Below are positions 1 to 64,000 of a stretch of DNA of 64,000 bases, piece by piece. The notes under the pieces are model-generated. The model was given only the letters and a program-made list of their open reading frames with translations. It ran no database searches and was not told where the DNA came from. The stretch comes from a bacterium. GTDB lineage: Bacteria > Patescibacteriota > Minisyncoccia > Sungbacterales > HO2-52-23. The stretch covers positions 4,686 through 68,685 of the forward strand of contig JAUYPE010000006.1 of NCBI GenBank assembly GCA_030697705.1, given 5' to 3'. Numbering within the stretch: position 1 is the stretch's first letter; every line of letters starts with the position of its first letter. The position numbers were made by a program, and so were the translations under genes.

Positions 1-112
1 TTATATGATCATTGAAAGGGTTTTATATTTGCTTTGAGGTTCCAATTTGGCACCTCAAAAATAAAAAACCTTCCCAAGTGGGAAGGCGTGCTGATGCTTT
101 ATGAGTTGTTTT

Positions 113-493
113 TTAATTTTTCTCCGTAGCGGGCGCTTCTTCCAAAGTCGTATCGTCTTCCACTTCTTGGACGGGTTCCGAGTTATTATCCTCCGGGGAA
201 TCAAGACTTTCGTGAAGGCTTACTGTATCATCGCTTTGCACCGGCACTGTCTCATTGTTTATTCCGGTATCTTTCTCACTACCCGAAGAAAGACAGAATT
301 TATTGGTACTTGTAGCAATATAACTCCTGCACTCTTTGTCCGGTGTTGGGCAATCTCTACAGAATATTATTTGCGTCTCCACGCTTGGGAAAGACAGATT
401 TATCCTGTCGGGAGCATTTCCGTACGAAAGAGAGATGGTACCCGAAAAAACTACCACACCTAAAAACACTCGTTTAAGGAACATATCCGCCAC
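113..493 (-). CDS. hypothetical secreted protein (N-terminal signal-peptide-like hydrophobic segment)
   Basis: 126-aa ORF; N-terminus MADMFLKRVFLGVVVFSGTISLSYG looks like a signal peptide; acidic C-terminal tail; no recognisable domain. Confidence 0.35.
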   Translation of the reverse strand: MADMFLKRVFLGVVVFSGTISLSYGNAPDRINLSFPSVETQIIFCRDCPTPDKECRSYIATSTNKFCLSSGSEKDTGINNETVPVQSDDTVSLHESLDSPEDNNSEPVQEVEDDTTLEEAPATEKN

Positions 494-556
494 CTCGTGT
501 TAAGTGTAAATAACTGAAGACCTAAAAGTAATGATAGCAAATATTGAGCCGGAACG

Positions 557-1207
557 CTACTTCTCAAATGTGATGGAGGAAACAATTTGACGCAGTATCT
601 CGACTTGTTTTTCATTGACGGACTTATCGGGAGAAACGGGCGTCATTTCAAAAACTATGCCGGGAAAAGGTGAGTTTGGGATATTCACAAAAGCGGCAAC
701 GCTTTCGCGGGAAAGTACTTGTTCTATCTCCATGTTTCGTATAACAATGGCTTGATCTTTTCCGCTATTCACTGGCCAAAGTTCACCGGGTGTGACTTCT
801 TGATTTCCCCAAATAAATTTTATGGCATATTTTTCTCCCTGTTTTTCATATCCATGTGTATCGGTGATACTTCCGCCCCTTGATGCACTATAGTCTTTTG
901 TAGTACCACCGAAAGAAATCAATTGGTTTGGAGCAAATTCCAATACGCCGGTAAATCTACGCCCCGTTTCGCCACTATGCACTCCCATATCTACCCTCCT
1001 AAAAATGTCTGGATATCGGAAAGAAATGCCAATCTCTTTATTTTGGTATAGTTTCAATTCTCCTGTTTTGTCGTCGATAATTTGCTTGTCTTGTGGTTGT
1101 GGCACAACGTTGTTCGGACCGGCAAGTTTGTCGCTTTTAGACAGGCTCCATACCACTAAGCCACCAATGATGGTGAGTAATACAATAACCAATATCTTAT
1201 TTTTCAT
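557..1207 (-). CDS. hypothetical membrane-anchored protein
   Basis: 216-aa ORF with N-terminal TM helix (ILVIVLLTIIGGLVVW); lies downstream of the M23 peptidase on the same strand. Confidence 0.5.
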   Translation of the reverse strand: MKNKILVIVLLTIIGGLVVWSLSKSDKLAGPNNVVPQPQDKQIIDDKTGELKLYQNKEIGISFRYPDIFRRVDMGVHSGETGRRFTGVLEFAPNQLISFGGTTKDYSASRGGSITDTHGYEKQGEKYAIKFIWGNQEVTPGELWPVNSGKDQAIVIRNMEIEQVLSRESVAAFVNIPNSPFPGIVFEMTPVSPDKSVNEKQVEILRQIVSSITFEK

Positions 1208-1295
1208 AGTAACGCCATTATACCGACAAATCTCAAAAACACAAGAAAAAGGGAAGGTGCGAACACCCTCCCCGGCTCTCTTCTTTCTGCCACAT

Positions 1296-2435
1296 CTACG
1301 GCAGGAAATACATCTGTGAAATAAAGTACTCTTCCGGGCCTGGACTTGCCATGCATCCTTGCGACGGCTTGACGATTAGATCGGTAACGATGCCGTTCCA
1401 ATAGGGCAATCCTAACATGCCAAGAACATATGTCCGCGCGGAATCGTAATTGAACGACCCGGCATGCCATACATCATCAGGTCCGCGGTAGTAGATCACT
1501 ACCGGATTGGCAATACATTTGAAGTTGAGCCGCAATACTAGACGCTTAAAGACGCTTGCGTCCAGCGTGATCTCACGGCTGCATGGCTTTCCATCGCTAT
1601 AGCCGCAGGTCGCTTCCGTAAAGAAACTGCTTCTCCCGACATACGCATAGACTGAACTGCCGTCTACCCACAAGTCGCTATTGGCGGTGCCGAATGCGGT
1701 TACATTTGCCGCACCCCAGAGTTCCTTGTTGCCGTTTTCAGCAAACGTGAAATTGTACGCATAGCCGAGAACAAACGGAAGCGGATTGTGTATCTTTGCC
1801 GTAACCTCAAAATCGGTATCAGCGGTATCAACTCTTCCCGTTGGGAACCACGGATATGGTCCACCATGCTGACGATCCACTTGGAAGTGCAGGTGTGATC
1901 CCGTACTAACTCCATGACACGCATCAGAAGTCGCGTCCCCAGACTCACCGAGAGTTTGACCTTGAGTGATTGTCGCTCCCTGAGTTACAGAAACAGCACG
2001 AAGATGGACATAACTGACATAAGCTTTCTCGCCTGCTTTGTACGGGTTGTTGACTTCTAAAACTACGAGTCCGCCCCATGATGAACTACTGCATTGATCA
2101 TTACCAATTACACGAACAGCAGTTCCCGACATGGCTGCAACGACTGGCGTGCCGCTTTCAACATCAATATCTACACCGGGATGCTTTCCGCATCGCTCTC
2201 CGGCACAGCCAGCTACACGGTTGTAATTGTCGCGATATAACGCCGTGAACATCTGACGTCCCACTGTGCTATCGCAATTTATGGAATGGCTATCACAGTT
2301 GCCACCAGTGCTGGGCGTGCCGTAGTAAGTACCATTGTAATCTGGCATCCCTACTATCGGATTTGTGCCTGCATACGCAGAACCAACAAAACTACCGACC
2401 AAAACGGCAACAAGAAAAAAAGCTTTTACATTCAC
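1296..2435 (-). CDS. M23-family (LytM-like) metallopeptidase with signal peptide
   Basis: 379 aa; signal peptide MNVKAFFLVAVLVGSFVGSAYA; M23 motifs HPGVDIDV...SGTAV and GSHLHFQV (HxH). Confidence 0.75.
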   Translation of the reverse strand: MNVKAFFLVAVLVGSFVGSAYAGTNPIVGMPDYNGTYYGTPSTGGNCDSHSINCDSTVGRQMFTALYRDNYNRVAGCAGERCGKHPGVDIDVESGTPVVAAMSGTAVRVIGNDQCSSSSWGGLVVLEVNNPYKAGEKAYVSYVHLRAVSVTQGATITQGQTLGESGDATSDACHGVSTGSHLHFQVDRQHGGPYPWFPTGRVDTADTDFEVTAKIHNPLPFVLGYAYNFTFAENGNKELWGAANVTAFGTANSDLWVDGSSVYAYVGRSSFFTEATCGYSDGKPCSREITLDASVFKRLVLRLNFKCIANPVVIYYRGPDDVWHAGSFNYDSARTYVLGMLGLPYWNGIVTDLIVKPSQGCMASPGPEEYFISQMYFLP

Positions 2436-2586
2436 TCTCTATCTCCCTTATTTGAGGGTGTCAAAGGACGATGTAGGGCAAAACCATTTGCCCCTATTTC
2501 TTGAAATAATAGCGGATCATTGGTTTTTTATCAATATATTTTTCTTTTTTCTTGATTTTTAGCCAAAAAACAGTACGATAGAGCGT

Positions 2587-5500
2587 ATGACCGATAAGGA
2601 GAAAAAAGCGACGATTCCGGAGCGGGAGGAGGCCATTTTGAAGTTCTGGGAGGAGCGGGAGATCTTCCGGAAGTCGGTGGAAAAGAACAAGAAAGGAAAA
2701 GAATTTGTTTTTTACGAAGGGCCGCCAACGGCAAACGGTCTGCCCGGCATCCATCATGTGGAGGCGCGGGCGTTTAAGGATATTATTCCGCGTTATAAAA
2801 CGATGCGGGGATTTTTCGTCCCGCGCCGTGCCGGATGGGATACGCACGGCCTGCCGGTTGAGCTACAGGTGGAAAAAGAGCTTGGCTTAAAAAATAAGCA
2901 GGATATTGAAAAATACGGTATTGGTGCGTTTAACGCCAAGGCGAAAGAATCCGTCTGGCGCTATAAAGAGGAGTGGGAAAAACTGACGAAGCGGATGGGA
3001 TTCTGGATTGATATGGACAATCCCTACATCACGTACAGCGCTCCCTATATGGAGAGTTCGTGGTGGATTATCCAGCAATTCTGGAAAAAGGGTTTACTGG
3101 AGGAGGACTTTAAGGTCGTTCCATGGTGCACGCGATGCGCTACCGGCTTGTCATCTCATGAATTGGCGCAGGGGTATAAAAAAACGACTGACACGGCCGT
3201 GTATGTGAAGTTTAAACTGGAACCCAATCAAAAGATCGGTGATTTTATGACGGATGACAAGACCTATATTCTGGCGTGGACGACAACGCCATGGACATTG
3301 CCGGGGAATGTGGGGTTAGCGGTGAATCCGAAGCTTGAGTATGTAAAGATAAAATGGGCGAGATCCTTCTATAAGACCCAAGAAGGACAGGAATTGCCGA
3401 TGCATCTAGACGAATATTATGTCATCGCAAAAGATATCTTTCTAAAAGTTGCAGAAAAACATCCAGGCGAAACAAATCGCTATGGCTGGCGGGGTCAGAC
3501 ATATGATATTATTGAAACTTTTACTGGGGAAAAGATTGTAGGGCAAAGATACAAGTCACTCTTCCATGTTAGCGAACTCAAAACAGAAACGGCATACAGG
3601 ATATATTCAGCTGATTTTGTTTCAGCGAGTGAGGGTACCGGTGTGGTGCATACTGCGGTGATGTACGGAGAGGATGACTATGTGTTGGGAAAAAAAGTGG
3701 GATTGCCAACATTTCATACTGTTGACGAGGCGGGAAGATTTGTTGGTTCACTTACAGACGGACTTGCGGGATTGTATGTAAAAGATTCCAGAACGGAAGA
3801 AAAAATTCTTGAAATTTTAAAAAGTAAAAACCTTCTCTTTGCGCAGGAAAAGTACGAGCACGACTATCCGTTCTGCTGGAGGTGCGGGACGCCATTGCTC
3901 TACTACGCGCGGAAGGGATGGTGGGTGAAGACGACGAAGGTGAAGAAAGAACTTATCGCGAATAACGAAACAATCAACTGGGTGCCGGAGCATATTAAGC
4001 ACGGGCGGTTTGGCGAATTTTTGCGTGAGGTGAGGGATTGGGCATTTTCGCGCGAGCGGTATTGGGGAACACCCTTGCCTATTTGGAAGTGCCAAAGTGA
4101 AAAATGCGATCATGTTGAGGTTATAGGTTCGCGCACTGAAATGGCCGAACACGGGAAAAAACTTTATAACGAATATTTCGTCATGCGCCATGGCGAGGCG
4201 ATGACGAATAGCAGAGGGATTATCTCATCGGAGGAGAATAAATACCCGCTCACCGCGAAAGGTCGCGCGCAAGTACAACGCGCGGCGGCACGGCTGAAAA
4301 AACAAGGCATTGATATTGTTATCGCCTCGCCGATTTTGCGTACGCGCGAGAGTGCGAAGATAATCGCAAAGATATTGGCTCTACCCGATGAGAATGTGCA
4401 TTTTGATGCGCGATTAAAGGAGATTGCGCTAGGGTCGTATGAAGGCAAAAAGGAGGGAGAGTATCATCGCGCGTTTAAAAATATACGGGAAAAACTTACC
4501 ACCGCGCTCCCAGGCGGCGAATCGCTTGACGAGGTGCGCCGGAGAATGATGGCGGCGCTTATTGATGCGGAGAAAAAGCATGGGGGTAAAAAAATCCTTT
4601 TCGTGAGCCACGACTATCCGTTGTGGATGCTCATGCGCGGAGCGGAGGGGTACTCGGGCGAGGAGGCGATTGCTCTTCGCGAAAATAACGGAAAAGAAAT
4701 GATGCATTGCGGCTATGCCGAGGTCTACGGGCTCACGCATGCCGACCTGCCGCGTGACGAAAAAGGCGAGGTGAATCTTCACCGACCGTATGTTGATGAT
4801 TTTGTTTTTCCGTGCGTAACATGCGGTGGCATGATGCGGCGTACGCCCGAAGTTGCCGATGGGTGGTTTGACTCGGGTGTTATGCCGTTTGCGCAGAGCC
4901 ACTATCCGTTTAGCTCTGTCCGTCATCCTGAACCCTTCGGACACCCTCAGGATAAACTCCGTGAAGGATCCCGTAAGTTAACGGAATTCCTCGCCCCGAC
5001 GATCGGGACTCGGAATGACGAGGGTGGAGGTTTGGCTTTCCCCGCCGACTATATTTGTGAGGGAGTTGACCAGACGCGCGGATGGTTCTATACGCTTCTT
5101 GCTGTCGCAACACTCCTTGGAAAAAAAGCACCATACAAAAATGTCATTTCGCTCGGGCATGTGCTGGATAAAAACGGACAGAAGATGTCCAAGTCAAAAG
5201 GCAACACGGTAAACGCGTTGGAGATTATTGAGAAGTACGGCATTGATGCCCTGCGCTGGTATTTCTACACGATCAATCCGCCCGGCGAGCCCAAAAAGTT
5301 TGACGAACGGGATGTGGCGAATAGATATCGTGGATTCATTCAGACGCTCTGGAACAGTTTTGTTTTGTTTGACACCTATGTCACTTCGGTTCCCGCAAGA
5401 ATTCCATCAACCATAAAACTTTCTATGCTTGATCGCTGGATTCTGGCGCGGATGGATGAGGTGACAGCGGAGGTGACGCGTGCGCTGGATAGATACGATA

Positions 5501-6282
5501 TTATGGCTGCGGGGCGGGCGCTGGAGGAGTTTTGTATCAACGACTTCTCGCAGTGGTTCTTGCGCCGCTCGCGCCGTCGGTTCCAGCATCCGGCGAGTAA
5601 AAATGAGTATGCTGGCGTTACCGTGGTTACAGGCGCCGTGCTGATGCGCTTAGCTTTTTTAACAGCACCGTTCACGCCGTTTTTGAGCGAGATGATTTTT
5701 CAGGAGTTAAAGAAAAAAATGAAACTTAAAGAGGAAAGCGTGCATCTGGCGGCGTGGCCCGCAGCGCCGAAGAAAATAAGTGCGGCGGACAAAAAACTGA
5801 TATTAGATATGCAGGTAGTTCGTGCGATCTGCTCTGAGGCTCTAAAATTGCGTGCTGAGGTGGGGATGAAGGTGCGCCAACCGTTGAGCAAATTACAAAT
5901 TACGAATGCTGAATTACAAAAAAAGACGGAGCTTCTGGCATTAATTCAAGATGAGGTAAACATAAAAAATATTTCATTTGGGAAAGAAATGTTTCTTGAT
6001 ACGGTACTGACGGTAGAACTTCGTGAAGAGGGGATGGTGCGCGAAGTCATCCGCAATATCCAAGAGATGCGGCGCGATCTGGGACTCACGCCGAGCCACA
6101 AAATCCGCGCGCAATTTTCCGCTACATCAAATGCGCTGGATGAAGTGCTTGGCCGATGGCAAAAAACAATCATGCGCGATGCGGGCGTAAAGGCGTTTAT
6201 TATTGCAGGCAAACGGGTGTTTGCTGCCGAGCGGGAATTAAAATTTGACGATGCGATGCTGTGGTTAGGGATTAAGAAGTAA
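2587..6282 (+). CDS. ileS: isoleucyl-tRNA synthetase (type 2 / eukaryote-like) carrying an inserted histidine-phosphatase domain
   Basis: HIGH-type motif PPTANGLPGIHHV; GWDTHGLPVE; KMSKSKGN; WFDSGVMPF; 1231 aa, unusually long because of an insertion of about 190 aa with RHGE...SHD phosphoglycerate-mutase-family motifs between the ...VIGS and LHRPYVDD segments. Confidence 0.9.
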   Translation: MTDKEKKATIPEREEAILKFWEEREIFRKSVEKNKKGKEFVFYEGPPTANGLPGIHHVEARAFKDIIPRYKTMRGFFVPRRAGWDTHGLPVELQVEKELGLKNKQDIEKYGIGAFNAKAKESVWRYKEEWEKLTKRMGFWIDMDNPYITYSAPYMESSWWIIQQFWKKGLLEEDFKVVPWCTRCATGLSSHELAQGYKKTTDTAVYVKFKLEPNQKIGDFMTDDKTYILAWTTTPWTLPGNVGLAVNPKLEYVKIKWARSFYKTQEGQELPMHLDEYYVIAKDIFLKVAEKHPGETNRYGWRGQTYDIIETFTGEKIVGQRYKSLFHVSELKTETAYRIYSADFVSASEGTGVVHTAVMYGEDDYVLGKKVGLPTFHTVDEAGRFVGSLTDGLAGLYVKDSRTEEKILEILKSKNLLFAQEKYEHDYPFCWRCGTPLLYYARKGWWVKTTKVKKELIANNETINWVPEHIKHGRFGEFLREVRDWAFSRERYWGTPLPIWKCQSEKCDHVEVIGSRTEMAEHGKKLYNEYFVMRHGEAMTNSRGIISSEENKYPLTAKGRAQVQRAAARLKKQGIDIVIASPILRTRESAKIIAKILALPDENVHFDARLKEIALGSYEGKKEGEYHRAFKNIREKLTTALPGGESLDEVRRRMMAALIDAEKKHGGKKILFVSHDYPLWMLMRGAEGYSGEEAIALRENNGKEMMHCGYAEVYGLTHADLPRDEKGEVNLHRPYVDDFVFPCVTCGGMMRRTPEVADGWFDSGVMPFAQSHYPFSSVRHPEPFGHPQDKLREGSRKLTEFLAPTIGTRNDEGGGLAFPADYICEGVDQTRGWFYTLLAVATLLGKKAPYKNVISLGHVLDKNGQKMSKSKGNTVNALEIIEKYGIDALRWYFYTINPPGEPKKFDERDVANRYRGFIQTLWNSFVLFDTYVTSVPARIPSTIKLSMLDRWILARMDEVTAEVTRALDRYDIMAAGRALEEFCINDFSQWFLRRSRRRFQHPASKNEYAGVTVVTGAVLMRLAFLTAPFTPFLSEMIFQELKKKMKLKEESVHLAAWPAAPKKISAADKKLILDMQVVRAICSEALKLRAEVGMKVRQPLSKLQITNAELQKKTELLALIQDEVNIKNISFGKEMFLDTVLTVELREEGMVREVIRNIQEMRRDLGLTPSHKIRAQFSATSNALDEVLGRWQKTIMRDAGVKAFIIAGKRVFAAERELKFDDAMLWLGIKK
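4150..4770 (+). other. in-frame histidine phosphatase (PGAM/CobC-like) domain inserted in ileS
   Basis: YFVMRHGEAMTNSRG...PLTAKG...ASPILRTRESA...LPGGESLDEV...ILFVSHDYPL: RHG catalytic motif, second His in SHD, GGES region; matches the histidine phosphatase superfamily layout. Confidence 0.7.
4918..5022. repeat. palindromic MITE-like repeat, copy A (in-frame inside ileS)
   Basis: gtccgtcatcctgaac...gaaggatcccgtaagttaacggaattcctcg...ctcggaatgacg; shares termini and core with copies at 10559, 18995, 48428, 51198, 54079, 57143; 105 nt = 35 codons, translated as SVRHPEPFGHPQDKLREGSRKLTEFLAPTIGTRNDEG between the conserved HYPF and FPADYI segments. Confidence 0.7.
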
Positions 6283-6288
6283 GAACTC

Positions 6289-6813
6289 ATGCACACCACC
6301 GAAGGTATTATTCTGTCCAAAACGCCGAGCGGGGAGGCGGATGAGCTGGTCACGATGTACACGTGTGCGTACGGCAAGGTGCGTGCGCTCGTGCAGGGCG
6401 TAAAAAAAGAAGAGGCGAAACTGCGCGGGCATCTTGAGGTTTTGTCTCTCTGCACTATAGGTTTGGTGGCGGGTAAAAACGGCGAACGGCTCGTCTACGC
6501 GGAGCTGAAAAACTTCTGGTCGCGCATTCGTACCCATGCAGGCAAGCATTATGCGGCGCATTATATGGTACGGCGCATGGACAATGCGTGCTTTCCCGGC
6601 GAGCGCGACGAGCGGATGTGGACGCTTCTTACGGCGGCATTCATTATTCTTGAGGAGCAGGATTTTACCACACGCGAATTGCAGGATTTTTTGCTCGGTT
6701 TTGAAAAACAGCTTGTGGCGCATTTGGGCTACGGTGACGCGGGAATCGGCTCCACACTCGGTCCGCTCGTGGCGCAGGGAACATTGGCGCGGTATACTGG
6801 AAGCGGTGCTTAG
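6289..6813 (+). CDS. recO: DNA repair protein RecO (short form)
   Basis: N-terminal OB-fold pattern EGIILSKTPSGEADELVTMYTCAYGKVRALVQGVKK typical of RecO; 174 aa (shorter than canonical). Confidence 0.55.
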   Translation: MHTTEGIILSKTPSGEADELVTMYTCAYGKVRALVQGVKKEEAKLRGHLEVLSLCTIGLVAGKNGERLVYAELKNFWSRIRTHAGKHYAAHYMVRRMDNACFPGERDERMWTLLTAAFIILEEQDFTTRELQDFLLGFEKQLVAHLGYGDAGIGSTLGPLVAQGTLARYTGSGA

Positions 6814-6835
6814 TAGGAAGAAAAGAAACCATTTC

Positions 6836-8779
6836 ATGGGTAAAATAGAGGATTTACAACAAGAGCTCTACGCCAAAGAAGGAGACGAGGTGGTTGCCAA
6901 ACGCATGCATCGCCGCGTTTTTTTCCCTGAGCGCATGCGGTCTCCCGAGGCGCATTGGTCCGAGGACGAGGATGTGCGCGCGCCGACAAAAAAAAATAAG
7001 AGTCTCGGGGCGGGTCAACTTATCCTCATCGGACTGGGAGTCTTTCTGTTGATCGGTGCCGTCGTGGCAGCCATTTTTTATTTCATACCGCGCGGTGTGG
7101 GAGTTGAAATAACCATTCGCGACAACGGGCCGGTGGAGTCGGGAGAAGTAGTGACGATCCCCATCTCCATTCGCAATACGTCAAGTGTCGCACTGGAAAA
7201 TGCCGATCTTTCGGTGGTGGTGCCGCCGAGCGCATTAGTCAAGGAAAACGGTTTGGAAATTTCCGCCCCGCCCCGCATCTTACGTCACATCGGCACGATT
7301 CGGGCGGGCGAGGAGGTCGTGGTTGATATTACCGTGCGGTTGTTCGGTGCCGAGGGCGATGAAGAGACGATTGAGGTGGATGTGCTCTATCAACCCGAGA
7401 ACTTAAAGGCACGTTTTTCGGCAAAGCAGAAAAAAAAGTTTATCATCGGGCGCGTGCCGATCGCAATCTTTCTTGAATTTCCCGATACGCTTGCCAAAGG
7501 TCAGGAGACGGAAATTATAGTGCGCTACAGCTCGCAGGCGCGGGACACCTTTCCTGCAATGGCGGTTATGGTTGATTATCCTCCGGGCTTCACATTTCTC
7601 TCCGCCGAGCCTGCGCCTCTTGTCGAGAGTCGTATTTGGGATGTCGGGCGGGTAGATCCGGGCAAGGAGGGTGTGATCAAAATTCATGGTACCGTTTCTG
7701 GCAACGACGCGGAGACGAAGGCGTTTGGAGCGCATATCGGTACCTACAATATAGTGACGAAAGAATGGAAACAATACGCGCAGGTTGCTCGCGAGGCGCA
7801 CATCGCCGTCACGCCTCTTGCGGTGCATAGTGCACTTACCCAGGTGCACGAAGGATCTATCAAGCCGGGTGATCCGCTTTCGTTTGCGGTAAGTTATCAA
7901 AATAATACGCCATTTGCCCTTAAAAATATCTCACTGCAGGTTGAGGTGAACGAGGTAGCGTCCTTGGCAACTGGCGTTACTCTTGCTGGCGGGGAACCTA
8001 GTGTTCTTATCCCGATAAGTTTGCAAATCGGCGACGGCGGCGTGGTGGACGGGACGACGCATCTTGTGCGATGGACGCCGGCAGGAACGGACGCGCTCCG
8101 CGAGTTGGCATCCGAAGCATCGGGTGTTGTCCATTTTTCTGTGAATACTCGCGCTCGTCCGGCGGTGCGGAGCGATCGGGATCAAAATATCTCCGTTCGC
8201 GTCCGGGCAAAAATTACCGCTGCCGGCGTGCCGCAAGAGCTTGCCGGAACGGATCTTGATTCTGAAGAAACGACTGATTTTAAAGTCCGCTCGCTCCTGC
8301 TTACCGCAGGACAGAGCCGTTGGGGCGCCGCGCCGTTCGTAAATACCGGACCGCTTCCGCCGCGCGTGGGGCACAAGACCACCTATGCGGTTTTGTGGGA
8401 GATACGAAATTTCACTAACGATCTTCAAGAGGTGATGGTAGAAGGTACGCTCCCGCCCAATGTGCGGTGGGAGAATACGACGGCGCCCTCAAGCGCGCGC
8501 GTCAGCTATGACGGCGCATCGGGTCTGGTGCGCTGGAGTCCGGGAATTATTCCTGCCGGTACGGGTATTCTCAATCCCGCGCTGTCCCTCGCGTTCCAAG
8601 TGTCTGTTACGCCGGCGGATATTGAAGTAGGAAGGGTCTTGGATCTGGTAAAAAATATTCGCGTGCGGGGCAAAGATGCCTTTACCGGCGATGCGGTTGA
8701 ATCAGTAATACAAACAGTTACGACGAGCGTGGTTGATGTGCAAACAACGGGAGTGCGACTAGACACGGTGGCGCCGTAG
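6836..8779 (+). CDS. large membrane-anchored protein with repetitive beta-rich extracytoplasmic region (function unknown)
   Basis: ATG at 6836 (MGKIEDLQQ) chosen to avoid overlap with recO; TM helix LILIGLGVFLLIGAVVAAIFYFI; about 570 aa of V/T/G-rich repeats. Confidence 0.55.
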   Translation: MGKIEDLQQELYAKEGDEVVAKRMHRRVFFPERMRSPEAHWSEDEDVRAPTKKNKSLGAGQLILIGLGVFLLIGAVVAAIFYFIPRGVGVEITIRDNGPVESGEVVTIPISIRNTSSVALENADLSVVVPPSALVKENGLEISAPPRILRHIGTIRAGEEVVVDITVRLFGAEGDEETIEVDVLYQPENLKARFSAKQKKKFIIGRVPIAIFLEFPDTLAKGQETEIIVRYSSQARDTFPAMAVMVDYPPGFTFLSAEPAPLVESRIWDVGRVDPGKEGVIKIHGTVSGNDAETKAFGAHIGTYNIVTKEWKQYAQVAREAHIAVTPLAVHSALTQVHEGSIKPGDPLSFAVSYQNNTPFALKNISLQVEVNEVASLATGVTLAGGEPSVLIPISLQIGDGGVVDGTTHLVRWTPAGTDALRELASEASGVVHFSVNTRARPAVRSDRDQNISVRVRAKITAAGVPQELAGTDLDSEETTDFKVRSLLLTAGQSRWGAAPFVNTGPLPPRVGHKTTYAVLWEIRNFTNDLQEVMVEGTLPPNVRWENTTAPSSARVSYDGASGLVRWSPGIIPAGTGILNPALSLAFQVSVTPADIEVGRVLDLVKNIRVRGKDAFTGDAVESVIQTVTTSVVDVQTTGVRLDTVAP

Positions 8780-8872
8780 TGTGCTTGTGGTCGGCGGGGC
8801 GCGCGTGGTAGGGTGTCCATGGCGTTATTCTTCCCTATCTTGTAAATTTTTTTGTGTATGACCGATAATCGC

Positions 8873-10183
8873 ATGGAAAAAATCGTCTCGCTCGCCAAGC
8901 GGCGCGGTTTTATCTTCCCCGGCTCCGAAATCTACGGCGGGCTTGCTGGTACGTGGGACTACGGTCCGCTCGGCGTGGAGCTGAAGAATAATCTTAAGCG
9001 CGAATTTTGGCGCACTCTTGTGTATGACCGCGAAGATACGGTGGGTCTGGACGCCGCGATTATGATGAACCCAAAAGTATGGGAAGGGTCGGGTCATACG
9101 CAAGCGTTTTCCGATCCGTTGGTGGAATGTAAAACATGTCACGAACGCTTTCGCGCCGATCATCCGGAAGAGATTGAGGAGCATGCCGCGGGTCACACAA
9201 AGAAAAAGGAGCCGGTCAGCTGGACGGAACCACGGCAATTTAATTTATTGGTTGAGGCAAAACTCGGTGCGGTTGAGGGCGAAAAAACGACCGTATATCT
9301 GCGGGGCGAAATTACGCAGGGCGTGCATGTGAACTTTAAAAATATTATTGATTCGATGCACCGTAAGTTGCCATTCGGTGTGGTGCAAGTCGGCAAGGCG
9401 TTTCGCAATGAGATTACGCCGGGGAATTTTACCTTTCGTTCCCGCGAGTTTGAGCAAATGGAATTGCAATATTATATGAAGCCGGATGAACGTAGCGCGA
9501 AAGAAGTTTTTGACTATTGGAAAAAAGAACGGATGCGATGGTATGTGTCGCTCGGTATGAATGCAGGGCACCTGCGATTTCGCGAGCATGAAGAAGATGA
9601 AAAAGCGCACTATGCGCGCGCCGCGTGGGATATTGAGTATGAAAGTCCGATCGGCTGGAAAGAGATGGAGGGGATTCATCATCGCGGCGACTGGGATCTG
9701 TCGCGGCATTCACAATTCAGCACGGTTGATCTGACCTACTTTGACGAAGAGATAAAAGAGCGCTATGCACCCTGGGTTATTGAGACATCCGGCGGAGTAG
9801 ATCGTGCCCTTCTCTTCTTTTTGCTTGACGCATACAGTGAGCAAGAGGATAAGGGAAAGATTCGGGTTGTTTTAAAACTTCATCCGAAATTAGCTCCCTG
9901 CAAAGCCGCCGTTTTTCCGCTTGTTGCCAATAAGCCGCAGTTGGTTGAAAAAGCACGTAAAATCTACAGCGATTTAAAAAAACACATGGTCGTCGCATGG
10001 GACGACCGCGGTAATATCGGCAAGCGCTATTATGCACAGGATGAAATCGGCACGCCACACTGCATCACGATTGATTATCAGACGCTTGAAGATGATACCG
10101 TCACCGTCCGTGATCGCGATACAATGAAGCAAGACCGAGTAGTCGTCGAAACATTATCGTCATATCTTGAAAGTAAAGAATAA
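8873..10183 (+). CDS. glyQS: glycyl-tRNA synthetase (dimeric class II, GlyQS type)
   Basis: MEKIVSLAKRRGFIFPGSEIYGGLAGTWDYGPLGVELKNN is a canonical GlyRS N-terminus; class II motifs; the ATG at 8873 fits better than the TTG at 8852. Confidence 0.9.
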   Translation: MEKIVSLAKRRGFIFPGSEIYGGLAGTWDYGPLGVELKNNLKREFWRTLVYDREDTVGLDAAIMMNPKVWEGSGHTQAFSDPLVECKTCHERFRADHPEEIEEHAAGHTKKKEPVSWTEPRQFNLLVEAKLGAVEGEKTTVYLRGEITQGVHVNFKNIIDSMHRKLPFGVVQVGKAFRNEITPGNFTFRSREFEQMELQYYMKPDERSAKEVFDYWKKERMRWYVSLGMNAGHLRFREHEEDEKAHYARAAWDIEYESPIGWKEMEGIHHRGDWDLSRHSQFSTVDLTYFDEEIKERYAPWVIETSGGVDRALLFFLLDAYSEQEDKGKIRVVLKLHPKLAPCKAAVFPLVANKPQLVEKARKIYSDLKKHMVVAWDDRGNIGKRYYAQDEIGTPHCITIDYQTLEDDTVTVRDRDTMKQDRVVVETLSSYLESKE

Positions 10184-10187
10184 CCGC

Positions 10188-10508
10188 ATGATTTTGATTC
10201 TTAAGGAAAATCCTAAACTCGCAGATATTCAGAACTATGTGCGACAAATGGAAAAGGAAAGGGGTTTTAATAGTTCCTCAAACATGCAGACCTGTTTTCA
10301 GCTGGGGGAAGAAATAGGCGAGTTGTTCAAAGCAGTCAGAAAGGCGGAAAAGATGAGAATTGACAGCAACTCGGATGTCACTTCCATTGAAGAGGAGTTG
10401 GCCGATATTTTGATCTATATTTCCGCACTAGCAAATCGCTATCATATTGATTTAGAAAAAGCGTTGCGAGAAAAGGAAGAAATAAATAAGAAAAGAGTTT
10501 GGCAATAA
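10188..10508 (+). CDS. MazG-like nucleotide pyrophosphohydrolase
   Basis: EEIGELFKAVRK...ELADILIYISALANRYHIDLEKA matches the MazG/NTP-PPase EExxE...ELADIL signature. Confidence 0.6.
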   Translation: MILILKENPKLADIQNYVRQMEKERGFNSSSNMQTCFQLGEEIGELFKAVRKAEKMRIDSNSDVTSIEEELADILIYISALANRYHIDLEKALREKEEINKKRVWQ

Positions 10509-10511
10509 CTT

Positions 10512-10540
10512 TATGTTCACCAAAACAAAACTGGAGAATG
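10512..10540. repeat. direct repeat duplicating the 5' end of the M16 peptidase gene (copy 1)
   Basis: tatgttcaccaaaacaaaactggagaatg versus tatgttcaccaaaacaaaactggaaaacg at 11188..11216 (true gene start); together they bracket a MITE + toxin-antitoxin cassette. Confidence 0.7.
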
Positions 10541-10558
10541 ACAATACCCATGTATTCT

Positions 10559-10646
10559 GTCCGTCATCCAGAGCGTAGCGAAGGATCCCGTACGATCTCA
10601 GTATACTGAATACTAGCGGGATTCCTCGTTATACTCGGAATGACGG
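10559..10646. repeat. palindromic MITE-like repeat, copy D (intergenic, full length)
   Basis: gtccgtcatccagagcgtagcgaaggatcccgtacgatctcagtatactgaatactagcgggattcctcgttatactcggaatgacgg; terminal inverted repeats ccgtcatcc / ggaatgacgg; central palindrome tcagtatactga. Confidence 0.75.
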
Positions 10647-10713
10647 GCGGGGGGTCAAATGGGTGAGTCCTAGACGGATTGCGGAGTAACTGATTTTTTG
10701 CTATGATCATCCC

Positions 10714-10917
10714 ATGGAAACTATTGCGGTGCTTGAAGAAACAAAGAACTATATCGTGTTGAAGGTTCCCCGAAGCATGATGCGGCGGATGGATTTTGGT
10801 GCGGAAAAGCTGTCGGAAAGGGCTACCCTGAAGATTCTGCGCGAGGGGATGAGTGAGTATCGGGCGGGGAAGACCAAGACATTACGAAGTTTGCGCGATC
10901 TACGGTATGGAAATTAA
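10714..10917 (+). CDS. putative antitoxin of RelE/ParE toxin-antitoxin pair
   Basis: 67-aa ORF overlapping the downstream toxin start by 11 nt, which is typical type II TA coupling. Confidence 0.5.
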   Translation: METIAVLEETKNYIVLKVPRSMMRRMDFGAEKLSERATLKILREGMSEYRAGKTKTLRSLRDLRYGN

Positions 10918-11173
10918 AGAGATAGAGTACTCGGCACACTTCAAAAGAATGTACGGGCATCTTGGTGCTTTGACGCAGAAAAGGGCGGAACAAAGAGAAG
11001 TGTTGTTCCGGAAAGATCCTTTTGATGCAATACTGAAGACACACAAACTCCACGGTAAATTAAAAGATTTTTATTCTTTTTCAGTTGATAGAAAAACGCG
11101 CATTGTCTTTCGGTTGGTCGGCCGCGCAAAAGCGGTCTTTTTGGATGTGGGGAGTCATGATATTTATCAATAG
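10907..11173 (+). CDS. RelE/ParE-family toxin
   Basis: MEIKEIEYSAHFKRMY...KLHGKLKDFYSFSVDRKTRIVFRL...VFLDVGSHDIY: RelE/ParE fold signature (plasmid stabilisation system toxin). Confidence 0.65.
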   Translation: MEIKEIEYSAHFKRMYGHLGALTQKRAEQREVLFRKDPFDAILKTHKLHGKLKDFYSFSVDRKTRIVFRLVGRAKAVFLDVGSHDIYQ

Positions 11174-11188
11174 GTCTCGCTGAAAACT

Positions 11189-12463
11189 ATGTTCACCAAA
11201 ACAAAACTGGAAAACGGGTTGAGGATTCTTATGGCGCCCATGCAGGGGACGAATACGGTGACGATTTTGGTATTGTGCGGCACCGGCTCCGATTACGAGG
11301 TGCGGGAGCAGGGCGGGATTTCGCACTTTTTGGAACACATGTTTTTTAAGGGTACGAAAAATCGTCCCACGCCCGACGCGATTAAACACGAACTTGACGG
11401 TATGGGCTCGCTCTCCAATGCGTTTACCTCGCATGAATTGACGGGCTATCATATCAAAGCAGCGAAGACGTATTTGGATCAGTCGCTCGACCTCCTCGCG
11501 GATATTTATAAAAACTCAACACTTGCGGGCGAGGAGATAGAACGCGAGCGGCAGGTTATTATTGAGGAGTTGCACAAGGATCGTGATACGCCGACGCTGT
11601 ATATCTGGTGGGTGTGGGAGCATCTGCTCTACGGCGACCAGCCGGCAGGGCTGGATGTCATCGGCGAGGAAAAAATCATTCGCGCGCTCACGCCCGAGGA
11701 CTTCCGGAATTATTTCCACAGTCAGTATGTGGCCGAGAACACGGCGGTCGTGGTGGCGGGTAACTTTGACGAGCGCACAACACTCGCGCGTGTGGGCGAG
11801 CTTTTTGGCGATATGCGCCATGCACCACCCGTGCGGAAAAAGCCGGATGTGGCGCTCGGTCAGTCAGCGCCGCAGGCACATTGTGAGTACAAAGAAACCG
11901 ACCAGACGCATCTTGCCATAGGATTCCACGGCTACGATGCTCTGCATCCGAAGCGGTACGCGGCGGATGTGTTAGCGACCTTACTTGGTGGTTCGTGGAG
12001 CGCGCGGATGTGGGATACGATTCGCGACAAAATGGGTCTTGCCTACACGGTGTGGACGAGCCATGAGTCGTACTCAAACCGCGGATTCTTGACCACCTAT
12101 GCGGGTGTGGATCATAAAAATGTAGAGCAGACAATTCGCGCGGCGCTGGAAGAATACAAAAAAATCCGTGATGAAAAAATCCCCGCAGAAGAACTCAAGC
12201 GCGTCAAGGATTATATTCGCGGAACGACGCTCATCGGGCTTGAGGCGTCTAACGCGGTGGCGAGTTTTGTCGGCTCGGAAGAGATGCTCACGGGGAACCC
12301 CATGACAGTTGAGGAGGTTTTTGCTAAGATAGAAGCGGTAACGCCTGATGATCTGCAGGCGGTGGCACGAGAACTCTTTCGTCCTGAAAAACTGAATCTC
12401 GCCATGATCGGGCCGCAGAAGGACTCGGCTAAGTTCAACGCTCTTCTGAAAGAGTTTTCTTAA
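11189..12463 (+). CDS. M16-family zinc peptidase (insulinase-like)
   Basis: HxxEH zinc motif HFLEHMFFKGT; 424 aa, typical M16 length. Confidence 0.85.
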   Translation: MFTKTKLENGLRILMAPMQGTNTVTILVLCGTGSDYEVREQGGISHFLEHMFFKGTKNRPTPDAIKHELDGMGSLSNAFTSHELTGYHIKAAKTYLDQSLDLLADIYKNSTLAGEEIERERQVIIEELHKDRDTPTLYIWWVWEHLLYGDQPAGLDVIGEEKIIRALTPEDFRNYFHSQYVAENTAVVVAGNFDERTTLARVGELFGDMRHAPPVRKKPDVALGQSAPQAHCEYKETDQTHLAIGFHGYDALHPKRYAADVLATLLGGSWSARMWDTIRDKMGLAYTVWTSHESYSNRGFLTTYAGVDHKNVEQTIRAALEEYKKIRDEKIPAEELKRVKDYIRGTTLIGLEASNAVASFVGSEEMLTGNPMTVEEVFAKIEAVTPDDLQAVARELFRPEKLNLAMIGPQKDSAKFNALLKEFS

Positions 12464-12485
12464 GAAAGGGGAGTATCGTTACGTC

Positions 12486-13529
12486 ATGACCACGTATCAT
12501 GCAAAGCATATAAGCATCTCAACCGGAACAATTATCCGATTTTTTGCCGTGGTCATCGGCATCTTCGCGATATATGCGCTTCTTGATGTGATCGTCGCTC
12601 TGCTTTTTGCCGTCATCTTCGCCTCGGCGCTGGAGCCTGCGGTGCGCTGGCTCAAAGCGTGCGGCATACCGCGAATTCTGGGAACCATTCTCCTCTATCT
12701 TGCTCTTGTGGGGCTTTTATTTCTGGCGGTTTATTTTATCGTTCCGATTCTTTTGGACAGCGTAGATGAGTTTTTTGACAGCTATGCGGATCTCCAGAGG
12801 CTCGTTTTTTCGCAAGTGCGAAGCTCCGGCTTCGTGCCTGATTCACTGCTCTCACCCAAGGACTTGCGCACCGCGCTGAATCTTCCACTTAATTATGTGA
12901 ATACATTTGGTGGGGGCGTGGTGAACTTCATCACTAATGCGTTTGGCGGTATCGTCTCGTTCACGCTTGTGGCGGTACTTTCTTTTTATCTCACCGCGCA
13001 GGAGCGCGGGATTGAGAGTTTTTTGCGGCTGATTACGCCGCTGGCGCAGGAGGAGTATGTTATTAGTCTGTGGAAACGCGCGCAGACAAAGCTCGGGCGA
13101 TGGTTTCGGGCCCAAGTACTTCTGGGCGCCATTGTGGGTATCTGCATCTTCTTCGGCCTTTCATTGCTCGGTATGCAGCAAGTGCTTCTATTCGCTCTTC
13201 TTGCCGGTTTGTTTGAGATCATTCCCGTCGTGGGTCCGATTCTCGCCGCGGTCCCCGCCGTCATCGCCGCGTTTCTGGTCTCACCGGGTCTTGGTTTTTC
13301 GGTTATTGTGCTTTATGTCATTGTTCAACAGACGGAAAGTCATATCATCGTGCCGGTGGTCATGCGCCGTGCCGTCGGTTTAAGTCCGTTGGTGGTCGTC
13401 TTGGCGCTCGTCATCGGGGCGCATTTTGGCGGTATTTTCGGTCTTTTGCTTGCGGTACCTCTGACGGCGATCATCGCCGAGTTTGTGGAGGACTGGGACA
13501 AAAAAAAGCGGGTGATCATGCCCGAGTAA
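12486..13529 (+). CDS. AI-2E family transporter (PerM/UPF0118)
   Basis: 347 aa, about 8 TM helices; conserved GLFEIIPVVGPILAAVP motif region typical of the AI-2E family. Confidence 0.65.
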   Translation: MTTYHAKHISISTGTIIRFFAVVIGIFAIYALLDVIVALLFAVIFASALEPAVRWLKACGIPRILGTILLYLALVGLLFLAVYFIVPILLDSVDEFFDSYADLQRLVFSQVRSSGFVPDSLLSPKDLRTALNLPLNYVNTFGGGVVNFITNAFGGIVSFTLVAVLSFYLTAQERGIESFLRLITPLAQEEYVISLWKRAQTKLGRWFRAQVLLGAIVGICIFFGLSLLGMQQVLLFALLAGLFEIIPVVGPILAAVPAVIAAFLVSPGLGFSVIVLYVIVQQTESHIIVPVVMRRAVGLSPLVVVLALVIGAHFGGIFGLLLAVPLTAIIAEFVEDWDKKKRVIMPE

Positions 13530-13598
13530 CGCGCGATTTGCTCTTCTTAAGAAGTCGCTGTGAAGTTCTTTTTTTTGCATGTTCATCTCTTGATCCAC

Positions 13599-14093
13599 TC
13601 ATCCGACGAGCCACAAAGCGAGTACGAGAATTGCTCCTTGAAAGGGGATACCGATGAACGGGTAAGCGCCGAGGCGGATGTTCGTGTGCATGGTATCATG
13701 GAAGTGTTGCACTGGGCGCAAAAGCTCCGCGCGGCGCGTGTAATACACGCCTTGCAAAAAGTCCGGCAGTGCGCCACCAATAACAGCAAGAAGCACCCAT
13801 GAAAATTCACGGACGGTTGTCGGGTGGGCGAGGGCGAGCACGAGCGTGAGACCGAGGATGCCGTCGCACGCCATGTTTCGTGCATCTTTGAGAAAGTGAG
13901 TGCTGTGAAAATGCCATCGGCGCCCTTCGGCGTTCTTTGCCGCACTGATGGATGAGAGGGGGTAGTCCCAATGGGGAACGGCGTCCGAAAGATAATGTGA
14001 GGCGATAGCGATGCAAAAAATAATGATGGGGTGGGCGTGCATGAACGGCTTGGTCAGTGCTACGGCAATTGCGGCGTGGGTAGTGAGGGTCAT
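13599..14093 (-). CDS. putative membrane-bound metal-dependent hydrolase (YdjM/DUF457-like)
   Basis: Start chosen at MTLTTHAAIAVAL (ATG complement at 14091..14093) to avoid overlap with metG; His-rich N-terminus, GALPDF motif, TM helices; the longer 287-aa ORF is a frame-open extension into metG. Confidence 0.4.
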   Translation of the reverse strand: MTLTTHAAIAVALTKPFMHAHPIIIFCIAIASHYLSDAVPHWDYPLSSISAAKNAEGRRWHFHSTHFLKDARNMACDGILGLTLVLALAHPTTVREFSWVLLAVIGGALPDFLQGVYYTRRAELLRPVQHFHDTMHTNIRLGAYPFIGIPFQGAILVLALWLVG

Positions 14094-14141
14094 ATATATG
14101 ATAGTATAGCGGGGACTTTTGGAAAAAGAAAGTTTTACGAC

Positions 14142-15626
14142 ATGTCTTCTATGAACGAAAAAAATAAAAAGTTTTATCTTACGACCGCCATTCCGTATGT
14201 GAACGCAAAACCACACATCGGTCACGCGCTTGAATTTGTGCAGGCGGATGTTATTGCGCGGGTGCACCGGCTTCGCGGCGAGGAGGTATGTCTGCTGTCG
14301 GGCGGGGACGAGAATGCGCTTAAAAACGTGCAGGCGGCGGAGCAGGAGGGAGCGCCCGTGCAGGAGTTTATTGACCGCAATGCGGAATCGTTTGCCGAAC
14401 TTGCCCGCCAGCTTGATGTGCAGTTTGATGTATTCCAAAAAGGGAGCGACCGCACGCACCATTTTCCTTCAAGCCAGGAGCTTTGGCGGCGATGCGCGGC
14501 GGCAGGAGATATTTATAAAAAATCATACGAGGGATTGTATTGTGTCGGTTGTGAGACGTTTTATGCCGTTGACGAATTGAACGGGAGTGGCGAGTGCTTT
14601 GAGCATCCGGGAAAAAAACTTGAACTTGTCGCCGAGGAAAATTATTTTTTCCGCCTCTCGCGATATCAAAATGAATTAATCAAGTTGATTGAGACGGACG
14701 CGCTGGCGATCATGCCGCGCCATCGCAAAAACGAAGTAACTTCTTTTTTAAAACAACCGTTGCAGGACATCAGTATTTCACGCACGAACGCACGGGCGAA
14801 AAATTGGGGCGTGCCGGTGCCGGGGGACGATACCCAGCGCATTTATGTCTGGTTTGACGCGCTCAACATCTACCAGTCCGGCGTGGGATTCGGATGGGAC
14901 GAGGAGCGATATCAAAAGTGGTGGCCGGCGGATGCGCACCTTATCGGCAAAGGAATCCTGCGTTTTCATGCGGTGTACTGGCCGGCGTTTCTCCTCTCCG
15001 CACAACTGCCGGTGCCCAAGGCGCTGTATGTGCACGGTTATATCACGATTGACGGGCAGAAAATGTCCAAGACGCTTGGCAATGGGATTGACCCTTTTGG
15101 TTTAATTGAAAAATATGGCGCGGATCCGGTGCGCTACTACCTCTTGCGCGAAATTCCCTCGGGCGAGGATGGCGACTTCAGTATTAAAAAGTTTGAGGAG
15201 CGCTATAATGGCGACTTGGCAAACGGACTGGGTAATCTCGTGGCACGCGTGGCAACGCTCGGAGAAAAGATCAGTCCTATCTCCTTAAACGATGTCTATC
15301 CAAAAGAGCAACCACGGACTAAGGTTATAGATGAAGCGTATGAAAAGAGGGTAGCGGAATTTCGTTTGAATGAAGCATTGGAATTGATTTGGGGACTTAT
15401 CTCGTTAGGAGATAAGAATATCAATGATGGAAAACCATGGGCGGTATCCGATGAAGCTGAATTACGCCGTATCATCGGCGATGCGTGCCATCTTATCAGC
15501 ACAGTATCGCGTTTGGTCGCTCCATTTATACCAGAGACGGCAAGAAAGATAAATGAACAAATCAGTGTGGGCGAAATGGAAATTATTATAAAAAGGGGTG
15601 CGAATATTTTTCCACGATTGCGATAA
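14142..15626 (+). CDS. metG: methionyl-tRNA synthetase (short form)
   Basis: LTTAIPYVNAKPHIGHALE (HIGH), zinc knuckle CVGCETF...CFEH, KMSKTLGN; start at MSSMNEKNKKFY. Confidence 0.85.
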   Translation: MSSMNEKNKKFYLTTAIPYVNAKPHIGHALEFVQADVIARVHRLRGEEVCLLSGGDENALKNVQAAEQEGAPVQEFIDRNAESFAELARQLDVQFDVFQKGSDRTHHFPSSQELWRRCAAAGDIYKKSYEGLYCVGCETFYAVDELNGSGECFEHPGKKLELVAEENYFFRLSRYQNELIKLIETDALAIMPRHRKNEVTSFLKQPLQDISISRTNARAKNWGVPVPGDDTQRIYVWFDALNIYQSGVGFGWDEERYQKWWPADAHLIGKGILRFHAVYWPAFLLSAQLPVPKALYVHGYITIDGQKMSKTLGNGIDPFGLIEKYGADPVRYYLLREIPSGEDGDFSIKKFEERYNGDLANGLGNLVARVATLGEKISPISLNDVYPKEQPRTKVIDEAYEKRVAEFRLNEALELIWGLISLGDKNINDGKPWAVSDEAELRRIIGDACHLISTVSRLVAPFIPETARKINEQISVGEMEIIIKRGANIFPRLR

Positions 15627-15630
15627 TATC

Positions 15631-16467
15631 ATGCATTCTCTCCTCTTTGATGTCCACACCCATACCCAGTTTGCCGTGTATAAAGACGATAAAGATGCGG
15701 TTATTCGCCGAGCGCTGGATACTGGTGTGTGGCTGGTGAATGTGGGGACGCAACTAGATACCTCACGCGATGCGATTGCGACGGCGCACGAATATCCGGA
15801 GGGCGTGTATGCGACGGTGGGGCTCCATCCGGTGCATACGGAAAAGTCATTTCACGATACAGAGGAATTAGGTGACGGCGCGGAGGCGAAAAGTTTTACG
15901 AGCCGCGGGGAGGCGTTTGATTACGAGTATTATAAAAAATTGGCGCAGGATGCAAAAGTGGTTGCGATAGGCGAATGCGGACTTGATTATTATCGTTTAA
16001 GTGAAGAAACAAAAAACCGCCAACTTCCGGTGTTTCTCGCGCAGATACAACTTGCGCGCGATGTTCAGAAGCCGCTCATGATTCATTGCCGGGACGCATT
16101 TGGCGATTTGATTGACGTGCTGAAAGCCGAAAAAGAAACCTTACCCGAACGGCGGGGCATTATTCATTTTTTTGCCGGGACGAAAGATGATGCCAAGGTC
16201 TTACTTGATCTTGGTTTCTCGTTCTCATTCGGTGGCGTGCTGACATTTGCGCGCGACTACGACGAGGTGGTACGCTATATTCCGCTATCGCATATCACAG
16301 TTGAGACGGACGCGCCGTATATCACACCCGTTCCCTATCGCGGCAAGCGCAACGAGCCAAGCTATATTACCGAGACGGCAAAAAAGTTGGGAGAAATAAA
16401 AGAGCTACCGTACGAGACGGTAGCCCGAGTTACGACCGAGAATGCGCGAGCGCTTTTTTCCGTGTAG
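15631..16467 (+). CDS. tatD: TatD-family metal-dependent deoxyribonuclease/hydrolase
   Basis: LFDVHTHTQF N-terminal metal-binding motif, ...IGECGLDY..., ...ETDAPY... characteristic of TatD. Confidence 0.8.
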   Translation: MHSLLFDVHTHTQFAVYKDDKDAVIRRALDTGVWLVNVGTQLDTSRDAIATAHEYPEGVYATVGLHPVHTEKSFHDTEELGDGAEAKSFTSRGEAFDYEYYKKLAQDAKVVAIGECGLDYYRLSEETKNRQLPVFLAQIQLARDVQKPLMIHCRDAFGDLIDVLKAEKETLPERRGIIHFFAGTKDDAKVLLDLGFSFSFGGVLTFARDYDEVVRYIPLSHITVETDAPYITPVPYRGKRNEPSYITETAKKLGEIKELPYETVARVTTENARALFSV

Positions 16468-16469
16468 CG

Positions 16470-16874
16470 CTAGCGCGTTGCGGCATGAGGACGGAAAGTG
16501 GTGCGGAGTGTCTTATGGAGCTCGTTAAGGACATCATCAACTTTGCGCATACATGTCCGAAGCGTAGTGTTTGCGAATGAGAATATTATCGCCCATTGCT
16601 CCCATTCAGGCGCTTCCGCGAGTGGCGTGCGTGACCAAATAGCGGTGCACCTGCCTCCCGGCGCAAAGAGTCGTCCCAGGTGTTTGGTAACAACCTCTCC
16701 ATCGTTCCGATGGCTTCTAAGACGAAGAGTAACTTCAGCGATGTGCCGATAATCTTGTGTCACATTTATGGTTATCGGAAAACATTTCTCGCCGAATGAG
16801 AGAGTCCCTCTCATATGATAATGGATGTCGTCCCCTATGGCGACACCCGTTACCTCTCCGAGAATCATTGTCAT
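16470..16874 (-). CDS. hypothetical protein
   Basis: 134-aa ORF filling the tatD-leuS gap on the opposite strand; coding-like composition; no recognisable motif. Confidence 0.3.
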   Translation of the reverse strand: MTMILGEVTGVAIGDDIHYHMRGTLSFGEKCFPITINVTQDYRHIAEVTLRLRSHRNDGEVVTKHLGRLFAPGGRCTAIWSRTPLAEAPEWEQWAIIFSFANTTLRTCMRKVDDVLNELHKTLRTTFRPHAATR

Positions 16875-16948
16875 CAGGAATCTCCTTAGTGTAAAGGTAA
16901 AAATATCCAGTCAGTCTCACTAAAGTATCTAAGCAGTATTTTATCCTA

Positions 16949-19600
16949 ATGTCAATCATGCGCTACAATCCCAAAAAAATTGAAGCAAAGTGGCAGAAAA
17001 AATGGCTCGCGGAAAAAATCTACGAGCCGGATTTGACTTCTCAACGAAAAAATTCTCGACAAGATCAAACCGTAAAATTGCGCAAACCGTTTTATAATCT
17101 CATGATGTTTCCGTATCCGTCCGCGGAAGGACTCCACATCGGCGGGATGCGGACGTTTACTGGTGTGGATATATACGGGCGCATTAAACGGATGCAGGGA
17201 CATGACGTTTTTGAGCCCATCGGGCTTGATGCATTCGGTATTCACTCGGAAAACTATGCGCTCAAAACGGGGCGGCACCCGATGAAGCAAGCGGTTATTT
17301 TGAAAAAAAACTTCTACCGCCAGCTTGCCGCAATGGGCAACGGTTTTGCGTGGGATGAACGATTAGAAACGAACGATCCGGACTACTACCGCTGGACGCA
17401 GTGGATCTTTGTGCAGATGTTTCGGCACGGTCTTGCGTACCGCAAAAAACAGGCGGTGAACTGGTGTCCTTCGTGCAAAACGGTGCTTGCCGACGAGCAG
17501 GTCATCACGGGGCGGTGTGAACGGTGCGATAGTGAAGTAATGAAAAAAGAACTGGAACAGTGGTTTTTCCGCACGACAAAGTATGCCGAGCGCCTCCTCA
17601 ATAATCTTGAAAAAATTGACTGGTCGGAACGCGTGAAGATTGCGCAGAGGAATTGGATTGGGAAGTCGGATGGCGCAATAATTCGCTTTCCCCTTACCGA
17701 GATTCCCAGTCAGCCCGACGGTAAACATTTTGTTGATGTTTTTACCACGCGGCCCGATACGCTCTTCGGCGCGACCTTTCTTGTGATCTCTCCGGAGCTG
17801 GCGAAATTCTGGATGGATATCGGGTGGCGGGTGGGCGATGATGTGCGCGACTATGTAAAAACCACGCTTGCCGAGCGGGCGATACAAGCACGAGACGCAG
17901 AACCGAAAAAAACGGGCGTGTTCTCCGGCATCTATGGTATTAACCCCGCAAACCAAGAAAAAATTCCCGTCTGGATTGCGGACTATGTGCTCGCCGGATA
18001 CGGTACCGGTGCCATTATGGCGGTACCTGCACACGACGAACGCGATTTTGAGTTTGCAAAAAAGTATAATCTGCCGATAAAAATCGTTGTCTGTCCGCAC
18101 TATCCGGAGAAGACATGTCCGATTTTGGACGAGGCATACACAGGCGAGGGACACTTGGTTGGTTCAAGTGTATTTGATGGTATGACTTCAATTGCCGCGC
18201 GGGCGACTATTGTCAAACATGTCGGCGGGAAGATAACTATTCAATATCGGCTCCGCGATTGGCTGATCTCTCGTCAGCGCTATTGGGGACCGCCGATTCC
18301 GATGATCTATTGCGAGGCATGCGCACGCAATAAAAAAGGTGAGCGAAACGACACGCCCGGGTGGTATACGGTGCCGGAAAAAAATCTTCCGGTGAAACTG
18401 CCATTTATCAAAAACTTTAGACCTACTGGAACGGATCGGTCGCCACTCGCAAGCGTCGCTTCTTTTTATAAAGTTCGATGTCCGGGGTGTAAAAAAGAGG
18501 CGCGGCGCGAAACGGACGTCTCGGATACCTTTTTGGATTCCGCATGGTATTTTTTGCGCTATCCGAATGTAAAGAATAAAAAAGCCGCATGGGATGCGGC
18601 GATAACCAAAAAAATACTTCCCGTTGATTCATACATCGGCGGGGCGGAGCACTCGGTTTTACATCTCATGTACGCGCGCTTTTTGACGATGGCGTTACAT
18701 GATATTGGTGTTTTGAATTTTTCCGCCAAAGGCGGATCCGCCTCCGGCGGAGAAGAACCGTTTCCAAAATTTCGGGCGCACGGATTGATTACCAAAGACG
18801 GTGCGAAGATGTCCAAGTCAAAGGGCAATGTCGTGAGTCCCGACGAGTACATCAAAGCATACGGCGCCGATGCGGTGCGGATGTACTTGGCGTTTTTGGC
18901 TCCCTTTGAGCAGGACGGAGATTTCCGCGATACGGGCATCCGTGGTATGACGCGGTTTCTTGAGCGCGTTTGGCGGATGATGCAAAACTTCTCCAGCCGT
19001 CATCCTGAAGGAGCGAAGCGACTGAAGGATCCCGCAAAGTTACGGGATGCTTCGCCTACGGCTCAGCATGACATACAGCAGGTGCTCCATCGGACGATAA
19101 AGAAAGTTACGGAAGATATAGAGCACCTGCACTACAACACCGCCATTTCCGCGCTTATGGTTTTGCTCAATAGTTTTGAAAAACATCCGGAGGAGGTCGC
19201 GCAAGAATACGGAGGGGTATTTTTAAAGCTTCTGGCGCCATTTGCCCCGCATGTAGCGGAAGAGTTGTGGCAGCAGATGAATGCTCATACTAATGCTAAA
19301 TTAAAAATGCCAAATGATAAAAAAAAGCATTCAGCATTCAGCATTCAGTATTCAGCATTTCGTTCTGTTCATCGCGAGCCGTGGCCGAAATATAATCCAC
19401 GTTTGATCATGGAACAAACGTTTGAACTTGTCGTGCAGGTCAACGGCAAGGTCCGCGGCCGCGTATCTGTTTCTAGAGGAATAAGCGAGGCGGATGTGGT
19501 CGCCACAGCTCGCGCATTGGAGTCGGTAAAACCTTATTTAGCTGCACTGCCAAAAAAAACAATCTTTGTTCCCGATAAACTTGTAAACTTTGTCGTCTAG
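16949..19600 (+). CDS. leuS: leucyl-tRNA synthetase
   Basis: MMFPYPSAEGLHIGGMRTFTGVDIYGR...GLDAFGIHSE...KMSKSKGN; 883 aa; contains MITE copy B and a heptamer SSR in-frame. Confidence 0.92.
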   Translation: MSIMRYNPKKIEAKWQKKWLAEKIYEPDLTSQRKNSRQDQTVKLRKPFYNLMMFPYPSAEGLHIGGMRTFTGVDIYGRIKRMQGHDVFEPIGLDAFGIHSENYALKTGRHPMKQAVILKKNFYRQLAAMGNGFAWDERLETNDPDYYRWTQWIFVQMFRHGLAYRKKQAVNWCPSCKTVLADEQVITGRCERCDSEVMKKELEQWFFRTTKYAERLLNNLEKIDWSERVKIAQRNWIGKSDGAIIRFPLTEIPSQPDGKHFVDVFTTRPDTLFGATFLVISPELAKFWMDIGWRVGDDVRDYVKTTLAERAIQARDAEPKKTGVFSGIYGINPANQEKIPVWIADYVLAGYGTGAIMAVPAHDERDFEFAKKYNLPIKIVVCPHYPEKTCPILDEAYTGEGHLVGSSVFDGMTSIAARATIVKHVGGKITIQYRLRDWLISRQRYWGPPIPMIYCEACARNKKGERNDTPGWYTVPEKNLPVKLPFIKNFRPTGTDRSPLASVASFYKVRCPGCKKEARRETDVSDTFLDSAWYFLRYPNVKNKKAAWDAAITKKILPVDSYIGGAEHSVLHLMYARFLTMALHDIGVLNFSAKGGSASGGEEPFPKFRAHGLITKDGAKMSKSKGNVVSPDEYIKAYGADAVRMYLAFLAPFEQDGDFRDTGIRGMTRFLERVWRMMQNFSSRHPEGAKRLKDPAKLRDASPTAQHDIQQVLHRTIKKVTEDIEHLHYNTAISALMVLLNSFEKHPEEVAQEYGGVFLKLLAPFAPHVAEELWQQMNAHTNAKLKMPNDKKKHSAFSIQYSAFRSVHREPWPKYNPRLIMEQTFELVVQVNGKVRGRVSVSRGISEADVVATARALESVKPYLAALPKKTIFVPDKLVNFVV
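18995..19073. repeat. palindromic MITE-like repeat, copy B (in-frame inside leuS, short form)
   Basis: agccgtcatcctgaaggagcgaagcgactgaaggatcccgcaaagttacgggatgcttcgcctacggctcagcatgac; translated SSRHPEGAKRLKDPAKLRDASPTAQH in the variable linker before the conserved HRTIKKVTEDIE segment; boundaries approximate. Confidence 0.55.
19327..19360. repeat. tandem heptanucleotide repeat (gcattca x about 4.7) inside leuS
   Basis: gcattcagcattcagcattcagtattcagcattt preceded by an A8 run; encodes HSAFSIQYSAF within an expanded loop near the LeuRS C-terminus. Confidence 0.7.
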
Positions 19601-19700
19601 CGGTCGGTCGGATATTTTTTACAAGGTCGCTTTGGACTTCGTCCGTAAGCGGTTTTTATGCGATACTCTTGGCGTGGATCCGGCGTTTCATTTCCATACT

Positions 19701-21557
19701 ATGTGCGGCATTATCGGTTACATCGGTAAACGGCAAGCGCTGCCTCTCCTTGTGGAGGGATTACGGCGCATGGAGTACCGCGGGTACGACTCGGCTGGCG
19801 TCGCGGTTGCCATGCCGTCAGGTATTTTTACCGCGCATGCGGTGGGGATGATAAATGCGCTCGATGAGAAACTCGCGGCGTTATCCGGCCTGGCGGGAAC
19901 GCTGGGTATTGGCCATACGCGCTGGGCGACGCACGGCGGCGTGACGGAACAAAACGCCCACCCGCACGCCGACTGTACGGGGGACGTTTGGGTCGCGCAT
20001 AACGGCATTATTGAAAATTATAGTGAGTTGAAAAATGAGCTTACGGCGCGCGGGCATGTCTTTCGTTCCGAGACGGATACCGAGGTTCTGCCGCATTTGA
20101 TTGAAGAGGCGGCGCGCGCGTATCCGGAGGCGGGGCTCGGCGAGCAGGTTCGAGTGGCACTGCAAAAGATTATCGGTACCTACGGGATTGTTGTTCTTGA
20201 CCGGCGCGCGCCCGAAACGCTGATTGCGGCGCGCAACTTCAGTCCGCTTTTGATTGGTATCGGAGGTGGCGGTATTGGCGACGGAGAATATTTCGTCGCC
20301 TCGGACGCTTCGGCGGTGCTCAAACACACCAAAGAAGTTATTTATTTGGATGACGGTGAGATCGCTGTGCTCACGCCGCGTGGACATCATGTCTCGGATC
20401 TCGGCCGCAACACGCGGACAAAAACCTCGGAGCGCATTGAGTGGACGGATGATGAGGTCAAAAAAGACGGCTATGCGCACTTTATGCTCAAAGAAATTCA
20501 CGGCGAGCCGGAGGCGATTGAGAATTCCATTCGCGGGCGCATTGTTTTGGAAGAGGGAGGCGCGAGACTGGGCGGTCTGGCTGATGCGCTCGGCGTTCTG
20601 CGGGAGGCGCAAAGAATACTCATCGTCGGTTGCGGGACGGCGTATCATGCGGGGCGCATCGGTGAATATATGCTGGAAGAGTACGCAAGCATTCCCGTAG
20701 AGACCGATATCGCCTCCGAATTTCGCTACCGCAAGCCGGTGTTTCGTCCTGGTGATGTGCTCCTCGCCATCTCGCAGTCGGGCGAGACGGCTGACACGCT
20801 CGCCGCCGTGCGTGAGGCGAAGCAAAAAGGCGTTTTCACTCTCGGCATCGTGAATGTCGTCGGCTCCAGTATCGCGCGGGAAACTCATGCGGGTGTGTAC
20901 CAGCATATCGGTCCGGAGATTGGCGTCGCCTCCACCAAAGCATTCACCTCGCAGGTTGCCATTCTTGCCCTGCTCACGCTTCTCGTCGGTCGCCAGCGCG
21001 ACATGTCGCTTGTGACGGGCGAGCGCATCGGGAGTGAGCTGAAAAAAATCCCCGACCTTATGCGGGAGATTCTCAAGCAAGAGCGTGCGATTAAAAAAAT
21101 CGCGGCGAAATATAAAAATGCGCAAAACTTCTTTTTCCTCGGGCGCAAATATAATCTTCCCGTCGCGCTGGAGGGCGCATTGAAATTAAAAGAAATCTCG
21201 TATGTCCATGCCGAGGGGTGCGGCGCGGGGGAGTTGAAGCATGGGCCGATTGCGATGATTGATAAGCACCTGCCTTCCATCTGTATCGTCCCGCACGACT
21301 CAACCTACGAAAAAATGATCTCCAATATGGAGGAGATTCGTGCCCGCAAAGGTCCCATTATTGCCATCGCAACGGAGGGCGACGAGCGCGTACAGACAAT
21401 CGCCGATGATGTCATCTATATTCCCAAAACACTGGAGATGCTTACCCCGCTCCTTTCAGTCATACCGCTCCAGCTTTTCGCGTATCATTTCGGTGTCCAG
21501 CATGGCCATGACGTTGACAAACCCCGCAATCTCGCCAAGTCCGTGACGGTGGAATAG
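19701..21557 (+). CDS. glmS: glutamine--fructose-6-phosphate aminotransferase
   Basis: MCGIIGYIG N-terminal Cys amidotransferase start; two SIS domains; C-terminal ...KPRNLAKSVTVE. Confidence 0.9.
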   Translation: MCGIIGYIGKRQALPLLVEGLRRMEYRGYDSAGVAVAMPSGIFTAHAVGMINALDEKLAALSGLAGTLGIGHTRWATHGGVTEQNAHPHADCTGDVWVAHNGIIENYSELKNELTARGHVFRSETDTEVLPHLIEEAARAYPEAGLGEQVRVALQKIIGTYGIVVLDRRAPETLIAARNFSPLLIGIGGGGIGDGEYFVASDASAVLKHTKEVIYLDDGEIAVLTPRGHHVSDLGRNTRTKTSERIEWTDDEVKKDGYAHFMLKEIHGEPEAIENSIRGRIVLEEGGARLGGLADALGVLREAQRILIVGCGTAYHAGRIGEYMLEEYASIPVETDIASEFRYRKPVFRPGDVLLAISQSGETADTLAAVREAKQKGVFTLGIVNVVGSSIARETHAGVYQHIGPEIGVASTKAFTSQVAILALLTLLVGRQRDMSLVTGERIGSELKKIPDLMREILKQERAIKKIAAKYKNAQNFFFLGRKYNLPVALEGALKLKEISYVHAEGCGAGELKHGPIAMIDKHLPSICIVPHDSTYEKMISNMEEIRARKGPIIAIATEGDERVQTIADDVIYIPKTLEMLTPLLSVIPLQLFAYHFGVQHGHDVDKPRNLAKSVTVE

Positions 21558-22036
21558 GGTTGTGATAAGCATGGGATCAAGAGAAGCATGGTGCACCAAC
21601 TAAAAAATCCATCCGGAAAGATAGATTTTCTAGCGTGGAGCCAAGGGGAATCGGACCCCTCTATCCGAGTTGTTGATCACGGATCCCTCCCAAAGGTGGC
21701 CCCTCGGGCTCCACAAAAGTATGGTATCATTTTTAAAACAAAAAGAAAGCCCGAGATCGCTCTCGGACATTCGGGATCCTCTTGAATCCGTGATCAACAT
21801 AATCAGTGTACTCCTAGCGGTAGGAGAGTGTCAAGTGTCATCACTGGCAGTGGCTTAATTGAAAATTGCGATGCAATGGCATAGATAGAGAGTTATTATA
21901 ATGTATTAGTGGTAGATGTCAATGACTTTTGAGTTTATCCACAGGCATACTTGGCACCATTGCATGACAGGGCAAGAGCCCTTGCCCACTTTCAAATTAC
22001 CCTGCGGATAATGTGGATCATTGGTCTGCCTTTTTT

Positions 22037-23143
22037 ATGAAGCTTTACGAGTACGAAGGAAAGGAATTGTTCAAGAAATATAATATTCCCGTGCCGAAGG
22101 GAGTGGTTGTTTCGCGTGGGGAGGAGGTGCCGGATGGGGACGAGCCCGTGTTTCTCAAAGCGCAGGTAAAGTCGGGAGACAGGAAAAAAGAAGGGGGGAT
22201 TCTAGAGGCGAAAAACCACGCCGCGGCGATGAAGGGTGCGTGGGAACTTTTGGATAAGAAAATAAAAGGGGAGCAGGTGGAAAAAGTATTGGTAGAGGAG
22301 CGCGTGGATGCGGCGAAAGAATACTATGTAAGTTTTAGTTACGACTCGGACTATCGTGCGCCGGTGCTTTCGGTCTCAACCAAGGGCGGATCGGGGATTG
22401 CTAAAGCGCATATCGTTCCCGTTGATATGCTCTGGGGCGTGCCGAATTTTTTTCTGCGCGATGCCCTCACCGCGGCGGGATTTCCCCAAGAAGATATCGC
22501 GGGCGTGAGCCGCGTGGCGCAGAGCTCGTACTCCCTTTTCATCAAAGAATACGCGCTTCTTGCCGAGATGAATCCGTTATTCAAAACGAAAGATGGCGCG
22601 TTTGTTGCCGGAGACGCAAAAATAATTCTGGATGACGAGAAATATAATCCCGGCGAGCGGAGATTTTTGGACATGGATGGAGATATCGCGGTATTGGCAT
22701 CAGGGGGCGGCGCGTCGCTTTTGAATATGGATGCGCTCTTGCGATGCGGCGGCCGGCCGGCAAATTATACCGAATACTCGGGAAATCCCAAGAGCGATGT
22801 GGTCAAAGAATTGACGAAACGCGTGTTAAGTCGTCCGGGGCTCAAAGGATGCTGGGTGGTGGGCGGGACGGCGAACTTTACCGATATTTATGAAACGCTA
22901 AAAGGATTTTTGGATGGTTTGCGGGGAGTTACACCGAAGCCGAATTACCCGATCGTTATCCGTCGTGACGGGCCGCGTCGTGCCGAGGCGTTTGCCATGC
23001 TCAAAGAAGTTAGTGAAAAAGAAGGGTATGATTTTCATCTATTCGGATCCGATACGGCAATGGCGGATACGGCAAAGATTATGGTACGGGAGGCGTATGG
23101 GAAAAAGAAGAGATCGCCGCGCGGTTCTCAAAAAACAGCATGA
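22037..23143 (+). CDS. SucC-like ATP-grasp subunit (succinyl-CoA synthetase beta / citryl-CoA synthetase / ACL B-type subunit)
   Basis: MKLYEYEGKELFKKYNIPVPKG matches the SucC N-terminus MNLHEYQAKQLF..YG.P.P; ATP-grasp then CoA-ligase domain; 368 aa. Confidence 0.75.
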   Translation: MKLYEYEGKELFKKYNIPVPKGVVVSRGEEVPDGDEPVFLKAQVKSGDRKKEGGILEAKNHAAAMKGAWELLDKKIKGEQVEKVLVEERVDAAKEYYVSFSYDSDYRAPVLSVSTKGGSGIAKAHIVPVDMLWGVPNFFLRDALTAAGFPQEDIAGVSRVAQSSYSLFIKEYALLAEMNPLFKTKDGAFVAGDAKIILDDEKYNPGERRFLDMDGDIAVLASGGGASLLNMDALLRCGGRPANYTEYSGNPKSDVVKELTKRVLSRPGLKGCWVVGGTANFTDIYETLKGFLDGLRGVTPKPNYPIVIRRDGPRRAEAFAMLKEVSEKEGYDFHLFGSDTAMADTAKIMVREAYGKKKRSPRGSQKTA

Positions 23144-24045
23144 GTATTTTGATTGATAAAAAAACACGAATCCTTATTCAGGGTATCACTGGTAACGAAG
23201 GAGCGCGCGCGTGCCGCGAGGCACTGGCGTATGGGACAAAAGTTCTTGCCGGTGTGACGCCGGGAAAGGGCGGACAGAGAGTGGAGGGTGTTCCGGTGTA
23301 CAACACAATTGCCGAGGCGATGCGCATACACGCCGCGATAAATACCTCGCTCATCGTCGTGCCCGGAGTGTTCGTCAAAGATGCGGCACTTGAGGCGATT
23401 CATGCGCGTATTCCGCTCATTGTGATACTGACTGAACATGTACCGGCGGCGGACGCGGCATTGATAGTGCACACCGCGCGGCGGTATGGCGTGCGAATTG
23501 TCGGACCCTCATCCATCGGCATCATCTCGCCGGGAAAGGCAAAAATCGGAAGCATTGGGACGGCTGAAATTGCGCATGTTTTTCGCCCGGGACCGATCGG
23601 TGTTATTTCCAAAAGTGGGGGAATGACGGCCGAGATTGCGGTAGTGCTTGGGCGTGCGGGATTCGGGCAGAGCACCGTGGTCGGCATCGGTGGGGATTTG
23701 ATTATCGGCTCGGATTTTGCCGATCTGCTGGTGCTCTACAAAGATGACCCCGAGACTCGCGCCATTGTTTTATTCGGCGAGGTTGGTGGGACGTACGAGG
23801 AGCGGGCGGCGGAGTATATCGCGCAGGCGAGGTTTAAAAAGCCGGTTGTGGCGCTGATTGCCGGACGGTTTGCGGAGGCGTTGTCGGAAGAGACGGTGCT
23901 CGGGCATGCGGGCGCCATCGTCGCGCGCGGACGGGGAAGTTACGCCTCAAAAATCCGCGCGCTCAAAAAAGCCGGCGTGCATATCGCGTCAAGCGTTGAG
24001 GAGATCCCGCTCATTTTGAAACGGGTTATGGGAAGAAAAAAATAA
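23140..24045 (+). CDS. SucD-like CoA-binding alpha subunit with phosphohistidine motif
   Basis: ILIQGITGNEGA (CoA-binding), GPSSIGIISPGK, phosphohistidine loop VLGHAGAIVA; 301 aa; 4-nt overlap with upstream gene. Confidence 0.8.
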   Translation: MSILIDKKTRILIQGITGNEGARACREALAYGTKVLAGVTPGKGGQRVEGVPVYNTIAEAMRIHAAINTSLIVVPGVFVKDAALEAIHARIPLIVILTEHVPAADAALIVHTARRYGVRIVGPSSIGIISPGKAKIGSIGTAEIAHVFRPGPIGVISKSGGMTAEIAVVLGRAGFGQSTVVGIGGDLIIGSDFADLLVLYKDDPETRAIVLFGEVGGTYEERAAEYIAQARFKKPVVALIAGRFAEALSEETVLGHAGAIVARGRGSYASKIRALKKAGVHIASSVEEIPLILKRVMGRKK

Positions 24046-24051
24046 AGGTTT

Positions 24052-24528
24052 ATGGCGGATAAGAAAAAAATCTTGACGCTCTGTATCATCCGCGAGCCTG
24101 GCAGAGTTTTGCTTGGCATGAAGAAGCGGGGATTCGGCGCCGGCAGGTGGAATGGTTTTGGCGGGAAGGTGTGCGAAGAGGAAACAGTAGAGGCCGCGGC
24201 GCGGAGGGAGTTGTACGAAGAAGCGAGTGTCCGTGTGAAGAAATTAAAAAAAGTTGGCATACTGGACTTCAGTTTTGAGTACAATTCTGATCTGCTGGAG
24301 GTTCATGTTTTTAAGGGGGAGGGCATACGGGGAAATCCTTATGAAAGCGAGGAGATGCGACCCCGGTGGTTTTCACTTGACGAGGTACCCTTTCACGAGA
24401 TGTGGCCGGATGACAAATATTGGTTTCCTTTGTTTCTTGCGGATAAAAGCTTTCGCGGTAGATTCCATTTCGGACCGGATGATATGATCGTGGATCAGGC
24501 GCTTTCCGAAGAAGAAAAAATACGATGA
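24052..24528 (+). CDS. NUDIX hydrolase (MutT/MTH1-like)
   Basis: NUDIX box GFGGKVCEEETVEAAARRELYEEASV. Confidence 0.8.
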   Translation: MADKKKILTLCIIREPGRVLLGMKKRGFGAGRWNGFGGKVCEEETVEAAARRELYEEASVRVKKLKKVGILDFSFEYNSDLLEVHVFKGEGIRGNPYESEEMRPRWFSLDEVPFHEMWPDDKYWFPLFLADKSFRGRFHFGPDDMIVDQALSEEEKIR

Positions 24529-25268
24529 TGAAATGGAAAACGGCAATCAGTACGCATAAAGACGGCGAGTTGTATGTCCGCGGGCATGCGCTTGCCGGTC
24601 TCATTAACAAGCACTCGTTTACCGAGATGATTTTTCTTTTGCTTGCCAAGAGAATGCCGAATGAAAAAGAAGTGAAATTGCTTGATGCTGTCCTGGTTTC
24701 GTGCGCCGAGCACGGTGTTGAAGCACCTTCGGCGTTTTCGGCGCGTGTGTCTGTCTCTACGGGAAATTCGCTTCACGCGGCGTTGGCGGCGGGGATTCTC
24801 GCGACCGGCGAGTGGCATGGCGGCGCGCTTGAAAAAGCCGCGGAATACCTGCAGTCGGAAAAAACTCCCTCACAAATCGTACGGGATGTCAGGGAATCAG
24901 GCGGGCGGCTTGCGGGATTGGGTCACAAGATCTACAAAGACAAAGACCCGCGGGCGGAGCTTTTATTTGCCAAAGCGAAAGAACTGGGATTTTCCGGCAA
25001 CTATGTTCTGCGCATGCACGAGTTACAGAATGAGCTGGAGAAACAAAGCGGAAAAAAACTGCCGATCAATATTGATGGTGCCGGCGCGGCGTTAATTTCC
25101 GAGCTTGGATTTGACTGGCGCTTAGGCAAAGCAATCTTTGTGCTCGGGCGACTGCCGGGGATGATCGCGCATGCGCACGAGGAGATGGTGAATGAAAAGC
25201 CGTATCGTCGCTTCAGTGAAGAAGATGTGGAGTATGTTGGACCGGAGCCGAGAGAAGAATTTTTATGA
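24525..25268 (+). CDS. citryl-CoA lyase-like protein (small citrate-synthase-family protein)
   Basis: GEWHGGALE (the HGG motif of citrate synthase), GLGHKIYKDKDPRAELL matching the citrate-synthase signature G-[FY]-G-H-x-[IV]-x-K-x-D-P-R, and INIDGAGA resembling the NVDFYSG region; 247 aa, like Ccl / the C-terminal domain of ATP-citrate lyase. Confidence 0.7.
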   Translation: MMKWKTAISTHKDGELYVRGHALAGLINKHSFTEMIFLLLAKRMPNEKEVKLLDAVLVSCAEHGVEAPSAFSARVSVSTGNSLHAALAAGILATGEWHGGALEKAAEYLQSEKTPSQIVRDVRESGGRLAGLGHKIYKDKDPRAELLFAKAKELGFSGNYVLRMHELQNELEKQSGKKLPINIDGAGAALISELGFDWRLGKAIFVLGRLPGMIAHAHEEMVNEKPYRRFSEEDVEYVGPEPREEFL

Positions 25269-25696
25269 TTACGTACCGACGCCTTAAAAAAACGGATGCC
25301 GTAACGAGTCGCGCGGTGCATGCGCTGTGTGCCGAACTTTCCAAAGATGCAGGGAAAAATTATTCCGCCGTGCTCCTTGCTCGTGCGGTGAAAGAAAAAA
25401 ACAATTTTATTTGTGCGGCGTATGAACGTGGTGTGCTGGTCGGCATGGCGACACTCGTACATGCCGTAACGTTAAAAGGTATGTGCGGACGCATTGAGGA
25501 TGTGGTCGTACATGAAACCATGCGGGGCAAGGGTGTCGGGCGGGAGCTTATGCGACGTTTAATGAAAGAAGCGCGGCGGCAAAAAATAAAACAGCTGGAG
25601 CTGACGAGTCGTCCGAAGCGCACCGCGGCAAACAAACTCTATCAATCACTCGGATTCACGATACGGGAAACAAATGTTTACCGTATGATGCTATGA
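25265..25696 (+). CDS. GNAT-family N-acetyltransferase
   Basis: RIEDVVVHETMRGKGVGRELMRRLMKEAR acetyl-CoA binding motif A (Q/RxxGxG/A). Confidence 0.7.
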   Translation: MITYRRLKKTDAVTSRAVHALCAELSKDAGKNYSAVLLARAVKEKNNFICAAYERGVLVGMATLVHAVTLKGMCGRIEDVVVHETMRGKGVGRELMRRLMKEARRQKIKQLELTSRPKRTAANKLYQSLGFTIRETNVYRMML

Positions 25697-26364
25697 AGAA
25701 AAAACAGCTGACAGCGCGGGCACTTCTTTGCGTTTTGGATTTTGACGGTGTGCTGTTTGATGACGGGAAATTCAAAGAGGCGCACCAAAGAGCGTTTAAG
25801 CGATACGGTGTTTCACCGCGCCTCTATGAGGATATCTATCATGAGGCAAAGCGGTTAACGGGCGGACATTACGCACCGCCGATCCATTACGCGCTCATCT
25901 CTCGGCGTGTGCCTTTGTTGTCTCGCGCGCTTCTCCATAAAAAAAGTGCGACTCTCGTCAGGCAGTCACGGCAGTATTTGTATGCGGATGTAAAACCGTT
26001 TCTTCAGTGGTGTGATGAGTCAGATGTGGTTCTGGCACTCGTGAGCACCGGTCACTCTTTTCAAAAGAAAAAAATTTCGGCAAGCGGTCTTGCGCCGTTT
26101 TTTAAAAAAACAGTCGTAACGAAAGATATTTCAAAAGTCGCGGGGATACGCGCGGTCATGGGGAAGGTAGGACATCGGCGAGTTGTGTTTGTAGATGACA
26201 AGCATAAGGTACTTGATGAGGTTAAAAGAGAACTTCCCGAAGTATTTACCGTCAGGATGGAGCGGCATAAGCGGGAAGCGGATGAGCGGGTCGATGAGAG
26301 CGTTCGCAACTTTGCGGGAGTCAAAAAAATAATCCATGCCATCAAAACAAAAAGCGCATTATAA
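25693..26364 (+). CDS. HAD-superfamily hydrolase
   Basis: Motif I DFDGVL, motif II LVSTG, motif IV FVDDK. Confidence 0.6.
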   Translation: MKKKQLTARALLCVLDFDGVLFDDGKFKEAHQRAFKRYGVSPRLYEDIYHEAKRLTGGHYAPPIHYALISRRVPLLSRALLHKKSATLVRQSRQYLYADVKPFLQWCDESDVVLALVSTGHSFQKKKISASGLAPFFKKTVVTKDISKVAGIRAVMGKVGHRRVVFVDDKHKVLDEVKRELPEVFTVRMERHKREADERVDESVRNFAGVKKIIHAIKTKSAL

Positions 26365-27346
26365 AAAAACAAAACTGCCGCGCGTTGTCGCCATAGGCGG
26401 GGGGCATGGCACTGCGGTTGTTTTGGAAGGGCTCCGCGACTATCCGGTTGATGTCTCGGCGATTGTCTCTATGGCGGATGACGGCGGCTCAAGCGGCATA
26501 CTCCGCCGCGAGCTGGGAGTTCTGGCGCTGGGCGATGTGCGGAGGGCTCTAGTTGCGCTTGCGGGTGATGAGTGTCGCCTGCTTGCAGATATAGCCGAGT
26601 ATCGCTTTACCAAAGGCGCGCTTGCGGGGCATGCTCTCGGCAATCTGATGCTGGTGGCGCTGGAGCGCATGACAGGATCATTTTCCAAGGGTCTCCATGC
26701 GGCGCATGAACTTTTTGGCGTGCGCGGACATGTCATACCCGTTACGCTTGAGTCGGCGGAATTATGCGCTGAATATGCCGATGGTTCTGTCGTACGCGGT
26801 GAGAAAAACATTGATATGCCGAAACGCGCCATTGTCCCTGCCATCCGGCGCGTATGGCTGGAGCCGAACGCGTCTCCGAATCCTGAAGCATTGGTCGCGA
26901 TCCGCAGTGCCGATGTGATTATATTCGGACCGGGGGATCTCTATACCAGTATCGTACCGAATATCTTGGTGCGCGGTGTTGCGGAGGCGATTAAAAAATC
27001 ATCCGCCAAAAAAATAATGATCGTAAACTATCGCACTAAGCGAAGCGAAACAAACGGTTTTTCCGCCACGGACTTTGTGCGAGAGCTTGAGCGGTATCTC
27101 GGTGAAGGTGTGCTTGATGTCGCACTGTGTGCAATAACGCGCGTGTCGCCGGACCGGCTGGCGGAAATGTTACGCGAAGGAGGGGAGCCGGTTTCGTACG
27201 CGGATCGCGGCGTCTCGCGCGCACAGCTGATCATCCGCTCTCTTTTAACAACGCGCGGTATTCTGCGGCATGATCCCAAAAAACTCGCCCGTGCGATCAT
27301 GGCTCTTTTACCGGCGAAACAAAAAAATGGAAATCGTCGCGCTTGA
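26336..27346 (+). CDS. YvcK/CofD-family protein (gluconeogenesis factor / UPF0052)
   Basis: VVAIGGGHGTAVVLEGL...VSAIVSMADDGGSSG matches the YvcK signature GGGTG...ADDGGSSG. Confidence 0.75.
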   Translation: MPSKQKAHYKKTKLPRVVAIGGGHGTAVVLEGLRDYPVDVSAIVSMADDGGSSGILRRELGVLALGDVRRALVALAGDECRLLADIAEYRFTKGALAGHALGNLMLVALERMTGSFSKGLHAAHELFGVRGHVIPVTLESAELCAEYADGSVVRGEKNIDMPKRAIVPAIRRVWLEPNASPNPEALVAIRSADVIIFGPGDLYTSIVPNILVRGVAEAIKKSSAKKIMIVNYRTKRSETNGFSATDFVRELERYLGEGVLDVALCAITRVSPDRLAEMLREGGEPVSYADRGVSRAQLIIRSLLTTRGILRHDPKKLARAIMALLPAKQKNGNRRA

Positions 27347-27965
27347 ACATTCGGTACCTCCCGAACTTATTACTTGTGCAGTTGCACTGCTCCGCGGTGG
27401 CGGTGTTGCAATCCTGCCGACCGATACCGTCTATGGTATGGTGTGCGACGCATCAAACGCCGCGGCGATCCGTCGGATGTTTGCTTTAAAAAAACGCCCG
27501 AAAGAAAAAGCATTTCCCGTTTTTGTACGTGATATTCCTACCGCGCGCCGCCTTGCGTATATTGCCGATGCCAAGGCGCGATTTCTTGAGCGTGTGTGGC
27601 CGGGAGCGGTGACGGTGTTATTTAACCATAAAGGAAAACTGCCTAAGGTATTGACCGGCGGCTCGCAAAAAATAGGCATGCGGATGCCAGATCATCCGTT
27701 GCTCCGCGCATTACTTGACGAGTATGCCGCGCCGCTCGCACAAACGTCGGCTAACACGTCCGGCGCGCCTCCCGCAAAGACAAGCGAGGAGGTCTGCGCC
27801 TATTTTCCCGATGGCGGCGATGAGCCGGATTTGTTTGTTGATGCGGGTGCGATTGCGGGCGCGGCGTCCACGATCATTGATTACTCCGGCAATCAGACGC
27901 TTCTTGTTCGCACGGGCGTTATGTCCCGAGAGCGGCTTGATGAATTGTTTAAGAGTATGTTATAG
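27327..27965 (+). CDS. tsaC: L-threonylcarbamoyladenylate synthase (YrdC/TsaC family)
   Basis: LLRGGGVAILPTDTVYGMVCDASN...KKRP..KAFPVFVRD...SANTSGAP: YrdC fold motifs. Confidence 0.8.
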   Translation: MEIVALEHSVPPELITCAVALLRGGGVAILPTDTVYGMVCDASNAAAIRRMFALKKRPKEKAFPVFVRDIPTARRLAYIADAKARFLERVWPGAVTVLFNHKGKLPKVLTGGSQKIGMRMPDHPLLRALLDEYAAPLAQTSANTSGAPPAKTSEEVCAYFPDGGDEPDLFVDAGAIAGAASTIIDYSGNQTLLVRTGVMSRERLDELFKSML

Positions 27966-27975
27966 TCCGCCTATC

Positions 27976-28653
27976 ATGCTTCTTTCCCGCAATGCGATTT
28001 TACGTCATTACCAACAAGGGAATATCGTCATTGATCCGTTTGACGAGCGGAAATTAAAAACAGTGAGTTATGATGTGTCGCTCGGCGATTGGTTTTGGCG
28101 CGAGGGGCATCCAGAGGGGCGTGCGACTGTGCACAATCTTTACGACGAAGAATCCACGAAGCGTGTGTGGCAAGGGCCGTTTCAGGCCGAGGCGCGGGAT
28201 GCGGTGTGCGAGCGGCTGGGAATGGATTTGAAAAATATTAAAACGGCGGACAAGATTATTCTCTTGCGTCCCGGCGAAACGGTGCTGGCGCATACAGAAG
28301 AATTTATCGGTGGTCGTGATCGTGCCGTCGCCAAAATGTACGCGCGCTCAAGCATGGGGCGCAATTTTATTGAGGTGTGCAAGGACGCCGGCTGGGGCGA
28401 TATCGGGTACTTCAACCGCTGGACGATGGAGGTGACGAACAATTCACAGTACTTTACTATTCCGTTGGTAGTGGGAAGGCGCGTCGGGCAGATGGTTTTT
28501 TATGAAGTAGAGCCGATCAGTGCCGTTCCCGATTATGTGAAAGAAGGCGGCAAATACCAGTACTCACAGGATATTGAAGAAGTTAAAAAATCATGGAATC
28601 CCCATATGATGATTCCGCAGATGCATAAGGATTGGGAAGTTGGCTCGGAATAG
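27976..28653 (+). CDS. dcd: dCTP deaminase / dUTPase-fold enzyme
   Basis: MLLSRNAILRHYQQGNIVIDPFDE...VSYDVSLGD...ILLRPGETVLAHTEEFIGG typical of dCTP deaminase; internal ATG chosen because the upstream part of the ORF overlaps tsaC in another frame. Confidence 0.7.
   Translation: MLLSRNAILRHYQQGNIVIDPFDERKLKTVSYDVSLGDWFWREGHPEGRATVHNLYDEESTKRVWQGPFQAEARDAVCERLGMDLKNIKTADKIILLRPGETVLAHTEEFIGGRDRAVAKMYARSSMGRNFIEVCKDAGWGDIGYFNRWTMEVTNNSQYFTIPLVVGRRVGQMVFYEVEPISAVPDYVKEGGKYQYSQDIEEVKKSWNPHMMIPQMHKDWEVGSE
28585..28642. repeat. direct repeat (copy 1 = native 3' end of dcd)
   Basis: aaaaaatcatggaatccccatatgatgattccgcagatgcataaggattgggaagtt; near-identical copy at 29396..29452. Confidence 0.75.
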
Positions 28654-28727
28654 CAATTATATCGTAATGGGCGCTCTGCTATGGAGGAAGATTGGAAATT
28701 TTTAGATAAATAGGTTATAATACACCC

Positions 28728-28931
28728 ATGAAAAAATCTACGCTCCCTATCATTGATGTCAAAAAATATGGCGGTAAACAGGTGGCGATTGTGAGAGGAA
28801 AAATCGTTGCGTCTGGCGACTCAACGCGAGAGGTGCTTGTGCGCGCACGGCGGAAGGTTTCCCCTAAAGACAAGAATGCTATCTGGTTACTTACTGTCCC
28901 GCGAGGGCTTACAATGGTTTATCGTTTATGA
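28728..28931 (+). CDS. small hypothetical protein (partner of retropepsin-like protease)
   Basis: 67 aa, MKKSTLPIIDVKKYGGKQVAIVRGKIVASGDS...; 4-nt overlap with downstream protease gene. Confidence 0.4.
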   Translation: MKKSTLPIIDVKKYGGKQVAIVRGKIVASGDSTREVLVRARRKVSPKDKNAIWLLTVPRGLTMVYRL

Positions 28932-29377
28932 CGCTCGTAATACCATACGGAATACGGTTGGCGGGGGATGAAGGGCGGGTTGAAACGGTGCCGGTAGCGT
29001 ATATTCGAGTGCGATATGGTGCTTTCGAAATCCCCGGAATTTTTGTCGTTGATTCAGGAGCAACTACGACTCTTTTGCCCGCTTCCGATGCTGACGAGCT
29101 GGGAATTTCTTTGAAGAAGGGTGGGGAACGAGTCGCGATACAGGGCGCTACTGGTCATGTACTTATGGGATGTCGTCATAGGGTTGATATGGTCATTGAT
29201 AATTTTTTTCTCCATGCCGTACCGGTTATTTTTGCGCGAGCAAAAAACATCCCTCGCGTACTCGGTCGCGAGGGCGTGTTTTCGCGATTTGGGATTCTTT
29301 TTGACGAAGCACGACGGCGTACTGCACTACTTGATGCTCATAAAGAACGAAAAGCCATTGACGGTTTGTTATCATAA
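28928..29377 (+). CDS. retropepsin-like (clan AA) aspartic protease
   Basis: IFVVDSGATTTLL: the D-S/T-G-A catalytic motif with hydrophobic-hydrophobic-D context of retroviral-type aspartyl proteases; 149 aa. Confidence 0.65.
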   Translation: MTLVIPYGIRLAGDEGRVETVPVAYIRVRYGAFEIPGIFVVDSGATTTLLPASDADELGISLKKGGERVAIQGATGHVLMGCRHRVDMVIDNFFLHAVPVIFARAKNIPRVLGREGVFSRFGILFDEARRRTALLDAHKERKAIDGLLS

Positions 29378-29395
29378 GACGCGTATCAACCTACC

Positions 29396-29452
29396 CAAAA
29401 ATCGTGGAATCCCCACATGATGATTCCGCAGATGCATAAGGATTGGGAGGTT
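29396..29452. repeat. direct repeat (copy 2, duplicate of dcd 3' end)
   Basis: cccaaaaatcgtggaatccccacatgatgattccgcagatgcataaggattgggaggtt, about 54/57 identical to 28585..28642. Confidence 0.75.
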
Positions 29453-29628
29453 AACTTGTCGTAGCGCTTTCGCTTTTTATTTTGCCCAGCGACAAAATAT
29501 GCTAAGCATCAACACGGTTTCTCTCGGCGACCATCGGGACCGTGCAAACTGTGTCTCAAATTGTCTCAAAATAAAAGCAAAAGCGCCTGCGAACTCGCAA
29601 GATAATGATCGGGGGGGGGATACATTTT

Positions 29629-30894
29629 ATGAAGTATCTCAAAAAATCAGATCCGCACATCGCAAAACTCATTGTGGCAGAAACGAAGCGTCAACAAGAG
29701 ACGCTTGATTTGATTCCGTCCGAAAACATCGTCTCGTCGGCGGTACGGGAGGCACTCGGATCGGCACTGACGAATAAGTATTCGGAAGGGTATCCGAACA
29801 AACGCTACTATGCGGGGAATGCTGTTATTGATGATATTGAACTACTTGCACAAGAACGGGCAAAAAAAGTTTTCCGGTTAGGCAGTGAATGGTCAGTAAA
29901 TGTACAGGCATTATCCGGTTCGCCCGCGAATATGGCGGTATATTTTGCATTGCTGAAGCCCGGAGATACCTTGCTTGGCATGAGTAGACCATTTGGCGGG
30001 CACTTAACCCATGGCGACGCGGTGAACTTCTCAGGGCAGATTTTTAAGTCAGTGCTCTACACAGTCGCCCACGACGGATATCTTGATTATGGGGAGGTGC
30101 ATAAATTGGCAAAACAGCACAAGCCGAAGCTGATTGTCGCGGGAGCGAGCGCGTATTCGCGCATTATTGATTTTGAAAAGTTCGCCAAAATTGCGCATGA
30201 AGTTGGCGCTTATCTTCTCGTAGACATGTCGCATATTTCTGGTTTGGTTGTTGCGGGCGTACATCCCTCGCCTTTTCCCCATGCTGATGTCGTGATGACA
30301 ACAACACATAAAACATTGCGCGGACCGCGAGGAGCACTTATTTTTAGCCGGAACGATAAGATGATTGCGTCGCGCACAAAAGAAGGAAAAGAAATAAGCA
30401 TCACACGGGCGATTGACAGTGCGGTATTTCCGGGACTGCAGGGCGGACCGCATGACAATCAAACCGCGGCGATTGCTGTGGCGCTGGGTGAGGCGATGAA
30501 ACCGGCGTTTAGGGTATATGGGAAGCAGATTGTAAAAAACGCCAAAGCGCTCGCAAAAAATTTGCAAAAACTCGGATTTAAAATCATTTCAGGCGGGACA
30601 GATAATCATCTGATGTTGATTGATATGACACCCCTCGGCATGTCCGGGCGCGAGGCGCAGGATAAGCTTGAATCAGTCGGCATTATTGTGAATCGCAATA
30701 CGATTCCTTACGATACGCGCTCCGCCTTTGATCCATCCGGTATCCGCATCGGCACACCCTCTCTCACGACGCGCGGGATGAAGGAAAAAGAAATGGCGTT
30801 GATTGCCGGATTCCTTCATGCTACCGTGCAGGGGGAAAGTATTGGCACTTTGAAAAAACAGGTCTTGGCACTCTGCCGAAAGTTTCCCGTCTGA
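29629..30894 (+). CDS. glyA: serine hydroxymethyltransferase
   Basis: LIPSENIVS...YSEGYPNKRYYAGN...TTTHKTLRGPRG (PLP lysine); start MKYLKK at 29629, an upstream in-frame ATG at 29605 is also possible. Confidence 0.92.
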   Translation: MKYLKKSDPHIAKLIVAETKRQQETLDLIPSENIVSSAVREALGSALTNKYSEGYPNKRYYAGNAVIDDIELLAQERAKKVFRLGSEWSVNVQALSGSPANMAVYFALLKPGDTLLGMSRPFGGHLTHGDAVNFSGQIFKSVLYTVAHDGYLDYGEVHKLAKQHKPKLIVAGASAYSRIIDFEKFAKIAHEVGAYLLVDMSHISGLVVAGVHPSPFPHADVVMTTTHKTLRGPRGALIFSRNDKMIASRTKEGKEISITRAIDSAVFPGLQGGPHDNQTAAIAVALGEAMKPAFRVYGKQIVKNAKALAKNLQKLGFKIISGGTDNHLMLIDMTPLGMSGREAQDKLESVGIIVNRNTIPYDTRSAFDPSGIRIGTPSLTTRGMKEKEMALIAGFLHATVQGESIGTLKKQVLALCRKFPV

Positions 30895-30931
30895 CGGCAA
30901 AGTTGTTTTTAAAAGAGATGGGAGAATAATC

Positions 30932-31111
30932 GTGAAAAAACTCCTCGCGGTTGTTGGTGCGGCGCTGTCTCTTGCGGGGCTCTATGTCTTTTTCCGGTTT
31001 GAGTTGCTGTGGTGGCATATAGTCGTAGGGTGGGGTGCAAAAATCGTGATTGTTGGCTTCATCGGAGCGATTGTTTGGCGATGGCGCAAGAGGCGTCAAA
31101 GCAATGCATAA
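30932..31111 (+). CDS. small membrane protein (GTG start), hypothetical
   Basis: GGGAGA Shine-Dalgarno 7 nt upstream of GTG; 59 aa with two hydrophobic helices (LLAVVGAALSLAGLYVFF, IVIVGFIGAIVW); not in the supplied ORF track because it is under 60 aa. Confidence 0.3.
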   Translation: MKKLLAVVGAALSLAGLYVFFRFELLWWHIVVGWGAKIVIVGFIGAIVWRWRKRRQSNA

Positions 31112-31173
31112 ATAAAGGGGAGCGTGCCCATCGCGCGCTTCCTTTTTTCATATTCGTCTGTTAGGATGCGAGC

Positions 31174-32007
31174 ATGATTATTGTTGACGGAAAAGCGATC
31201 GCGGCGGGTATTCTTGACGAGGTGCGGAACGAGGTCGCCGCATCAAAAAAGAAACTGCGCCTCGGTGTGGTGGTTGTGGGAAATGATGTGGTGACGCGCC
31301 ATTTTGTGATGGAGAAGCGCCGTGTCGCCGAGTCGGTCGGTATTGATATGCGGGTCTATCCATTTCCGGAGACGGTCATGCCGAATGAACTCCGTGCCCG
31401 CGTTACCGAGCTTGTGCGCGAGGAGCACAATACGGGCATCATTATTCAACTTCCTCTGCCATCGCACCTGCCGCGCCAGCATATCCTTAATGCCGTCACG
31501 CCGGAGAAAGATATTGATATGCTCTCCGCGCGCGCGGTGGGAAATTTCACCGTGGGCAAGGGAGTTCTCGTCCCGCCCGTCGTGGGTGCCATTCAGGAAA
31601 TTGCCGCGGCTCACGGGGTTGAATTTATTGGAAAAAATATCGTGGTGGTCGGTGCCGGTCCATTGGTGGGGCGGCCGGTGGTGCTATGGCTTCTGCGATC
31701 CGGCGCGACTTTTAGCGTCGTGCGTAAAAGTACCCCCGATCCCGCATCGTTTTTACGTTCCGCGGATATTATTATCTCCGGCATCGGTAAGCCGCGTTTT
31801 ATTACCGGTGTGATGGTAAAGACAGGCATTGCCGCGTTTGATGCGGGGACGGCGGAATCGGAGGGTAAAATCGCAGGGGACTTTGATGATGATTCTGTTG
31901 CACCGAAATGTTCGCTTATCACACCCGTCCCCGGAGGTATCGGACCGCTCACCGTCGCCATACTTTTGCGAAATCTTGTTCTGCTGGCACGCAGTCGCAA
32001 AAAATAA
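31174..32007 (+). CDS. folD: bifunctional methylene-THF dehydrogenase / methenyl-THF cyclohydrolase
   Basis: MIIVDGKAIAAGI...LGVVVVGND..., NAD(P)-binding GKNIVVVGAGPLVGRPV, ...PVPGGIGPLTVA. Confidence 0.9.
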   Translation: MIIVDGKAIAAGILDEVRNEVAASKKKLRLGVVVVGNDVVTRHFVMEKRRVAESVGIDMRVYPFPETVMPNELRARVTELVREEHNTGIIIQLPLPSHLPRQHILNAVTPEKDIDMLSARAVGNFTVGKGVLVPPVVGAIQEIAAAHGVEFIGKNIVVVGAGPLVGRPVVLWLLRSGATFSVVRKSTPDPASFLRSADIIISGIGKPRFITGVMVKTGIAAFDAGTAESEGKIAGDFDDDSVAPKCSLITPVPGGIGPLTVAILLRNLVLLARSRKK

Positions 32008-32151
32008 TCGCCAGTACGCGCGCTCTCAAGCCGATCGTGGTATGCATGCTTCTGTTCCGGAATGCGTATCTTATGGTATAATAGAAAGCGTAAAAACGCT
32101 TTCAGCTTTCTGCCATTTTTTATGGCATACCTTTTTCCGGTCAGAAAAACA

Positions 32152-34278
32152 ATGTTTTATCGTACGATCGCTTTGCTCGCGTTCGGTATATTTTTTGTGG
32201 AAGTATTCGTGTGGCAAGCGGCGCAACCTTCGTTCCCATGGGGATCTTCCCCGCGGCGGGAATTCGCCGCCGTCGGTTCTTTGGCGGGTGACGGGGAGGT
32301 GGTACAGAATACGGAGGTTGCGGCAAACTTTTCAGCCGATGAATTGGAAGATATCGTCACTCCCGCGGTTGTGCGTGTGATCCAGCATATCAGCGGAACG
32401 GTGGTTCTCGCCGGTTTTTCGGTGGATGCGGCATCCCTCACCTTCACGCCCGCTCCGCTCCAAAAAAAAATACCTATTGATGTGTATGCGAGCGGCGCGG
32501 GATTCTTTGTCAATCCCGACGGATATGCGTTGGTAAGTGCGCGTACTGTTTCCCTTGAGGGGGCGAAACAGGTGCTTATTACTCGCACGATTGAAATGGC
32601 GCTTTCGCAATCGGTGGTAGAGCCATCGGGAGGTGCGAAGAATGAGCGACACGCCGTGCTTAAGGCAAATATCGCGCGCTACCTGCGCGAGAAGAGCGTT
32701 TTTCATCTGGAACAGACGAGTGTCATTGCCAACCCCTCCTCTCCAAAAAAGAAGGTGGCGGATCTCTTTACGGACGGCTATCCTGTGAGAATTCTTAGTG
32801 CCAATGAACATTTTCTTGAAGATGGCCGTGATGTTGCGCTGGTACATATTGATCAAGAGGGCGTTCCGGCGCTCGCTTTGAGCGGTGTGGTGGCACCCGA
32901 GGTCGGTACGTCGCTTTTCGTTGCTGGTGTTCCCTTCTCGCATGCCGTAGCGGCGGCTCCCGTTGGTGCGGTCACTTCCTCATTGATAAAAAATACCCTC
33001 GGCGGTGCCGTGCGGGGGTCTGCGGGTGTCACCACGCTCTTTGCCACGGATGCTCATCTTGCTCCGGAGATGAGCGGTGCGCCAATCGTCAATCAGGACG
33101 GCACCGTTGTTGGGATGGCGGTATTCGTCTCAAAACTCCCTCTTGCACAATCGGAAATGTCTCCGGCATTTATGCTCGGCGTCTCTTCCCTTCGTGACGA
33201 GCTGACCGGTCGTTTTATTATTCCCCGCGAGGGCGTCTACTCGGTCGCGGTTCGCAAAGGGATCGACTTGTTGCATAATCGCCGTTGCAGTGAAGCACTT
33301 GCCGCGTTCACCGAGGCGCGGCGAACGAATGCACTCTTTTTCTCCGCGGATCGCCTTACTGCGTATGAAGGGCAATGCGACTCGTTCACCATCGGCGGTA
33401 TTTCTCTTACGCTTCTCTGGGAAGACATACAGAATAGGACACGCTCTTTAAACAGACAGGTTCGCCTTGCGATTCTGGGTGGTGCCTCCTTGCTGATCAT
33501 ATTGCTCGTGATAGTGGTTCATCTTTCCCGCAAGGTCACCAAGGAACGCGCGCTTCACCGTATCAATGAAAATCTTACTTCAAAAAAGACTCCACCGAGG
33601 AGTATCCTGGGGCTTCCCCGCCAGCCGGTGCTCCAGCAGAAATATAAACCGTCGCCGACTTTTCTCAAACCGACACATTTTCCTTATGTGCGCAAAAAGG
33701 TACTGCCGCCGCTCTTGACGGATACGCCCGAGTCCTCCGAGTTGCCGCCTGTCTCCCCAATCGCGTCCGTACCGCTTATCTCGTCGGTGCCCCGCGAGTT
33801 GGTAATCCCCCCCGACGCGGTCGAGCAAAAAATAATTCATCAACTCTCCGATGAGGAGGAGGCGCGAATACTGAAAAAAAAGTCACCCTCGCGCTCTCTG
33901 CCGCCAACCGGACCGATTATGGAGGGAGGCATCCTGTCCGGTATTGATGAAGCGATCGGACTTGAGCGACCGCGTGATCCTCGTCTGCGCACCATGCTTC
34001 ACCAGCTGGCAACCGAGGACGAGAATAGCGCAGCGCATCATCATATGCCCGCCGCCGACGCACTATGGGCGCTCCCCGACGATTCTACCGCAGAACACAA
34101 AGACGACATGGTGCAAGCAAAGGAGTTTGTACCCCCCGATGTTGATCCGACCGTTTTTGCCTATGTGCGCGATGCGCATCGTTCCAGGATGAGCCGTGAG
34201 ATGATCACAGAGGAGCTTACGCGGGCGGGTTGGCCGCGTGAGGCGATTAAACGAGCACTTGACGCGCGGGACAGATAA
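32152..34278 (+). CDS. membrane-anchored trypsin-like (S1) serine protease with second TM and proline-rich C-terminal region
   Basis: N-terminal TM; candidate catalytic Ser in ...HLAPEMSGAPIVNQDGTVVGMAV (GDSGGP-like); internal TM ILGGASLLIILLVIVV; P-rich low-complexity tail; start codon uncertain (32122/32152). Confidence 0.55.
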   Translation: MFYRTIALLAFGIFFVEVFVWQAAQPSFPWGSSPRREFAAVGSLAGDGEVVQNTEVAANFSADELEDIVTPAVVRVIQHISGTVVLAGFSVDAASLTFTPAPLQKKIPIDVYASGAGFFVNPDGYALVSARTVSLEGAKQVLITRTIEMALSQSVVEPSGGAKNERHAVLKANIARYLREKSVFHLEQTSVIANPSSPKKKVADLFTDGYPVRILSANEHFLEDGRDVALVHIDQEGVPALALSGVVAPEVGTSLFVAGVPFSHAVAAAPVGAVTSSLIKNTLGGAVRGSAGVTTLFATDAHLAPEMSGAPIVNQDGTVVGMAVFVSKLPLAQSEMSPAFMLGVSSLRDELTGRFIIPREGVYSVAVRKGIDLLHNRRCSEALAAFTEARRTNALFFSADRLTAYEGQCDSFTIGGISLTLLWEDIQNRTRSLNRQVRLAILGGASLLIILLVIVVHLSRKVTKERALHRINENLTSKKTPPRSILGLPRQPVLQQKYKPSPTFLKPTHFPYVRKKVLPPLLTDTPESSELPPVSPIASVPLISSVPRELVIPPDAVEQKIIHQLSDEEEARILKKKSPSRSLPPTGPIMEGGILSGIDEAIGLERPRDPRLRTMLHQLATEDENSAAHHHMPAADALWALPDDSTAEHKDDMVQAKEFVPPDVDPTVFAYVRDAHRSRMSREMITEELTRAGWPREAIKRALDARDR

Positions 34279-34369
34279 TTAAAAACTCCAGACGGGGTAT
34301 CCGATGTGCCCATACGACTCACCCCTTTCAGGAAATTCGTGAAAAATACAGATTTTTTTGTTCAATAAT

Positions 34370-35758
34370 TTATCTCAATACGTTATACACGATTGTAGGT
34401 GAAGTGTTGATTTGTTTTTCCTGTCGGAGGAGTGTACGAACTTCTCCCACCACATAAAGGGAGCCGGTGATGAGCACGAGTCCGTCATCCGCGAGTGTCG
34501 CGCGAGCTTTCTTTAGTGCTTCGTGGGGAGAGGCGGTGCAGGCAATAGGAGCAGTAATTCCCTTCGCGTATAAAAGTTCGGCGAGCGCCGCAGGATCCAT
34601 GCCGGTGCTTTTCCCCGTATCCGTTACGGCGGAGCTTTGTGTAAATCTGAAGTCGACAATCAACGGCGCGAGGATATCAAGCATGCTCGCAACATCTTTT
34701 CCTGTCTTTGCCCCGAAAACGCAGGATATTTTTTTGTCGGGAAAAATTTCACGAATGGCATCAACTAATGCCCGCATTTTTGCGGGATTGTGCGCGCCGT
34801 CAAGAACAATAAGCGGGGAGCGCGAAATAATTTCCATGCGTCCGGGTACGCGGCATGCGGCCAGACCCTGGCGAAATGCGACAGGCGCTATGGCAACTCT
34901 TGTTTCTTCCAGCGCTTCAACTGCGGCGACGGCGCATGCGGCATTTTCTATTTGGTGCCGACCGAGGAGGGAGATTGTTAAATCAGTATAATTTTTTTTT
35001 GAGGTCGTGATGGAAAATCGGGAACCATTGCTATTGGATGCGGTGATGGAATAGGTGACATCTCTGCCGATGAGCATAAGGAGTGCATTTTTTTCACGGC
35101 ATCTGTTTTCTATGATCTCGCGCACGCTTGGCTGTTTTGCGGCACTTATGACTTGCATGCCTTGTTTTATAATCCCTGCCTTGTCGCGCGCGATTTCCTC
35201 CACCGTATTGCCGAGAATTTCCGTGTGGTCCAGGTCAACATTCGTGAGTACCGCGACGGGCGGCGCAAGAACATTTGTCGCATCCCGTTCGCCGCCGAGA
35301 CCAACCTCAACCACCGCGATCTCAACACCCGAGCGGCGGAAGTGTTCAAACGCGAGTGAGACGAGGACCTCAAAATAAGTTGGGGTGCCAAAGCTGCCGG
35401 TTTTCTCCACTTCTTCAACAAACGGGCGAATCCACGAAACCAGCACGGCAAAATCTTCCTGCGTAATTGCTACGCCGTTTATCTGTATTCGCTCGCCGAT
35501 ATACTCCAAATGGGGTGAGACATGGAGTCCCGTCTTATATCCCGCCGCTGTGAGAATAGAGCTAATAAGATAGCATGTTGATCCCTTCCCCGATGTTCCG
35601 CCAACATGCACACTCTTAAAACTCCGCTCCGGATTCCCGATACGTGCAAGCAGGGCTTGGATTCTTTCAAGCCGCAAATTCTGCACGAGCGGTGTTCCGG
35701 CTTTCGGAATCAATGACTCAACATACGCGAGGGATTGGGGGAAAGAAAAACGATCCAT
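34370..35758 (-). CDS. folC: folylpolyglutamate synthase / dihydrofolate synthase (Mur ligase family)
   Basis: P-loop HVGGTSGKGST; Mur-ligase middle and C domains; 462 aa. Confidence 0.85.
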   Translation of the reverse strand: MDRFSFPQSLAYVESLIPKAGTPLVQNLRLERIQALLARIGNPERSFKSVHVGGTSGKGSTCYLISSILTAAGYKTGLHVSPHLEYIGERIQINGVAITQEDFAVLVSWIRPFVEEVEKTGSFGTPTYFEVLVSLAFEHFRRSGVEIAVVEVGLGGERDATNVLAPPVAVLTNVDLDHTEILGNTVEEIARDKAGIIKQGMQVISAAKQPSVREIIENRCREKNALLMLIGRDVTYSITASNSNGSRFSITTSKKNYTDLTISLLGRHQIENAACAVAAVEALEETRVAIAPVAFRQGLAACRVPGRMEIISRSPLIVLDGAHNPAKMRALVDAIREIFPDKKISCVFGAKTGKDVASMLDILAPLIVDFRFTQSSAVTDTGKSTGMDPAALAELLYAKGITAPIACTASPHEALKKARATLADDGLVLITGSLYVVGEVRTLLRQEKQINTSPTIVYNVLR

Positions 35759-35766
35759 TGCATTAT

Positions 35767-36120
35767 CCTACAGATTTATTAAAAAAAGTCAGTTACCCGC
35801 GAGAGCGCACAAGTGTCCTCGAACAAATGCCAGGGGTGGAGATTGTAGAACAGAACATTCAGGTTGATCACATCCACACCGTGATGATCATCCCATCCAA
35901 GTATGCGGTAAGCGCGGTGGTCGCACAACTGAAGGCGAAGAGTGCCGGAAGGCTGCGGAAAAAGTTTGTATGGCTTGATAAGATGTATTGGAAAGAACTG
36001 AACATCGTTTGGTCGCCTGGCTTCTTTGTTGCTACCGTGGGACTGGACGAGAAACACATTATTCACTATGTCAGATGGCAACAACGCCAGGATTCAGGAC
36101 AGTTAAAACTGAATTTTTGA
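35767..36120 (+). pseudogene. tnpA: IS200/IS605-family Y1 transposase TnpA, 5'-truncated relic
   Basis: VEIVEQNIQVDHIHTVMIIPSKYAVSAVVAQLKAKSAGRLRKKFVWLDKMYWKELNIVWSPGFFVATVGLDEKHIIHYVRWQQ: HuH (HIH) and catalytic-Tyr region of IS200 TnpA. The N-terminal beta-strand (xYHxVWCPKYRR) is absent; folC begins on the opposite strand at 35758 and would overlap it. Confidence 0.7.
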
Positions 36121-36185
36121 TTCAGTTTTAACCTTGTTTTCCGCCACCGCCGAATTTCGCGCCAGTGAAACTGGCGCACCTCCTA

Positions 36186-37115
36186 CTAGCTGTTCATTAT
36201 AAATTCTATAATAGCGTAGGTCGCCCAAAAAACCAAAAGCATATATCCTTCCTTTTTTGTGATTATTCGTCCCGAACGCATAAAATGCAGAAGCACAAGT
36301 GAAGCGACTACCATAAATGCTCCTGTGATATAAACAATTTTTATAGGAAAAAAGAAAGGACTAATGAGAGAAAGAACTCCCACGACAATAGTTGCGTCTG
36401 CCAGCACCGACCCTAAAATATCACCAATCGCTAGTCCGTCATCCTTTCTCTTTATCGATTTGAGCGAATAAAACAATTCCGGCATCGTCGTCCCAAAACT
36501 AACAACAAGCATAGCAATAAGAATCGGCGTTATTTTCAGTGCGTGGGCTAACTCGATTGCTGAGGTTACTGTAAAGTGCGCGCCGACCAACAAAAGAGCC
36601 ATGGCAAAAAGCAGAAGAGTAAAATTTTTATATTTTCCGCTCCCATCGTGTGACCTCTCCGATACCTCTCTGCTGTTTTTAAAAACAAGATAGTAAAAAA
36701 GCGTACCAGCAATAATAAGAGCCGCACCCTCAACTCGGGAATAGTGACCGTTTAGTCCAAAGACAAGCGGTAGTAAGAGAAAAAACGGGTATAGGTGGAC
36801 ATGTTTTAATATCTTGCTTTCAATTTTTATTCCTCGTCTGGCGTATATGCTTAAAATTGCGAAAATGAGCGTCAAGTCGGCAATATTTGATCCGAACAAT
36901 GTGCCGAGACCGAACTCGGGGATTCCTTCAACCACTGAACTTATTGCAATGAGCGTTTCAGGCAAAATTGAAATAAAGGCGACTATGATAAAACTGATAA
37001 TGTATTTTGGGAGATGAAAATTTCTCGCAAGTTTTGTGGAATATTTAGTGGCCAGCGTCGCGCCCCTAACAACCAGAAGTAATGAAAAGATGAAAATTAA
37101 AAGATTTTCTATCAT
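36186..37115 (-). CDS. Ca2+/cation antiporter (CaCA family, YrbG-like)
   Basis: Two alpha-repeat signatures GSNIADLTL and GDILGSVLAD; about 10 TM; 309 aa. Confidence 0.75.
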   Translation of the reverse strand: MIENLLIFIFSLLLVVRGATLATKYSTKLARNFHLPKYIISFIIVAFISILPETLIAISSVVEGIPEFGLGTLFGSNIADLTLIFAILSIYARRGIKIESKILKHVHLYPFFLLLPLVFGLNGHYSRVEGAALIIAGTLFYYLVFKNSREVSERSHDGSGKYKNFTLLLFAMALLLVGAHFTVTSAIELAHALKITPILIAMLVVSFGTTMPELFYSLKSIKRKDDGLAIGDILGSVLADATIVVGVLSLISPFFFPIKIVYITGAFMVVASLVLLHFMRSGRIITKKEGYMLLVFWATYAIIEFIMNS

Positions 37116-37246
37116 GATTGTTTCCTAAAAGATAATGTGCAGCTTTTTAATTTCTTTTGAACTAGACCATCCCGGCTGGCTTACTGGTCGGAGGTTTATC
37201 TCAAAATTCATAATTTCATATGCATAAGACCCATTGCCGCATACTT

Positions 37247-37930
37247 TTATGAATGACTTTGCGCCTTACGGTAAAACCAATATCCTCCTCCTGCCATAAT
37301 GCCCGTGGTCAAGAGATAGCCCAGTATGATGAGAAACGGGTGCGCAGTAATATATGCCGACAGCAGACTGCCAAAAGCGACCAGGAGTGCCGCGGGTCCA
37401 ATTCCTATAGGCACAAGCAGAGCAAGAAATTTCCAAAAGGGCATAGTGGTAAGTCCGGCGGCATAGGTTACTCCCTCCGGAAATGAAAAGAAAACAAGGC
37501 GCGCATGAATAAGACCGCGCGGCGTTCCCAAATAGGCGAGAATGATATCAATGATCTTCATGCCTGGTTTTGTAACAAAATACTGCACGACTTTTCGTCC
37601 GAATATGCGGCTGATGAAAAACGCAATGGCACTTCCTAAAAGATCGCCTAAAGATGTGTAGATAAAGCCATGCCAAAAACCGAATGCGGCTCCCGCAATC
37701 GGGTAGAGCGGGGATCCGCCAAGAGGAGCAATAACCAACGTGGATGCTTTGAGCAGAATGACGATAAAAGGTCCCCAAATGCCCGCCGCCGCAATCCGTT
37801 CGCGCGTTTCGCTTATGCCTAAAAATTGCGCAAAGAAATAAATTGCGGCGATGGTAAGACCAAGCCAGAGTATGTTGAGCATCGTCTCTTGATAGCCGGC
37901 TTTTACGCCTTTCAGCTGAATTTTTGACAT
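37247..37930 (-). CDS. DedA/TVP38-family membrane protein
   Basis: 227 aa polytopic; FPEGVTYAAGLT and GxxxxGxxxY motifs typical of DedA/SNARE-associated family. Confidence 0.75.
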   Translation of the reverse strand: MSKIQLKGVKAGYQETMLNILWLGLTIAAIYFFAQFLGISETRERIAAAGIWGPFIVILLKASTLVIAPLGGSPLYPIAGAAFGFWHGFIYTSLGDLLGSAIAFFISRIFGRKVVQYFVTKPGMKIIDIILAYLGTPRGLIHARLVFFSFPEGVTYAAGLTTMPFWKFLALLVPIGIGPAALLVAFGSLLSAYITAHPFLIILGYLLTTGIMAGGGYWFYRKAQSHS

Positions 37931-38091
37931 AACTACTGGGATATTCTTATGTCAATATCCTGGGGTTTGGCGTTTCCTCGCCTTCAGGCGAAGGCTTCAG
38001 CAGGTTAGTTCTCGTTCATTCCTTATTTTGCCTGTTGTCCATCGTATTCAGACGGTCACTGGGAACCTGTGTACTTTTAGCGCACAGTGGT

Positions 38092-38484
38092 TCAATTGGC
38101 GACACAAGTTCCGTCAAAAAATCCAAAAGGTGGCTCAAGGTCAATAGCAAGCGTTTTGCTTAACTTAGAGAAATTTCCCTTAAGTGTTTTTTGCGGATAT
38201 GTTTCGAAAATCTGAAGTTGGTCGCCCGCTTCTTCAATGTGTCCGTAGTATTCAACCCATTCATTCGGAATCTCTAAGTTGATTGAGCCATTGGAATCGC
38301 TCCTAACCCATGGTCTATATTCCGTTAATTTCATATAGACGGTCATAGGTCGAGTGGTGCCATTGAGAGATATTTCACCAGAGCATTGGAAACTTGATTC
38401 TACCTCAGAAAAGTTGGCAGCAAAGAAAAACAAAACAACAATGCCCAATACGCCAGACCCAACATATTTGAGTGATTTTTTCAT
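38092..38484 (-). CDS. hypothetical secreted protein
   Basis: Signal peptide MKKSLKYVGSGVLGIVVLFFFAANF; 130 aa; no domain recognised. Confidence 0.45.
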   Translation of the reverse strand: MKKSLKYVGSGVLGIVVLFFFAANFSEVESSFQCSGEISLNGTTRPMTVYMKLTEYRPWVRSDSNGSINLEIPNEWVEYYGHIEEAGDQLQIFETYPQKTLKGNFSKLSKTLAIDLEPPFGFFDGTCVAN

Positions 38485-38553
38485 AGATTTATTTTTTATG
38501 GTTTAATGCTCCCCAACACCATGTAGTAAAAGATACGCCTAATGTCAAAATTA

Positions 38554-39303
38554 TCATTTAGTGGGCGAGGGGAGAGTCGAACTTTCACTTGCTCTCGTGT
38601 ACTCTCTTCGCTTTTCAGTTGAGAAAATTGCTAAAGTATTTTGTGCGATCATCCACTTTCTTTGCAGGCAAGGTAATCCTTCTTGATAATACATCCAGCT
38701 CAGTAAGTTTATAGAATCTTTCTTCGCGAATTTGAGTTGCCACATACTTGTTGTTTGGTCTTTTCGCGTTGGCTTTTCTTCGTTTAGGTGTCCCTTTATG
38801 GCAAAAATTCTTTCCATATTTTTCTGTATCCATTCCATGTGCTCTTGACTCGCAGATAGAAATCTAACAAATAGGCGGGTATAGGTATATTTCGGATTCT
38901 TATATGTATTATAGTAATCAGTGTATGTAGAGATTGATCCGTCGCCATCCAAGTGTCCCCGAAGAAAGTCGGCGAAATAATCGTCAGGAATTTTTATCTT
39001 CCCAATGGTGTAGGTTTTCGCAGGAAACAGGCCAATCGTGAGTAACCAATTATAGAACTGAATATTACCGAACTGGACTCTATAACTGGGCTTCGTTGCG
39101 TACCCATTATTATGAGACACCGCCATTTTATTTTGAATGCCAAGGCATCGCCTAAATGTCTTTAGTTGTTCTGTTTCAGATGAACGCATTATGATATGCC
39201 TACCATCTTTTGAAAGACATCCATCAGTAACAAGAAGCCCCACCGCATAAGCAAGCTCTGATGTCCATAAAAACTCTTTTTCCGGCAATTTCATTTTTGC
39301 CAT
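38554..39303 (-). CDS. LAGLIDADG-family homing endonuclease (two-motif monomeric type)
   Basis: Motif 1 LAYAVGLLVTDGCLS and motif 2 FLRGHLDGDGSIS; start placed at MAKMKL (ATG complement 39301..39303) because the upstream part of the ORF is the tRNA-Leu gene read as protein. Confidence 0.8.
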   Translation of the reverse strand: MAKMKLPEKEFLWTSELAYAVGLLVTDGCLSKDGRHIIMRSSETEQLKTFRRCLGIQNKMAVSHNNGYATKPSYRVQFGNIQFYNWLLTIGLFPAKTYTIGKIKIPDDYFADFLRGHLDGDGSISTYTDYYNTYKNPKYTYTRLFVRFLSASQEHMEWIQKNMERIFAIKGHLNEEKPTRKDQTTSMWQLKFAKKDSINLLSWMYYQEGLPCLQRKWMIAQNTLAIFSTEKRREYTRASESSTLPSPTK

Positions 39304-39309
39304 AAAGTA

Positions 39310-39393
39310 TGGGCGAGGCGGGATTTGAACCCGCACGGGATTACTCCCACACGATTTTGAGTCGTGATCGTCTGCCAATTCCGACACTCGCCC
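39310..39393 (-). tRNA. tRNA-Leu (anticodon CAA), class II with long variable arm
   Basis: Manual fold: acceptor GGGCGAG/CTCGCCC + A73; D-arm TCG-GAATTGGCAGA-CGA; anticodon stem CACGA/TCGTG with loop CTCAAAA (CAA); variable arm GGGAGTAATCCC; T-arm GCGGG-TTCAAAT-CCCGC; no encoded CCA. Confidence 0.85.
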
Positions 39394-39442
39394 ATTTCAC
39401 GGTTGATGATAGGATAAAAATCTGCTAAAGTAAAGGTATTCT

Positions 39443-40327
39443 ATGCAGAGCAAACTTCCTCAACGAACAAAAAAATTATGCCTTTGTGGATGTGGTGAGG
39501 TGCTCAAAATCCATGAATATACTCGACGGGATAGTGGCGGAGTAAGTTATCTTGTTTATAATTTTGTCATAGGCCATAGCAAGCGGGGCATAAACGGATT
39601 TAATATGGAAATCCACCGTTCGCGCTTATGTCAGTGTGGGTGCGGACAATATACCACAAAGTTCAGAGGACGCCATAATCGTTTTATGAGGAAACACGAG
39701 AATAATGGAAGAGTCCCGTGGAATAAAGGGAAGGCGTTTTCTGATGAAGTAAGAAAAAAGATGAGTCTGGCAAGACTAGGGAAGGAGCCGGCGAACAAGA
39801 CGGTAATAGATTTAATTGCGCTCCATAGACATTATATACATGAAAAAAAGACGATCTCTACGGTGAGTAGGGAGATTAATATTTTAACGGATGCAATTAA
39901 AAATAGACTGCGGGCTTTGGGATGGAGCCGTACCACAAAAGAATCATGTGCGACGGATGCATTTCGTGAGCAGATGCGACAGATAAGAATAAAAACATTG
40001 ACTTCTCGGCAAGCAATAGAGAGTCCAAATAAACTTGAGAAATCAGTGTATGAAGCATTGGATCGGATGAATATCCCCTACGAAAAACAGGTGCCGCTTT
40101 TCGGCAAGTTCGTAGTGGATGTTTTGTTTCCTCAACAGCATCTAGTGCTTGAAATTTTCGGGAGATATTGGCATCGTATGCCTCAAAATGTGAGAAAGAA
40201 CTATTCAAAAAAGAAATACTTGGAAAAATGTGGTTACCGAGTTGAAGAAGTTTGGGATAACGAAATTAAGGAAAAAGGAGTTGATTCTGTGTTGGAGAAA
40301 GTTGTAGAGAAATATGCATTAATATGA
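39443..40327 (+). CDS. homing-endonuclease-like protein: duplicated CxCGCG zinc knuckles + NUMOD3 motif + C-terminal DUF559/Vsr-like PD-(D/E)xK nuclease domain
   Basis: LCLCGCGEV and LCQCGCGQY knuckles; NUMOD3-like VPWNKGKAFSDEVRKKMSLARLGK; C-terminal FVVDVLFPQQHLVLEIFGRYWH...YLEKCGYRVEEVWDNEI resembles DUF559/Vsr endonuclease fold; stop overlaps parA start (ATGA). Confidence 0.6.
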   Translation: MQSKLPQRTKKLCLCGCGEVLKIHEYTRRDSGGVSYLVYNFVIGHSKRGINGFNMEIHRSRLCQCGCGQYTTKFRGRHNRFMRKHENNGRVPWNKGKAFSDEVRKKMSLARLGKEPANKTVIDLIALHRHYIHEKKTISTVSREINILTDAIKNRLRALGWSRTTKESCATDAFREQMRQIRIKTLTSRQAIESPNKLEKSVYEALDRMNIPYEKQVPLFGKFVVDVLFPQQHLVLEIFGRYWHRMPQNVRKNYSKKKYLEKCGYRVEEVWDNEIKEKGVDSVLEKVVEKYALI

Positions 40328-41100
40328 CTCGCGTCTTAAGTGTATGTAACTTTAAGGGTGGTGTTGGAAAATCAACAACGACGCAGAATCTCGCCGTCTT
40401 TCTTTCTGCTCTTGGCTCGCGCGTGCTGGTGGTTGATATGGATCCGCAGGCGAATGCGACCTCGGGTATGGGACTCAATCCCCGGCGGCTCCGACACTCG
40501 CTCTACGACGCGCTCATCGGTCGCACATCCGCAGAGGAGATCATAAAAAAAACGGGACTCTCGGGCGTGGATATGCTTCCCGCGGTTGCGGCGATGGCGG
40601 GGGCGGGGATTGAGTTGGTTGACATGCCGAATCGCGAGTATAAACTGAAAGAGGTTCTCGCGCCCCTGCGCGACCAGTATGACTTTATCATTATTGATTC
40701 GCCGCCGAGCATGGGACTCCTTACGCTCAACGCGTTGACGGCCGCTTCACGCATTATCATTCCCGTGCAGTGCGAGTATTATGCACTGGAAGGACTTGCC
40801 GATCTTTTGGGGACGATTCAAATGGTGAACGCAAATTTAAAGGTGAAGATCTGCATTATGGGCGCACTGCTCACGATGTATGACCAAAAGTCGCGATTGC
40901 ATCGGGAGGTTGCCGAGGAGATTCGGCGAAAATTTCGCGGCTATGTGTTTAACGCCGTTATTCCGCGCAATGCTTCTCTTGCGGAAGCGCCGTCTTTTGG
41001 AAAAACTATTTTACAATACGATCCCTACAGCCACGGGGCGAAAGCGTATCGCGCGCTTGCCGAAGAGGTTTTACAGCTGGAGGGCTTGCGGGCGGTGTGA
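40324..41100 (+). CDS. parA: chromosome partitioning ATPase ParA/Soj
   Basis: Deviant Walker A NFKGGVGKSTTTQNLA; ...VVDMDPQANATSG...; 258 aa. Confidence 0.9.
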   Translation: MTRVLSVCNFKGGVGKSTTTQNLAVFLSALGSRVLVVDMDPQANATSGMGLNPRRLRHSLYDALIGRTSAEEIIKKTGLSGVDMLPAVAAMAGAGIELVDMPNREYKLKEVLAPLRDQYDFIIIDSPPSMGLLTLNALTAASRIIIPVQCEYYALEGLADLLGTIQMVNANLKVKICIMGALLTMYDQKSRLHREVAEEIRRKFRGYVFNAVIPRNASLAEAPSFGKTILQYDPYSHGAKAYRALAEEVLQLEGLRAV

Positions 41101-41116
41101 GGATTATGTTCGGCTT

Positions 41117-41185
41117 GTCATTGCGAGGAGCCGAAGGCGACGCGGCAATTACAAAAAGATTGCTTCGGCTTCACCTCGCAATGAC
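41117..41185. repeat. 69-bp perfect-ended palindrome between parA and parB
   Basis: gtcattgcgagg agccgaag gcgacgcggcaattacaaaaagattg cttcggct tcacctcgcaatgac; termini resemble the MITE family termini gtcattccgag / ctcggaatgac. Confidence 0.6.
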
Positions 41186-41196
41186 AGTATCAAATT

Positions 41197-42291
41197 ATGT
41201 CAGATGCACTGGGAAAAGGTCTTGAGTCGCTCATTCCGCACCGTGATCCGGAGCGGAAATCTGCCCCTGCGATAATTGCCGCTGAACGCGAGGGTGGAAA
41301 CGTTCAAGAGCCGGAAGAAATCGCGGTGCATACCGCCGATAACGATGGTGTCGTGGCGGGTACTCCCGGAATCGCGGAGCCGGTTGTTTTTTCTGCATCG
41401 GCCACTACCGGAAGCGGCGCGACTGCACCTTCGCGGAGTTATCAGGATCACTTCCAGCCACGGCGCGGCGATTCTATTTATTGGATTGAACTGGAACGTA
41501 TTGAGCCGAATCCCTTCCAGCCGCGGCGGGAGTTTGGCGAGGATGCTTTGCGCGAGCTGGCGGATTCCATCCGTGAACACGGCGTGCTCCAGCCGATTTT
41601 AGTAACAAAGCGCGAACAGGAGACGTCGACGGGACTTGACGTGCGTTACCAGCTTATTGCCGGCGAACGGCGTTGGCGTGCGGCAAAACTTGCCGGACTT
41701 TCGCAGGTCCCCGCCGTCATCCGGCGCGGAATGCCCGACGACCGCATTAAGCTCGAACTTGCGATTATTGAAAATGTCCAGCGCGAGGACTTGAATGCCA
41801 TGGATCGCGCGCTTGCCTATAAACAACTCACCGACCAATTCCATCTCGTCCAGCGGGAAATTGCGGCGCGTATCGGCAAGTCGCGCGAAATGGTCGCCAA
41901 CACGCTCCGGCTTCTCGCGCTCTCACCCGAGATGCAAGGCGCGCTCCGGAGCGGGAAGATTTCCGAGGGGCACGCGCGGGCGATTCTCATGGCGGGGGAC
42001 GACGCGGGCAAACAAGCCGAGATGTATACCACTATTCTCTCCGATCGCTTAAATGTGCGGGAGGCCGAGGGTCGCGCGCGGCAAATTGCCGGTAAGTCAT
42101 TGACCTTGCGCAAACGCCCCGCCTCCGACGAAACGAATCCCGAAATGCGGGCGTGGACTGCGCGCCTCCAGGACCGTTTCGGAACGAAAGTACGGCTCCA
42201 GCGCATCGGCGAACGGGGAAAAATCGTCGTGGAGTTTTATTCCGAGGAGGAGCTTCGGGCACTTCTGCAAAAACTCGTGCAGGAAGCGTAG
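41197..42291 (+). CDS. parB: chromosome partitioning protein ParB/Spo0J with extended N-terminus
   Basis: IELERIEPNPFQPRREF...LRELADSIREHGVLQPILV...YQLIAGERRWRAAKLAGL (ParB box), HTH; about 120-aa low-complexity N-terminal extension. Confidence 0.9.
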   Translation: MSDALGKGLESLIPHRDPERKSAPAIIAAEREGGNVQEPEEIAVHTADNDGVVAGTPGIAEPVVFSASATTGSGATAPSRSYQDHFQPRRGDSIYWIELERIEPNPFQPRREFGEDALRELADSIREHGVLQPILVTKREQETSTGLDVRYQLIAGERRWRAAKLAGLSQVPAVIRRGMPDDRIKLELAIIENVQREDLNAMDRALAYKQLTDQFHLVQREIAARIGKSREMVANTLRLLALSPEMQGALRSGKISEGHARAILMAGDDAGKQAEMYTTILSDRLNVREAEGRARQIAGKSLTLRKRPASDETNPEMRAWTARLQDRFGTKVRLQRIGERGKIVVEFYSEEELRALLQKLVQEA

Positions 42292-42345
42292 TCCCGCTTT
42301 CTATAATGGACTGGGAAATTTAGACTCATTCCTCATCTTATTGGC

Positions 42346-43500
42346 ATGAATCAAGAAGTAATAAATACAGATAATCGTTCCCCAAAGGAGAGTTCCGATG
42401 GGGATCGGGAAAAAATAAAGTCGGCGGTGGAGCGCGAAATCTCGGAACGGGTGCACGATCGCTTTGGCGACCACCCTGACCGGGGTCCGGAACGGTCTCG
42501 GTTTTTCTTTCACCGTCCGGAGCATCCCGCCGCCGTCCGGGAACGCGCATGGCGAATTATGAAGCTTGCCCGGGAACACGGGATGGACGACGCGGATGAT
42601 GAGGCGGTACTTGCCGCAGATACTGCCGCGCAAGCACACGACCTCGTGATACGCTTTCATGAGATTAATGATTCGGTATCTCCCCGCCACGGAGAGATTG
42701 ATCGCTATCGCGGATGGGGCGGTCGGGCTCCCGAGGCGATCAGGACGGTACTCAATGAAAGGAGTATTAAGGGCAATGAAGAGGCAAGTTGGGATGAACT
42801 GGAAAAAATGCTTGACGATCACGATCCCGAAAAAAAGGTCTATACGGATCGCGTGCGCAATCTTGCCAAAAAAGCGATTGCGGCGACCTATCCCGAGGTG
42901 CCGTTTCCCTTTCCCGCATTTCCCGAGGGTGCGACGGTTATTGAAGGACGGGATCTCGCTCCCTATTTGTTTCGAACAAATGACGGATTGCTCGCCGGTC
43001 TTAAATTCGATCAGCCCGAGCTGACCGACGAAAGTCCGCTTGCCGTATTCGCCGTCGCCATGGGCGACTTGGCGTACGGTGGCGTGGTGGATGCCGAGAG
43101 TTTCAAGGAGCACGGTGATGAAGAGTGGGCGGAAACGCATCCGCGCATGATACGCGAGATTGAGGCGGATATTGCGGAGAAAAATGATGAGGCGAGTATC
43201 AAGGAAAAAGCGCGTATCGCGGCGAGTATCATCGGTTGGCAGAGCGCGCAACCCGGGTTCCTCTTGTGGCAAAAAATTCGTTTTTACGAGCATCTGCCGG
43301 GATCTTCCAACTTTAAAACGGCAATGAGCGCGGAGTATCGGCATTTTGACGAAAATATCCTTGCCGCCGCAGACCGTGTTGAGGCGTTTAAGAAATTTAT
43401 CCCGCTCAAAGATGCGGTATTTTACACCAGTCCGGAGGGCGCGTATGAGGCAGATCAGCTTTTCCGCAATATGGTGCGGGAGATGCATTGCTCCGTCTGA
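42346..43500 (+). CDS. hypothetical acidic soluble protein
   Basis: 384 aa, D/E-rich, coding-like composition; the antisense 395-aa ORF (42301..43488) has R/F/I-rich antisense-like composition and was rejected. Confidence 0.5.
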   Translation: MNQEVINTDNRSPKESSDGDREKIKSAVEREISERVHDRFGDHPDRGPERSRFFFHRPEHPAAVRERAWRIMKLAREHGMDDADDEAVLAADTAAQAHDLVIRFHEINDSVSPRHGEIDRYRGWGGRAPEAIRTVLNERSIKGNEEASWDELEKMLDDHDPEKKVYTDRVRNLAKKAIAATYPEVPFPFPAFPEGATVIEGRDLAPYLFRTNDGLLAGLKFDQPELTDESPLAVFAVAMGDLAYGGVVDAESFKEHGDEEWAETHPRMIREIEADIAEKNDEASIKEKARIAASIIGWQSAQPGFLLWQKIRFYEHLPGSSNFKTAMSAEYRHFDENILAAADRVEAFKKFIPLKDAVFYTSPEGAYEADQLFRNMVREMHCSV

Positions 43501-43577
43501 ACGGGCACAGAGGACATTCTTTATAAAAATGACCCATCATGAAGCGATAGGTCTTTTCTGAAGCGAGCGCAGGATGT

Positions 43578-43925
43578 TTATTGAGGCGGCGTGGACGCCC
43601 ATGCAATAATCGTGGGCACTTGCGCAGGGCGGTTCTGCTGAAATCGGATGAGGAGCGGCACTGCTTCTTCCCGCGAGAGTTGACGAAAGTTCCAGCGCAG
43701 AAAATTGATCCCGTACAGTGCTTGTTCATGGGGAGCGGGGAGTATCAGATATTGACTGGCGTCAAGAACAAAAACCGGTATGGTTGAATGTTCGGCGAGT
43801 GTTGTCACAATGTTTGACGGATTTGCGTGTGCGGTGTCAAAACACCACAGAATAAGTTTTTCAAGAACGTGAGTGGTAAATGTCAGCTCTGTCATGGTCG
43901 CCATTCTCCTTTTTCTGCCGAGCAC
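43578..43925 (-). CDS. hypothetical protein
   Basis: 115-aa ORF between the hypothetical gene and topA; no motif recognised. Confidence 0.3.
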   Translation of the reverse strand: MLGRKRRMATMTELTFTTHVLEKLILWCFDTAHANPSNIVTTLAEHSTIPVFVLDASQYLILPAPHEQALYGINFLRWNFRQLSREEAVPLLIRFQQNRPAQVPTIIAWASTPPQ

Positions 43926-43985
43926 TCAGTGATATAAGGGTGTCTTTATAAGTACCACATGAGAAGAAAAGTATCAATCATTCAT

Positions 43986-46223
43986 CTATTCGCGCATGGG
44001 AGACGGTTCCGAAGTTTGCGTATCCTCTGCCGGGGCGCGTGGGTCTTTCCATGAGGCGAAATTGCAGGTGGGATACCGCGAACAGCCGTAAAACATCCGC
44101 TTCCGGCGGGTGAATTTTTTTATAACCTCGCCCTCGGTACAGATGGGGCACTTCATACCGATGGTCTCAGGATCTTTTTTGATTGCTTTGGCGTTTTTGC
44201 ATTCGGGGAAACCAGAGCAGGCGAGAAACTTGCCGAAACGCCCGCGTTTAATGATCATCGGCTTGCCGCACTTCTCGCACACCTCGTCCGTCGTCTCGTC
44301 CGTATCTTGTTTCTGCACCTCTTCATATTTGGCTTCCAATAATGTGGCGAAGGGCTCGTAAAACTCGCGGATGACGGGTTGCCACGCGGCGGTACCCTCC
44401 GCAATTTCATCAAACTCCCCTTCCATTTTTGCGGTAAACTGGCTGTCAACGATTTGTGGGAAGTGTTCCACAAGCATGTCATTGACCGTGTATCCCGTTT
44501 CGGTGGGTACGAGCCGCCGCCGCTCATCGCGCTCCACATAGTGCCGGTCCTGAATCGTCGCAATGGTTGGCGCATAGGTGGATGGTCTGCCGATGCCGTT
44601 TTGTTCCAGGAGTTTAATAAGCGATGCTTCGGTATAGCGGGGCGGCGGTTCGGTAAAGTGCTGGAGTGGCGAGAGGGTAAGGGGTGTGAGCGGGTCGTGT
44701 TCCGTCAGTTCCGGAAGCGTGATTTCCATGAATTTTGTGGGATATACTTTTAAAAATCCGTCAAACTTCATCGTCTGTCCTGTCGCGCGAAAAAGATAGG
44801 ACTGTACGTCTGTCGTAGTAGTCTTAGGTGTTGCGGCGATGTCAACACTCGTTGCATCAAAAAGCGCATCCGCCATTTGCGTAGCGATAGTGCGCCGCCA
44901 GATAAGCTCGTAGAGCTTGTGTTGCCGTTTATCAAGAAAGCTCTCAACCGATAAGGGCGTGCGAAGCGGATCTGTGGGGCGGATCGCTTCATGCGCCTCC
45001 TGCGCGCCTTTTGATTTTGTTTTGAAACGGCGTGCGGTCGGGACGAGATAATTTTTGCCAAGTTCTGTTTCAATATACCGGCGCGTCCCGCTCATGGCCT
45101 CCTGACCGATAGTGAGAGAGTCGGTGCGCATATAGGTGATGAGTCCGACGGCGCCCGCACCGCCGAGATCCACGCCTTCGTAGAGTTGTTGCGCGACCGC
45201 CATGGTAGCGCGTGCGGAAAAACCAAGCCGGCGGAACGCTTCTTGCTGGAGGGTTGATGTGGTGAATGGCGGAAGCGGATGTTTGACGCTTGCCCGCTTT
45301 TCAATCAATGCAACCCGCCACGCTGCATGTTCCAGTTCTTTTACAATGCGGTTGGCCGCTTCGCCGTCGCGGATGGCAAACTTATCCATTACCGCTCCGT
45401 TTATTTTCACCAATGCGGCATGGAACGGCTCGGTATTTTTTTGCGTTTTATTTGCGTGTTCTTCATGTTTGATCAAATCCGCCTCAATCGTCCAGTACTC
45501 TTCTTTGTTGAATTTCTGGATTTCGCGTTCGCGCTCCACAACAAACCGGACGGCGACGGATTGCACACGTCCCGCCGAGAGACCGCGGTAGAGTTTTTTC
45601 CACAAAAACGGCGAGAGTTTATAGCCGACCAAACGATCCAAAATACGCCGTGCCTGCTGGGCGTCTACGAGGTGCTCATCCAGCGTGCGGGGATGCATGA
45701 GCGCTTCTTTGATGGCATGCTCGGTAATTTCATGAAAAACAATCCGCTCAACGGGTTTTTCAAGTGCCGCGGCAGGTTCTTTTTTTGTTTTTGGTTTGGG
45801 TGCGGGGTTTTCCGCCGGTGCGATTCCCGATGCTTCAGCCGCGTCTTCTTTCGCTTTTTTTCGCGCTCCCGCCCGCGCCTCTTTTCTCGCCTCCGCCGCG
45901 TGGTCTATGCGAATGCCGAGCGCATACAAAAGATGCCACGCAATCGCCTCACCCTCGCGGTCTTCGTCAGTTGCCAGGATGATCTTGCCGGCTTTTGCCG
46001 CGGCGGTCTTGAGACGTTTTACGGTAGCGGTTGCCTTTTTGGGGATAATATAATGAGGAGCGAAATTGTCTTCCGGATCAACGCCGAGTGTAGAGGTCGG
46101 GAGATCGCGCACATGACCGTAGCTTGAGTCCACGATAAAGTTACTTCCCAAAAATCGCGCAATGGTACGTGCCTTGGTGGGTGACTCCACAATGACAAGC
46201 GATTTTTTTTCTTTGCGTGGCAT
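43986..46223 (-). CDS. topA: DNA topoisomerase I
   Basis: Toprim N-terminus KSLVIVESPTKARTIARFLG...SYGHVRDLP; catalytic Tyr region; two C-terminal zinc ribbons (CEKCGKPM...CSGFPEC, CPICTEG...GCSRYPTC); an internal A/K/E-rich low-complexity insert. Confidence 0.92.
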   Translation of the reverse strand: MPRKEKKSLVIVESPTKARTIARFLGSNFIVDSSYGHVRDLPTSTLGVDPEDNFAPHYIIPKKATATVKRLKTAAAKAGKIILATDEDREGEAIAWHLLYALGIRIDHAAEARKEARAGARKKAKEDAAEASGIAPAENPAPKPKTKKEPAAALEKPVERIVFHEITEHAIKEALMHPRTLDEHLVDAQQARRILDRLVGYKLSPFLWKKLYRGLSAGRVQSVAVRFVVEREREIQKFNKEEYWTIEADLIKHEEHANKTQKNTEPFHAALVKINGAVMDKFAIRDGEAANRIVKELEHAAWRVALIEKRASVKHPLPPFTTSTLQQEAFRRLGFSARATMAVAQQLYEGVDLGGAGAVGLITYMRTDSLTIGQEAMSGTRRYIETELGKNYLVPTARRFKTKSKGAQEAHEAIRPTDPLRTPLSVESFLDKRQHKLYELIWRRTIATQMADALFDATSVDIAATPKTTTTDVQSYLFRATGQTMKFDGFLKVYPTKFMEITLPELTEHDPLTPLTLSPLQHFTEPPPRYTEASLIKLLEQNGIGRPSTYAPTIATIQDRHYVERDERRRLVPTETGYTVNDMLVEHFPQIVDSQFTAKMEGEFDEIAEGTAAWQPVIREFYEPFATLLEAKYEEVQKQDTDETTDEVCEKCGKPMIIKRGRFGKFLACSGFPECKNAKAIKKDPETIGMKCPICTEGEVIKKFTRRKRMFYGCSRYPTCNFASWKDPRAPAEDTQTSEPSPMRE

Positions 46224-46289
46224 TATCTTGACTTTATAGAGTATTCTTGTTTTGTTGTCAAACGGCGTGCTTGGTAAATATATAAAGGG

Positions 46290-47384
46290 TTACATGATAC
46301 GCTGATAGGTGCCAGCGCCAAGATTCCGGACTCTGCCCTGCAATTCCAATAGAGAAAGTGAAGCGATCAGTGGTGCTGTTTCTCCGGAAATGGCTTGTTT
46401 GAGCGTATCAATCGTTTGCGGCTCTTCCAATAAATCAAGGAGCATCCGATCGGCTTCGGAGAGTGTATCGCGCGTGGCGGTCAGTGTCGCGGCGGGCGTA
46501 ATGCCGAGCTCAACCAAGATATCGGCAGTAGAGAGAATAAGTTTGGCGCCCTCTTGAATGAGCAGATTCGCACCGCGCGCTGTGGGAGAGAAAATAGAAC
46601 CGGGAACGGCGAAAACCTGGCGGTTATGCTCCAGCGCAAAACGCGCGGTAATAAGCGCGCCTGACTTTTCCCGCGCCTCAACGACGACGATGCCCTTGCA
46701 GATACCCGAGACGATGCGGTTCCGCTGGGGGAAGTGTTCTTTTAACGGTGGCGTGCCCGGTGGGTATTCGCTTACGACTACGCCGTTTTCTTTTATTATT
46801 CGTTCTGAAAGATTCCAATTTTCGCGCGGGAAAAAAGAAGCACGATCAAGTCCCGATCCCAATATGCCGATAGTTGTGCCTTTGCGCTCCAGTGTCGCTG
46901 TGTGCGCCGTCGCGTCAATGCCGGTCGCAAGACCGCTGACCACCGTGATGCCGGCCTCGGCGAGCTCATGCGCAAGGAGTTCTGCGACTTCAATCCCATA
47001 GCGCGTCGTGCGCCGCGTGCCGACGAGCGCGATGGCAATAGAGTGTGCTGTTAGCGCCTCGACTGCACCTTTGCCGTACAGGGCGGCGGGAGGATTGGGA
47101 ATTTCTTTTAATAATTCCGGATACACATCACTGTCCTCGGCAATCATCCAGATGTTTGCTTGGGCGAGTTTTGCAAATTCTTTTTCCGGGTCAATGTGCG
47201 GGCGGTGTTCTATCAATGCGGCAACGGCGGGAGGAAAGATCCCGCACTCGGCAAGCTCTCCGGCGTTTGCCTCCCACACGCTGGCAAAACTGCCAAAGTG
47301 CTCCCGCAGGGTGCGGAGCGTTTTTTGCCCCACCTGCGGTACGAGATTCAACGCGTGGAGGTAGCTGTATTCGTGTTCGTCCAT
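46290..47384 (-). CDS. dprA: DNA processing protein DprA (Smf)
   Basis: Rossmann-like DprA core GLATGIDATAHTATLE...TIGILGSGLD...NRIVSGICKGIVVVEAREKSGALITA; C-terminal wHTH. Confidence 0.85.
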   Translation of the reverse strand: MDEHEYSYLHALNLVPQVGQKTLRTLREHFGSFASVWEANAGELAECGIFPPAVAALIEHRPHIDPEKEFAKLAQANIWMIAEDSDVYPELLKEIPNPPAALYGKGAVEALTAHSIAIALVGTRRTTRYGIEVAELLAHELAEAGITVVSGLATGIDATAHTATLERKGTTIGILGSGLDRASFFPRENWNLSERIIKENGVVVSEYPPGTPPLKEHFPQRNRIVSGICKGIVVVEAREKSGALITARFALEHNRQVFAVPGSIFSPTARGANLLIQEGAKLILSTADILVELGITPAATLTATRDTLSEADRMLLDLLEEPQTIDTLKQAISGETAPLIASLSLLELQGRVRNLGAGTYQRIM

Positions 47385-47527
47385 TGCCTCCTACTATAGA
47401 AGAAAGGTAACCGATTGTACATGAGGTTGAGGAGGTATTCTTGGACTGTGTTGTTATTAAATAATAAGTATGGTATTAATTACTGTGGTCATTCACAAGG
47501 AAGTTTTTGAAGAAGAGAGGGTAGAGT

Positions 47528-47752
47528 ATGCCTTACAGCGCTTTTGCCTTAATTTGGGAGTTTATGGAGGATCCCAGTGCAGTTATTCTTGCCCAGAGTG
47601 TGGAAGAAGCGGCACGACTGGCGGGGGGAGTTCTTGGCGATAGAGTGGAAAACAGCTGGGAAGTCCGGTATTATAGGCATCTGTTTGGTCCTGCATCTTC
47701 GGAAGAGGAAAAGGCATTAATTGACGAAGTTGCGGGGAGTGAAGAAGGGTGA
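47528..47752 (+). CDS. small hypothetical protein
   Basis: 74-aa acidic ORF followed by a + strand intrinsic-terminator-like hairpin at 47910..47938. Confidence 0.25.
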   Translation: MPYSAFALIWEFMEDPSAVILAQSVEEAARLAGGVLGDRVENSWEVRYYRHLFGPASSEEEKALIDEVAGSEEG

Positions 47753-47909
47753 CTGATATATCATCGTTTTCCAATAACCGTTATGCTGGTGCCCGAAGAG
47801 GAGTATGCCCGTGGCTACATTTACAATCTGCCTCTTGTCGTCCATCCGGATATTCAGATAAAGATGATCGTGGGAATGGGGTGAGCAACGGTAACGAGTA
47901 GCATCTGAT

Positions 47910-47938
47910 CTGCAGGAAATTTTCCTGCGGATTTTTTA
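47910..47938 (+). terminator. putative intrinsic terminator
   Basis: ctgcaggaaattttcctgcgg hairpin followed by ATTTTTTAT. Confidence 0.4.
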
Positions 47939-47941
47939 TGT

Positions 47942-50080
47942 TCACAAAAGTGCCGATTCGTTTCTCGCCTCCTCAACCGCCTCGCCGAGCATTTGGTAAT
48001 AAAGATTCAAGCCGATTTTATTGATGGCGCCCGATTGCTTGCGACCAAGAATATTGCCCGCGCCGCGGATTTCCAAATCGCGCAGGGCGAGCTGATATCC
48101 TGCGCCAAGTTCGGCGTATTCTTGCAGTGCCTCCAGCCGTTCTGTCGCTTTTTGGGTAAGATGTTTGGGACGATACAAAAAATACGCATACGCCTGATCC
48201 GTCCCACGGCCAATCCTACCGCGGAGCTGGTGCGCCTGCGCGAGTCCGAGCCGCGTCGCGTCGTCTACGATGAGCGTATTGGCAGATGAGATATCCAAAC
48301 CGTTTTCAATAATAGTGGTGGCAAGAAGAATATCTATTTTTCCCTCGCGAAACTCATTCATCGTGCGGATGATCGCGTCTTCCCCCATCCGGCCGTGCAT
48401 GATCGCGATGCGGGGTTTAACCCTTATTCCGTCATCCAGAGTCCCGACTCGTCGGGACGAAGGATCCCGTAAATTAACGGGATTCCTCTCCGCCCCAGGC
48501 GGCTCGGAATGACGGACAAAACGGGTAAATCCCAGCTTAGCTTTTTTTGCAAGCATGCGCTCAAGTTTCTGCTTCACCGCGCCGATCGTTTCTATCCTAT
48601 TATGGAGAAAATAAACCTGCCCGCCGCGTTCGCGTTCGCGAAGAATCGCCTCGGCAATGAGCTTGGCGGAATAAGGGAGGACGAGCGTCTGGATGGCGAG
48701 GCGGCCGGGCGGCGGGGTATCCAGTGTGGAAATGTCGCGAAGCCGCGCAAGGGTAAGTTGCATAGTGCGGGGGATGGGCGTTGCCGAGAGTGAGAGTATA
48801 TCAACATCGGCGCAAATTTCTTTTAAGCGTTCTTTTTGTTTAACACCGAAGCGCTGTTCTTCGTCCAGAATTACCATACCGAGATTCTTGAACGCCACAT
48901 CGCGTGAGAGGAGCCGGTGTGTGCCGATGATGCAATCAATTTTTCCATTCTGCACCTCGTCAAGCATGCGTGTTTGTTCTGCGGGAGAGGCGAGCCGGGA
49001 AATCATGCGGACGGAGACAGGGAGAGCGGCGAATCGCTCGCGGAACGTCCGTTCGTGCTGTGCGGCGAGGACGGTGGTGGGAGCCAAAACGGCGACCTGT
49101 GCGCCGGAGGCGATAATGCGCATCGCCGCGCGGATGGCAACCTCCGTTTTACCGAATCCCACATCGCCGCAGAGGACGCGATCCATGGGTGCATCACGTG
49201 CCATGTCGGCGAGGATTTCGTTTTCCGCTCGCGACTGGTCTTCTGTTTCTTGATAAGGGAAACTTTCGCGGAGTCGTGCTTCCATGTCGTTGTCCCCCGT
49301 GCGGGGAGGGCGCCGTGCGAGGGAACGCTTGGCATAGAGTGCAAGAAGTGCCCGCGCAAGTTTTTCTGTTTCTTCCTTTACTTTTCGTTTGGTATTCATC
49401 CACAGCGAACCGCCCAAACGATGTACGCGGGGTAACTCAAACCCCACATAGGGCGAGAGCCGCTCGTACTGCACGCGCGGTACAAATAGACGATCCGGCT
49501 CCGCTCCCTCGCGCGGCGGCGCGTATTCTATGATGAAAAAGTCATCCGTCGGTATGTCCGTTCCCAAAATGTTTTTTTGCCGCGCGTCTGTCCCCATGCC
49601 GTGAAAGATACCAATGCCGTGGTCAATATGGACGACGAAACTTCCCGGAGCGAGGTTCTCCATCGTTGTTTTTTGCGAGATGCGCGGTTTTGCGTGCGGC
49701 AGTTCTTCCGTCGGCGGGCGCTGGACAAGCGATGCGATCGTATTTCCCGAAAACTCAATCAAATAAGGTACAGCCGTATTAATCGGCCAGATCTCTATGA
49801 CCCCGCCGCGTACGGCGAAAAGCCCGCGACTCCGCACCGTTTGCACGCGCTCATAGCTAAAACCGGATAGCCGCCGTGCAAGTTCCGCCGGCTTCATGAC
49901 CAAGTCCTGCTCAACAAAAAATGCATGCTCCCGCCACCACGGATTCGCCATCCGCGCCTTCTTAATTGATTCCTGATTTTCCGCGTACCACAAAACATCC
50001 CTCTCCAAATTTTGGGGGGTTACCGAGACGATGAGGAGTTCTTGTGGTGGTGCCGCGCCCTGCGGCGCTTTGCCAGCCAT
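47942..50080 (-). CDS. mfd: transcription-repair coupling factor Mfd, short form lacking the UvrB-homology N-terminal domains
   Basis: Walker A CGDVGFGKTEVAIRAA, motif II DEEQRFGV, C-terminal TRCF domain; 712 aa versus about 1150 canonical; contains MITE copy C in-frame. Confidence 0.8.
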   Translation of the reverse strand: MAGKAPQGAAPPQELLIVSVTPQNLERDVLWYAENQESIKKARMANPWWREHAFFVEQDLVMKPAELARRLSGFSYERVQTVRSRGLFAVRGGVIEIWPINTAVPYLIEFSGNTIASLVQRPPTEELPHAKPRISQKTTMENLAPGSFVVHIDHGIGIFHGMGTDARQKNILGTDIPTDDFFIIEYAPPREGAEPDRLFVPRVQYERLSPYVGFELPRVHRLGGSLWMNTKRKVKEETEKLARALLALYAKRSLARRPPRTGDNDMEARLRESFPYQETEDQSRAENEILADMARDAPMDRVLCGDVGFGKTEVAIRAAMRIIASGAQVAVLAPTTVLAAQHERTFRERFAALPVSVRMISRLASPAEQTRMLDEVQNGKIDCIIGTHRLLSRDVAFKNLGMVILDEEQRFGVKQKERLKEICADVDILSLSATPIPRTMQLTLARLRDISTLDTPPPGRLAIQTLVLPYSAKLIAEAILRERERGGQVYFLHNRIETIGAVKQKLERMLAKKAKLGFTRFVRHSEPPGAERNPVNLRDPSSRRVGTLDDGIRVKPRIAIMHGRMGEDAIIRTMNEFREGKIDILLATTIIENGLDISSANTLIVDDATRLGLAQAHQLRGRIGRGTDQAYAYFLYRPKHLTQKATERLEALQEYAELGAGYQLALRDLEIRGAGNILGRKQSGAINKIGLNLYYQMLGEAVEEARNESALL
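48428..48517. repeat. palindromic MITE-like repeat, copy C (in-frame inside mfd, read on minus strand)
   Basis: ttccgtcatccagagtcccgactcgtcgggacgaaggatcccgtaaattaacgggattcctctccgccccaggcggctcggaatgacgga; 90 nt = 30 codons; encodes VRHSEPPGAERNPVNLRDPSSRRVGTLDDG immediately before the conserved RIAIMHGRM segment. Confidence 0.65.
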
Positions 50081-50166
50081 CTCCGCATTATAGAGAAATG
50101 CCGATATTCTACAAGTGTTACGGTGTTCTGAATAAAATCAGGACGGGATTAGTAATCCTCCTCTCA

Positions 50167-50601
50167 CTACTCTAAGAAATATCCTGAATCTAATCGTATA
50201 TTTTCATCAGCGAAGACGGTGTCACTGACTATTCGTTGATCGTTCTTTAGTTTATTAATGACGGTATCAAGATCCCTCAATGTTTCAGTAGAAATTTCCA
50301 AAATGTAAGCGTTTTTATAGGGATATTCTCCGAAAATTTTAGCTCCAATCTCAAGGGCTATGGATTTAGCCACTGCTGTGTGGCTAGGGTTAGGCACGCC
50401 ACTCCTGGAGGTCGAACGGAGATGTATCAGGATCCGATGCATTTGTTTTTCTGTCAAGGGTCTTAGCGGCTGGTTGGTGGTTGCGGCGGGGGCTTGAATG
50501 GCAGGAATGATCGCAAAGGGTTTGTTGAAAGAAAGATATGCTACCGTGCCAGCAAAAACTAGCACAAGAATGCCAGTAATAATGACAATTTTTTTATCCA
50601 T
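50167..50601 (-). CDS. hypothetical membrane-anchored protein
   Basis: 144 aa with N-terminal TM (IVIITGILVLVFAGTVAYL). Confidence 0.45.
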   Translation of the reverse strand: MDKKIVIITGILVLVFAGTVAYLSFNKPFAIIPAIQAPAATTNQPLRPLTEKQMHRILIHLRSTSRSGVPNPSHTAVAKSIALEIGAKIFGEYPYKNAYILEISTETLRDLDTVINKLKNDQRIVSDTVFADENIRLDSGYFLE

Positions 50602-50612
50602 GATAATGGTCG

Positions 50613-51176
50613 TTAACTATTATACTCATTCATGGCGCGACTACCGCCGGTGGTGATGGCGATTTCCAGTGCCACTAGGGTTTTTTTGGCTATTTTCTTA
50701 ATTAATTTTACCTCGTCGGGAGTGAAGTGCTTTAAGACGAGGCGGTCGGCGGGGATGTCGCGCTTGCCCGCGATGCCAATCCGAAAGCGCCAGAATTCGT
50801 TTGTCTTTAGGGCGCGAATGACCGAGTCCACGCCCTTGTGTCCAGCAGAGCGTTTGGCGTATGAAAGTTTGGCGGAACCCAATGCAATATCCGCGTCGTC
50901 GTGGACGAGAAATATATGAGCGGGTTTGATTTTGTAAAACACTGCGATGGGGCCGGCCGCTTTGCCGGAGTTGTTCATGAGCGTATCAGGAAGGGCGAGG
51001 ATGATTTTTTCTTTGCCGATGTTACCTTCACTTATGAGTGTTTTCCATTTTTTTTCCGTGCGAAATTCAGGAAAGTTGTGGGCTTTGGCGAAGTCCATAA
51101 CAACATCGCGTCCCGCATTATGGCGCGTTTTCTCGTATTCTTTTCCCGGATTGCCGAGTCCGATAATGAGGAGCAC
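50613..51176 (-). CDS. pth: peptidyl-tRNA hydrolase
   Basis: MLLIIGLGNPGKEYEKTRHNAG N-terminal Pth signature; 187 aa. Confidence 0.9.
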   Translation of the reverse strand: MLLIIGLGNPGKEYEKTRHNAGRDVVMDFAKAHNFPEFRTEKKWKTLISEGNIGKEKIILALPDTLMNNSGKAAGPIAVFYKIKPAHIFLVHDDADIALGSAKLSYAKRSAGHKGVDSVIRALKTNEFWRFRIGIAGKRDIPADRLVLKHFTPDEVKLIKKIAKKTLVALEIAITTGGSRAMNEYNS

Positions 51177-51197
51177 AGTTAAAGCTTATGGTTTTTG

Positions 51198-51282
51198 TCC
51201 GTCATTCTGAACGCAGTGAAGAATCCCGTATGATTTCAGTATGTTGAACATTAACGGGATTCCTCGCTTCGCTCGGAATGAC
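51198..51282. repeat. palindromic MITE-like repeat, copy E (intergenic pth/lepB)
   Basis: tccgtcattctgaacgcagtgaagaatcccgtatgatttcagtatgttgaacattaacgggattcctcgcttcgctcggaatga. Confidence 0.75.
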
Positions 51283-51363
51283 AAGAGGGCGAAAAATATA
51301 GTATTTGTAGGATTTTGAGGGTTATTATTTGCCAATAGAGCTTAGGTCAACTATACTCTACGC

Positions 51364-51963
51364 ATGATTGAGAGTAAAGATGGCGAAGTGGGCGAAATGT
51401 CTGCGCCGGAGACACAAAAAAAACCAACACAGGGGTGGTACGAATTTCTCCGCTTTGCCGCCGTCGCGTTGGCGTTGGCGCTTTTCGTCCGCTTTTATGT
51501 CGCCCAGCCGTTTATTGTCCGTGGCGCCTCCATGGAGCCGAATTTCGAGGATCGCGAATATCTCGTCATTGATGAGGCATCGTACCACTTTCGCGAGCCG
51601 GAACGTGGCGAGGTTGTTGTCTTCCGCTATCCGCGGAATACGGATGAATTTTTTATCAAGCGCATTATCGGTCTTCCGGGTGAGCAGGTAGTCATCTCCG
51701 GCGGGCATGTCAAAATAATAAATGCCGCACATCCGGAAGGTTTCGTGCTAGGCGAGTCCTATCTTTCCGCGGATGTGGGAACGTATCTTGACCAGACGAA
51801 GACGCTTGCCGCCGGACAATATTTCGTTCTGGGGGACAACCGCCCCGCCTCCTCCGACTCCCGTGTGTGGGGGGTCTTGGACAGGGGCTTCATCGTCGGT
51901 CGCGTATTTTTCCGTGCATGGCCGCTGACGCGACTGGGTATTGTATTAGACAACGGGCAGTAG
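51364..51963 (+). CDS. lepB: signal peptidase I
   Basis: TM anchor; catalytic Ser box RGASMEPNF; Lys box and GDNRPASSDSRVWG C-terminal box. Confidence 0.85.
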   Translation: MIESKDGEVGEMSAPETQKKPTQGWYEFLRFAAVALALALFVRFYVAQPFIVRGASMEPNFEDREYLVIDEASYHFREPERGEVVVFRYPRNTDEFFIKRIIGLPGEQVVISGGHVKIINAAHPEGFVLGESYLSADVGTYLDQTKTLAAGQYFVLGDNRPASSDSRVWGVLDRGFIVGRVFFRAWPLTRLGIVLDNGQ

Positions 51964-51998
51964 ACGTTTTAATTGGATAATCCTTTTATCCCCCTCTT

Positions 51999-53393
51999 AT
52001 GCCGAAAGCACGAACCGCCGGAGTGCCGTTTCTCATTCCTACCGATCGCCCGCCCGCACGCGAACTTTTGTTTGCGCATATACGCACCACTTTCGGCACC
52101 TTGGCGGGTTTTTACGGATTTAATGCGATGCATGTTGCGCCTCTTTTGGAAGCAAGCACTCTCTCACCGCTTGCCAAAGCGGGATTACTTGAGGAAGTTT
52201 CTCCCGTTACGGCAAAAACCAAGACGGGTGAGGATTTTATCCTGCGACCAAGTACCGTTCTGCTTATCCTTGCCGCGTACGGGCCGTACAAAATGAACGA
52301 CTTGCCTCATCCGCTCAAGGTCTCATGCGGCGGCGAGGTTTTTTCCCTCGGGACGGGAGTCGAGGGACGGCTTAAGACCACCTCCGAGGAGGGGATTGTG
52401 ATGATCGGCGAGGAGGGACCTATTGCCGAAGCCGAGATTGTGCAGGTGCTGTGGCGCGCGTTGCAGGAGTTTGGCGCGAGTGCGGAACGTGTACGTATGG
52501 AGGTGAGTGCAACGGGGTGTACCCAATGTCGCGCGGGATTCCGGTCTTCTTTTAACGCGCACTTCCGCACGCGTCTTGCACGCCTGTGTACGGCATGCAA
52601 GCGCCGGTTTAAAAAAAATCCCACCCAGATACTGACCTGCACCGAAGAAAAGTGCGCTGCGCTCTCGGCAACCGCCCCCTCTATTCTTGATTTTTTGTGC
52701 GAACCGTGCAAGAAACATCTGCGGGGTTTTCTGGAGTTTTTGGATGAGATCGGTATCTCATATTTTCTGGATGCGAAATATTTTCGCGAGGGTTCATGGT
52801 ACCATCAATTGATTTTCCGTATTGTTACCAATGACGCCGAGATTTCCCTGCCGGAGGCGGAGGGAGTCGCCGACGGGATGGTTGCGGATGCACCAACGGA
52901 TGTTCCGACGGTGGCGCCGACCGGCAGTGCCGTGACGCGCCTGCGGGGCATGGTATTGGCCGAGGGTGGGCGCGTCTCCAAAGCAGGGGAGCTACTCGTA
53001 GGGAGACGACTTGATGCGGTGGCGGGGGTGCTTAATCCCGAAAATATTGAACGGGCGCGGCACGCATGGAAACTGCCCGATCCCGAGCCGCCCGTCCCTC
53101 ATATTTTTTTGGCGCAGTTGGGTGAATACGCCAAGCGCAAGAGTATGAATATTTTTGAATTGCTTCGACGCGAGGGCATTCCGGTGCGCGAATCGCTCGG
53201 GCGGGATTCGCTCAAATCCCAGCTCACGGTTGCCGCCAAGATCGGTGCGCGCATGGCGTTGATCCTCGGTCAGAAAGAGGCGATCGACGGAACGGTCATC
53301 GTGCGCGAGGTTGAGTCAGGTATTCAGGAGACGGTTCCGCAAGAGAAGCTTATTGATCTCTTGCGCCGCTACTTGAAAAAAAACGGGGAGTAG
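51999..53393 (+). CDS. hisS: histidyl-tRNA synthetase-like class II aaRS (divergent motif 2)
   Basis: N-terminus GVPFLIP...RELLFAHIRTTFGTLAGFYGFNAMHVAPLLE fits HisRS motif 1; HisRS insertion-domain pattern LDFLCEPCKKHL...GISYFLDAKYFREGSWYHQLIFRIV; AEGGRVSK...AVAGV; C-terminal anticodon-binding domain ...GARMALILGQKEAIDGTVIVREVESG; motif-2 Arg residues are not obvious. Confidence 0.6.
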   Translation: MPKARTAGVPFLIPTDRPPARELLFAHIRTTFGTLAGFYGFNAMHVAPLLEASTLSPLAKAGLLEEVSPVTAKTKTGEDFILRPSTVLLILAAYGPYKMNDLPHPLKVSCGGEVFSLGTGVEGRLKTTSEEGIVMIGEEGPIAEAEIVQVLWRALQEFGASAERVRMEVSATGCTQCRAGFRSSFNAHFRTRLARLCTACKRRFKKNPTQILTCTEEKCAALSATAPSILDFLCEPCKKHLRGFLEFLDEIGISYFLDAKYFREGSWYHQLIFRIVTNDAEISLPEAEGVADGMVADAPTDVPTVAPTGSAVTRLRGMVLAEGGRVSKAGELLVGRRLDAVAGVLNPENIERARHAWKLPDPEPPVPHIFLAQLGEYAKRKSMNIFELLRREGIPVRESLGRDSLKSQLTVAAKIGARMALILGQKEAIDGTVIVREVESGIQETVPQEKLIDLLRRYLKKNGE

Positions 53394-53438
53394 GATATAA
53401 CAGAGTGGCGGGGTTGTTATCCCCCGCTTGTAGTTTTT

Positions 53439-53780
53439 ATGGATGGATGCCTATTTTGCGGAATTGCCGGTGGAGCGGTAAAAACCGAGATGGTTTTTGC
53501 GGATGACGCCGTGTGCGTCTTTCGCGACATCCACCCCAAGGCGCCGGTGCATTTCTTGATCATTCCGCGCGAACATATTGAGTCAATCGCTCATCTGGAG
53601 GAGCATCACGCGGCTATCGTCGCGCAGCTTATCTTTACGGCAAAACGCGTTGCGGCGGAACAGGGGCTTGAGGGCTACAAACTAGTGTTTAATGTCGGAC
53701 GGGACGGTGGGCAGGTCATTGACCATCTGCATCTCCACCTCCTCGGCGGATGGAAAGATGGAGAAAAGATAAGTGGTTAG
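53439..53780 (+). CDS. HIT-family (histidine triad) nucleotide-binding protein
   Basis: HLHLHLLGG histidine triad; CLFCGI N-terminal zinc motif. Confidence 0.85.
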   Translation: MDGCLFCGIAGGAVKTEMVFADDAVCVFRDIHPKAPVHFLIIPREHIESIAHLEEHHAAIVAQLIFTAKRVAAEQGLEGYKLVFNVGRDGGQVIDHLHLHLLGGWKDGEKISG

Positions 53781-53825
53781 TATCAGCTATTTATCATTCA
53801 GCATTTGTAATTTATCATTCTTGTT

Positions 53826-54059
53826 ATGGTTGAAGTACGAAGACGGGAACACGAAACGATAGGTGCGATGTTGCGCCGCTTCACGCGTCGCGTCCAGCAG
53901 TCGGGCGTGCTTATGCAGGTACGCAAAAAGCGCTTCTATAAGTCCGCACCAACCCGCCGCGCCATACGCGCTGGCGCCCTGCGCCGCACCGAGGTGACGC
54001 GCGAGCGAATCAAGCTTCAGAAGCTCGGCAAGCTTAACGAGGAGGAGCGGCGGAAATAA
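53826..54059 (+). CDS. rpsU: 30S ribosomal protein bS21
   Basis: MVEVRRREHETIGAMLRRFTRRVQQSGVLMQVRKKRFYKSAPTRR parallels the bS21 consensus (VxVRENExxDxALRRFKRxxxKAGVLxEVRRRxxYEKP). Confidence 0.8.
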   Translation: MVEVRRREHETIGAMLRRFTRRVQQSGVLMQVRKKRFYKSAPTRRAIRAGALRRTEVTRERIKLQKLGKLNEEERRK

Positions 54060-54078
54060 AGTAGGAGGTGTAATCAGA

Positions 54079-54188
54079 GTCATTCCGAGCGTGAGCGACT
54101 GCCAGGAGGCGTCCCGTGAGGGGGGAATTCCGTTAATATTCAGCATACTGAAATTGTACGGGATCCTTCGCTACGCTCTGGATGACGG
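54079..54188. repeat. palindromic MITE-like repeat, copy F (intergenic, opposite orientation)
   Basis: gtcattccgagcgtgagcgactgccaggaggcgtcccgtgaggggggaattccgttaatattcagcatactgaaattgtacgggatccttcgctacgctctggatgacgg. Confidence 0.75.
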
Positions 54189-54201
54189 AGTTGTTTTTGC
54201 T

Positions 54202-54663
54202 ATGACTCTCCAAGAGCGGATTATCGCAGACATGAAGGATGCCATGCGGGCTCATGACGAGCTCCGTGTTTCTGTTTTGCGGATGCTTATCGCCGCGGTA
54301 AAAAACAAAGAAATTGCCGAGCGGGGACGAGGGAAGAGCGGTGAGTTGTCCGATGATGAGGTTTTGGCGGTATTCAAGACGGAGGTAAAAAAGCGGCGCG
54401 ACGGTGCGGAGGGATTCCGCGTGGGCGGGCGCTCTGAATCTGCGGAAAAAGAAGACGCCGAACGGTTGATGATCGAGCTCTATCTTCCTGCCGAACTCTC
54501 GGATGAGGAGATAAAAAAACTCGTCCAACCGCTTGCGGAAGGACGAGGTGCTGATGAGTTCGGTCGCGTTATGGGTGCGGCGATGAAAGCCGTTGCAGGT
54601 CGTGCGAACGGCGACCGTATCGGTGCAATCGTGAAGAAGATGCTTGGCGGGGTAAAGACCTAG
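54202..54663 (+). CDS. GatB/YqeY-domain protein
   Basis: LQERIIADMKDAMRAHDELRVSVLRMLIAAVKNKEI matches the YqeY N-terminus; ATG at 54202 chosen because the upstream part of the ORF is MITE copy F. Confidence 0.7.
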   Translation: MTLQERIIADMKDAMRAHDELRVSVLRMLIAAVKNKEIAERGRGKSGELSDDEVLAVFKTEVKKRRDGAEGFRVGGRSESAEKEDAERLMIELYLPAELSDEEIKKLVQPLAEGRGADEFGRVMGAAMKAVAGRANGDRIGAIVKKMLGGVKT

Positions 54664-55208
54664 CGGAGACAGCAGAACTGGAAGTCTAATTGATATCGGA
54701 AGCCACTGGTAAGATCTTCGGGATCTTCTGCGAATAGAATACGCTCGGCTCCGCAGATACGAAAAGGATCTCTTCTGTTCCAGTAGCATCTATACTCAAA
54801 ACCATCTTCGATCAGACAATTGGAAATTGGTCCCCGAAACAGAGATGTAGTGTCGACTCTCTTGAGCATGCTCTCCAAAAACGCGAATGTCTTTTTTACT
54901 TGCCTCGGATCTCCAAGAGCATACCCATCATACGCCATGTGTGCAATTGGAACAAAAGGACCGAACTCATCGGTGCGCTCAAAATACATCTCGCGGCCGA
55001 AAAATGGATTATCAAGCGGGCCAGTTCCGTCCCACTGGTCTGTAAAACGCCACTGCGGCCAGCGCTCGTCATTGAATGTATACATCCAGCCGCCATGAGA
55101 AAGTTGTATGGCTCTCGTCTCTCCTCCTGAAGCGTAGGTCTTCTGTTTTGCCGTAACCATGAACTCAAGAAAGTTATGGTCGTCAAGGAGTGTTTTTGGC
55201 TGTGCCAT
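54660..55208 (-). CDS. hypothetical protein
   Basis: 182 aa, W/F-rich soluble protein; no motif recognised. Confidence 0.45.
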   Translation of the reverse strand: MAQPKTLLDDHNFLEFMVTAKQKTYASGGETRAIQLSHGGWMYTFNDERWPQWRFTDQWDGTGPLDNPFFGREMYFERTDEFGPFVPIAHMAYDGYALGDPRQVKKTFAFLESMLKRVDTTSLFRGPISNCLIEDGFEYRCYWNRRDPFRICGAERILFAEDPEDLTSGFRYQLDFQFCCLR

Positions 55209-55228
55209 GGTCTACTTCCTCTCAAAAT

Positions 55229-55636
55229 ATGAAGGTGCATATTCAATCAACACTAACGACTATAATAGATTCTCCATCTAGTTTTGTCAACTCTCTTCCT
55301 GCTATAATCAAGAGACGATTACCAGAAGAGATTGCCATCGTCAGCGTCTCGTCCAAGGAGTCGCAAAAGTTAAACCGTCTCTATCGCACAAAAGACAGAC
55401 CGACGAATGTCCTGTCTTTTTTTTATGATAAAACCTACGGTGAAATTATCGTCTGTCCGGCGGCTATCCGCGCGGAAGCAAGGGTGGCGGGGAATTCTTA
55501 TAAATACCAGATGACATGGATGATAGTGCATGGTATGATCCATCTGGCGGGGGTCCATCATGAAGTATCGGCTATGGCGGAACAGGAGTTTGAACGGATT
55601 GAACGGCGAGCGCGGCAAAACATCAAGAACGAATGA
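55229..55636 (+). CDS. ybeY: rRNA maturation endoribonuclease YbeY
   Basis: Zinc-binding motif HGMIHLAGVHH (H-x-x-x-H-x-x-G-x-x-H). Confidence 0.85.
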   Translation: MKVHIQSTLTTIIDSPSSFVNSLPAIIKRRLPEEIAIVSVSSKESQKLNRLYRTKDRPTNVLSFFYDKTYGEIIVCPAAIRAEARVAGNSYKYQMTWMIVHGMIHLAGVHHEVSAMAEQEFERIERRARQNIKNE

Positions 55637-55637
55637 T

Positions 55638-55958
55638 ATGAACACGGTACCGAAAAAAATACAGGAGGTCGTGGATAAAATTGTTCGGGAGTATCAACCG
55701 GAGAAAATAATTCTCTTCGGCTCATGGGCGTGGGGAACGCCACACGAAGACAGTGATGTGGATTTGTTTATTATGAAAGAGAGCGAGCAAAAAAGGATAG
55801 ATCGCGAGCGAGAACTAAGAAAAAAACTCTATGGTAATAGATTCCCGCCTCTGGATCTGTTTATGTATACACCCGCAGAAACGGCGCGCAGATTATCCAT
55901 GGATGATTTTTTTATAAAGGAAATTATAGAAAAGGGAAAAGTATTGTATGCAAAATAA
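55638..55958 (+). CDS. minimal nucleotidyltransferase (MNT) of an MNT/HEPN pair
   Basis: KIILFGSWAWGTPHEDSDVDLFI = GS...G...S/DxD nucleotidyltransferase motif; 106 aa; overlaps the HEPN gene by 11 nt. Confidence 0.75.
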   Translation: MNTVPKKIQEVVDKIVREYQPEKIILFGSWAWGTPHEDSDVDLFIMKESEQKRIDRERELRKKLYGNRFPPLDLFMYTPAETARRLSMDDFFIKEIIEKGKVLYAK

Positions 55959-57120
55959 ATTTTCTTCTCAAGAACTACTCGTAGCGGAGTGGATTAAACG
56001 CGGAGAAGACGACGAGCAGAATGTTCGTTCAATTCTTCTGCATCGCGATGGCACGCCAAATGCGGCTTGTCTTCTTTCACATCAGATGGCGGAGAAGTAC
56101 CTGAAAGCTTTTTTGGTTTTGACTAAAAAATGGTTTCCGAGAATACATCCATTGGATAAGTTGGTGGAACTTTGTGAAGAAATTGACATTTCTTTTAGAG
56201 AGTTAAATGATACTGCCGCTGATCTCAATCCGTTTTATACTCCCGCGCGATATCCGGGCGATTATCCTGATTTTTCGTGGAAAGATGCTGAAGAAGCATC
56301 TCTCTTAGCATTACGCATTAAAGAATTTGTACTCCCACGGCTTGAAACAGGAAGGGAAAAACAAGAAAAGAATGGTTTTGGTATCATCGGCATTTTGATC
56401 ACCGTTGCGACTATTGTGCTTGTCGGTGGTGGCGGGTTGTATGTGTGGGAGATTCAGCAACAAAAAGCCATTGAACAAATCGGGATTGAAAAAATCAAAG
56501 AAGGTCAAACGGTTCTATTTGGCAACGAAGCAGGCAAACTCTGCGGTCCGCAACCCCCGGTAATCTGTCAGGTGGGATTTGCGTTGGGATGCCGGATTGC
56601 CGACAAGCAATGGGGTTGCTATCCTGTTGATAACAGCGCTGATACCTCCACATGGAAGACCTACCGGAATGAAAAACATGGGTTTGAGGTGATGTATCCA
56701 ATTGGATTTACATTAAGTGCTGAAACAGAAAATGAAATAATATTTACCCACCGTCTGATAAGCGGATATCAAATTAGTATAAAAAAATATAATTGCGAGA
56801 ATATTAGCATTGATCGATGTAGTGTGCAAAACATTTTTGATGTTTCTAGGGAATCACTAGATGAGGTAATTGAAAACCACGAGTTCGTTAGTGAGGCACA
56901 GACGATAATAGTTGCTGGGCAAAAAGCCAAGACATTCACCTGGTTTACGATAGGAGATGGAGCGCGCTTGATACTTGTACCCCATCCAACAAAAAAATAT
57001 TTATATGATATTGGTGTGTCTTTTGGATTTGATCCGGGAAGTGGTAGAAACCGAGAAGATGTAGCACTGGATACTGAAACTGTTTCGATGCTCATCAATA
57101 GCTTCAAATTTACCAAATAA
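55948..57120 (+). CDS. HEPN-domain protein fused to a transmembrane segment and a 230-aa C-terminal extracytoplasmic domain
   Basis: N-terminal 130 aa: HEPN-like helices and ...LSHQMAEKYLKAFL...; then TM GFGIIGILITVATIVLVGGGGLYVW; Cys-containing beta-rich C-terminal domain; no stop codon or obvious internal start between the parts. Confidence 0.55.
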   Translation: MQNKFSSQELLVAEWIKRGEDDEQNVRSILLHRDGTPNAACLLSHQMAEKYLKAFLVLTKKWFPRIHPLDKLVELCEEIDISFRELNDTAADLNPFYTPARYPGDYPDFSWKDAEEASLLALRIKEFVLPRLETGREKQEKNGFGIIGILITVATIVLVGGGGLYVWEIQQQKAIEQIGIEKIKEGQTVLFGNEAGKLCGPQPPVICQVGFALGCRIADKQWGCYPVDNSADTSTWKTYRNEKHGFEVMYPIGFTLSAETENEIIFTHRLISGYQISIKKYNCENISIDRCSVQNIFDVSRESLDEVIENHEFVSEAQTIIVAGQKAKTFTWFTIGDGARLILVPHPTKKYLYDIGVSFGFDPGSGRNREDVALDTETVSMLINSFKFTK

Positions 57121-57142
57121 TTTTAGGACTTACGCATTTTAT

Positions 57143-57233
57143 CCGTCATTCAAGGTGTAGCGAAGGATTTTTCGTACGATTTCAGTATACTGAAAATAGT
57201 AACGGGATTCCTCGCGGGTGCTCGGAATGACGG
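57143..57233. repeat. palindromic MITE-like repeat, copy G (intergenic upstream of ftsA)
   Basis: ccgtcattcaaggtgtagcgaaggatttttcgtacgatttcagtatactgaaaatagtaacgggattcctcgcgggtgctcggaatgacgg. Confidence 0.75.
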
Positions 57234-57292
57234 ATAGGGGAGAGAGAAGGTCTCCTTTTGTTATCATTCTTTATTCTTACTTCTTCATTTCT

Positions 57293-58528
57293 ATGGCGGC
57301 GCGTACTATTATTGCGGCATTGGATGTGGGTACCTCAACCGTGCAGACGGTTGTGGCGGAGCGTGCCCGCGGGGAGCAGGAGCTCCATATTTTGGGTGTA
57401 GGCATCGTGCCGTCGCAGGGTATTCGCCGCGGCGCAGTGGTTGATCTGGAGGAGGCGACAGCCGCGATTCGGGCATCAGCCGAGGCGGCGAGCCGCGCGG
57501 CGGGCGTACCGGTAACATCGGTGTGGCTTTCCGTCGGCGGATCGCAGGTTTCCGTCTCGTCTTCGCGGGGTGTTATTGCCGTCTCGCGTGCGGACGGGGA
57601 AATCTCGCCCGAGGATGTGCGGCGCGCTATTGCGGCGGCCGAGACATTCGTCCCGAGAAATCCCAATAAAGAGACGCTCCATATCATTCCCCGCGATTTC
57701 AAAGTGGACCACGAGAGCGGGGTGAAGGATCCCGTGGGGATGCACGGTGTGCGGCTGGAGGTGGATACGCTTATTATAGAGTGCTCTAGTCCGTTTTTAA
57801 AAAATCTTATTAAATGCGTGGAAGGGGCGGGACTTCGCGTTGAGGATTATGTATTCGGACCGCTTGCTGCCGCCGAGGTGGCGCTCACGAAGCGGCAAAA
57901 AGAACTTGGTGTCATGCTGGTGGATATCGGCGGCGGGACGGCGAGTTTTATTATTTTTGACGAGGGAATGCCAGTGCATGCTGGTGTTTTACCCGTAGGC
58001 GGGATGCACATTACCAACGATGTTGCCATTGGATTTCGTACGCATGTGGATGTCGCCGAGGCGATGAAGTGCACGCATGGCTCATGCTTGCCTACGCTCT
58101 TCACTAAAAAAGACAACATCCGGCTTGCGGAATTCATACCTGACGAGAGCGCGGTCTATTCGCGCCGTGAGCTTGCCGAAATGATCGAGGCGCGACTTCA
58201 TGATATCTTTGAACTGCTTCGCAAGGAGCTCAAAAAAATAGATCGGCGCCACTTACTTCCGGCTGGCGTCATTCTTACGGGAGGGTCATCGGTTTTACCG
58301 GGTGTGGTGCAGGCGACGCGCGAGGAGTTCGGTTTGCCCGTGGAGGCTGGGCAGCTCCATATGGGGGATAATTTGGATGAGCGGCTCACGCCTTCCCTTG
58401 CCGCCGCATGCGGTGTGCTTGCATGGGCGAATCAGCACACGACCACCTCCTTCTCTCTTTTTGAGGAGCACTCGCTTCGTGTGCGGAAAAGCAAGGTGGT
58501 GAGGTGGCTTAAATCTCTCCTGCCCTAG
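57293..58528 (+). CDS. ftsA: cell division protein FtsA
   Basis: Actin-fold N-terminus IIAALDVGTSTVQTVVAE...; ...DIGGGTASFIIF...; 411 aa. Confidence 0.9.
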   Translation: MAARTIIAALDVGTSTVQTVVAERARGEQELHILGVGIVPSQGIRRGAVVDLEEATAAIRASAEAASRAAGVPVTSVWLSVGGSQVSVSSSRGVIAVSRADGEISPEDVRRAIAAAETFVPRNPNKETLHIIPRDFKVDHESGVKDPVGMHGVRLEVDTLIIECSSPFLKNLIKCVEGAGLRVEDYVFGPLAAAEVALTKRQKELGVMLVDIGGGTASFIIFDEGMPVHAGVLPVGGMHITNDVAIGFRTHVDVAEAMKCTHGSCLPTLFTKKDNIRLAEFIPDESAVYSRRELAEMIEARLHDIFELLRKELKKIDRRHLLPAGVILTGGSSVLPGVVQATREEFGLPVEAGQLHMGDNLDERLTPSLAAACGVLAWANQHTTTSFSLFEEHSLRVRKSKVVRWLKSLLP

Positions 58529-58757
58529 GGTGGTTGTGAGGTCTGAAAAGGTGGGTATAAGGTGTGGAAGAGGTGGGGATGAATTTTGGTATGCGATGCA
58601 CTCTTGGGGTACTAAGGGCTTTTTTGGCTCACAGTGTGATTTTTTTGATAAAAATGATACCTGCTTGCAGGCGAAGAGTGCGCATGGTACAAGGTAAGGG
58701 TATGGTTATGCTTAAGAGAGCGGTTGATCGTGATGGGCTGATAAATTTTTAAATGAT

Positions 58758-59861
58758 ATGCCCCAACAAAAACCAGATATTGAAACCTACGCGCGCATCA
58801 AAGTTGTCGGCGTGGGCGGCGGCGGTGGCAAGGCCGTGACGCGTATGATTGACCACAAGATCAGCGGCGTTGATTTCATTACCATCAATACCGACGCGCA
58901 GGATCTGCACTTTACCAAGGCGCGGACGAAAATTCACGTGGGTAAAAATTTGACCAAAGGACTCGGTGCGGGCATGAATCCTGAAGTGGGGCGCCAGGCC
59001 GCGGAAGAAAACCGCGACGAGATTCATGAAGCGCTCAAAGGCGCGGATATGATTTTTCTCACCGGCGGGCTCGGAGGCGGGACATGTTCGGGTGCCTCGC
59101 CCATTGTGGCGGAGGTGGCGCGCGAGGCGGGTGCGTTGGTTATCGGCGTCGTTACTAAGCCCTTCAGTTTTGAGGGTATCCAGCGTGCGCGTCTTGCCGA
59201 AGAGGCGTGGCAATTACTGCGTGATCGGGTCGACGCGCTCATTACCATCCACAATGACCGCATGCTTGGCGTTATCGGCAAAGAAACGCCGTTGCTTGGG
59301 GCGTTTGCGATTTGCGATGACGTACTTCGCCAGGCGGTGCAAGGAATCTCTGATTTAATTATTACGCCGGGTATCATCAATGTTGATTTTGCGGACGTGC
59401 GGGCAATTATGTCCGATGCCGGTTCCGCGCTTATGGGCGTGGGTCTGGGATCAGGGGAAGATCGTGCGGTAGTTGCGGCGCGCGCGGCCGTCAGCTCGCC
59501 TTTGCTTGACGTTTCCATAAACGGTGCGCGTGGGGTGCTCTTTAATGTCTCGGGTGGGACGGATCTCACAATGTGGGAGATTAATGAGGCGGCGCGCGTT
59601 ATTACCGAATCCATTGACCGCGATGCGAAGGTAATTTTCGGCGCAGTGCACGATGAGCATTTGAAAAAAGGTGAGGTGAAGATCACGGTCATCGCGACGG
59701 GATTTTCCGCGCCGCACGGAGGAATTGGGTCTACTCCGCGGGCGGAAGAGCATACAGAGCATGAGGAGGAGCGGCATGCCGCGACCCCTGCCCCTGCGGA
59801 ACGATCACATCGGATGGATGATATTGACATCCCGGCATTTCTCCGCCGTCGTGGAGTGTAA
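58758..59861 (+). CDS. ftsZ: cell division GTPase FtsZ
   Basis: IKVVGVGGGGGKAVTRM (tubulin GGGTG(S/T)G signature), ...FLTGGLGGGTCSGASP..., NVDFADV T7 loop. Confidence 0.93.
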   Translation: MPQQKPDIETYARIKVVGVGGGGGKAVTRMIDHKISGVDFITINTDAQDLHFTKARTKIHVGKNLTKGLGAGMNPEVGRQAAEENRDEIHEALKGADMIFLTGGLGGGTCSGASPIVAEVAREAGALVIGVVTKPFSFEGIQRARLAEEAWQLLRDRVDALITIHNDRMLGVIGKETPLLGAFAICDDVLRQAVQGISDLIITPGIINVDFADVRAIMSDAGSALMGVGLGSGEDRAVVAARAAVSSPLLDVSINGARGVLFNVSGGTDLTMWEINEAARVITESIDRDAKVIFGAVHDEHLKKGEVKITVIATGFSAPHGGIGSTPRAEEHTEHEEERHAATPAPAERSHRMDDIDIPAFLRRRGV

Positions 59862-59957
59862 AAAATGTTACGGATCGGTTGGAAAAAGCATCATAGCAAT
59901 AAATAAGCCGGGGATCTTGTGGATCCTCGGCTAATACTTTGTTGGCTATGGGGAGTC

Positions 59958-60344
59958 CTATTTCTCGCAGTTTTCAAAAATTTCAGGATTCTGCATAATG
60001 ACAAGTCCTGCGGTGTTAATATCAGGGTCAGGTAAAAGTCTCCGCCGCAAGATTTGTGGAACTGGCAGTAACTTTTCTAATCCCACAGGCTTCAACAGGA
60101 TTGAAATAGGATCTTTACTCGTTGTCTCGCCGATCATAATTGCGACTAAGACATCTTGATAGTGCAAGTGCACCGTCTGCATGCCTTTTTTTGGCGAGTT
60201 GACAAAGGCACTTACCTTCACATCTTTGTAAACACAGACATGATTTGGTGGTCTTGCCATTGGTTTTTTTGGTTTTGAATGAGCTATTACCGCTTGGCAA
60301 CTAACCAACATTGTGATCAGAAGCAGGATCGCAAACTTTCTCAT
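59958..60344 (-). CDS. hypothetical lipoprotein
   Basis: Signal peptide + lipobox-like MLVSC; 128 aa. Confidence 0.45.
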   Translation of the reverse strand: MRKFAILLLITMLVSCQAVIAHSKPKKPMARPPNHVCVYKDVKVSAFVNSPKKGMQTVHLHYQDVLVAIMIGETTSKDPISILLKPVGLEKLLPVPQILRRRLLPDPDINTAGLVIMQNPEIFENCEK

Positions 60345-60548
60345 ACCTTTCTCCTCGTTGTAGATAAGATCCAGGTGACCGATTGCGAATCTATCATAGT
60401 ACTTTCTTTATATTTTGTCAACCTTTACCTTTTTATCCACAGTTTTTTTGACCTGTATTTTTAAGAGGCGTATACTGCAAGCAGACACAGTGATTTTATC
60501 AATTTTCTCCGGAAAAAGTTCTCTTTCGTCCGAAAAACTCCTCTTCGG

Positions 60549-63374
60549 ATGAAAGAGTATTTTTGTCTCTCAATCTCTATGGCAAAGACAGCAGTAACAA
60601 GCGAGATGGCGGGTGTTTTGGGGGGTAAGGCGCATATAGGGGCGAGGGATTTAAAGAAACGACTGCCGTTGAAGCGGATGTTTACTAAGGAAGGCGTTCA
60701 TCCTTTTGATAAAATTGCGTGGAAGCAGGTGCGCGTAATGGTGCGCGGGAGCGGGATGAATACCACCGCCGAGGAGCGGGAGCTTGAGTTTCCCGAATTT
60801 TGGTCCGACAACGCGACGAGCATCGCTGGCTCTAAGTATTTCCGTGGACGCATCGGTTCCGCGGGACGCGAGACATCCGTGCGCTCTATGATTACGCGCG
60901 TGGTGACTGTCATCCGCGGATGGGGCGTGGAGTTCGGCTATTTTGACGGCGCGGCGGAGGCGGATATTTTTGCGGCGGAGCTCACCCATATTCTTCTGCA
61001 TCAAAAAGCGGCGTTTAACTCGCCCGTGTGGTTTAATGTTGGTGTAGAAAGCCCGCCCCAGTGCTCGGCATGCTTTATCCTCGCGGTGGAGGACAGTATG
61101 GAGTCTATTTTGGAGTGGATTACCACCGAGGGAATGATTTTCAAACGCGGTTCGGGTGCTGGTGTGAATCTCTCACCGCTTCGCTCCACGAAAGAAACGC
61201 TCACCCATGGCGGACGCTCCTCGGGACCGGTCTCGTTTATGCGGGGTGGGGATGCGGTGGCGGGGATGATCGCCTCGGGTGGTTCCACGCGGCGCGCGGC
61301 AAAGATGGTGGTGATGAATATTGATCATCCCGACATCATGCAGTTTATTCGTTGCAAGGCGGAGGAGGAGAAAAAAGTCCACGCGCTGATTAAAGCGGGG
61401 TACAATATGTACGACCTCAACAATCCCGCATGGAACTCCATTCAATATCAAAATGCCAACAACTCTGTGCGCGTGACCGACGAATTCATGCACGCCGTGG
61501 AGGAGGATGAGACGATTGCGACGCGTTATATCACGACAGGCGAGATTGCCAGCGAATACAAAGCTCGCGAACTCATGCGCGAGATTGCGCAGGCGGCGTG
61601 GGAGTCGGGGGATCCGGGCATGCAGTATGACACGACGATTAACCGCTGGCACACCGCAAGCAACACCGGACGGATCAATGCGTCAAACCCGTGTTCAGAA
61701 TATATGCACTTGGATAACAGCGCATGTAATCTCGCTTCTATCAATCTTCTGAAGTACCTCGATGCCGACGGCTCGTTTGCGGTGCGTGATTTCGCGCACA
61801 CGGTTGATATTATGATTCTTGCCCAAGAGATTGTCGTGGATGGCTCGCGCTATCCGACGGAAAAAATCGCTAAGAATTCACATGATTTTCGCCAACTTGG
61901 GCTCGGATTTGCCAATTTGGGCGCGCTTCTGATGACCTGGGGATATCCCTACGACTCGGAGCGGGCGCGGCATACCGCAGGAGCGCTCACGGCGCTTATG
62001 TGCGGTGAGGCGTACCGTTACTCGGCCGAGATAGCACGGCGCATGGGACCGTTTGCCGGCTATGCCATAAATCGCGAACCGATGCTCGGCGTTTTGGCGA
62101 TGCATCGCGACGGCATGCGGCGCGTGAGGCGCGACCGCACGGCCGACGCGGCAATTCACGAGGCGGCGCAAAAAAGCTGGGACGAAGCATTGGCGCTCGG
62201 CACGAAATACGGCGTGCGCAATTCGCAGGTGACCGTTATTGCACCGACGGGTACCATCGCGCTCATGATGGACTGTGCGACGACGGGCGTGGAGCCGGAG
62301 TTTGCGCTCGTAAAGATGAAAAAACTCGTCGGTGGTGGGACGATGAAATTCGTCAATACTTCGGTTTCGGCCGCATTGGATAAGTTGGGTTACGGCAAAG
62401 AGGCGACCATTGAGATTGTCGCGTATCTGGAAAGAACCGGTACAATTGAAGGTGCGCCGCATATCAAAGACGAGCACTTGGCGGTCTTTGACTGCGCCAT
62501 TCAGCCGGCGAACGGCAAGCGCTCCATCTCATGGCAGGGGCATGTCAAAATGGTTGCCGCCGTTCAGCAATTCATCTCCGGCGCGATTTCCAAGACCTTC
62601 AATATGCCTGCTGAAACGACGGTGGAGGAGATTATGGATGCCTATATGATGGGATGGAAGCTGGAGCTTAAGGCGTTTGCTGTCTACCGCGACGGATCCA
62701 AAGCCGCCCAGCCGCTCACGGTGGCGGGTGACACGAAGGGTGGGAAAAAAGAAGAAATAACGCACAAGCCTCTCCGCCGCCATCTGCCCGCAACGCGCGC
62801 GTCCGAAACGCATAAGTTCTCCATCGCCGGTCATGAGGGATTTTTAACCTACAGCATGTATGAAGACGGCGCGCTTGCCGAGATTTTTATCCGCATGTCA
62901 AAACAGGGCTCAACACTCGCTGGTTTATTAGATGTCTTTGCCATCGCCGTTTCTATTGCGCTCCAATATGGCGTGCCGCTTAAAACGATGACGCGCCGCT
63001 TCTCCTACGGTCGTTTTGAGCCTGCCGGCTACACGGATAATCCCGCCATTCAGGTGGCAACCTCCATCACGGATTATATCTTCCGGTATCTCGCGATACG
63101 CTTCCTTCCGGAAGCCGATCTTGATGAGTTAGGAATAAAAGCACCCGTTAAAGAAATTGAGGTATCGGGAGAAAAAACGGATCTGCCCGCCATGCACAGT
63201 AGCGTAACACCGGCTCCCTCGCTGGTTGTAGAGGAGCATCGAGAGACGGTGCGGAGTGAGATAAAGACCGTAGTATATGCGGACAGCGTCTGCCGCCAGT
63301 GCGGGGGGATGCTTATCCAGACAGGCACGTGCAAAACCTGTATCCAATGCGGCACGAGTAACGGAGGGTGTTGA
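60549..63374 (+). CDS. nrdJ: adenosylcobalamin-dependent (class II) ribonucleotide reductase
   Basis: Active-site region NPCSEYMHLDNSACNLASINL; ATP-cone-less class II architecture; C-terminal zinc ribbon CRQCGGMLIQTGTCKTCIQCG; 941 aa; alternative start at 60579. Confidence 0.88.
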   Translation: MKEYFCLSISMAKTAVTSEMAGVLGGKAHIGARDLKKRLPLKRMFTKEGVHPFDKIAWKQVRVMVRGSGMNTTAEERELEFPEFWSDNATSIAGSKYFRGRIGSAGRETSVRSMITRVVTVIRGWGVEFGYFDGAAEADIFAAELTHILLHQKAAFNSPVWFNVGVESPPQCSACFILAVEDSMESILEWITTEGMIFKRGSGAGVNLSPLRSTKETLTHGGRSSGPVSFMRGGDAVAGMIASGGSTRRAAKMVVMNIDHPDIMQFIRCKAEEEKKVHALIKAGYNMYDLNNPAWNSIQYQNANNSVRVTDEFMHAVEEDETIATRYITTGEIASEYKARELMREIAQAAWESGDPGMQYDTTINRWHTASNTGRINASNPCSEYMHLDNSACNLASINLLKYLDADGSFAVRDFAHTVDIMILAQEIVVDGSRYPTEKIAKNSHDFRQLGLGFANLGALLMTWGYPYDSERARHTAGALTALMCGEAYRYSAEIARRMGPFAGYAINREPMLGVLAMHRDGMRRVRRDRTADAAIHEAAQKSWDEALALGTKYGVRNSQVTVIAPTGTIALMMDCATTGVEPEFALVKMKKLVGGGTMKFVNTSVSAALDKLGYGKEATIEIVAYLERTGTIEGAPHIKDEHLAVFDCAIQPANGKRSISWQGHVKMVAAVQQFISGAISKTFNMPAETTVEEIMDAYMMGWKLELKAFAVYRDGSKAAQPLTVAGDTKGGKKEEITHKPLRRHLPATRASETHKFSIAGHEGFLTYSMYEDGALAEIFIRMSKQGSTLAGLLDVFAIAVSIALQYGVPLKTMTRRFSYGRFEPAGYTDNPAIQVATSITDYIFRYLAIRFLPEADLDELGIKAPVKEIEVSGEKTDLPAMHSSVTPAPSLVVEEHRETVRSEIKTVVYADSVCRQCGGMLIQTGTCKTCIQCGTSNGGC

Positions 63375-63401
63375 TCAAGAAAATAAAAAATAGCAGAGGA
63401 T

Positions 63402-63426
63402 GAAGAATCCTCTGCTTGGCGTGCTT
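63402..63426. terminator. bidirectional intrinsic-terminator-like hairpin between convergent genes
   Basis: agcagaggatgaagaatcctctgct hairpin immediately 3' of nrdJ and 3' of the minus-strand small gene. Confidence 0.45.
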
Positions 63427-63436
63427 ATGTCTTCGC

Positions 63437-63712
63437 CTAGCGATCCAGTAGTTCTCCGTTTTGCCGCGAAGATGGCCGGTCGCAGTATTCTTTTTGTGCC
63501 TTTGGAGTAAATCCAACTCCACAGTTTGGACAGAAGATATTGGAGGGGAGGCCACCGCTTTCATCGGAAATGGTTCCTGTATTGCAATAACATCCATTGT
63601 AGCAGAAGGGCTCCGCAAGCCATCTCTGGACATCATTTAGTGCTTGTTCTTCCTGTTCCAAAGGCACACAAAGAACGATATACACATATCCACTTTCTGT
63701 GTTTTTTTCCAT
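63437..63712 (-). CDS. small Cys-rich hypothetical protein
   Basis: Start at MEKNTESGYVYIV; CYNGCYCN...CPNCG cysteine cluster; 91 aa. Confidence 0.35.
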   Translation of the reverse strand: MEKNTESGYVYIVLCVPLEQEEQALNDVQRWLAEPFCYNGCYCNTGTISDESGGLPSNIFCPNCGVGFTPKAQKEYCDRPSSRQNGELLDR

Positions 63713-63881
63713 CGATACTACCCTCTTGTTTTTTGATGTGATAGGACTCTCTTTATGATACACACTTTACACTTTGATTGACAACGGGAGGGGGAAGACG
63801 GTGGCGGCACTCAGTACTGCATGTGATAGAGGAGACGCTTTCCGCATTGCAATGGGCTTGTCAGTGTGCTAGATTGTAGAT

Positions 63882-64000
63882 ATGTTACACTACTCTGTAA
63901 AACTACAAGCTCAGAAAGAGGGCGGGTTCACCGTTACCGTTCCTGCATTGCCGGGGTGTATTTCGGAGGGTGAGACCATGGAGGAGGCATTGGAAAATAT
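63882..64000 (+). CDS. HicB-like antitoxin (UPF0150), 5' partial at window end
   Basis: MLHYSVKLQAQKEGGFTVTVPALPGCISEGETMEEALEN matches HicB N-terminal pattern (...GGY.V.VPdLPGC.S.GdT.EEA). Confidence 0.5.
   Translation, partial: MLHYSVKLQAQKEGGFTVTVPALPGCISEGETMEEALEN

Follow-up and report, generated by a model that had tools for sequence, protein, structure and literature searches.

REPs tagged with CGTC form a superfamily that includes Rickettsia RPE-4 and RPE-6 and Neisseria dRS3 (Di Nocera, De Gregorio and Rocco, 2013, BMC Genomics 14:522; PMC3733652). The published repeat carries a CGTC tag (variants TGTC and CCTC) and a stem starting almost invariably with A and T; the canonical unit has an 8–9 bp stem, a 4–5 nt loop and a short CCA tail (PMC3733652). 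The units occur predominantly as head-to-head (HH) dimers whose spacers are conserved or structured; some copies lie in frame within repair and tRNA-synthetase genes, and an assigned transposase is lacking (PMC3733652). The hosts described are Proteobacteria, Chlorobi, Bacteroidetes, Spirochaetes and Thermotogae (PMC3733652). Paired CGTC-tagged REP dimers, relatives of the Rickettsia palindromic elements, are already known; among the new findings here is the host, a Sungbacteria-like member of the Candidate Phyla Radiation (CPR) from groundwater, with a tiny genome. No link of REPs or MITEs to CPR genomes was found in the literature searched.

We analyzed a 64-kb stretch of this genome (the window), in which seven loci (copies A to G) share one repeat. 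Their units fit the CGTC-tagged REP superfamily and are placed at that level, above its four named families (CGTC-1 to CGTC-4). Like the published repeats, they show an unpaired CGTC or TGTC tag, an A-T stem opening, a short C-rich tail and HH dimers, mostly heterodimers, with a structured spacer; most lie between genes and some in frame within repair and tRNA-synthetase genes, and no transposase is associated with them in the 64-kb window. They differ in their CPR host, in a stem with tandem G⋅A/A⋅G (two non-Watson-Crick positions) around a 3-nt loop, in the many arms expanded by inner hairpins, in CCC(G) tails that pair together, in spacers of just 8–30 nt, and in having 3/7 window copies inside genes.

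REPINs and BIMEs (RAYT, TnpA-REP; Bertels and Rainey, 2011; Nunvar et al., 2010) share with these elements the inverted doublet of palindromic units, the long-hairpin fold, a conserved tetranucleotide at the hairpin foot and dispersed copies without target-site duplications. In contrast to REPINs, the tag is CGTC/TGTC rather than GT[AG]G, a RAYT was not found in the window, and the sequence of the repeats is retained between phyla instead of being lineage-specific. Rickettsia palindromic elements (RPE-1 and others; Ogata et al., 2000) are similar in placing in-frame palindromes in essential genes of a reduced genome, with the inserts tolerated as extra surface peptide segments, but RPE-1 is longer (about 100–150 bp), belongs to another sequence family and has intracellular alphaproteobacterial hosts. 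We consider it probable that the seven loci are HH dimers of CGTC-tagged REP units and that they behave as selfish REPIN-like DNA, which would move via a single-strand hairpin.

Copies of the repeat and architecture of the unit

A sequence-only reading of the window had described a palindromic repeat at seven loci. All seven were recovered within 1–2 nt of the positions it gave (Table 1). The shared boxes of the repeat are above chance, because CTCGGAATGACG with ≤2 mismatches had 17 matches in the window vs. 6.5±2.3 in shuffles, and GAAGGATCCCGTA had 9 vs. 1.3±1.1. A covariance model of the unit, applied to the 64-kb window with filters off, returned 13 arms at E≤4e-7 (both arms of A to F and the right arm of G), 5 of them outside the seed alignment. 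The palindrome between parA and parB, which had been proposed as a relative, is indeed one: an arm was detected at E=9e-5 (next match in the window, E=0.13), and it follows the same unit grammar as copies A–G. Seven copies and this one sister-family copy are the full count of the scan, which found no further copy in the window. The elements measure 76–111 bp, and every unit in the window sits in an HH dimer, with no singletons. The palindromic nature of the repeat is confirmed, and the intergenic copies (D–G) and copy C fold much better than shuffles (z −4.7 to −7.9).

Table 1. Positions of the dimers and of their units in the window.
Feature	Position	Strand	Units	Description
Copy A	4920..5021	+	4922-4973 (+), 4982-5019 (-); 28.8 and 27.0 bits, outside seed	Head-to-head dimer of CGTC-tagged units inside IleS ORF (2587-6282, +)
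Copy B	18997..19073	+	18999-19034 (+), 19043-19072 (-)	Dimer within LeuS ORF (16949-19600, +)
Copy C	48429..48515	+	48431-48469 (+), 48478-48513 (-)	Dimer within Mfd-like helicase ORF (47942-50080, minus strand)
Copy D	10561..10646	+	10563-10590 (+), 10617-10644 (-)	Intergenic dimer, 50 nt 3' of MazG-like gene; spacer hairpin TCAGTATACTGA
Copy E	51199..51283	+	51201-51228 (+), 51255-51282 (-); right unit TGTC tag	Intergenic dimer, divergent pth (50613-51176, -) / signal peptidase (51364-51963, +)
Copy F	54078..54188	-	54079-54132 (+, expanded arm), 54159-54186 (-)	Intergenic dimer, reverse orientation, between S21 stop (54059) and YqeY start (54202)
Copy G	57143..57233	+	left about 57145-57172, degenerate; right 57203-57231 (-)	Intergenic dimer, between HEPN-domain gene (stop 57120) and ftsA
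parA-parB sister-family dimer	41116..41186	.	41117-41149 (+), 41156-41185 (-); TGTC tag, stem ATTGC..GCAAT	Head-to-head dimer

The unit consists, in order, of an unpaired (C)GTC tag, a stem, a loop or inner hairpin, and a CCCG tail. The stem begins with A-T, continues with 3 covarying pairs and the tandem G⋅A/A⋅G, and closes with 2 more pairs on a three-base GNA loop (GCGAAGC type) or an expanded inner hairpin. In the canonical arm (e.g., 51255-51282), 5 bp, the G⋅A/A⋅G step and 2 bp around the 3-nt loop give 9 stacked positions, 7 of them Watson-Crick, and many arms carry expansions of 8–50 nt. Two inverted units, usually non-identical and with their tags outside, flank a short structured spacer whose CCCG/CGGG ends pair with each other. 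The CCC(G) tail is present in nearly all arms; the two tails of a dimer complement each other (CCCG/CGGG) and hence need not be unpaired. As a single strand, the element takes one of two folds, a long imperfect hairpin or a four-way junction. In copy C the inner hairpins of the left and right arms are mutually non-complementary, and therefore the four-way junction is its sole possible fold.

Among the 14 arms of A–G, 11 tags are CGTC, two are TGTC (right arms of B and E) and one is AGTC (F, 54078), while the parA-parB sister has TGTC in both arms. The left arm of copy A contains an extra module (CCCTCAGGATAAACTCCG) and its right arm an inner hairpin (CCCGACGATCGGG), the TGTC-tagged right unit of copy B has a covaried stem (ATGCT..AGCAT), and the spacers of D–G carry the hairpin TTCAGTATACTGAA.

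All window arms conform to GTC-AT...AT-C. The grammar GTC-AT-abc...c'b'a'-AT was found 21 times in the window, compared to 6.8±2.6 in shuffles, and 16 of these 21 matches are arms of the eight elements. In elements from other phyla the left-arm triplet was matched by its own complement in 64/82 cases vs. 19.6±3.5 after permutation. When 50 arms from several phyla were aligned, 93.3% of cells were paired vs. 79.6% in shuffles, and slid controls gave ≤56% pairing; columns 5/34 were 100% standard pairs and columns 4/35 were 78% A-U. Two-sided changes affected 51 cells vs. 15.2±2.9 in shuffles, and 0/500 shuffles reached 51. Nine triplet types, all still complementary, were observed (CCT, CCC, GTC, TCC, TCT, CTC, TTC, GCT and TGC). 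Nearest-neighbour energy models give the unit hairpin little stability (−2.7 kcal/mol as DNA, z=−0.3); the hairpin is supported by covariation, not by energy.

In-frame copies in IleS, LeuS and Mfd

Three of the seven copies had been assigned to ORFs, and A, B and C do lie inside ileS, leuS and mfd, where they are translated in frame as SSVRHPEPFGHPQDKLREGSRKLTEFLAPTIGTRNDE, SRHPEGAKRLKDPAKLRDASPTAQHD and, on the minus strand, RHSEPPGAERNPVNLRDPSSRRVGTLDD, respectively. The IleS of the window has about 33 extra residues when compared with the solved IleS 8c8u, and its Mfd about 43 when compared with 13jq/6m6a. The closest LeuS orthologue is without the element. In an alignment of 27 Mfd sequences (the window's protein, P0001, plus 26 orthologues), the insert was present in only two, P0001 and its 84%-identical relative. 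This insert (residues 517-553) was modelled as unstructured (pLDDT <50), in a model of modest quality. Other CPR orthologues have independent CGTC-type inserts (e.g., RHPKLHEGSRKDSSPAAQND in P0065 and ..GTARND in P0124). With respect to the gene, A and B are in sense and C is in antisense polarity.

The intergenic copies were said to be distinguished by stop codons. This held for the frame in which A, B and C are read (RH[PS]E...[ND]D), which is stopped in 4/4 intergenic copies, but not for all frames: only D is closed (0/6 open), whereas one frame stays open in E, one in F and two in G. Selection for ORF maintenance, offered as the cause of this pattern, is a reasonable idea that fits the data, but the comparison is of 3 vs. 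4 copies only and 3/4 intergenic copies still have an open frame.

Copy C was 93% identical to its counterpart in the relative vs. 80–85% for the flanks. Five of the six substitutions fall at unpaired positions, and the sixth is a C to T change opposite G. We show that the nucleic-acid structure of the Mfd copy, rather than its peptide, is conserved. Because conservation exceeds that of the flanks and the substitutions are at unpaired positions, copy C points to selection on structure, which could reflect a host function instead of pure selfishness.

Occupancy, distribution and alternative origins

The window was compared, at about 84% nucleotide identity, with the covered stretches of the genome of a relative. 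Copy C was present there, B was absent, and F was present in the same spacer but reverse-complemented. These covered stretches yielded no copy D, E or G; the spacers differ there in gene content, hence none of the three absences is a clean empty site. The relative has sister-family dimers at other sites, including one inside its Mfd. Evidently, the two related genomes differ by gains and losses of copies and by one inversion, and no difference is a clean filled-vs.-empty site. Copies beyond the window thus occur in a related genome and, at the level of the superfamily, in many phyla: a 23-base pattern of near-identical right halves was found at >116 loci in at least seven other phyla (Verrucomicrobiota, Acidobacteriota, Binataceae, Bacteroidota, Burkholderiaceae, Chloroflexaceae and Bdellovibrionales), with the same sequence in unrelated gene contexts. 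The superfamily is abundant in free-living soil bacteria too. No match to the element was found in 72,556 plasmid records.

The sequence-only reading had labelled the repeat MITE-like while leaving three options (mobile MITE, REP-like element or regulatory RNA), of which REP-like is the right one. As classical MITEs, the elements would be IS deletion derivatives served in trans by a DDE transposase acting on CCGTCAT.../...ATGACGG terminal inverted repeats. Their 76–111 bp size, terminal inverted symmetry, dispersed copies and RNA-folding potential do resemble IS-derived MITEs (Correia elements, Nezha), and occupancy differs between relatives. However, target-site duplications were found at 0/8 elements: a flanking direct repeat of at least 3 nt was missing at 7/8, and the one offset 4-mer flanking copy B is consistent with chance. 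Pfam scans of about 50 ORFs revealed no IS with matching terminal inverted repeats in the window, nor was one found in 116 related loci, and no transposase was present between paired elements in other phyla. The inverted repeats are themselves self-folding units with intra-arm covariation, needless for an IS end, the two arms are usually of different unit type, and the published survey has no transposase association for the superfamily (PMC3733652). Because there are no target-site duplications and no matching IS, and the arms are complete self-folding units, the elements are not classical MITEs, an origin to which we assign a very small probability. Only one gene of the window resembles a transposase, a truncated IS200 tnpA (Y1_Tnp hit, 35644-36120) classed by NCBIfam as IS200/IS605, not RAYT; it is unflanked by units, and the end hairpins of its full-length relatives (CCACGGGCTTGCCCGTGG) are unrelated. 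No RAYT gene flanked by cognate REPs (REPtron) was found in the 64-kb window.

It is unlikely that the elements are cis-acting structured RNAs kept by the host (3'-end protection, attenuation or processing) with the in-ORF copies as by-products. Copies D, F and G are just 3' of ORFs in co-directional gene pairs, the folds are strong, structure is kept in C, and REPs of other bacteria are reported to be active at the RNA level (PMC3733652). Yet F is inverted between relatives with the same flanking genes, which is tolerable only if the element is strand-symmetric; E lies between divergent genes, so perhaps in no mRNA 3' end; and the opposite polarities of A and B vs. C, like the unrelated gene contexts in other phyla, do not favour an RNA role. 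The only gathering-score match of Rfam 15 in the window was tRNA-Leu, and even at E≤10 the elements matched no family other than spurious miRNA models. ARAGORN did not call the four-way junctions tRNA. None of the intergenic elements has its own T-run; a separate terminator-like hairpin comes after G, and the right end of F with its T-rich flank is a weak match only. We also find it highly improbable that the elements are DNA-level host sites (binding or cleavage by a nucleoid protein, gyrase or partition system) or cruciform structural elements, as their palindromy at the DNA level and a sister copy exactly between parA and parB might suggest. The elements are not known to resemble the parS consensus, occupancy differs strongly between two close relatives, and copies lie within ORFs. 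Binding of IHF and gyrase is known for Escherichia coli BIMEs (cited in PMC6006769), but published copy numbers differ about 50-fold among species, which speaks against a general role in the chromosome (PMC3733652).

Proposed behaviour of the elements and significance

As HH dimers of CGTC-tagged REP units, the elements may act as selfish, REPIN-like DNA. Gain, loss and re-orientation would proceed through a single-strand hairpin intermediate, probably with a candidate trans-acting enzyme recognising tag plus hairpin; mobility is suggested by the differences between just two genomes. Copies would persist where harm is small, as in the short intergenic spacers of a very compact genome, and stop-free variants in the RH..ND frame would persist in permissive loops of large proteins (IleS, LeuS and Mfd), where the in-frame copies are probably near-neutral. 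An exact 23-base right half is common to CPR, Verrucomicrobiota, Acidobacteriota, Bacteroidota and others, and on this ground we tentatively raise a further reading, rather doubtful as it stands, that CGTC-REP dimers are one ancient, still active family spreading across phyla and mobilised by a candidate ssDNA enzyme, universally conserved or phage-carried.

These data (i) widen the host range of a repeat superfamily, published but still little understood, to include the Candidate Phyla Radiation and several abundant soil phyla; and (ii) attribute part of the length variation in essential CPR proteins (IleS, LeuS and Mfd) to in-frame palindromic repeats, not functional domains. Such in-frame insertions bear on annotation, alignments and structure prediction, and repeats of this kind create spurious ORFs and break assemblies. 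The enzyme that moves CGTC REPs has been a question since 2013, and it is more tractable in a small genome with copies still turning over. If the reading of one active family across phyla is true, a few-hundred-gene CPR lineage with turnover would narrow the candidates for the CGTC-REP enzyme.

Paired hairpin units in the window

All seven repeat loci claimed by the sequence-only reading were found in place, and they align over both the termini and the inner boxes that it had described as shared. Copies A, B and C lie in the genes for IleS, LeuS and Mfd, and copies D to G are intergenic. The terminal box (CTCGGAATGACG, ≤2 mismatches) gave 17 matches in the window vs. 6.5 ± 2.3 in shuffled sequence, and the inner box (GAAGGATCCCGTA) 9 vs. 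1.3 ± 1.1; copies D–G and C fold far more strongly than shuffled sequence (z −4.7 to −7.9). When the window was scanned with a covariance model of the repeat unit and the filters off, 13 arms were detected at E ≤ 4e-7, namely both arms of A–F and the right arm of G, and 5 of these 13 were absent from the seed alignment of the model. One arm of the parA–parB palindrome followed at E = 9e-5, and the next match came only at E = 0.13; thus, the scan delimits seven copies and one sister-family copy, and nothing else, with no isolated units in the window. A possible eighth copy within ftsA is a mere 22-nt box match that the model did not detect. The repeat finding is real and correctly delimited.

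The structure of the unit was analyzed with 82 related elements from other genomes. The triplet after GTCAT varies, and its complement is present within the same arm (e.g., ATGTC..GACAT, ATCCT..AGGAT, ATCCC..GGGAT, ATTCC..GGAAT, ATTCT..AGAAT, ATCTC..GAGAT and ATTTC..GAAAT). The left-arm triplet, in an arm whose 3′ half was free of any pattern constraint, was complemented in 64 of the 82 elements vs. 19.6 ± 3.5 after permutation; the other arm was invariably ATTCC..GGAAT because the search pattern fixed it. Among 50 aligned arms, 93.3% of the cells were paired vs. 79.6% in shuffles, both sides had changed in 51 cells vs. 15.2 ± 2.9 (none of 500 shuffles gave as many), and slid-register controls gave ≤56% pairing. 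The window arms obey the same grammar (ATGCT..AGCAT in the right arm of B, ATTGC..GCAAT in the parA–parB palindrome). Each arm is its own hairpin.

The intra-arm covariation and the window grammar therefore define the unit as a (C)GTC tag, a stem that opens with A-T and continues with three covarying pairs, G·A/A·G and two pairs, a GNA triloop (often GCGAAGC), and a CCCG tail. The d(GCGAAGC) sequence forms an unusually stable DNA mini-hairpin. An element comprises two inverted units, tags outside, and a spacer, and all seven are heterodimers, with stems that differ between arms. In D–G, arm-to-arm pairing into one long hairpin is also possible; the arms of A and C have different inner hairpins, so that a four-way junction is their sole possible fold. 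The left flanks of A, D and E (3 of 7) have common extra bases, (C/T)TGTCC, ahead of GTCAT, and no counterpart was seen in the right flanks; these bases may reflect a weak preference for certain targets, or the left end may extend slightly further.

Coordinates of the features discussed, in the window
Feature	Position	Remarks
IleS gene	2587-6282	1231 residues
His_Phos_1 domain in IleS	~4177-4677	residues 531-697; E = 4.7e-35
Related heptamer run	5891-5920	
Tandem heptamer ATTCAGC	19315-19373	LeuS 3′ part; translated HSAFSIQYSAF
Direct repeat, first copy	28586-28654	69 nt; 87% identity
Retropepsin-like aspartyl protease ORF	28928-29377	small
Direct repeat, second copy	29397-29465	
IS200-type tnpA	35644-36120 (+)	Y1_Tnp, E = 9.5e-17
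tnpA start, most likely	near 35828	ATG
Low-GC tract	~36000-40300	GC 0.42 vs. ~0.52 elsewhere
tRNA-Leu(CAA)	39309-39394	
parA–parB palindrome	41116-41186	sister-family copy
Related heptamer run	53789-53819	
Copy F	54078-54188	S21–YqeY spacer
Box match	57714-57735	within ftsA

In-frame copies, and turnover in a related genome

The window matches a contig of MAG GCA_034376815.1 and two Logan assemblies at 99.99–100% identity, and Pfam scans revealed a compact, housekeeping gene set. The proteins closest to its Mfd and LeuS are labelled Candidatus Sungbacteria or Parcubacteria, which places the host in the Candidate Phyla Radiation (CPR).

With respect to the element, copies A, B and C share a single reading frame (RH[PS]E...[ND]D; predicted peptide, e.g., RHPEPFGHPQDK). 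IleS is ~33 residues longer between HYPF and FPAD than the solved IleS 8c8u, and Mfd has ~43 extra residues when compared with 13jq/6m6a. Of 27 aligned Mfd sequences (the window protein and 26 orthologues), just 2 had the insert: the window protein itself and a relative 84% identical to it. The closest LeuS orthologue (76% identity) is without the element, and the site is a variable linker. When Mfd was modelled with AlphaFold, at modest quality (mean pLDDT 66), residues 517–553 had no secondary structure and pLDDT <50, as would fit a tolerated loop. Further CPR orthologues have independent inserts of this kind in the same or other loops (e.g., P0065, RHPKLHEGSRKDSSPAAQND; P0124, ..GTARND; P0103, ..GTRND). 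The 42-residue product of copy A, a query too short to inform, had no match at E ≤ 0.001 among 1.84 billion proteins. It had been argued that the intergenic copies carry stop codons in a central segment that A–C lack, as selection for open frames would produce. The argument holds in the frame used by A–C, but not across all frames: D is closed in six, E and F have one open frame each, and G has two.

Other palindromic-repeat families are apparently translated in CPR orthologues (P0010, P0110, P0214, P0158; loci L126, L128, L129), e.g., as NPVR...SNG-type, VIPAKAGIQ...PGMT and EIASS...PRN segments, and IS200 copies are flanked by yet another repeat, GGATTCATCCCGTTAGAGA. In-frame repeat insertion may be general across the CPR. 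IleS has a complete His_Phos_1 domain within its catalytic domain, and many related-CPR LeuS orthologues (950–1170 residues) have NUDIX or alpha/beta-hydrolase domains. The tandem heptamer of the window LeuS lies in an insertion that most orthologues lack; related runs occur at two other sites, one of them inverted. A direct repeat brackets the protease ORF.

The copies were compared with a related groundwater genome of ~84% nucleotide identity (ENA ERZ978390 / ERZ27253378; loci L120, L121, L133–L135). Copy C is present at the orthologous site. Copy F occupies the same spacer (L120 5855–5990) and is reverse-complemented: the 113-nt window copy gave 97 matches if reversed and aligned poorly in the same orientation. 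A derived arm insertion is common to both F copies, and that of the relative has an additional 23-nt insertion in the spacer loop. Copy B is missing, with a diverged loop/spacer or different gene content and no clean empty site. Copies D, E and G were not found in the fetched stretches; their spacers have different gene content in the relative and are therefore not clean empty sites. The relative has sister-family dimers elsewhere, and among these sites is a second in-frame one in its Mfd.

The two versions of copy C are 93.0% identical, with flanks at 79.9% and 84.7%. Of the six substitutions, five fall on unpaired bases (binomial P = 0.003) and one is C to T opposite G; all six together alter 4 of 28 residues. 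In copy C the nucleic-acid structure is conserved, and the peptide is not.

Distribution and alternative readings

The right half of the element was scanned as CGGGATTCCTC-N(2-30)-CTCGGAATGACG in a one-genome-per-species collection. Among the matches listed there were >116 loci, mostly in Udaeobacter and other Verrucomicrobiota, and further hosts were Binataceae, Acidobacteriota, cultured Hymenobacter strains, Chitinophagaceae, Burkholderiaceae, Chloroflexaceae and Bdellovibrionales. Inside long open frames were ≤9 of the 82 elements. Two Udaeobacter loci (L020, L081) also contain CCCTCAGGATAAACTCCG, a module from the left arm of window copy A. A distant blastn search of a plasmid collection gave no match, and viral contigs gave just 2. 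Of two metagenome pattern scans with window-specific spacers, one was empty and the other returned the known relative alone; the literal repeat sequence produced only primer coincidences in the literature. In an Acidobacteriota MAG (L052 141–700), three ~184-bp tandem repeats have one complete CGTC-type dimer each, a clustered arrangement vs. the dispersed copies observed elsewhere.

The sequence-only reading had left a choice between mobile MITEs, REP-like elements and regulatory RNA structures. A MITE derived from an insertion sequence would be expected to have target-site duplications and a cognate IS, and neither was found for the elements of the window: no duplications flank them, and the sole transposase-like gene of the window is not the partner. 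That gene matches NCBIfam IS200/IS605 over profile positions 42–125 of 126 only, and overlaps the start of a Mur ligase gene on the opposite strand. With its most likely start it is an N-terminally truncated remnant of 97 residues, with HUH and Tyr motifs retained. Its full-length relatives (143–154 residues, on contigs <2 kb) end in hairpins of the classical IS200 type, CCACGGGCTTGCCCGTGG, that bear no relation to the CGTC unit, and this excludes the gene as the partner; no CGTC units are found near the window copy. Genes between paired elements in Verrucomicrobiota are housekeeping genes (FolD-like, QueC-like) and not transposases. The remnant lies beside what looks like an acquired island, a low-GC tract with a Na/Ca exchanger, a VTT-domain protein, a DUF559 endonuclease-like gene, and a weak-LAGLIDADG ORF that adjoins or overlaps tRNA-Leu(CAA).

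As to RNA, no Rfam family was found in gathering-threshold or permissive scans, and ARAGORN reports tRNA-Leu only, against a tRNA-like reading of the four-way junction. For a terminator role, the right end of F with its T-rich flank gave one weak terminator-like match, and no element has a convincing T-run of its own; the terminator-like hairpin 3′ of G is separate. The promoter scan was near background.

Proposed assignment to CGTC-tagged REPs

In CGTC-tagged REPs, an unpaired CGTC (variants TGTC/CCTC) precedes an 8–9 bp stem that almost invariably opens with complementary A and T, a short loop and a 3-nt tail; head-to-head dimers (tags outside) predominate, often as heterodimers with structured spacers (Di Nocera, De Gregorio and Rocco, 2013; PMC3733652). 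These REPs, reported from five phyla, have no dedicated transposase, and in-frame intragenic copies occur notably in DNA-repair and tRNA synthetase genes; Rickettsia conorii RPE-6 is CGTC-1 and RPE-4 is CGTC-4 (PMC3733652). The window elements share the tag, the A-T stem, the head-to-head dimer, the intragenic copies and, within the 64-kb window, the lack of a dedicated transposase, but depart in stem/loop detail, arm expansions and tail. They are similar to REPINs in architecture, but lack the tag of GTAG REPINs and, within the window, a RAYT gene. The best description is that of head-to-head dimers of CGTC-tagged REP units, assigned at superfamily level by published features. No account of these repeats in the CPR emerged from a 2025 REP survey (PMC12306157) or from searches of the literature on CPR together with REP or MITE.

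On this description, the elements are palindromic DNA, selfish or semi-domesticated, of a kind already known, and it is the host phylum that is new. Beyond the literature examined are (i) the CPR host; (ii) the wide spread of near-identical copies among soil phyla; (iii) the covariation that explicitly supports the unit hairpin; (iv) the inversion of F in place; and (v) an in-frame copy conserved at the level of structure.

Follow-up and report, generated by a model that had tools for sequence, protein, structure and literature searches.

The 64-kb window (the whole stretch of DNA that was analysed, 64,000 nucleotides) contains a minimal nucleotidyltransferase (MNT) gene followed by a gene in which a HEPN domain is joined in frame to a transmembrane (TM) helix and a predicted extracytoplasmic domain. 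The likeliest reading of this module, which we hold tentatively, is that it is a horizontally acquired, Patescibacteria-type variant of class II MNT/HEPN, that is, a membrane-tethered HEPN controlled by the MNT. The HEPN is predicted to form the cytoplasmic N-terminus of a membrane protein that crosses the membrane once (N-in/C-out), and both the fusion and the pairing with the MNT are conserved. The whole case is computational and comes from MAGs. The module comprises:

55638..55958, plus strand: MNT gene, 106 aa, ATG at 55638.
55948..57120, plus strand: single, uninterrupted ORF of 390 aa (HEPN, linker, prepilin-like TM, Cys module, PsbP-like ectodomain).
55948..56346, plus strand: HEPN domain, class II / HEPN-T, residues 1-133.
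56146-56148, 56248-56250, 56251-56253 and 56260-56262, plus strand: codons of the family-invariant residues H67, R101, Y102 and D105, respectively.
56347..56379, plus strand: polar/basic linker TGREKQEKN, then G143/F144, a prepilin-like junction that may be a cleavage site or a hinge.
56377..56448, plus strand: TM helix F144-W167 (FGIIGILITVATIVLVGGGGLYVW), KD mean 2.36, one hydrophobic segment.
56542..56619, plus strand: juxtamembrane module of four Cys (C199, C207, C215, C224; LCGPQPPVIC...GC...WGC).
56635..57117, plus strand: predicted extracytoplasmic Mog1/PsbP-like alpha/beta domain, residues 230-390.
57139..57268, plus strand: downstream structured element, ahead of ftsA (ATG 57293).

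The MNT gene begins 1 nt after the ybeY stop codon. Its product carries the motif GSX10DXD as G28-S29-X10-D40-V41-D42, with the site intact, and matched the Pfam families Polbeta (9.2e-12) and NTP_transf_2 (9.6e-10), which bears out the MNT gene with a GS...G...DVD motif proposed in an earlier note on this DNA; the coordinates given there for the fused ORF, and the overlap of 11 nt between its start and the MNT end, were also correct. NCBIfam MntA_antitoxin scored 35 bits on the MNT, under the cut-off of 60, and PADLOC gave candidate-system matches only (PDC-S09/M05A). The GC3 values of the HEPN (0.33) and TM-ectodomain (0.38) parts were low compared with ftsA/ftsZ (about 0.60), which suggests that both parts arrived as one unit. 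Downstream of the ORF, a hairpin of about 100 nt at 57139-57237, closed by a 13-bp perfect inverted repeat, is followed by a terminator-like hairpin plus T-run at 57236-57268, and the acquired module probably ends on its 3' side with this structured element (z -3.1). Rfam gave no match in or around the module, the downstream element included, and no rRNA was found in the 64-kb window.

The N-terminal part of the ORF scored as HEPN, as the earlier note had expected, since PF05168 matched residues 13-128 with 66.6 bits (E 2.8e-18) against a curated Pfam threshold of 22. Its fold was the four-helix up-down HEPN fold, and its structural neighbours were mostly stand-alone HEPNs and HEPN toxins, such as 7ae2, 5yep and 8xdj. 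The Rx4-6H motif anticipated with it did not stand, because in the window HEPN R101 is followed by YPGDYPD with no His; the class I motif RX4HXY is equally missing from the window protein. From its sequence the window HEPN is assigned to the class II / HEPN-T group (PF05168), which is without Rx4-6H, the absence of this motif being the known state of AF0298-like / class II HEPNs. H67, R101, Y102 and D105 were invariant in the alignment of 13 fused homologues, and they would be the putative active-site residues, all of them intact. For AF0298-like HEPN-T an alternative His-based active site has been proposed (PMC3710099), and its features were found here: a conserved His upstream of the conserved Arg, an Asp in the motif region and a conserved Tyr. 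Class II HEPNs are described as having a conserved Tyr and an MNT with GSX10DXD, with no biochemical demonstration of RNase or toxin activity (PMC7641770). As class II activity has only been proposed, through the alternative His-based site, the term "HEPN toxin RNase" of the earlier note is an inference in this case.

The clear TM helix reported previously was recovered as F144-W167, the single TM of the protein. Its start, which the earlier note overlooked, is prepilin-like, with G143 at -1, F144 at +1 and then GIIGILITVATIVLVGGGGLYVW (about 20-22 hydrophobic residues). This G-F pair was invariant in an alignment of 32 fused TM segments and was present in 30/33 fused vs 16/67 unfused relatives (91% vs 24%; Fisher p 9e-11, on counts that are not phylogenetically independent), and the structure model shows a helix break at 143-144. 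At +5 the window protein and most relatives have Gly (G148 in the window protein) instead of Glu, which is present in relatives P0012, P0069 and P0152. The NCBIfam prepilin peptidase-dependent protein entry matched residues 137-174 of the window protein with E 0.006. Pfam N_methyl (PF07963) did not match the window TM segment; it matched 7/32 fused TM segments at E<=1 (best 1.2e-5), being the commonest family match among them, and P0012 reached 21.9 bits as a fragment and 19.8 bits as full protein against the cut-off of 21.2. Before the junction the window protein has 143 aa and not a short basic leader. Taken as sequence, then, the TM resembles a prepilin (class III) signal of the G/F type, and with such a junction at the TM start the HEPN would occupy the place of the pilin leader peptide.

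Six Cys follow the TM (199, 207, 215, 224, 283 and 291), and the four-Cys module is common to the window protein, P0004 and the stand-alone P0016. The ectodomain has DTSTWKTYRNEKHGFEVMYP at its start and a C-terminus of the type [LI][SN][ST]FKF (INSFKFTK in the window protein; family consensus ILSTFKF). It is beta-rich in the structure model, in agreement with the Cys-containing beta-rich domain previously noted, and its fold is an alpha-beta-alpha sandwich similar to PsbP/Mog1; a model of the ectodomain only had a pLDDT of 64, lower than that of the same region in the full-length model, with an identical fold family. Pfam PsbP_2 (PF18933) scored 19.7-21.2 bits on the window protein, with a cut-off of 27, and 40-56 bits on the relatives P0020, P0021 and P0115. 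The C-terminus is modelled as a disulfide-capable, Mog1/PsbP-fold surface domain. The N-in/C-out topology is predicted because there is no N-terminal signal peptide, the TM is single and an even number of Cys occurs only after it; these same features support the extracytoplasmic placement of the C-terminal domain of about 220 aa.

This outer part is variable. Between P0028 and P0036 the ectodomain was swapped by recombination right after the TM, with HEPN+TM 99% identical, and some relatives carry DUF6970 or other domains in its place or have almost none of it (P0037). Because the ectodomain can be swapped or even be absent, the constant unit is, as far as these comparisons indicate, HEPN plus TM, and no conserved signal input can be named. 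The sensor-like external domain of the earlier note was thus right in being external; a dedicated sensor is doubtful, given this exchange and a generic Mog1/PsbP binding fold. The TM-ectodomain unit also occurs as N-terminally anchored stand-alone proteins, which further supports its external placement, and it belongs to a very abundant family whose proteins have 1-5 domains in tandem.

A search of a word-indexed protein database with the ectodomain only gave nothing at E<=1e-3, since the domain is too divergent outside WKTYRNE, and an exhaustive profile search was needed. This search, of 1.84e9 representatives, identified about 21 fused clusters among thousands of HEPN matches. About 38 distinct fused homologues were obtained, nearly all from Patescibacteria, with the HEPN+TM+ectodomain architecture and 30-45% identity. 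The MNT lies directly upstream in 7/7 fused loci examined, mostly overlapping and in unrelated neighbourhoods, and it is upstream in the fused GTDB loci as well; the pair seen by the earlier note is genuine. The fused HEPNs form at least 6 clades interspersed among stand-alone HEPNs, and in one clade 11 clusters with <50% identity are all still fused. Two further proteins, P0018 (RNRLVHRY) and P0176 (RNILAHGY), are class I HepT with the full RX4HXY motif fused to the TM-ectodomain cassette, and P0018 and the class II fusion P0008 share 68% identity in this cassette. True split forms were found only at loci L046, L055 and L074, where the TM-ectodomain gene starts 0-9 nt after the HEPN stop; in L055 the halves lie in one frame, parted by a single stop codon with an ATG directly after it. 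The split forms, the class I fusions and the spread of fused clades speak for a functional link between the parts besides the fusion itself. An operon of three genes (MNT, HEPN, membrane protein) was discarded as a general rule, as the genes downstream of most stand-alone HEPNs are unrelated.

In the MNT-controlled, tethered reading that we favour, the HEPN domain would remain at the inner face of the membrane, restrained by the MNT through nucleotidylylation of the conserved Tyr beside the Arg (Y102), by analogy with HepT/MntA. Once MNT control lapses, the dimeric HEPN would act on RNA close to the membrane. The constant role of the C-terminal part would be to place the protein in the membrane and cluster it laterally, and HEPN dimerisation would be set in this way; the exchangeable ectodomain may also sense a ligand, although the reading does not require it. 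Several observations go against this reading. The window protein is without Rx4-6H in a class that has never been demonstrated to be toxic or an RNase (PMC7641770). The variable ectodomain, swapped, replaced or nearly missing in relatives, also counts against it. In addition, PADLOC, which has no model for the HEPN protein, left it unmatched, and a scan of viral contigs gave no relatives and hence no sign of a phage-borne module.

Class II HEPN/MNT pairs (PF05168 + PF01909; "HEPN-T", AF0298/TT1696-like) are known from previous studies (Makarova 2009, PMC2701414; Anantharaman 2013, PMC3710099; Yao 2020, PMC7641770). The module resembles them in its upstream, overlapping MNT with GSX10DXD, in its PF05168 HEPN with a conserved Arg, a missing motif His, an upstream conserved His and a conserved Tyr, and in being a mobile module with varied neighbourhoods. 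However, the proteins known so far are either soluble, with about 130 aa, or fusions of MNT and HEPN, whereas the window HEPN adds a C-terminal TM and a surface domain. With the type VII toxin-antitoxin pair HepT/MntA, in which MntA oligo-AMPylates the Tyr beside RX4H (PMC7641770, PMC13000451), the module shares the gene order, the MNT catalytic motif and a Tyr adjoining the conserved Arg, and relatives of its C-terminal cassette are true class I HepT fusions (P0018 and P0176); the window HEPN differs in being without RX4HXY.

Membrane-associated bacterial HEPNs were described by Anantharaman 2013, namely DUF4145+WP-TM, Abi2/Swt1 with an N-terminal external domain and TM, and HEPN-2TM-Zn-ribbon (PMC3710099). 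These groups have in common with the window protein a cytoplasmic HEPN on a membrane protein, a possible external input and the idea of "stimulus-dependent RNA degradation", but they belong to other HEPN families, with other topologies and TM types, and none is MNT-paired, PsbP-like or prepilin-like. The window HEPN falls outside them, as it is of PF05168, N-terminal and followed by one TM, with no WP signature or Zn ribbon. The membrane-tethered HEPN, unusual according to the earlier note, is indeed rare here, although membrane-associated HEPNs with putative external sensors had been described in 2013 in other families (PMC3710099). The KEN-domain RNases Ire1 and RNase L, of the HEPN superfamily, provide an analogy only: they combine a far-side sensor, a single TM, an oligomerisation-activated HEPN-type RNase and a nucleotide-using regulator (PMC3710099), but they are eukaryotic, have the opposite orientation (type I vs type II) and carry a fused kinase instead of a separate MNT. 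The HEPN defence proteins Tha (PMC11087260) and HepS (PDB 9oik) are triggered by phage tail proteins, so that HEPN activity can couple to cell-surface events or phage entry.

Tethering alone does not explain the near-invariant G/F, which points to proteolytic processing. A possible but less likely reading has a pilin-like precursor cut between G143 and F144 at the cytoplasmic face by a prepilin peptidase (PilD/ComC type), which would yield a mature surface protein and a soluble HEPN of about 143 aa, as large as the stand-alone ones. HEPN liberation would then be tied stoichiometrically to maturation of the surface protein, and blocked processing would leave the HEPN crowded at the membrane. 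This layout (N-in, cytoplasmic effector, one TM, external domain) is also that of RseA/RseB-type anti-sigma factors, which are subject to regulated proteolysis. Besides the invariance and enrichment of G-F in the fused proteins and the frequency of N_methyl matches among their TM segments, two loci (L012 and L024) have a fused copy with GF and a stand-alone paralogue of the same ectodomain without it, and the GF-type stand-alone relatives have short basic, prepilin-like leaders (MKNGFG..., MQKGFG..., MKLPSVNKGFALLEILIVL). A profile of the fused TMs scored canonical pilin N-termini with a median of 24 bits vs 9.8 for same-family non-GF anchors, in a comparison that used hand-entered pilin sequences. 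Moreover, frequent fusion and fission would be expected if cleavage renders both states nearly equivalent. Type IV prepilins share the G at -1, the F at +1, about 22 hydrophobic residues and a polar/basic stretch before the Gly, and some of the family carry Glu+5 and score as high as the Pfam threshold requires. However, the "leader" here is a folded domain of 143 aa, the Glu+5 is replaced by Gly in the window protein and most relatives, the window TM segment itself is without an N_methyl match, and the surface part is a PsbP-like globule and not the pilin alpha/beta roll. To our knowledge, there is no precedent of a prepilin peptidase acting on a leader of about 143 aa with a folded domain. 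The G-F could equally be a helix-breaking hinge with an interfacial aromatic, and the G/F counts are limited by the shared ancestry already indicated. No pilin, PilD or PilB gene was found in the 64-kb window by a crude motif search, which says little. If cleavage were true, the type IV pilin maturation machinery would for the first time be seen to gate an effector of toxin-antitoxin or defence type, and a prepilin peptidase would for the first time have a substrate whose 15-kDa leader is folded.

It is improbable that the two halves are unrelated in function, with a selfish MNT/HEPN cassette landing repeatedly beside CPR surface-protein genes and the loss of a stop codon giving tolerated read-through. 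Such a course would fit the tiny fraction of the HEPN family that is fused, the single stop codon between the halves of L055, the short linkers, the great abundance of the TM-ectodomain family and the unrelated neighbourhoods of the MNT/HEPN modules. On the contrary, fused clades are old, as in that of the 11 divergent clusters, the association recurs with two unrelated HEPN families, the fusions are enriched for one TM subtype (91% vs 24%) and HEPN+TM is kept at 99% identity despite ectodomain replacement. Chance adjacency is also rare, since most stand-alone HEPNs are followed by unrelated genes.

We also give little credit to the proposal that the pair is no toxin and that the MNT and class II HEPN are the two subunits of one nucleotidyltransferase, on the model of kanamycin nucleotidyltransferase, whose HEPN-like domain binds substrate. 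Membrane anchoring would allow this enzyme to modify a membrane-proximal small molecule or protein. PF05168 belongs to the KNTase_C clan, and class II HEPN has neither the RNase motif nor biochemistry (PMC7641770). However, the same TM-ectodomain cassette is fused to class I HepT with the complete RNase/AMPylation motif RX4HXY, the structural neighbours are mainly stand-alone HEPNs and HEPN toxins, and the conserved residues H67 and R101 agree with the RNase site proposed as an alternative (PMC3710099).

Gene calling gave the same 390-aa ORF in two more assemblies, whose DNA is 100% identical. An artefact of sequencing, assembly or gene calling, in which a missed stop or frameshift joins two genes, is practically discarded: although the data are from a single-population MAG and the three identical assemblies are not independent populations, the continuous HEPN+TM+ectodomain architecture recurs, with homologous linkers, in dozens of homologues that come from other samples, and there is no in-frame internal start near the junction, so the in-frame fusion that the earlier note described is genuine and conserved.

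Few toxin-antitoxin-like modules are as abundant as MNT/HEPN pairs, and we know of no biochemistry or trigger for the class II type (PF05168). The tethered, MNT-controlled HEPN hints at a site of action, the inner face of the membrane, and at a form of control, which might be clustering or else release by proteolysis, coupled to the maturation of surface proteins or pilins. The findings further point to a family of surface proteins, prepilin-like and with a PsbP fold, that has gone unrecognised in CPR bacteria, organisms that depend on pili and host surface contacts and whose defence is poorly understood. A HEPN half on the inner end of a pilin-like surface protein is rare and recurrent in these bacteria, and it may tie an RNase-type domain to the cell surface.

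The two ORFs reported in the earlier note were located at the coordinates named there:

MNT gene, 55638-55958, 106 aa, starting with ATG at 55638, 1 nt past the ybeY stop codon
Fused gene, 55948-57120, 390 aa, overlapping the MNT gene by 11 nt and free of internal stop codons

The MNT product carries the motif G28-S29-X10-D40-V41-D42 and matched the Pfam families Polbeta (9e-12) and NTP_transf_2 (1e-9). The N-terminal part of the second ORF had been taken for a HEPN domain, which agrees with the Pfam search (PF05168, residues 13-128, 66.6 bits against a cut-off of 22). However, the Rx4-6H motif expected in it is not present, R101 being followed by YPGDYPD. The 390-aa protein has one hydrophobic segment (F144-W167) with six cysteines C-terminal to it, and an N-in/C-out topology is implied.

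The closest HEPNs by sequence are the structural-genomics entries 1wol, 1ufb, and 1o3u. The AF0298-like group of HEPN-T has another residue, often Asp, in place of the motif His, and a conserved His further upstream was proposed for an alternative active site (Anantharaman et al., 2013; PMC3710099). Likewise, class II HEPN/MNT pairs lack RX4HXY and keep the conserved Tyr, while their MNT retains GSX10DXD (Yao et al., 2020; PMC7641770). The window HEPN agrees with both descriptions and, by profile, fold, conserved His/Arg/Tyr and GSX10DXD partner, the pair is a class II member; the absence of RX4HXY rules out class I HepT/MntA. Since Rx4-6H is missing and the authors of class II report the absence of biochemistry for it (PMC7641770), RNase toxin is a label that we infer rather than find. 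At some Patescibacteria loci (L035, L041), class II pairs are doubled in tandem as MNT-HEPN-MNT-HEPN.

Housekeeping genes surround the module, those for HIT, S21, YqeY, a DUF5680 protein and YbeY upstream and for FtsA and FtsZ downstream. Its GC content (55638-57120) is 41% (GC3 0.33–0.42) versus 56–57% (GC3 ~0.60) in ftsA/ftsZ, and the low GC3 is common to the HEPN part and to the part comprising the TM helix and ectodomain. Because of this composition, the whole unit looks like one horizontally acquired insert and, given its placement directly after ybeY, it also looks co-transcribed with that gene, within a row of cell-division and ribosome-maturation genes. Two features follow it:

Spacer between the fused gene and ftsA, 172 nt, the true ftsA start being the ATG at 57293
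Branched hairpin of ~100 nt inside 57139-57268, with a perfect 13-bp inverted repeat closing its stem

The repeat arms are TATCCGTCATTC.../...GAATGACGGATA, the branched hairpin has a fold z of −3.1, and a terminator-like hairpin with a T-run lies 3' of it. The element at 57139-57268 had no counterpart in Rfam; it may be a small repeat element or serve the acquired module as its terminator or 3' boundary. Between yqeY and ybeY, a 182-aa ORF (54660-55208, − strand) with a weak, sub-threshold DUF5680 match (E 1.5e-4) has a GC content below that of its flanks and may belong to the same acquired patch.

The 390-aa ORF was also called in two other assemblies with 100% identical DNA, so that the three represent the same population. 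A word-indexed search retrieved 14 homologues (322–602 aa, 33–43% identity) with the layout of HEPN, TM helix and C-terminal domain, a profile run exhaustively against 1.84e9 cluster representatives gave ~21 fused clusters, and a third search added further ones, giving ~38 distinct fused proteins over the three. Across 13 aligned fused proteins, the HEPN residues W15, D22, C41, Q46, E49, K50, K53, H67, Y97, R101, Y102, D105, and P107 are invariant, and the C-terminal domain has an equally invariant motif, W-K-T-Y-R-N...Y-P. The MNT gene lies directly upstream, mostly overlapping, in all seven fused loci examined, whose surroundings are otherwise unrelated (recA, AbiEii, PIN, S15/NYN, and others). 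Among species-representative genomes, relatives belong nearly all to Patescibacteria/CPR. The HEPN-TM fusion is genuine, as had been claimed, and it is conserved, with an uninterrupted ORF and a recurrent layout; an artefact joining two genes is countered by the 14 homologues and ~21 clusters and can be practically dismissed.

In split forms, the gene for the TM helix and ectodomain begins 0, 4, or 9 nt past the HEPN stop codon (L055, L074, and L046, respectively); the genes downstream of stand-alone HEPNs are unrelated in most cases. In addition, a cassette of this kind is joined to class I HepT domains (PF01934, DUF86) with a complete RX4HXY in P0176 (RNILAHGY) and in P0018 (RNRLVHRY):

P0018, locus L004 866-1957, MNT gene upstream

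The P0018 cassette, a prepilin-like TM helix with a PsbP-like ectodomain, shares 68% identity with the cassette of P0008, a class II fusion; both class I fusions are independent of those in class II. In an NJ tree of HEPN domains, weak as it has 131 columns and no support values, the fused forms are spread over six or more clades, interspersed with stand-alone HEPNs; in one clade all 11 clusters are still fused. Finally, a stand-alone ectodomain paralogue lies directly upstream of the MNT and fused genes at L012 (2767-5110) and L024 (2890-4708), the one at L012 having a Cys-rich and PsbP-like start nearly identical to that of the fused copy. Split forms, class I fusions, scattered clades and paralogues argue for a functional link, and a tolerated read-through joining parts with unrelated functions is unlikely.

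With Pfam, the C-terminal half gave only a sub-threshold match to PsbP_2. The same domain occurs in 1–5 tandem copies in many N-terminally anchored proteins and is therefore a common surface-protein module. These include a large CPR family (P0038-P0167) with the signature W-K-T-Y-R-N-E-x-Y-G-F...Y-P / LSTFKF, prepilin-like MK..GF N-termini in about a quarter and canonical Glu+5 in some, for which no description was found in the literature. The fused proteins P0028 and P0036 share 99% identity across HEPN and TM helix (residues 1-161) and diverge abruptly to unrelated sequence immediately past GGGWYAY at the TM end. This is a sharp recombination breakpoint with a swapped surface domain, which recalls the exchange of cassettes in pilins or surface antigens. 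In other fused relatives the TM helix is followed by DUF6970, by unassigned domains, or by hardly any further sequence (P0037, 181 aa). Thus, the conserved unit is HEPN plus TM helix, and the PsbP-like ectodomain is no fixed partner of HEPN. An external sensor acting on a nuclease, as suggested in the earlier note, is plausible but lacks specific support, the ectodomain being exchangeable and the RNase activity putative.

That note had recognized the TM helix and overlooked its prepilin-like start. G-F is found there in 30 of 33 fused proteins versus 16 of 67 unfused ectodomain-family members (odds ratio 32, Fisher p 9e-11, the counts being phylogenetically non-independent), and in the alignment of 32 fused TM segments nothing but GF is invariant. 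The pattern [polar/basic]-G|F-[G/S/T]-hydrophobic(~20) corresponds to a class III (prepilin) signal peptide, and the leaders of stand-alone relatives of the GF type are short and basic (MKNGFG..., MQKGFGLIGILIV..., MKLPSVNKGFALLEILIVL). The most frequent family match of the fused segments was Pfam N_methyl (7/32, best E 1.2e-5); P0012, with Glu+5, scored 21.9 bits as a fragment and 19.8 as full protein (cut-off 21.2). Residues 137-174 of the window protein weakly matched the NCBIfam "prepilin peptidase-dependent protein". A profile of the fused segments scored six canonical pilin N-termini at a median of 24 bits versus 9.8 bits for anchors from this family that lack GF. GF is absent from the stand-alone paralogues of L012 and L024, where the fused copies have it, and from the split forms L055 and L074, and so goes with the presence of an upstream domain.

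The putative catalytic residues are conserved in both MNT and HEPN proteins, as is MNT pairing. By analogy with HepT/MntA (PMC7641770, PMC13000451), MNT would control HEPN by modifying the Tyr beside R101, and HEPN would act on RNA as a dimer. We tentatively favor that HEPN stays membrane-tethered, the surface part giving placement and clustering and the attached ectodomain optionally sensing. A less favored but viable alternative is cleavage by prepilin peptidase at G143|F144. The 143-aa HEPN freed would match stand-alone HEPNs in size (128–146 aa), and this would best explain both the conservation of GF and the ease with which fused and split forms interconvert. However, it needs a 15-kDa leader, for which no precedent is known, and the window protein has Gly at +5 and a TM segment without an N_methyl match in Pfam. 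It is improbable that the pair is a membrane-anchored two-subunit nucleotidyltransferase and not a toxin.

Membrane-associated bacterial HEPNs, and with them an RNA degradation that depends on a stimulus, had been proposed by 2013 (PMC3710099), but their HEPN families, topologies and TM types differ from those of the window protein and none is MNT-paired. In the literature on HEPN in connection with transmembrane, prepilin or CPR, the architecture of the window protein was not found described. Ire1, anti-sigma factors released by proteolysis and the tail-activated HEPN defences Tha and HepS are functional analogies only. If prepilin-peptidase-dependent release of HEPN were demonstrated, the interest of the finding would rise substantially.
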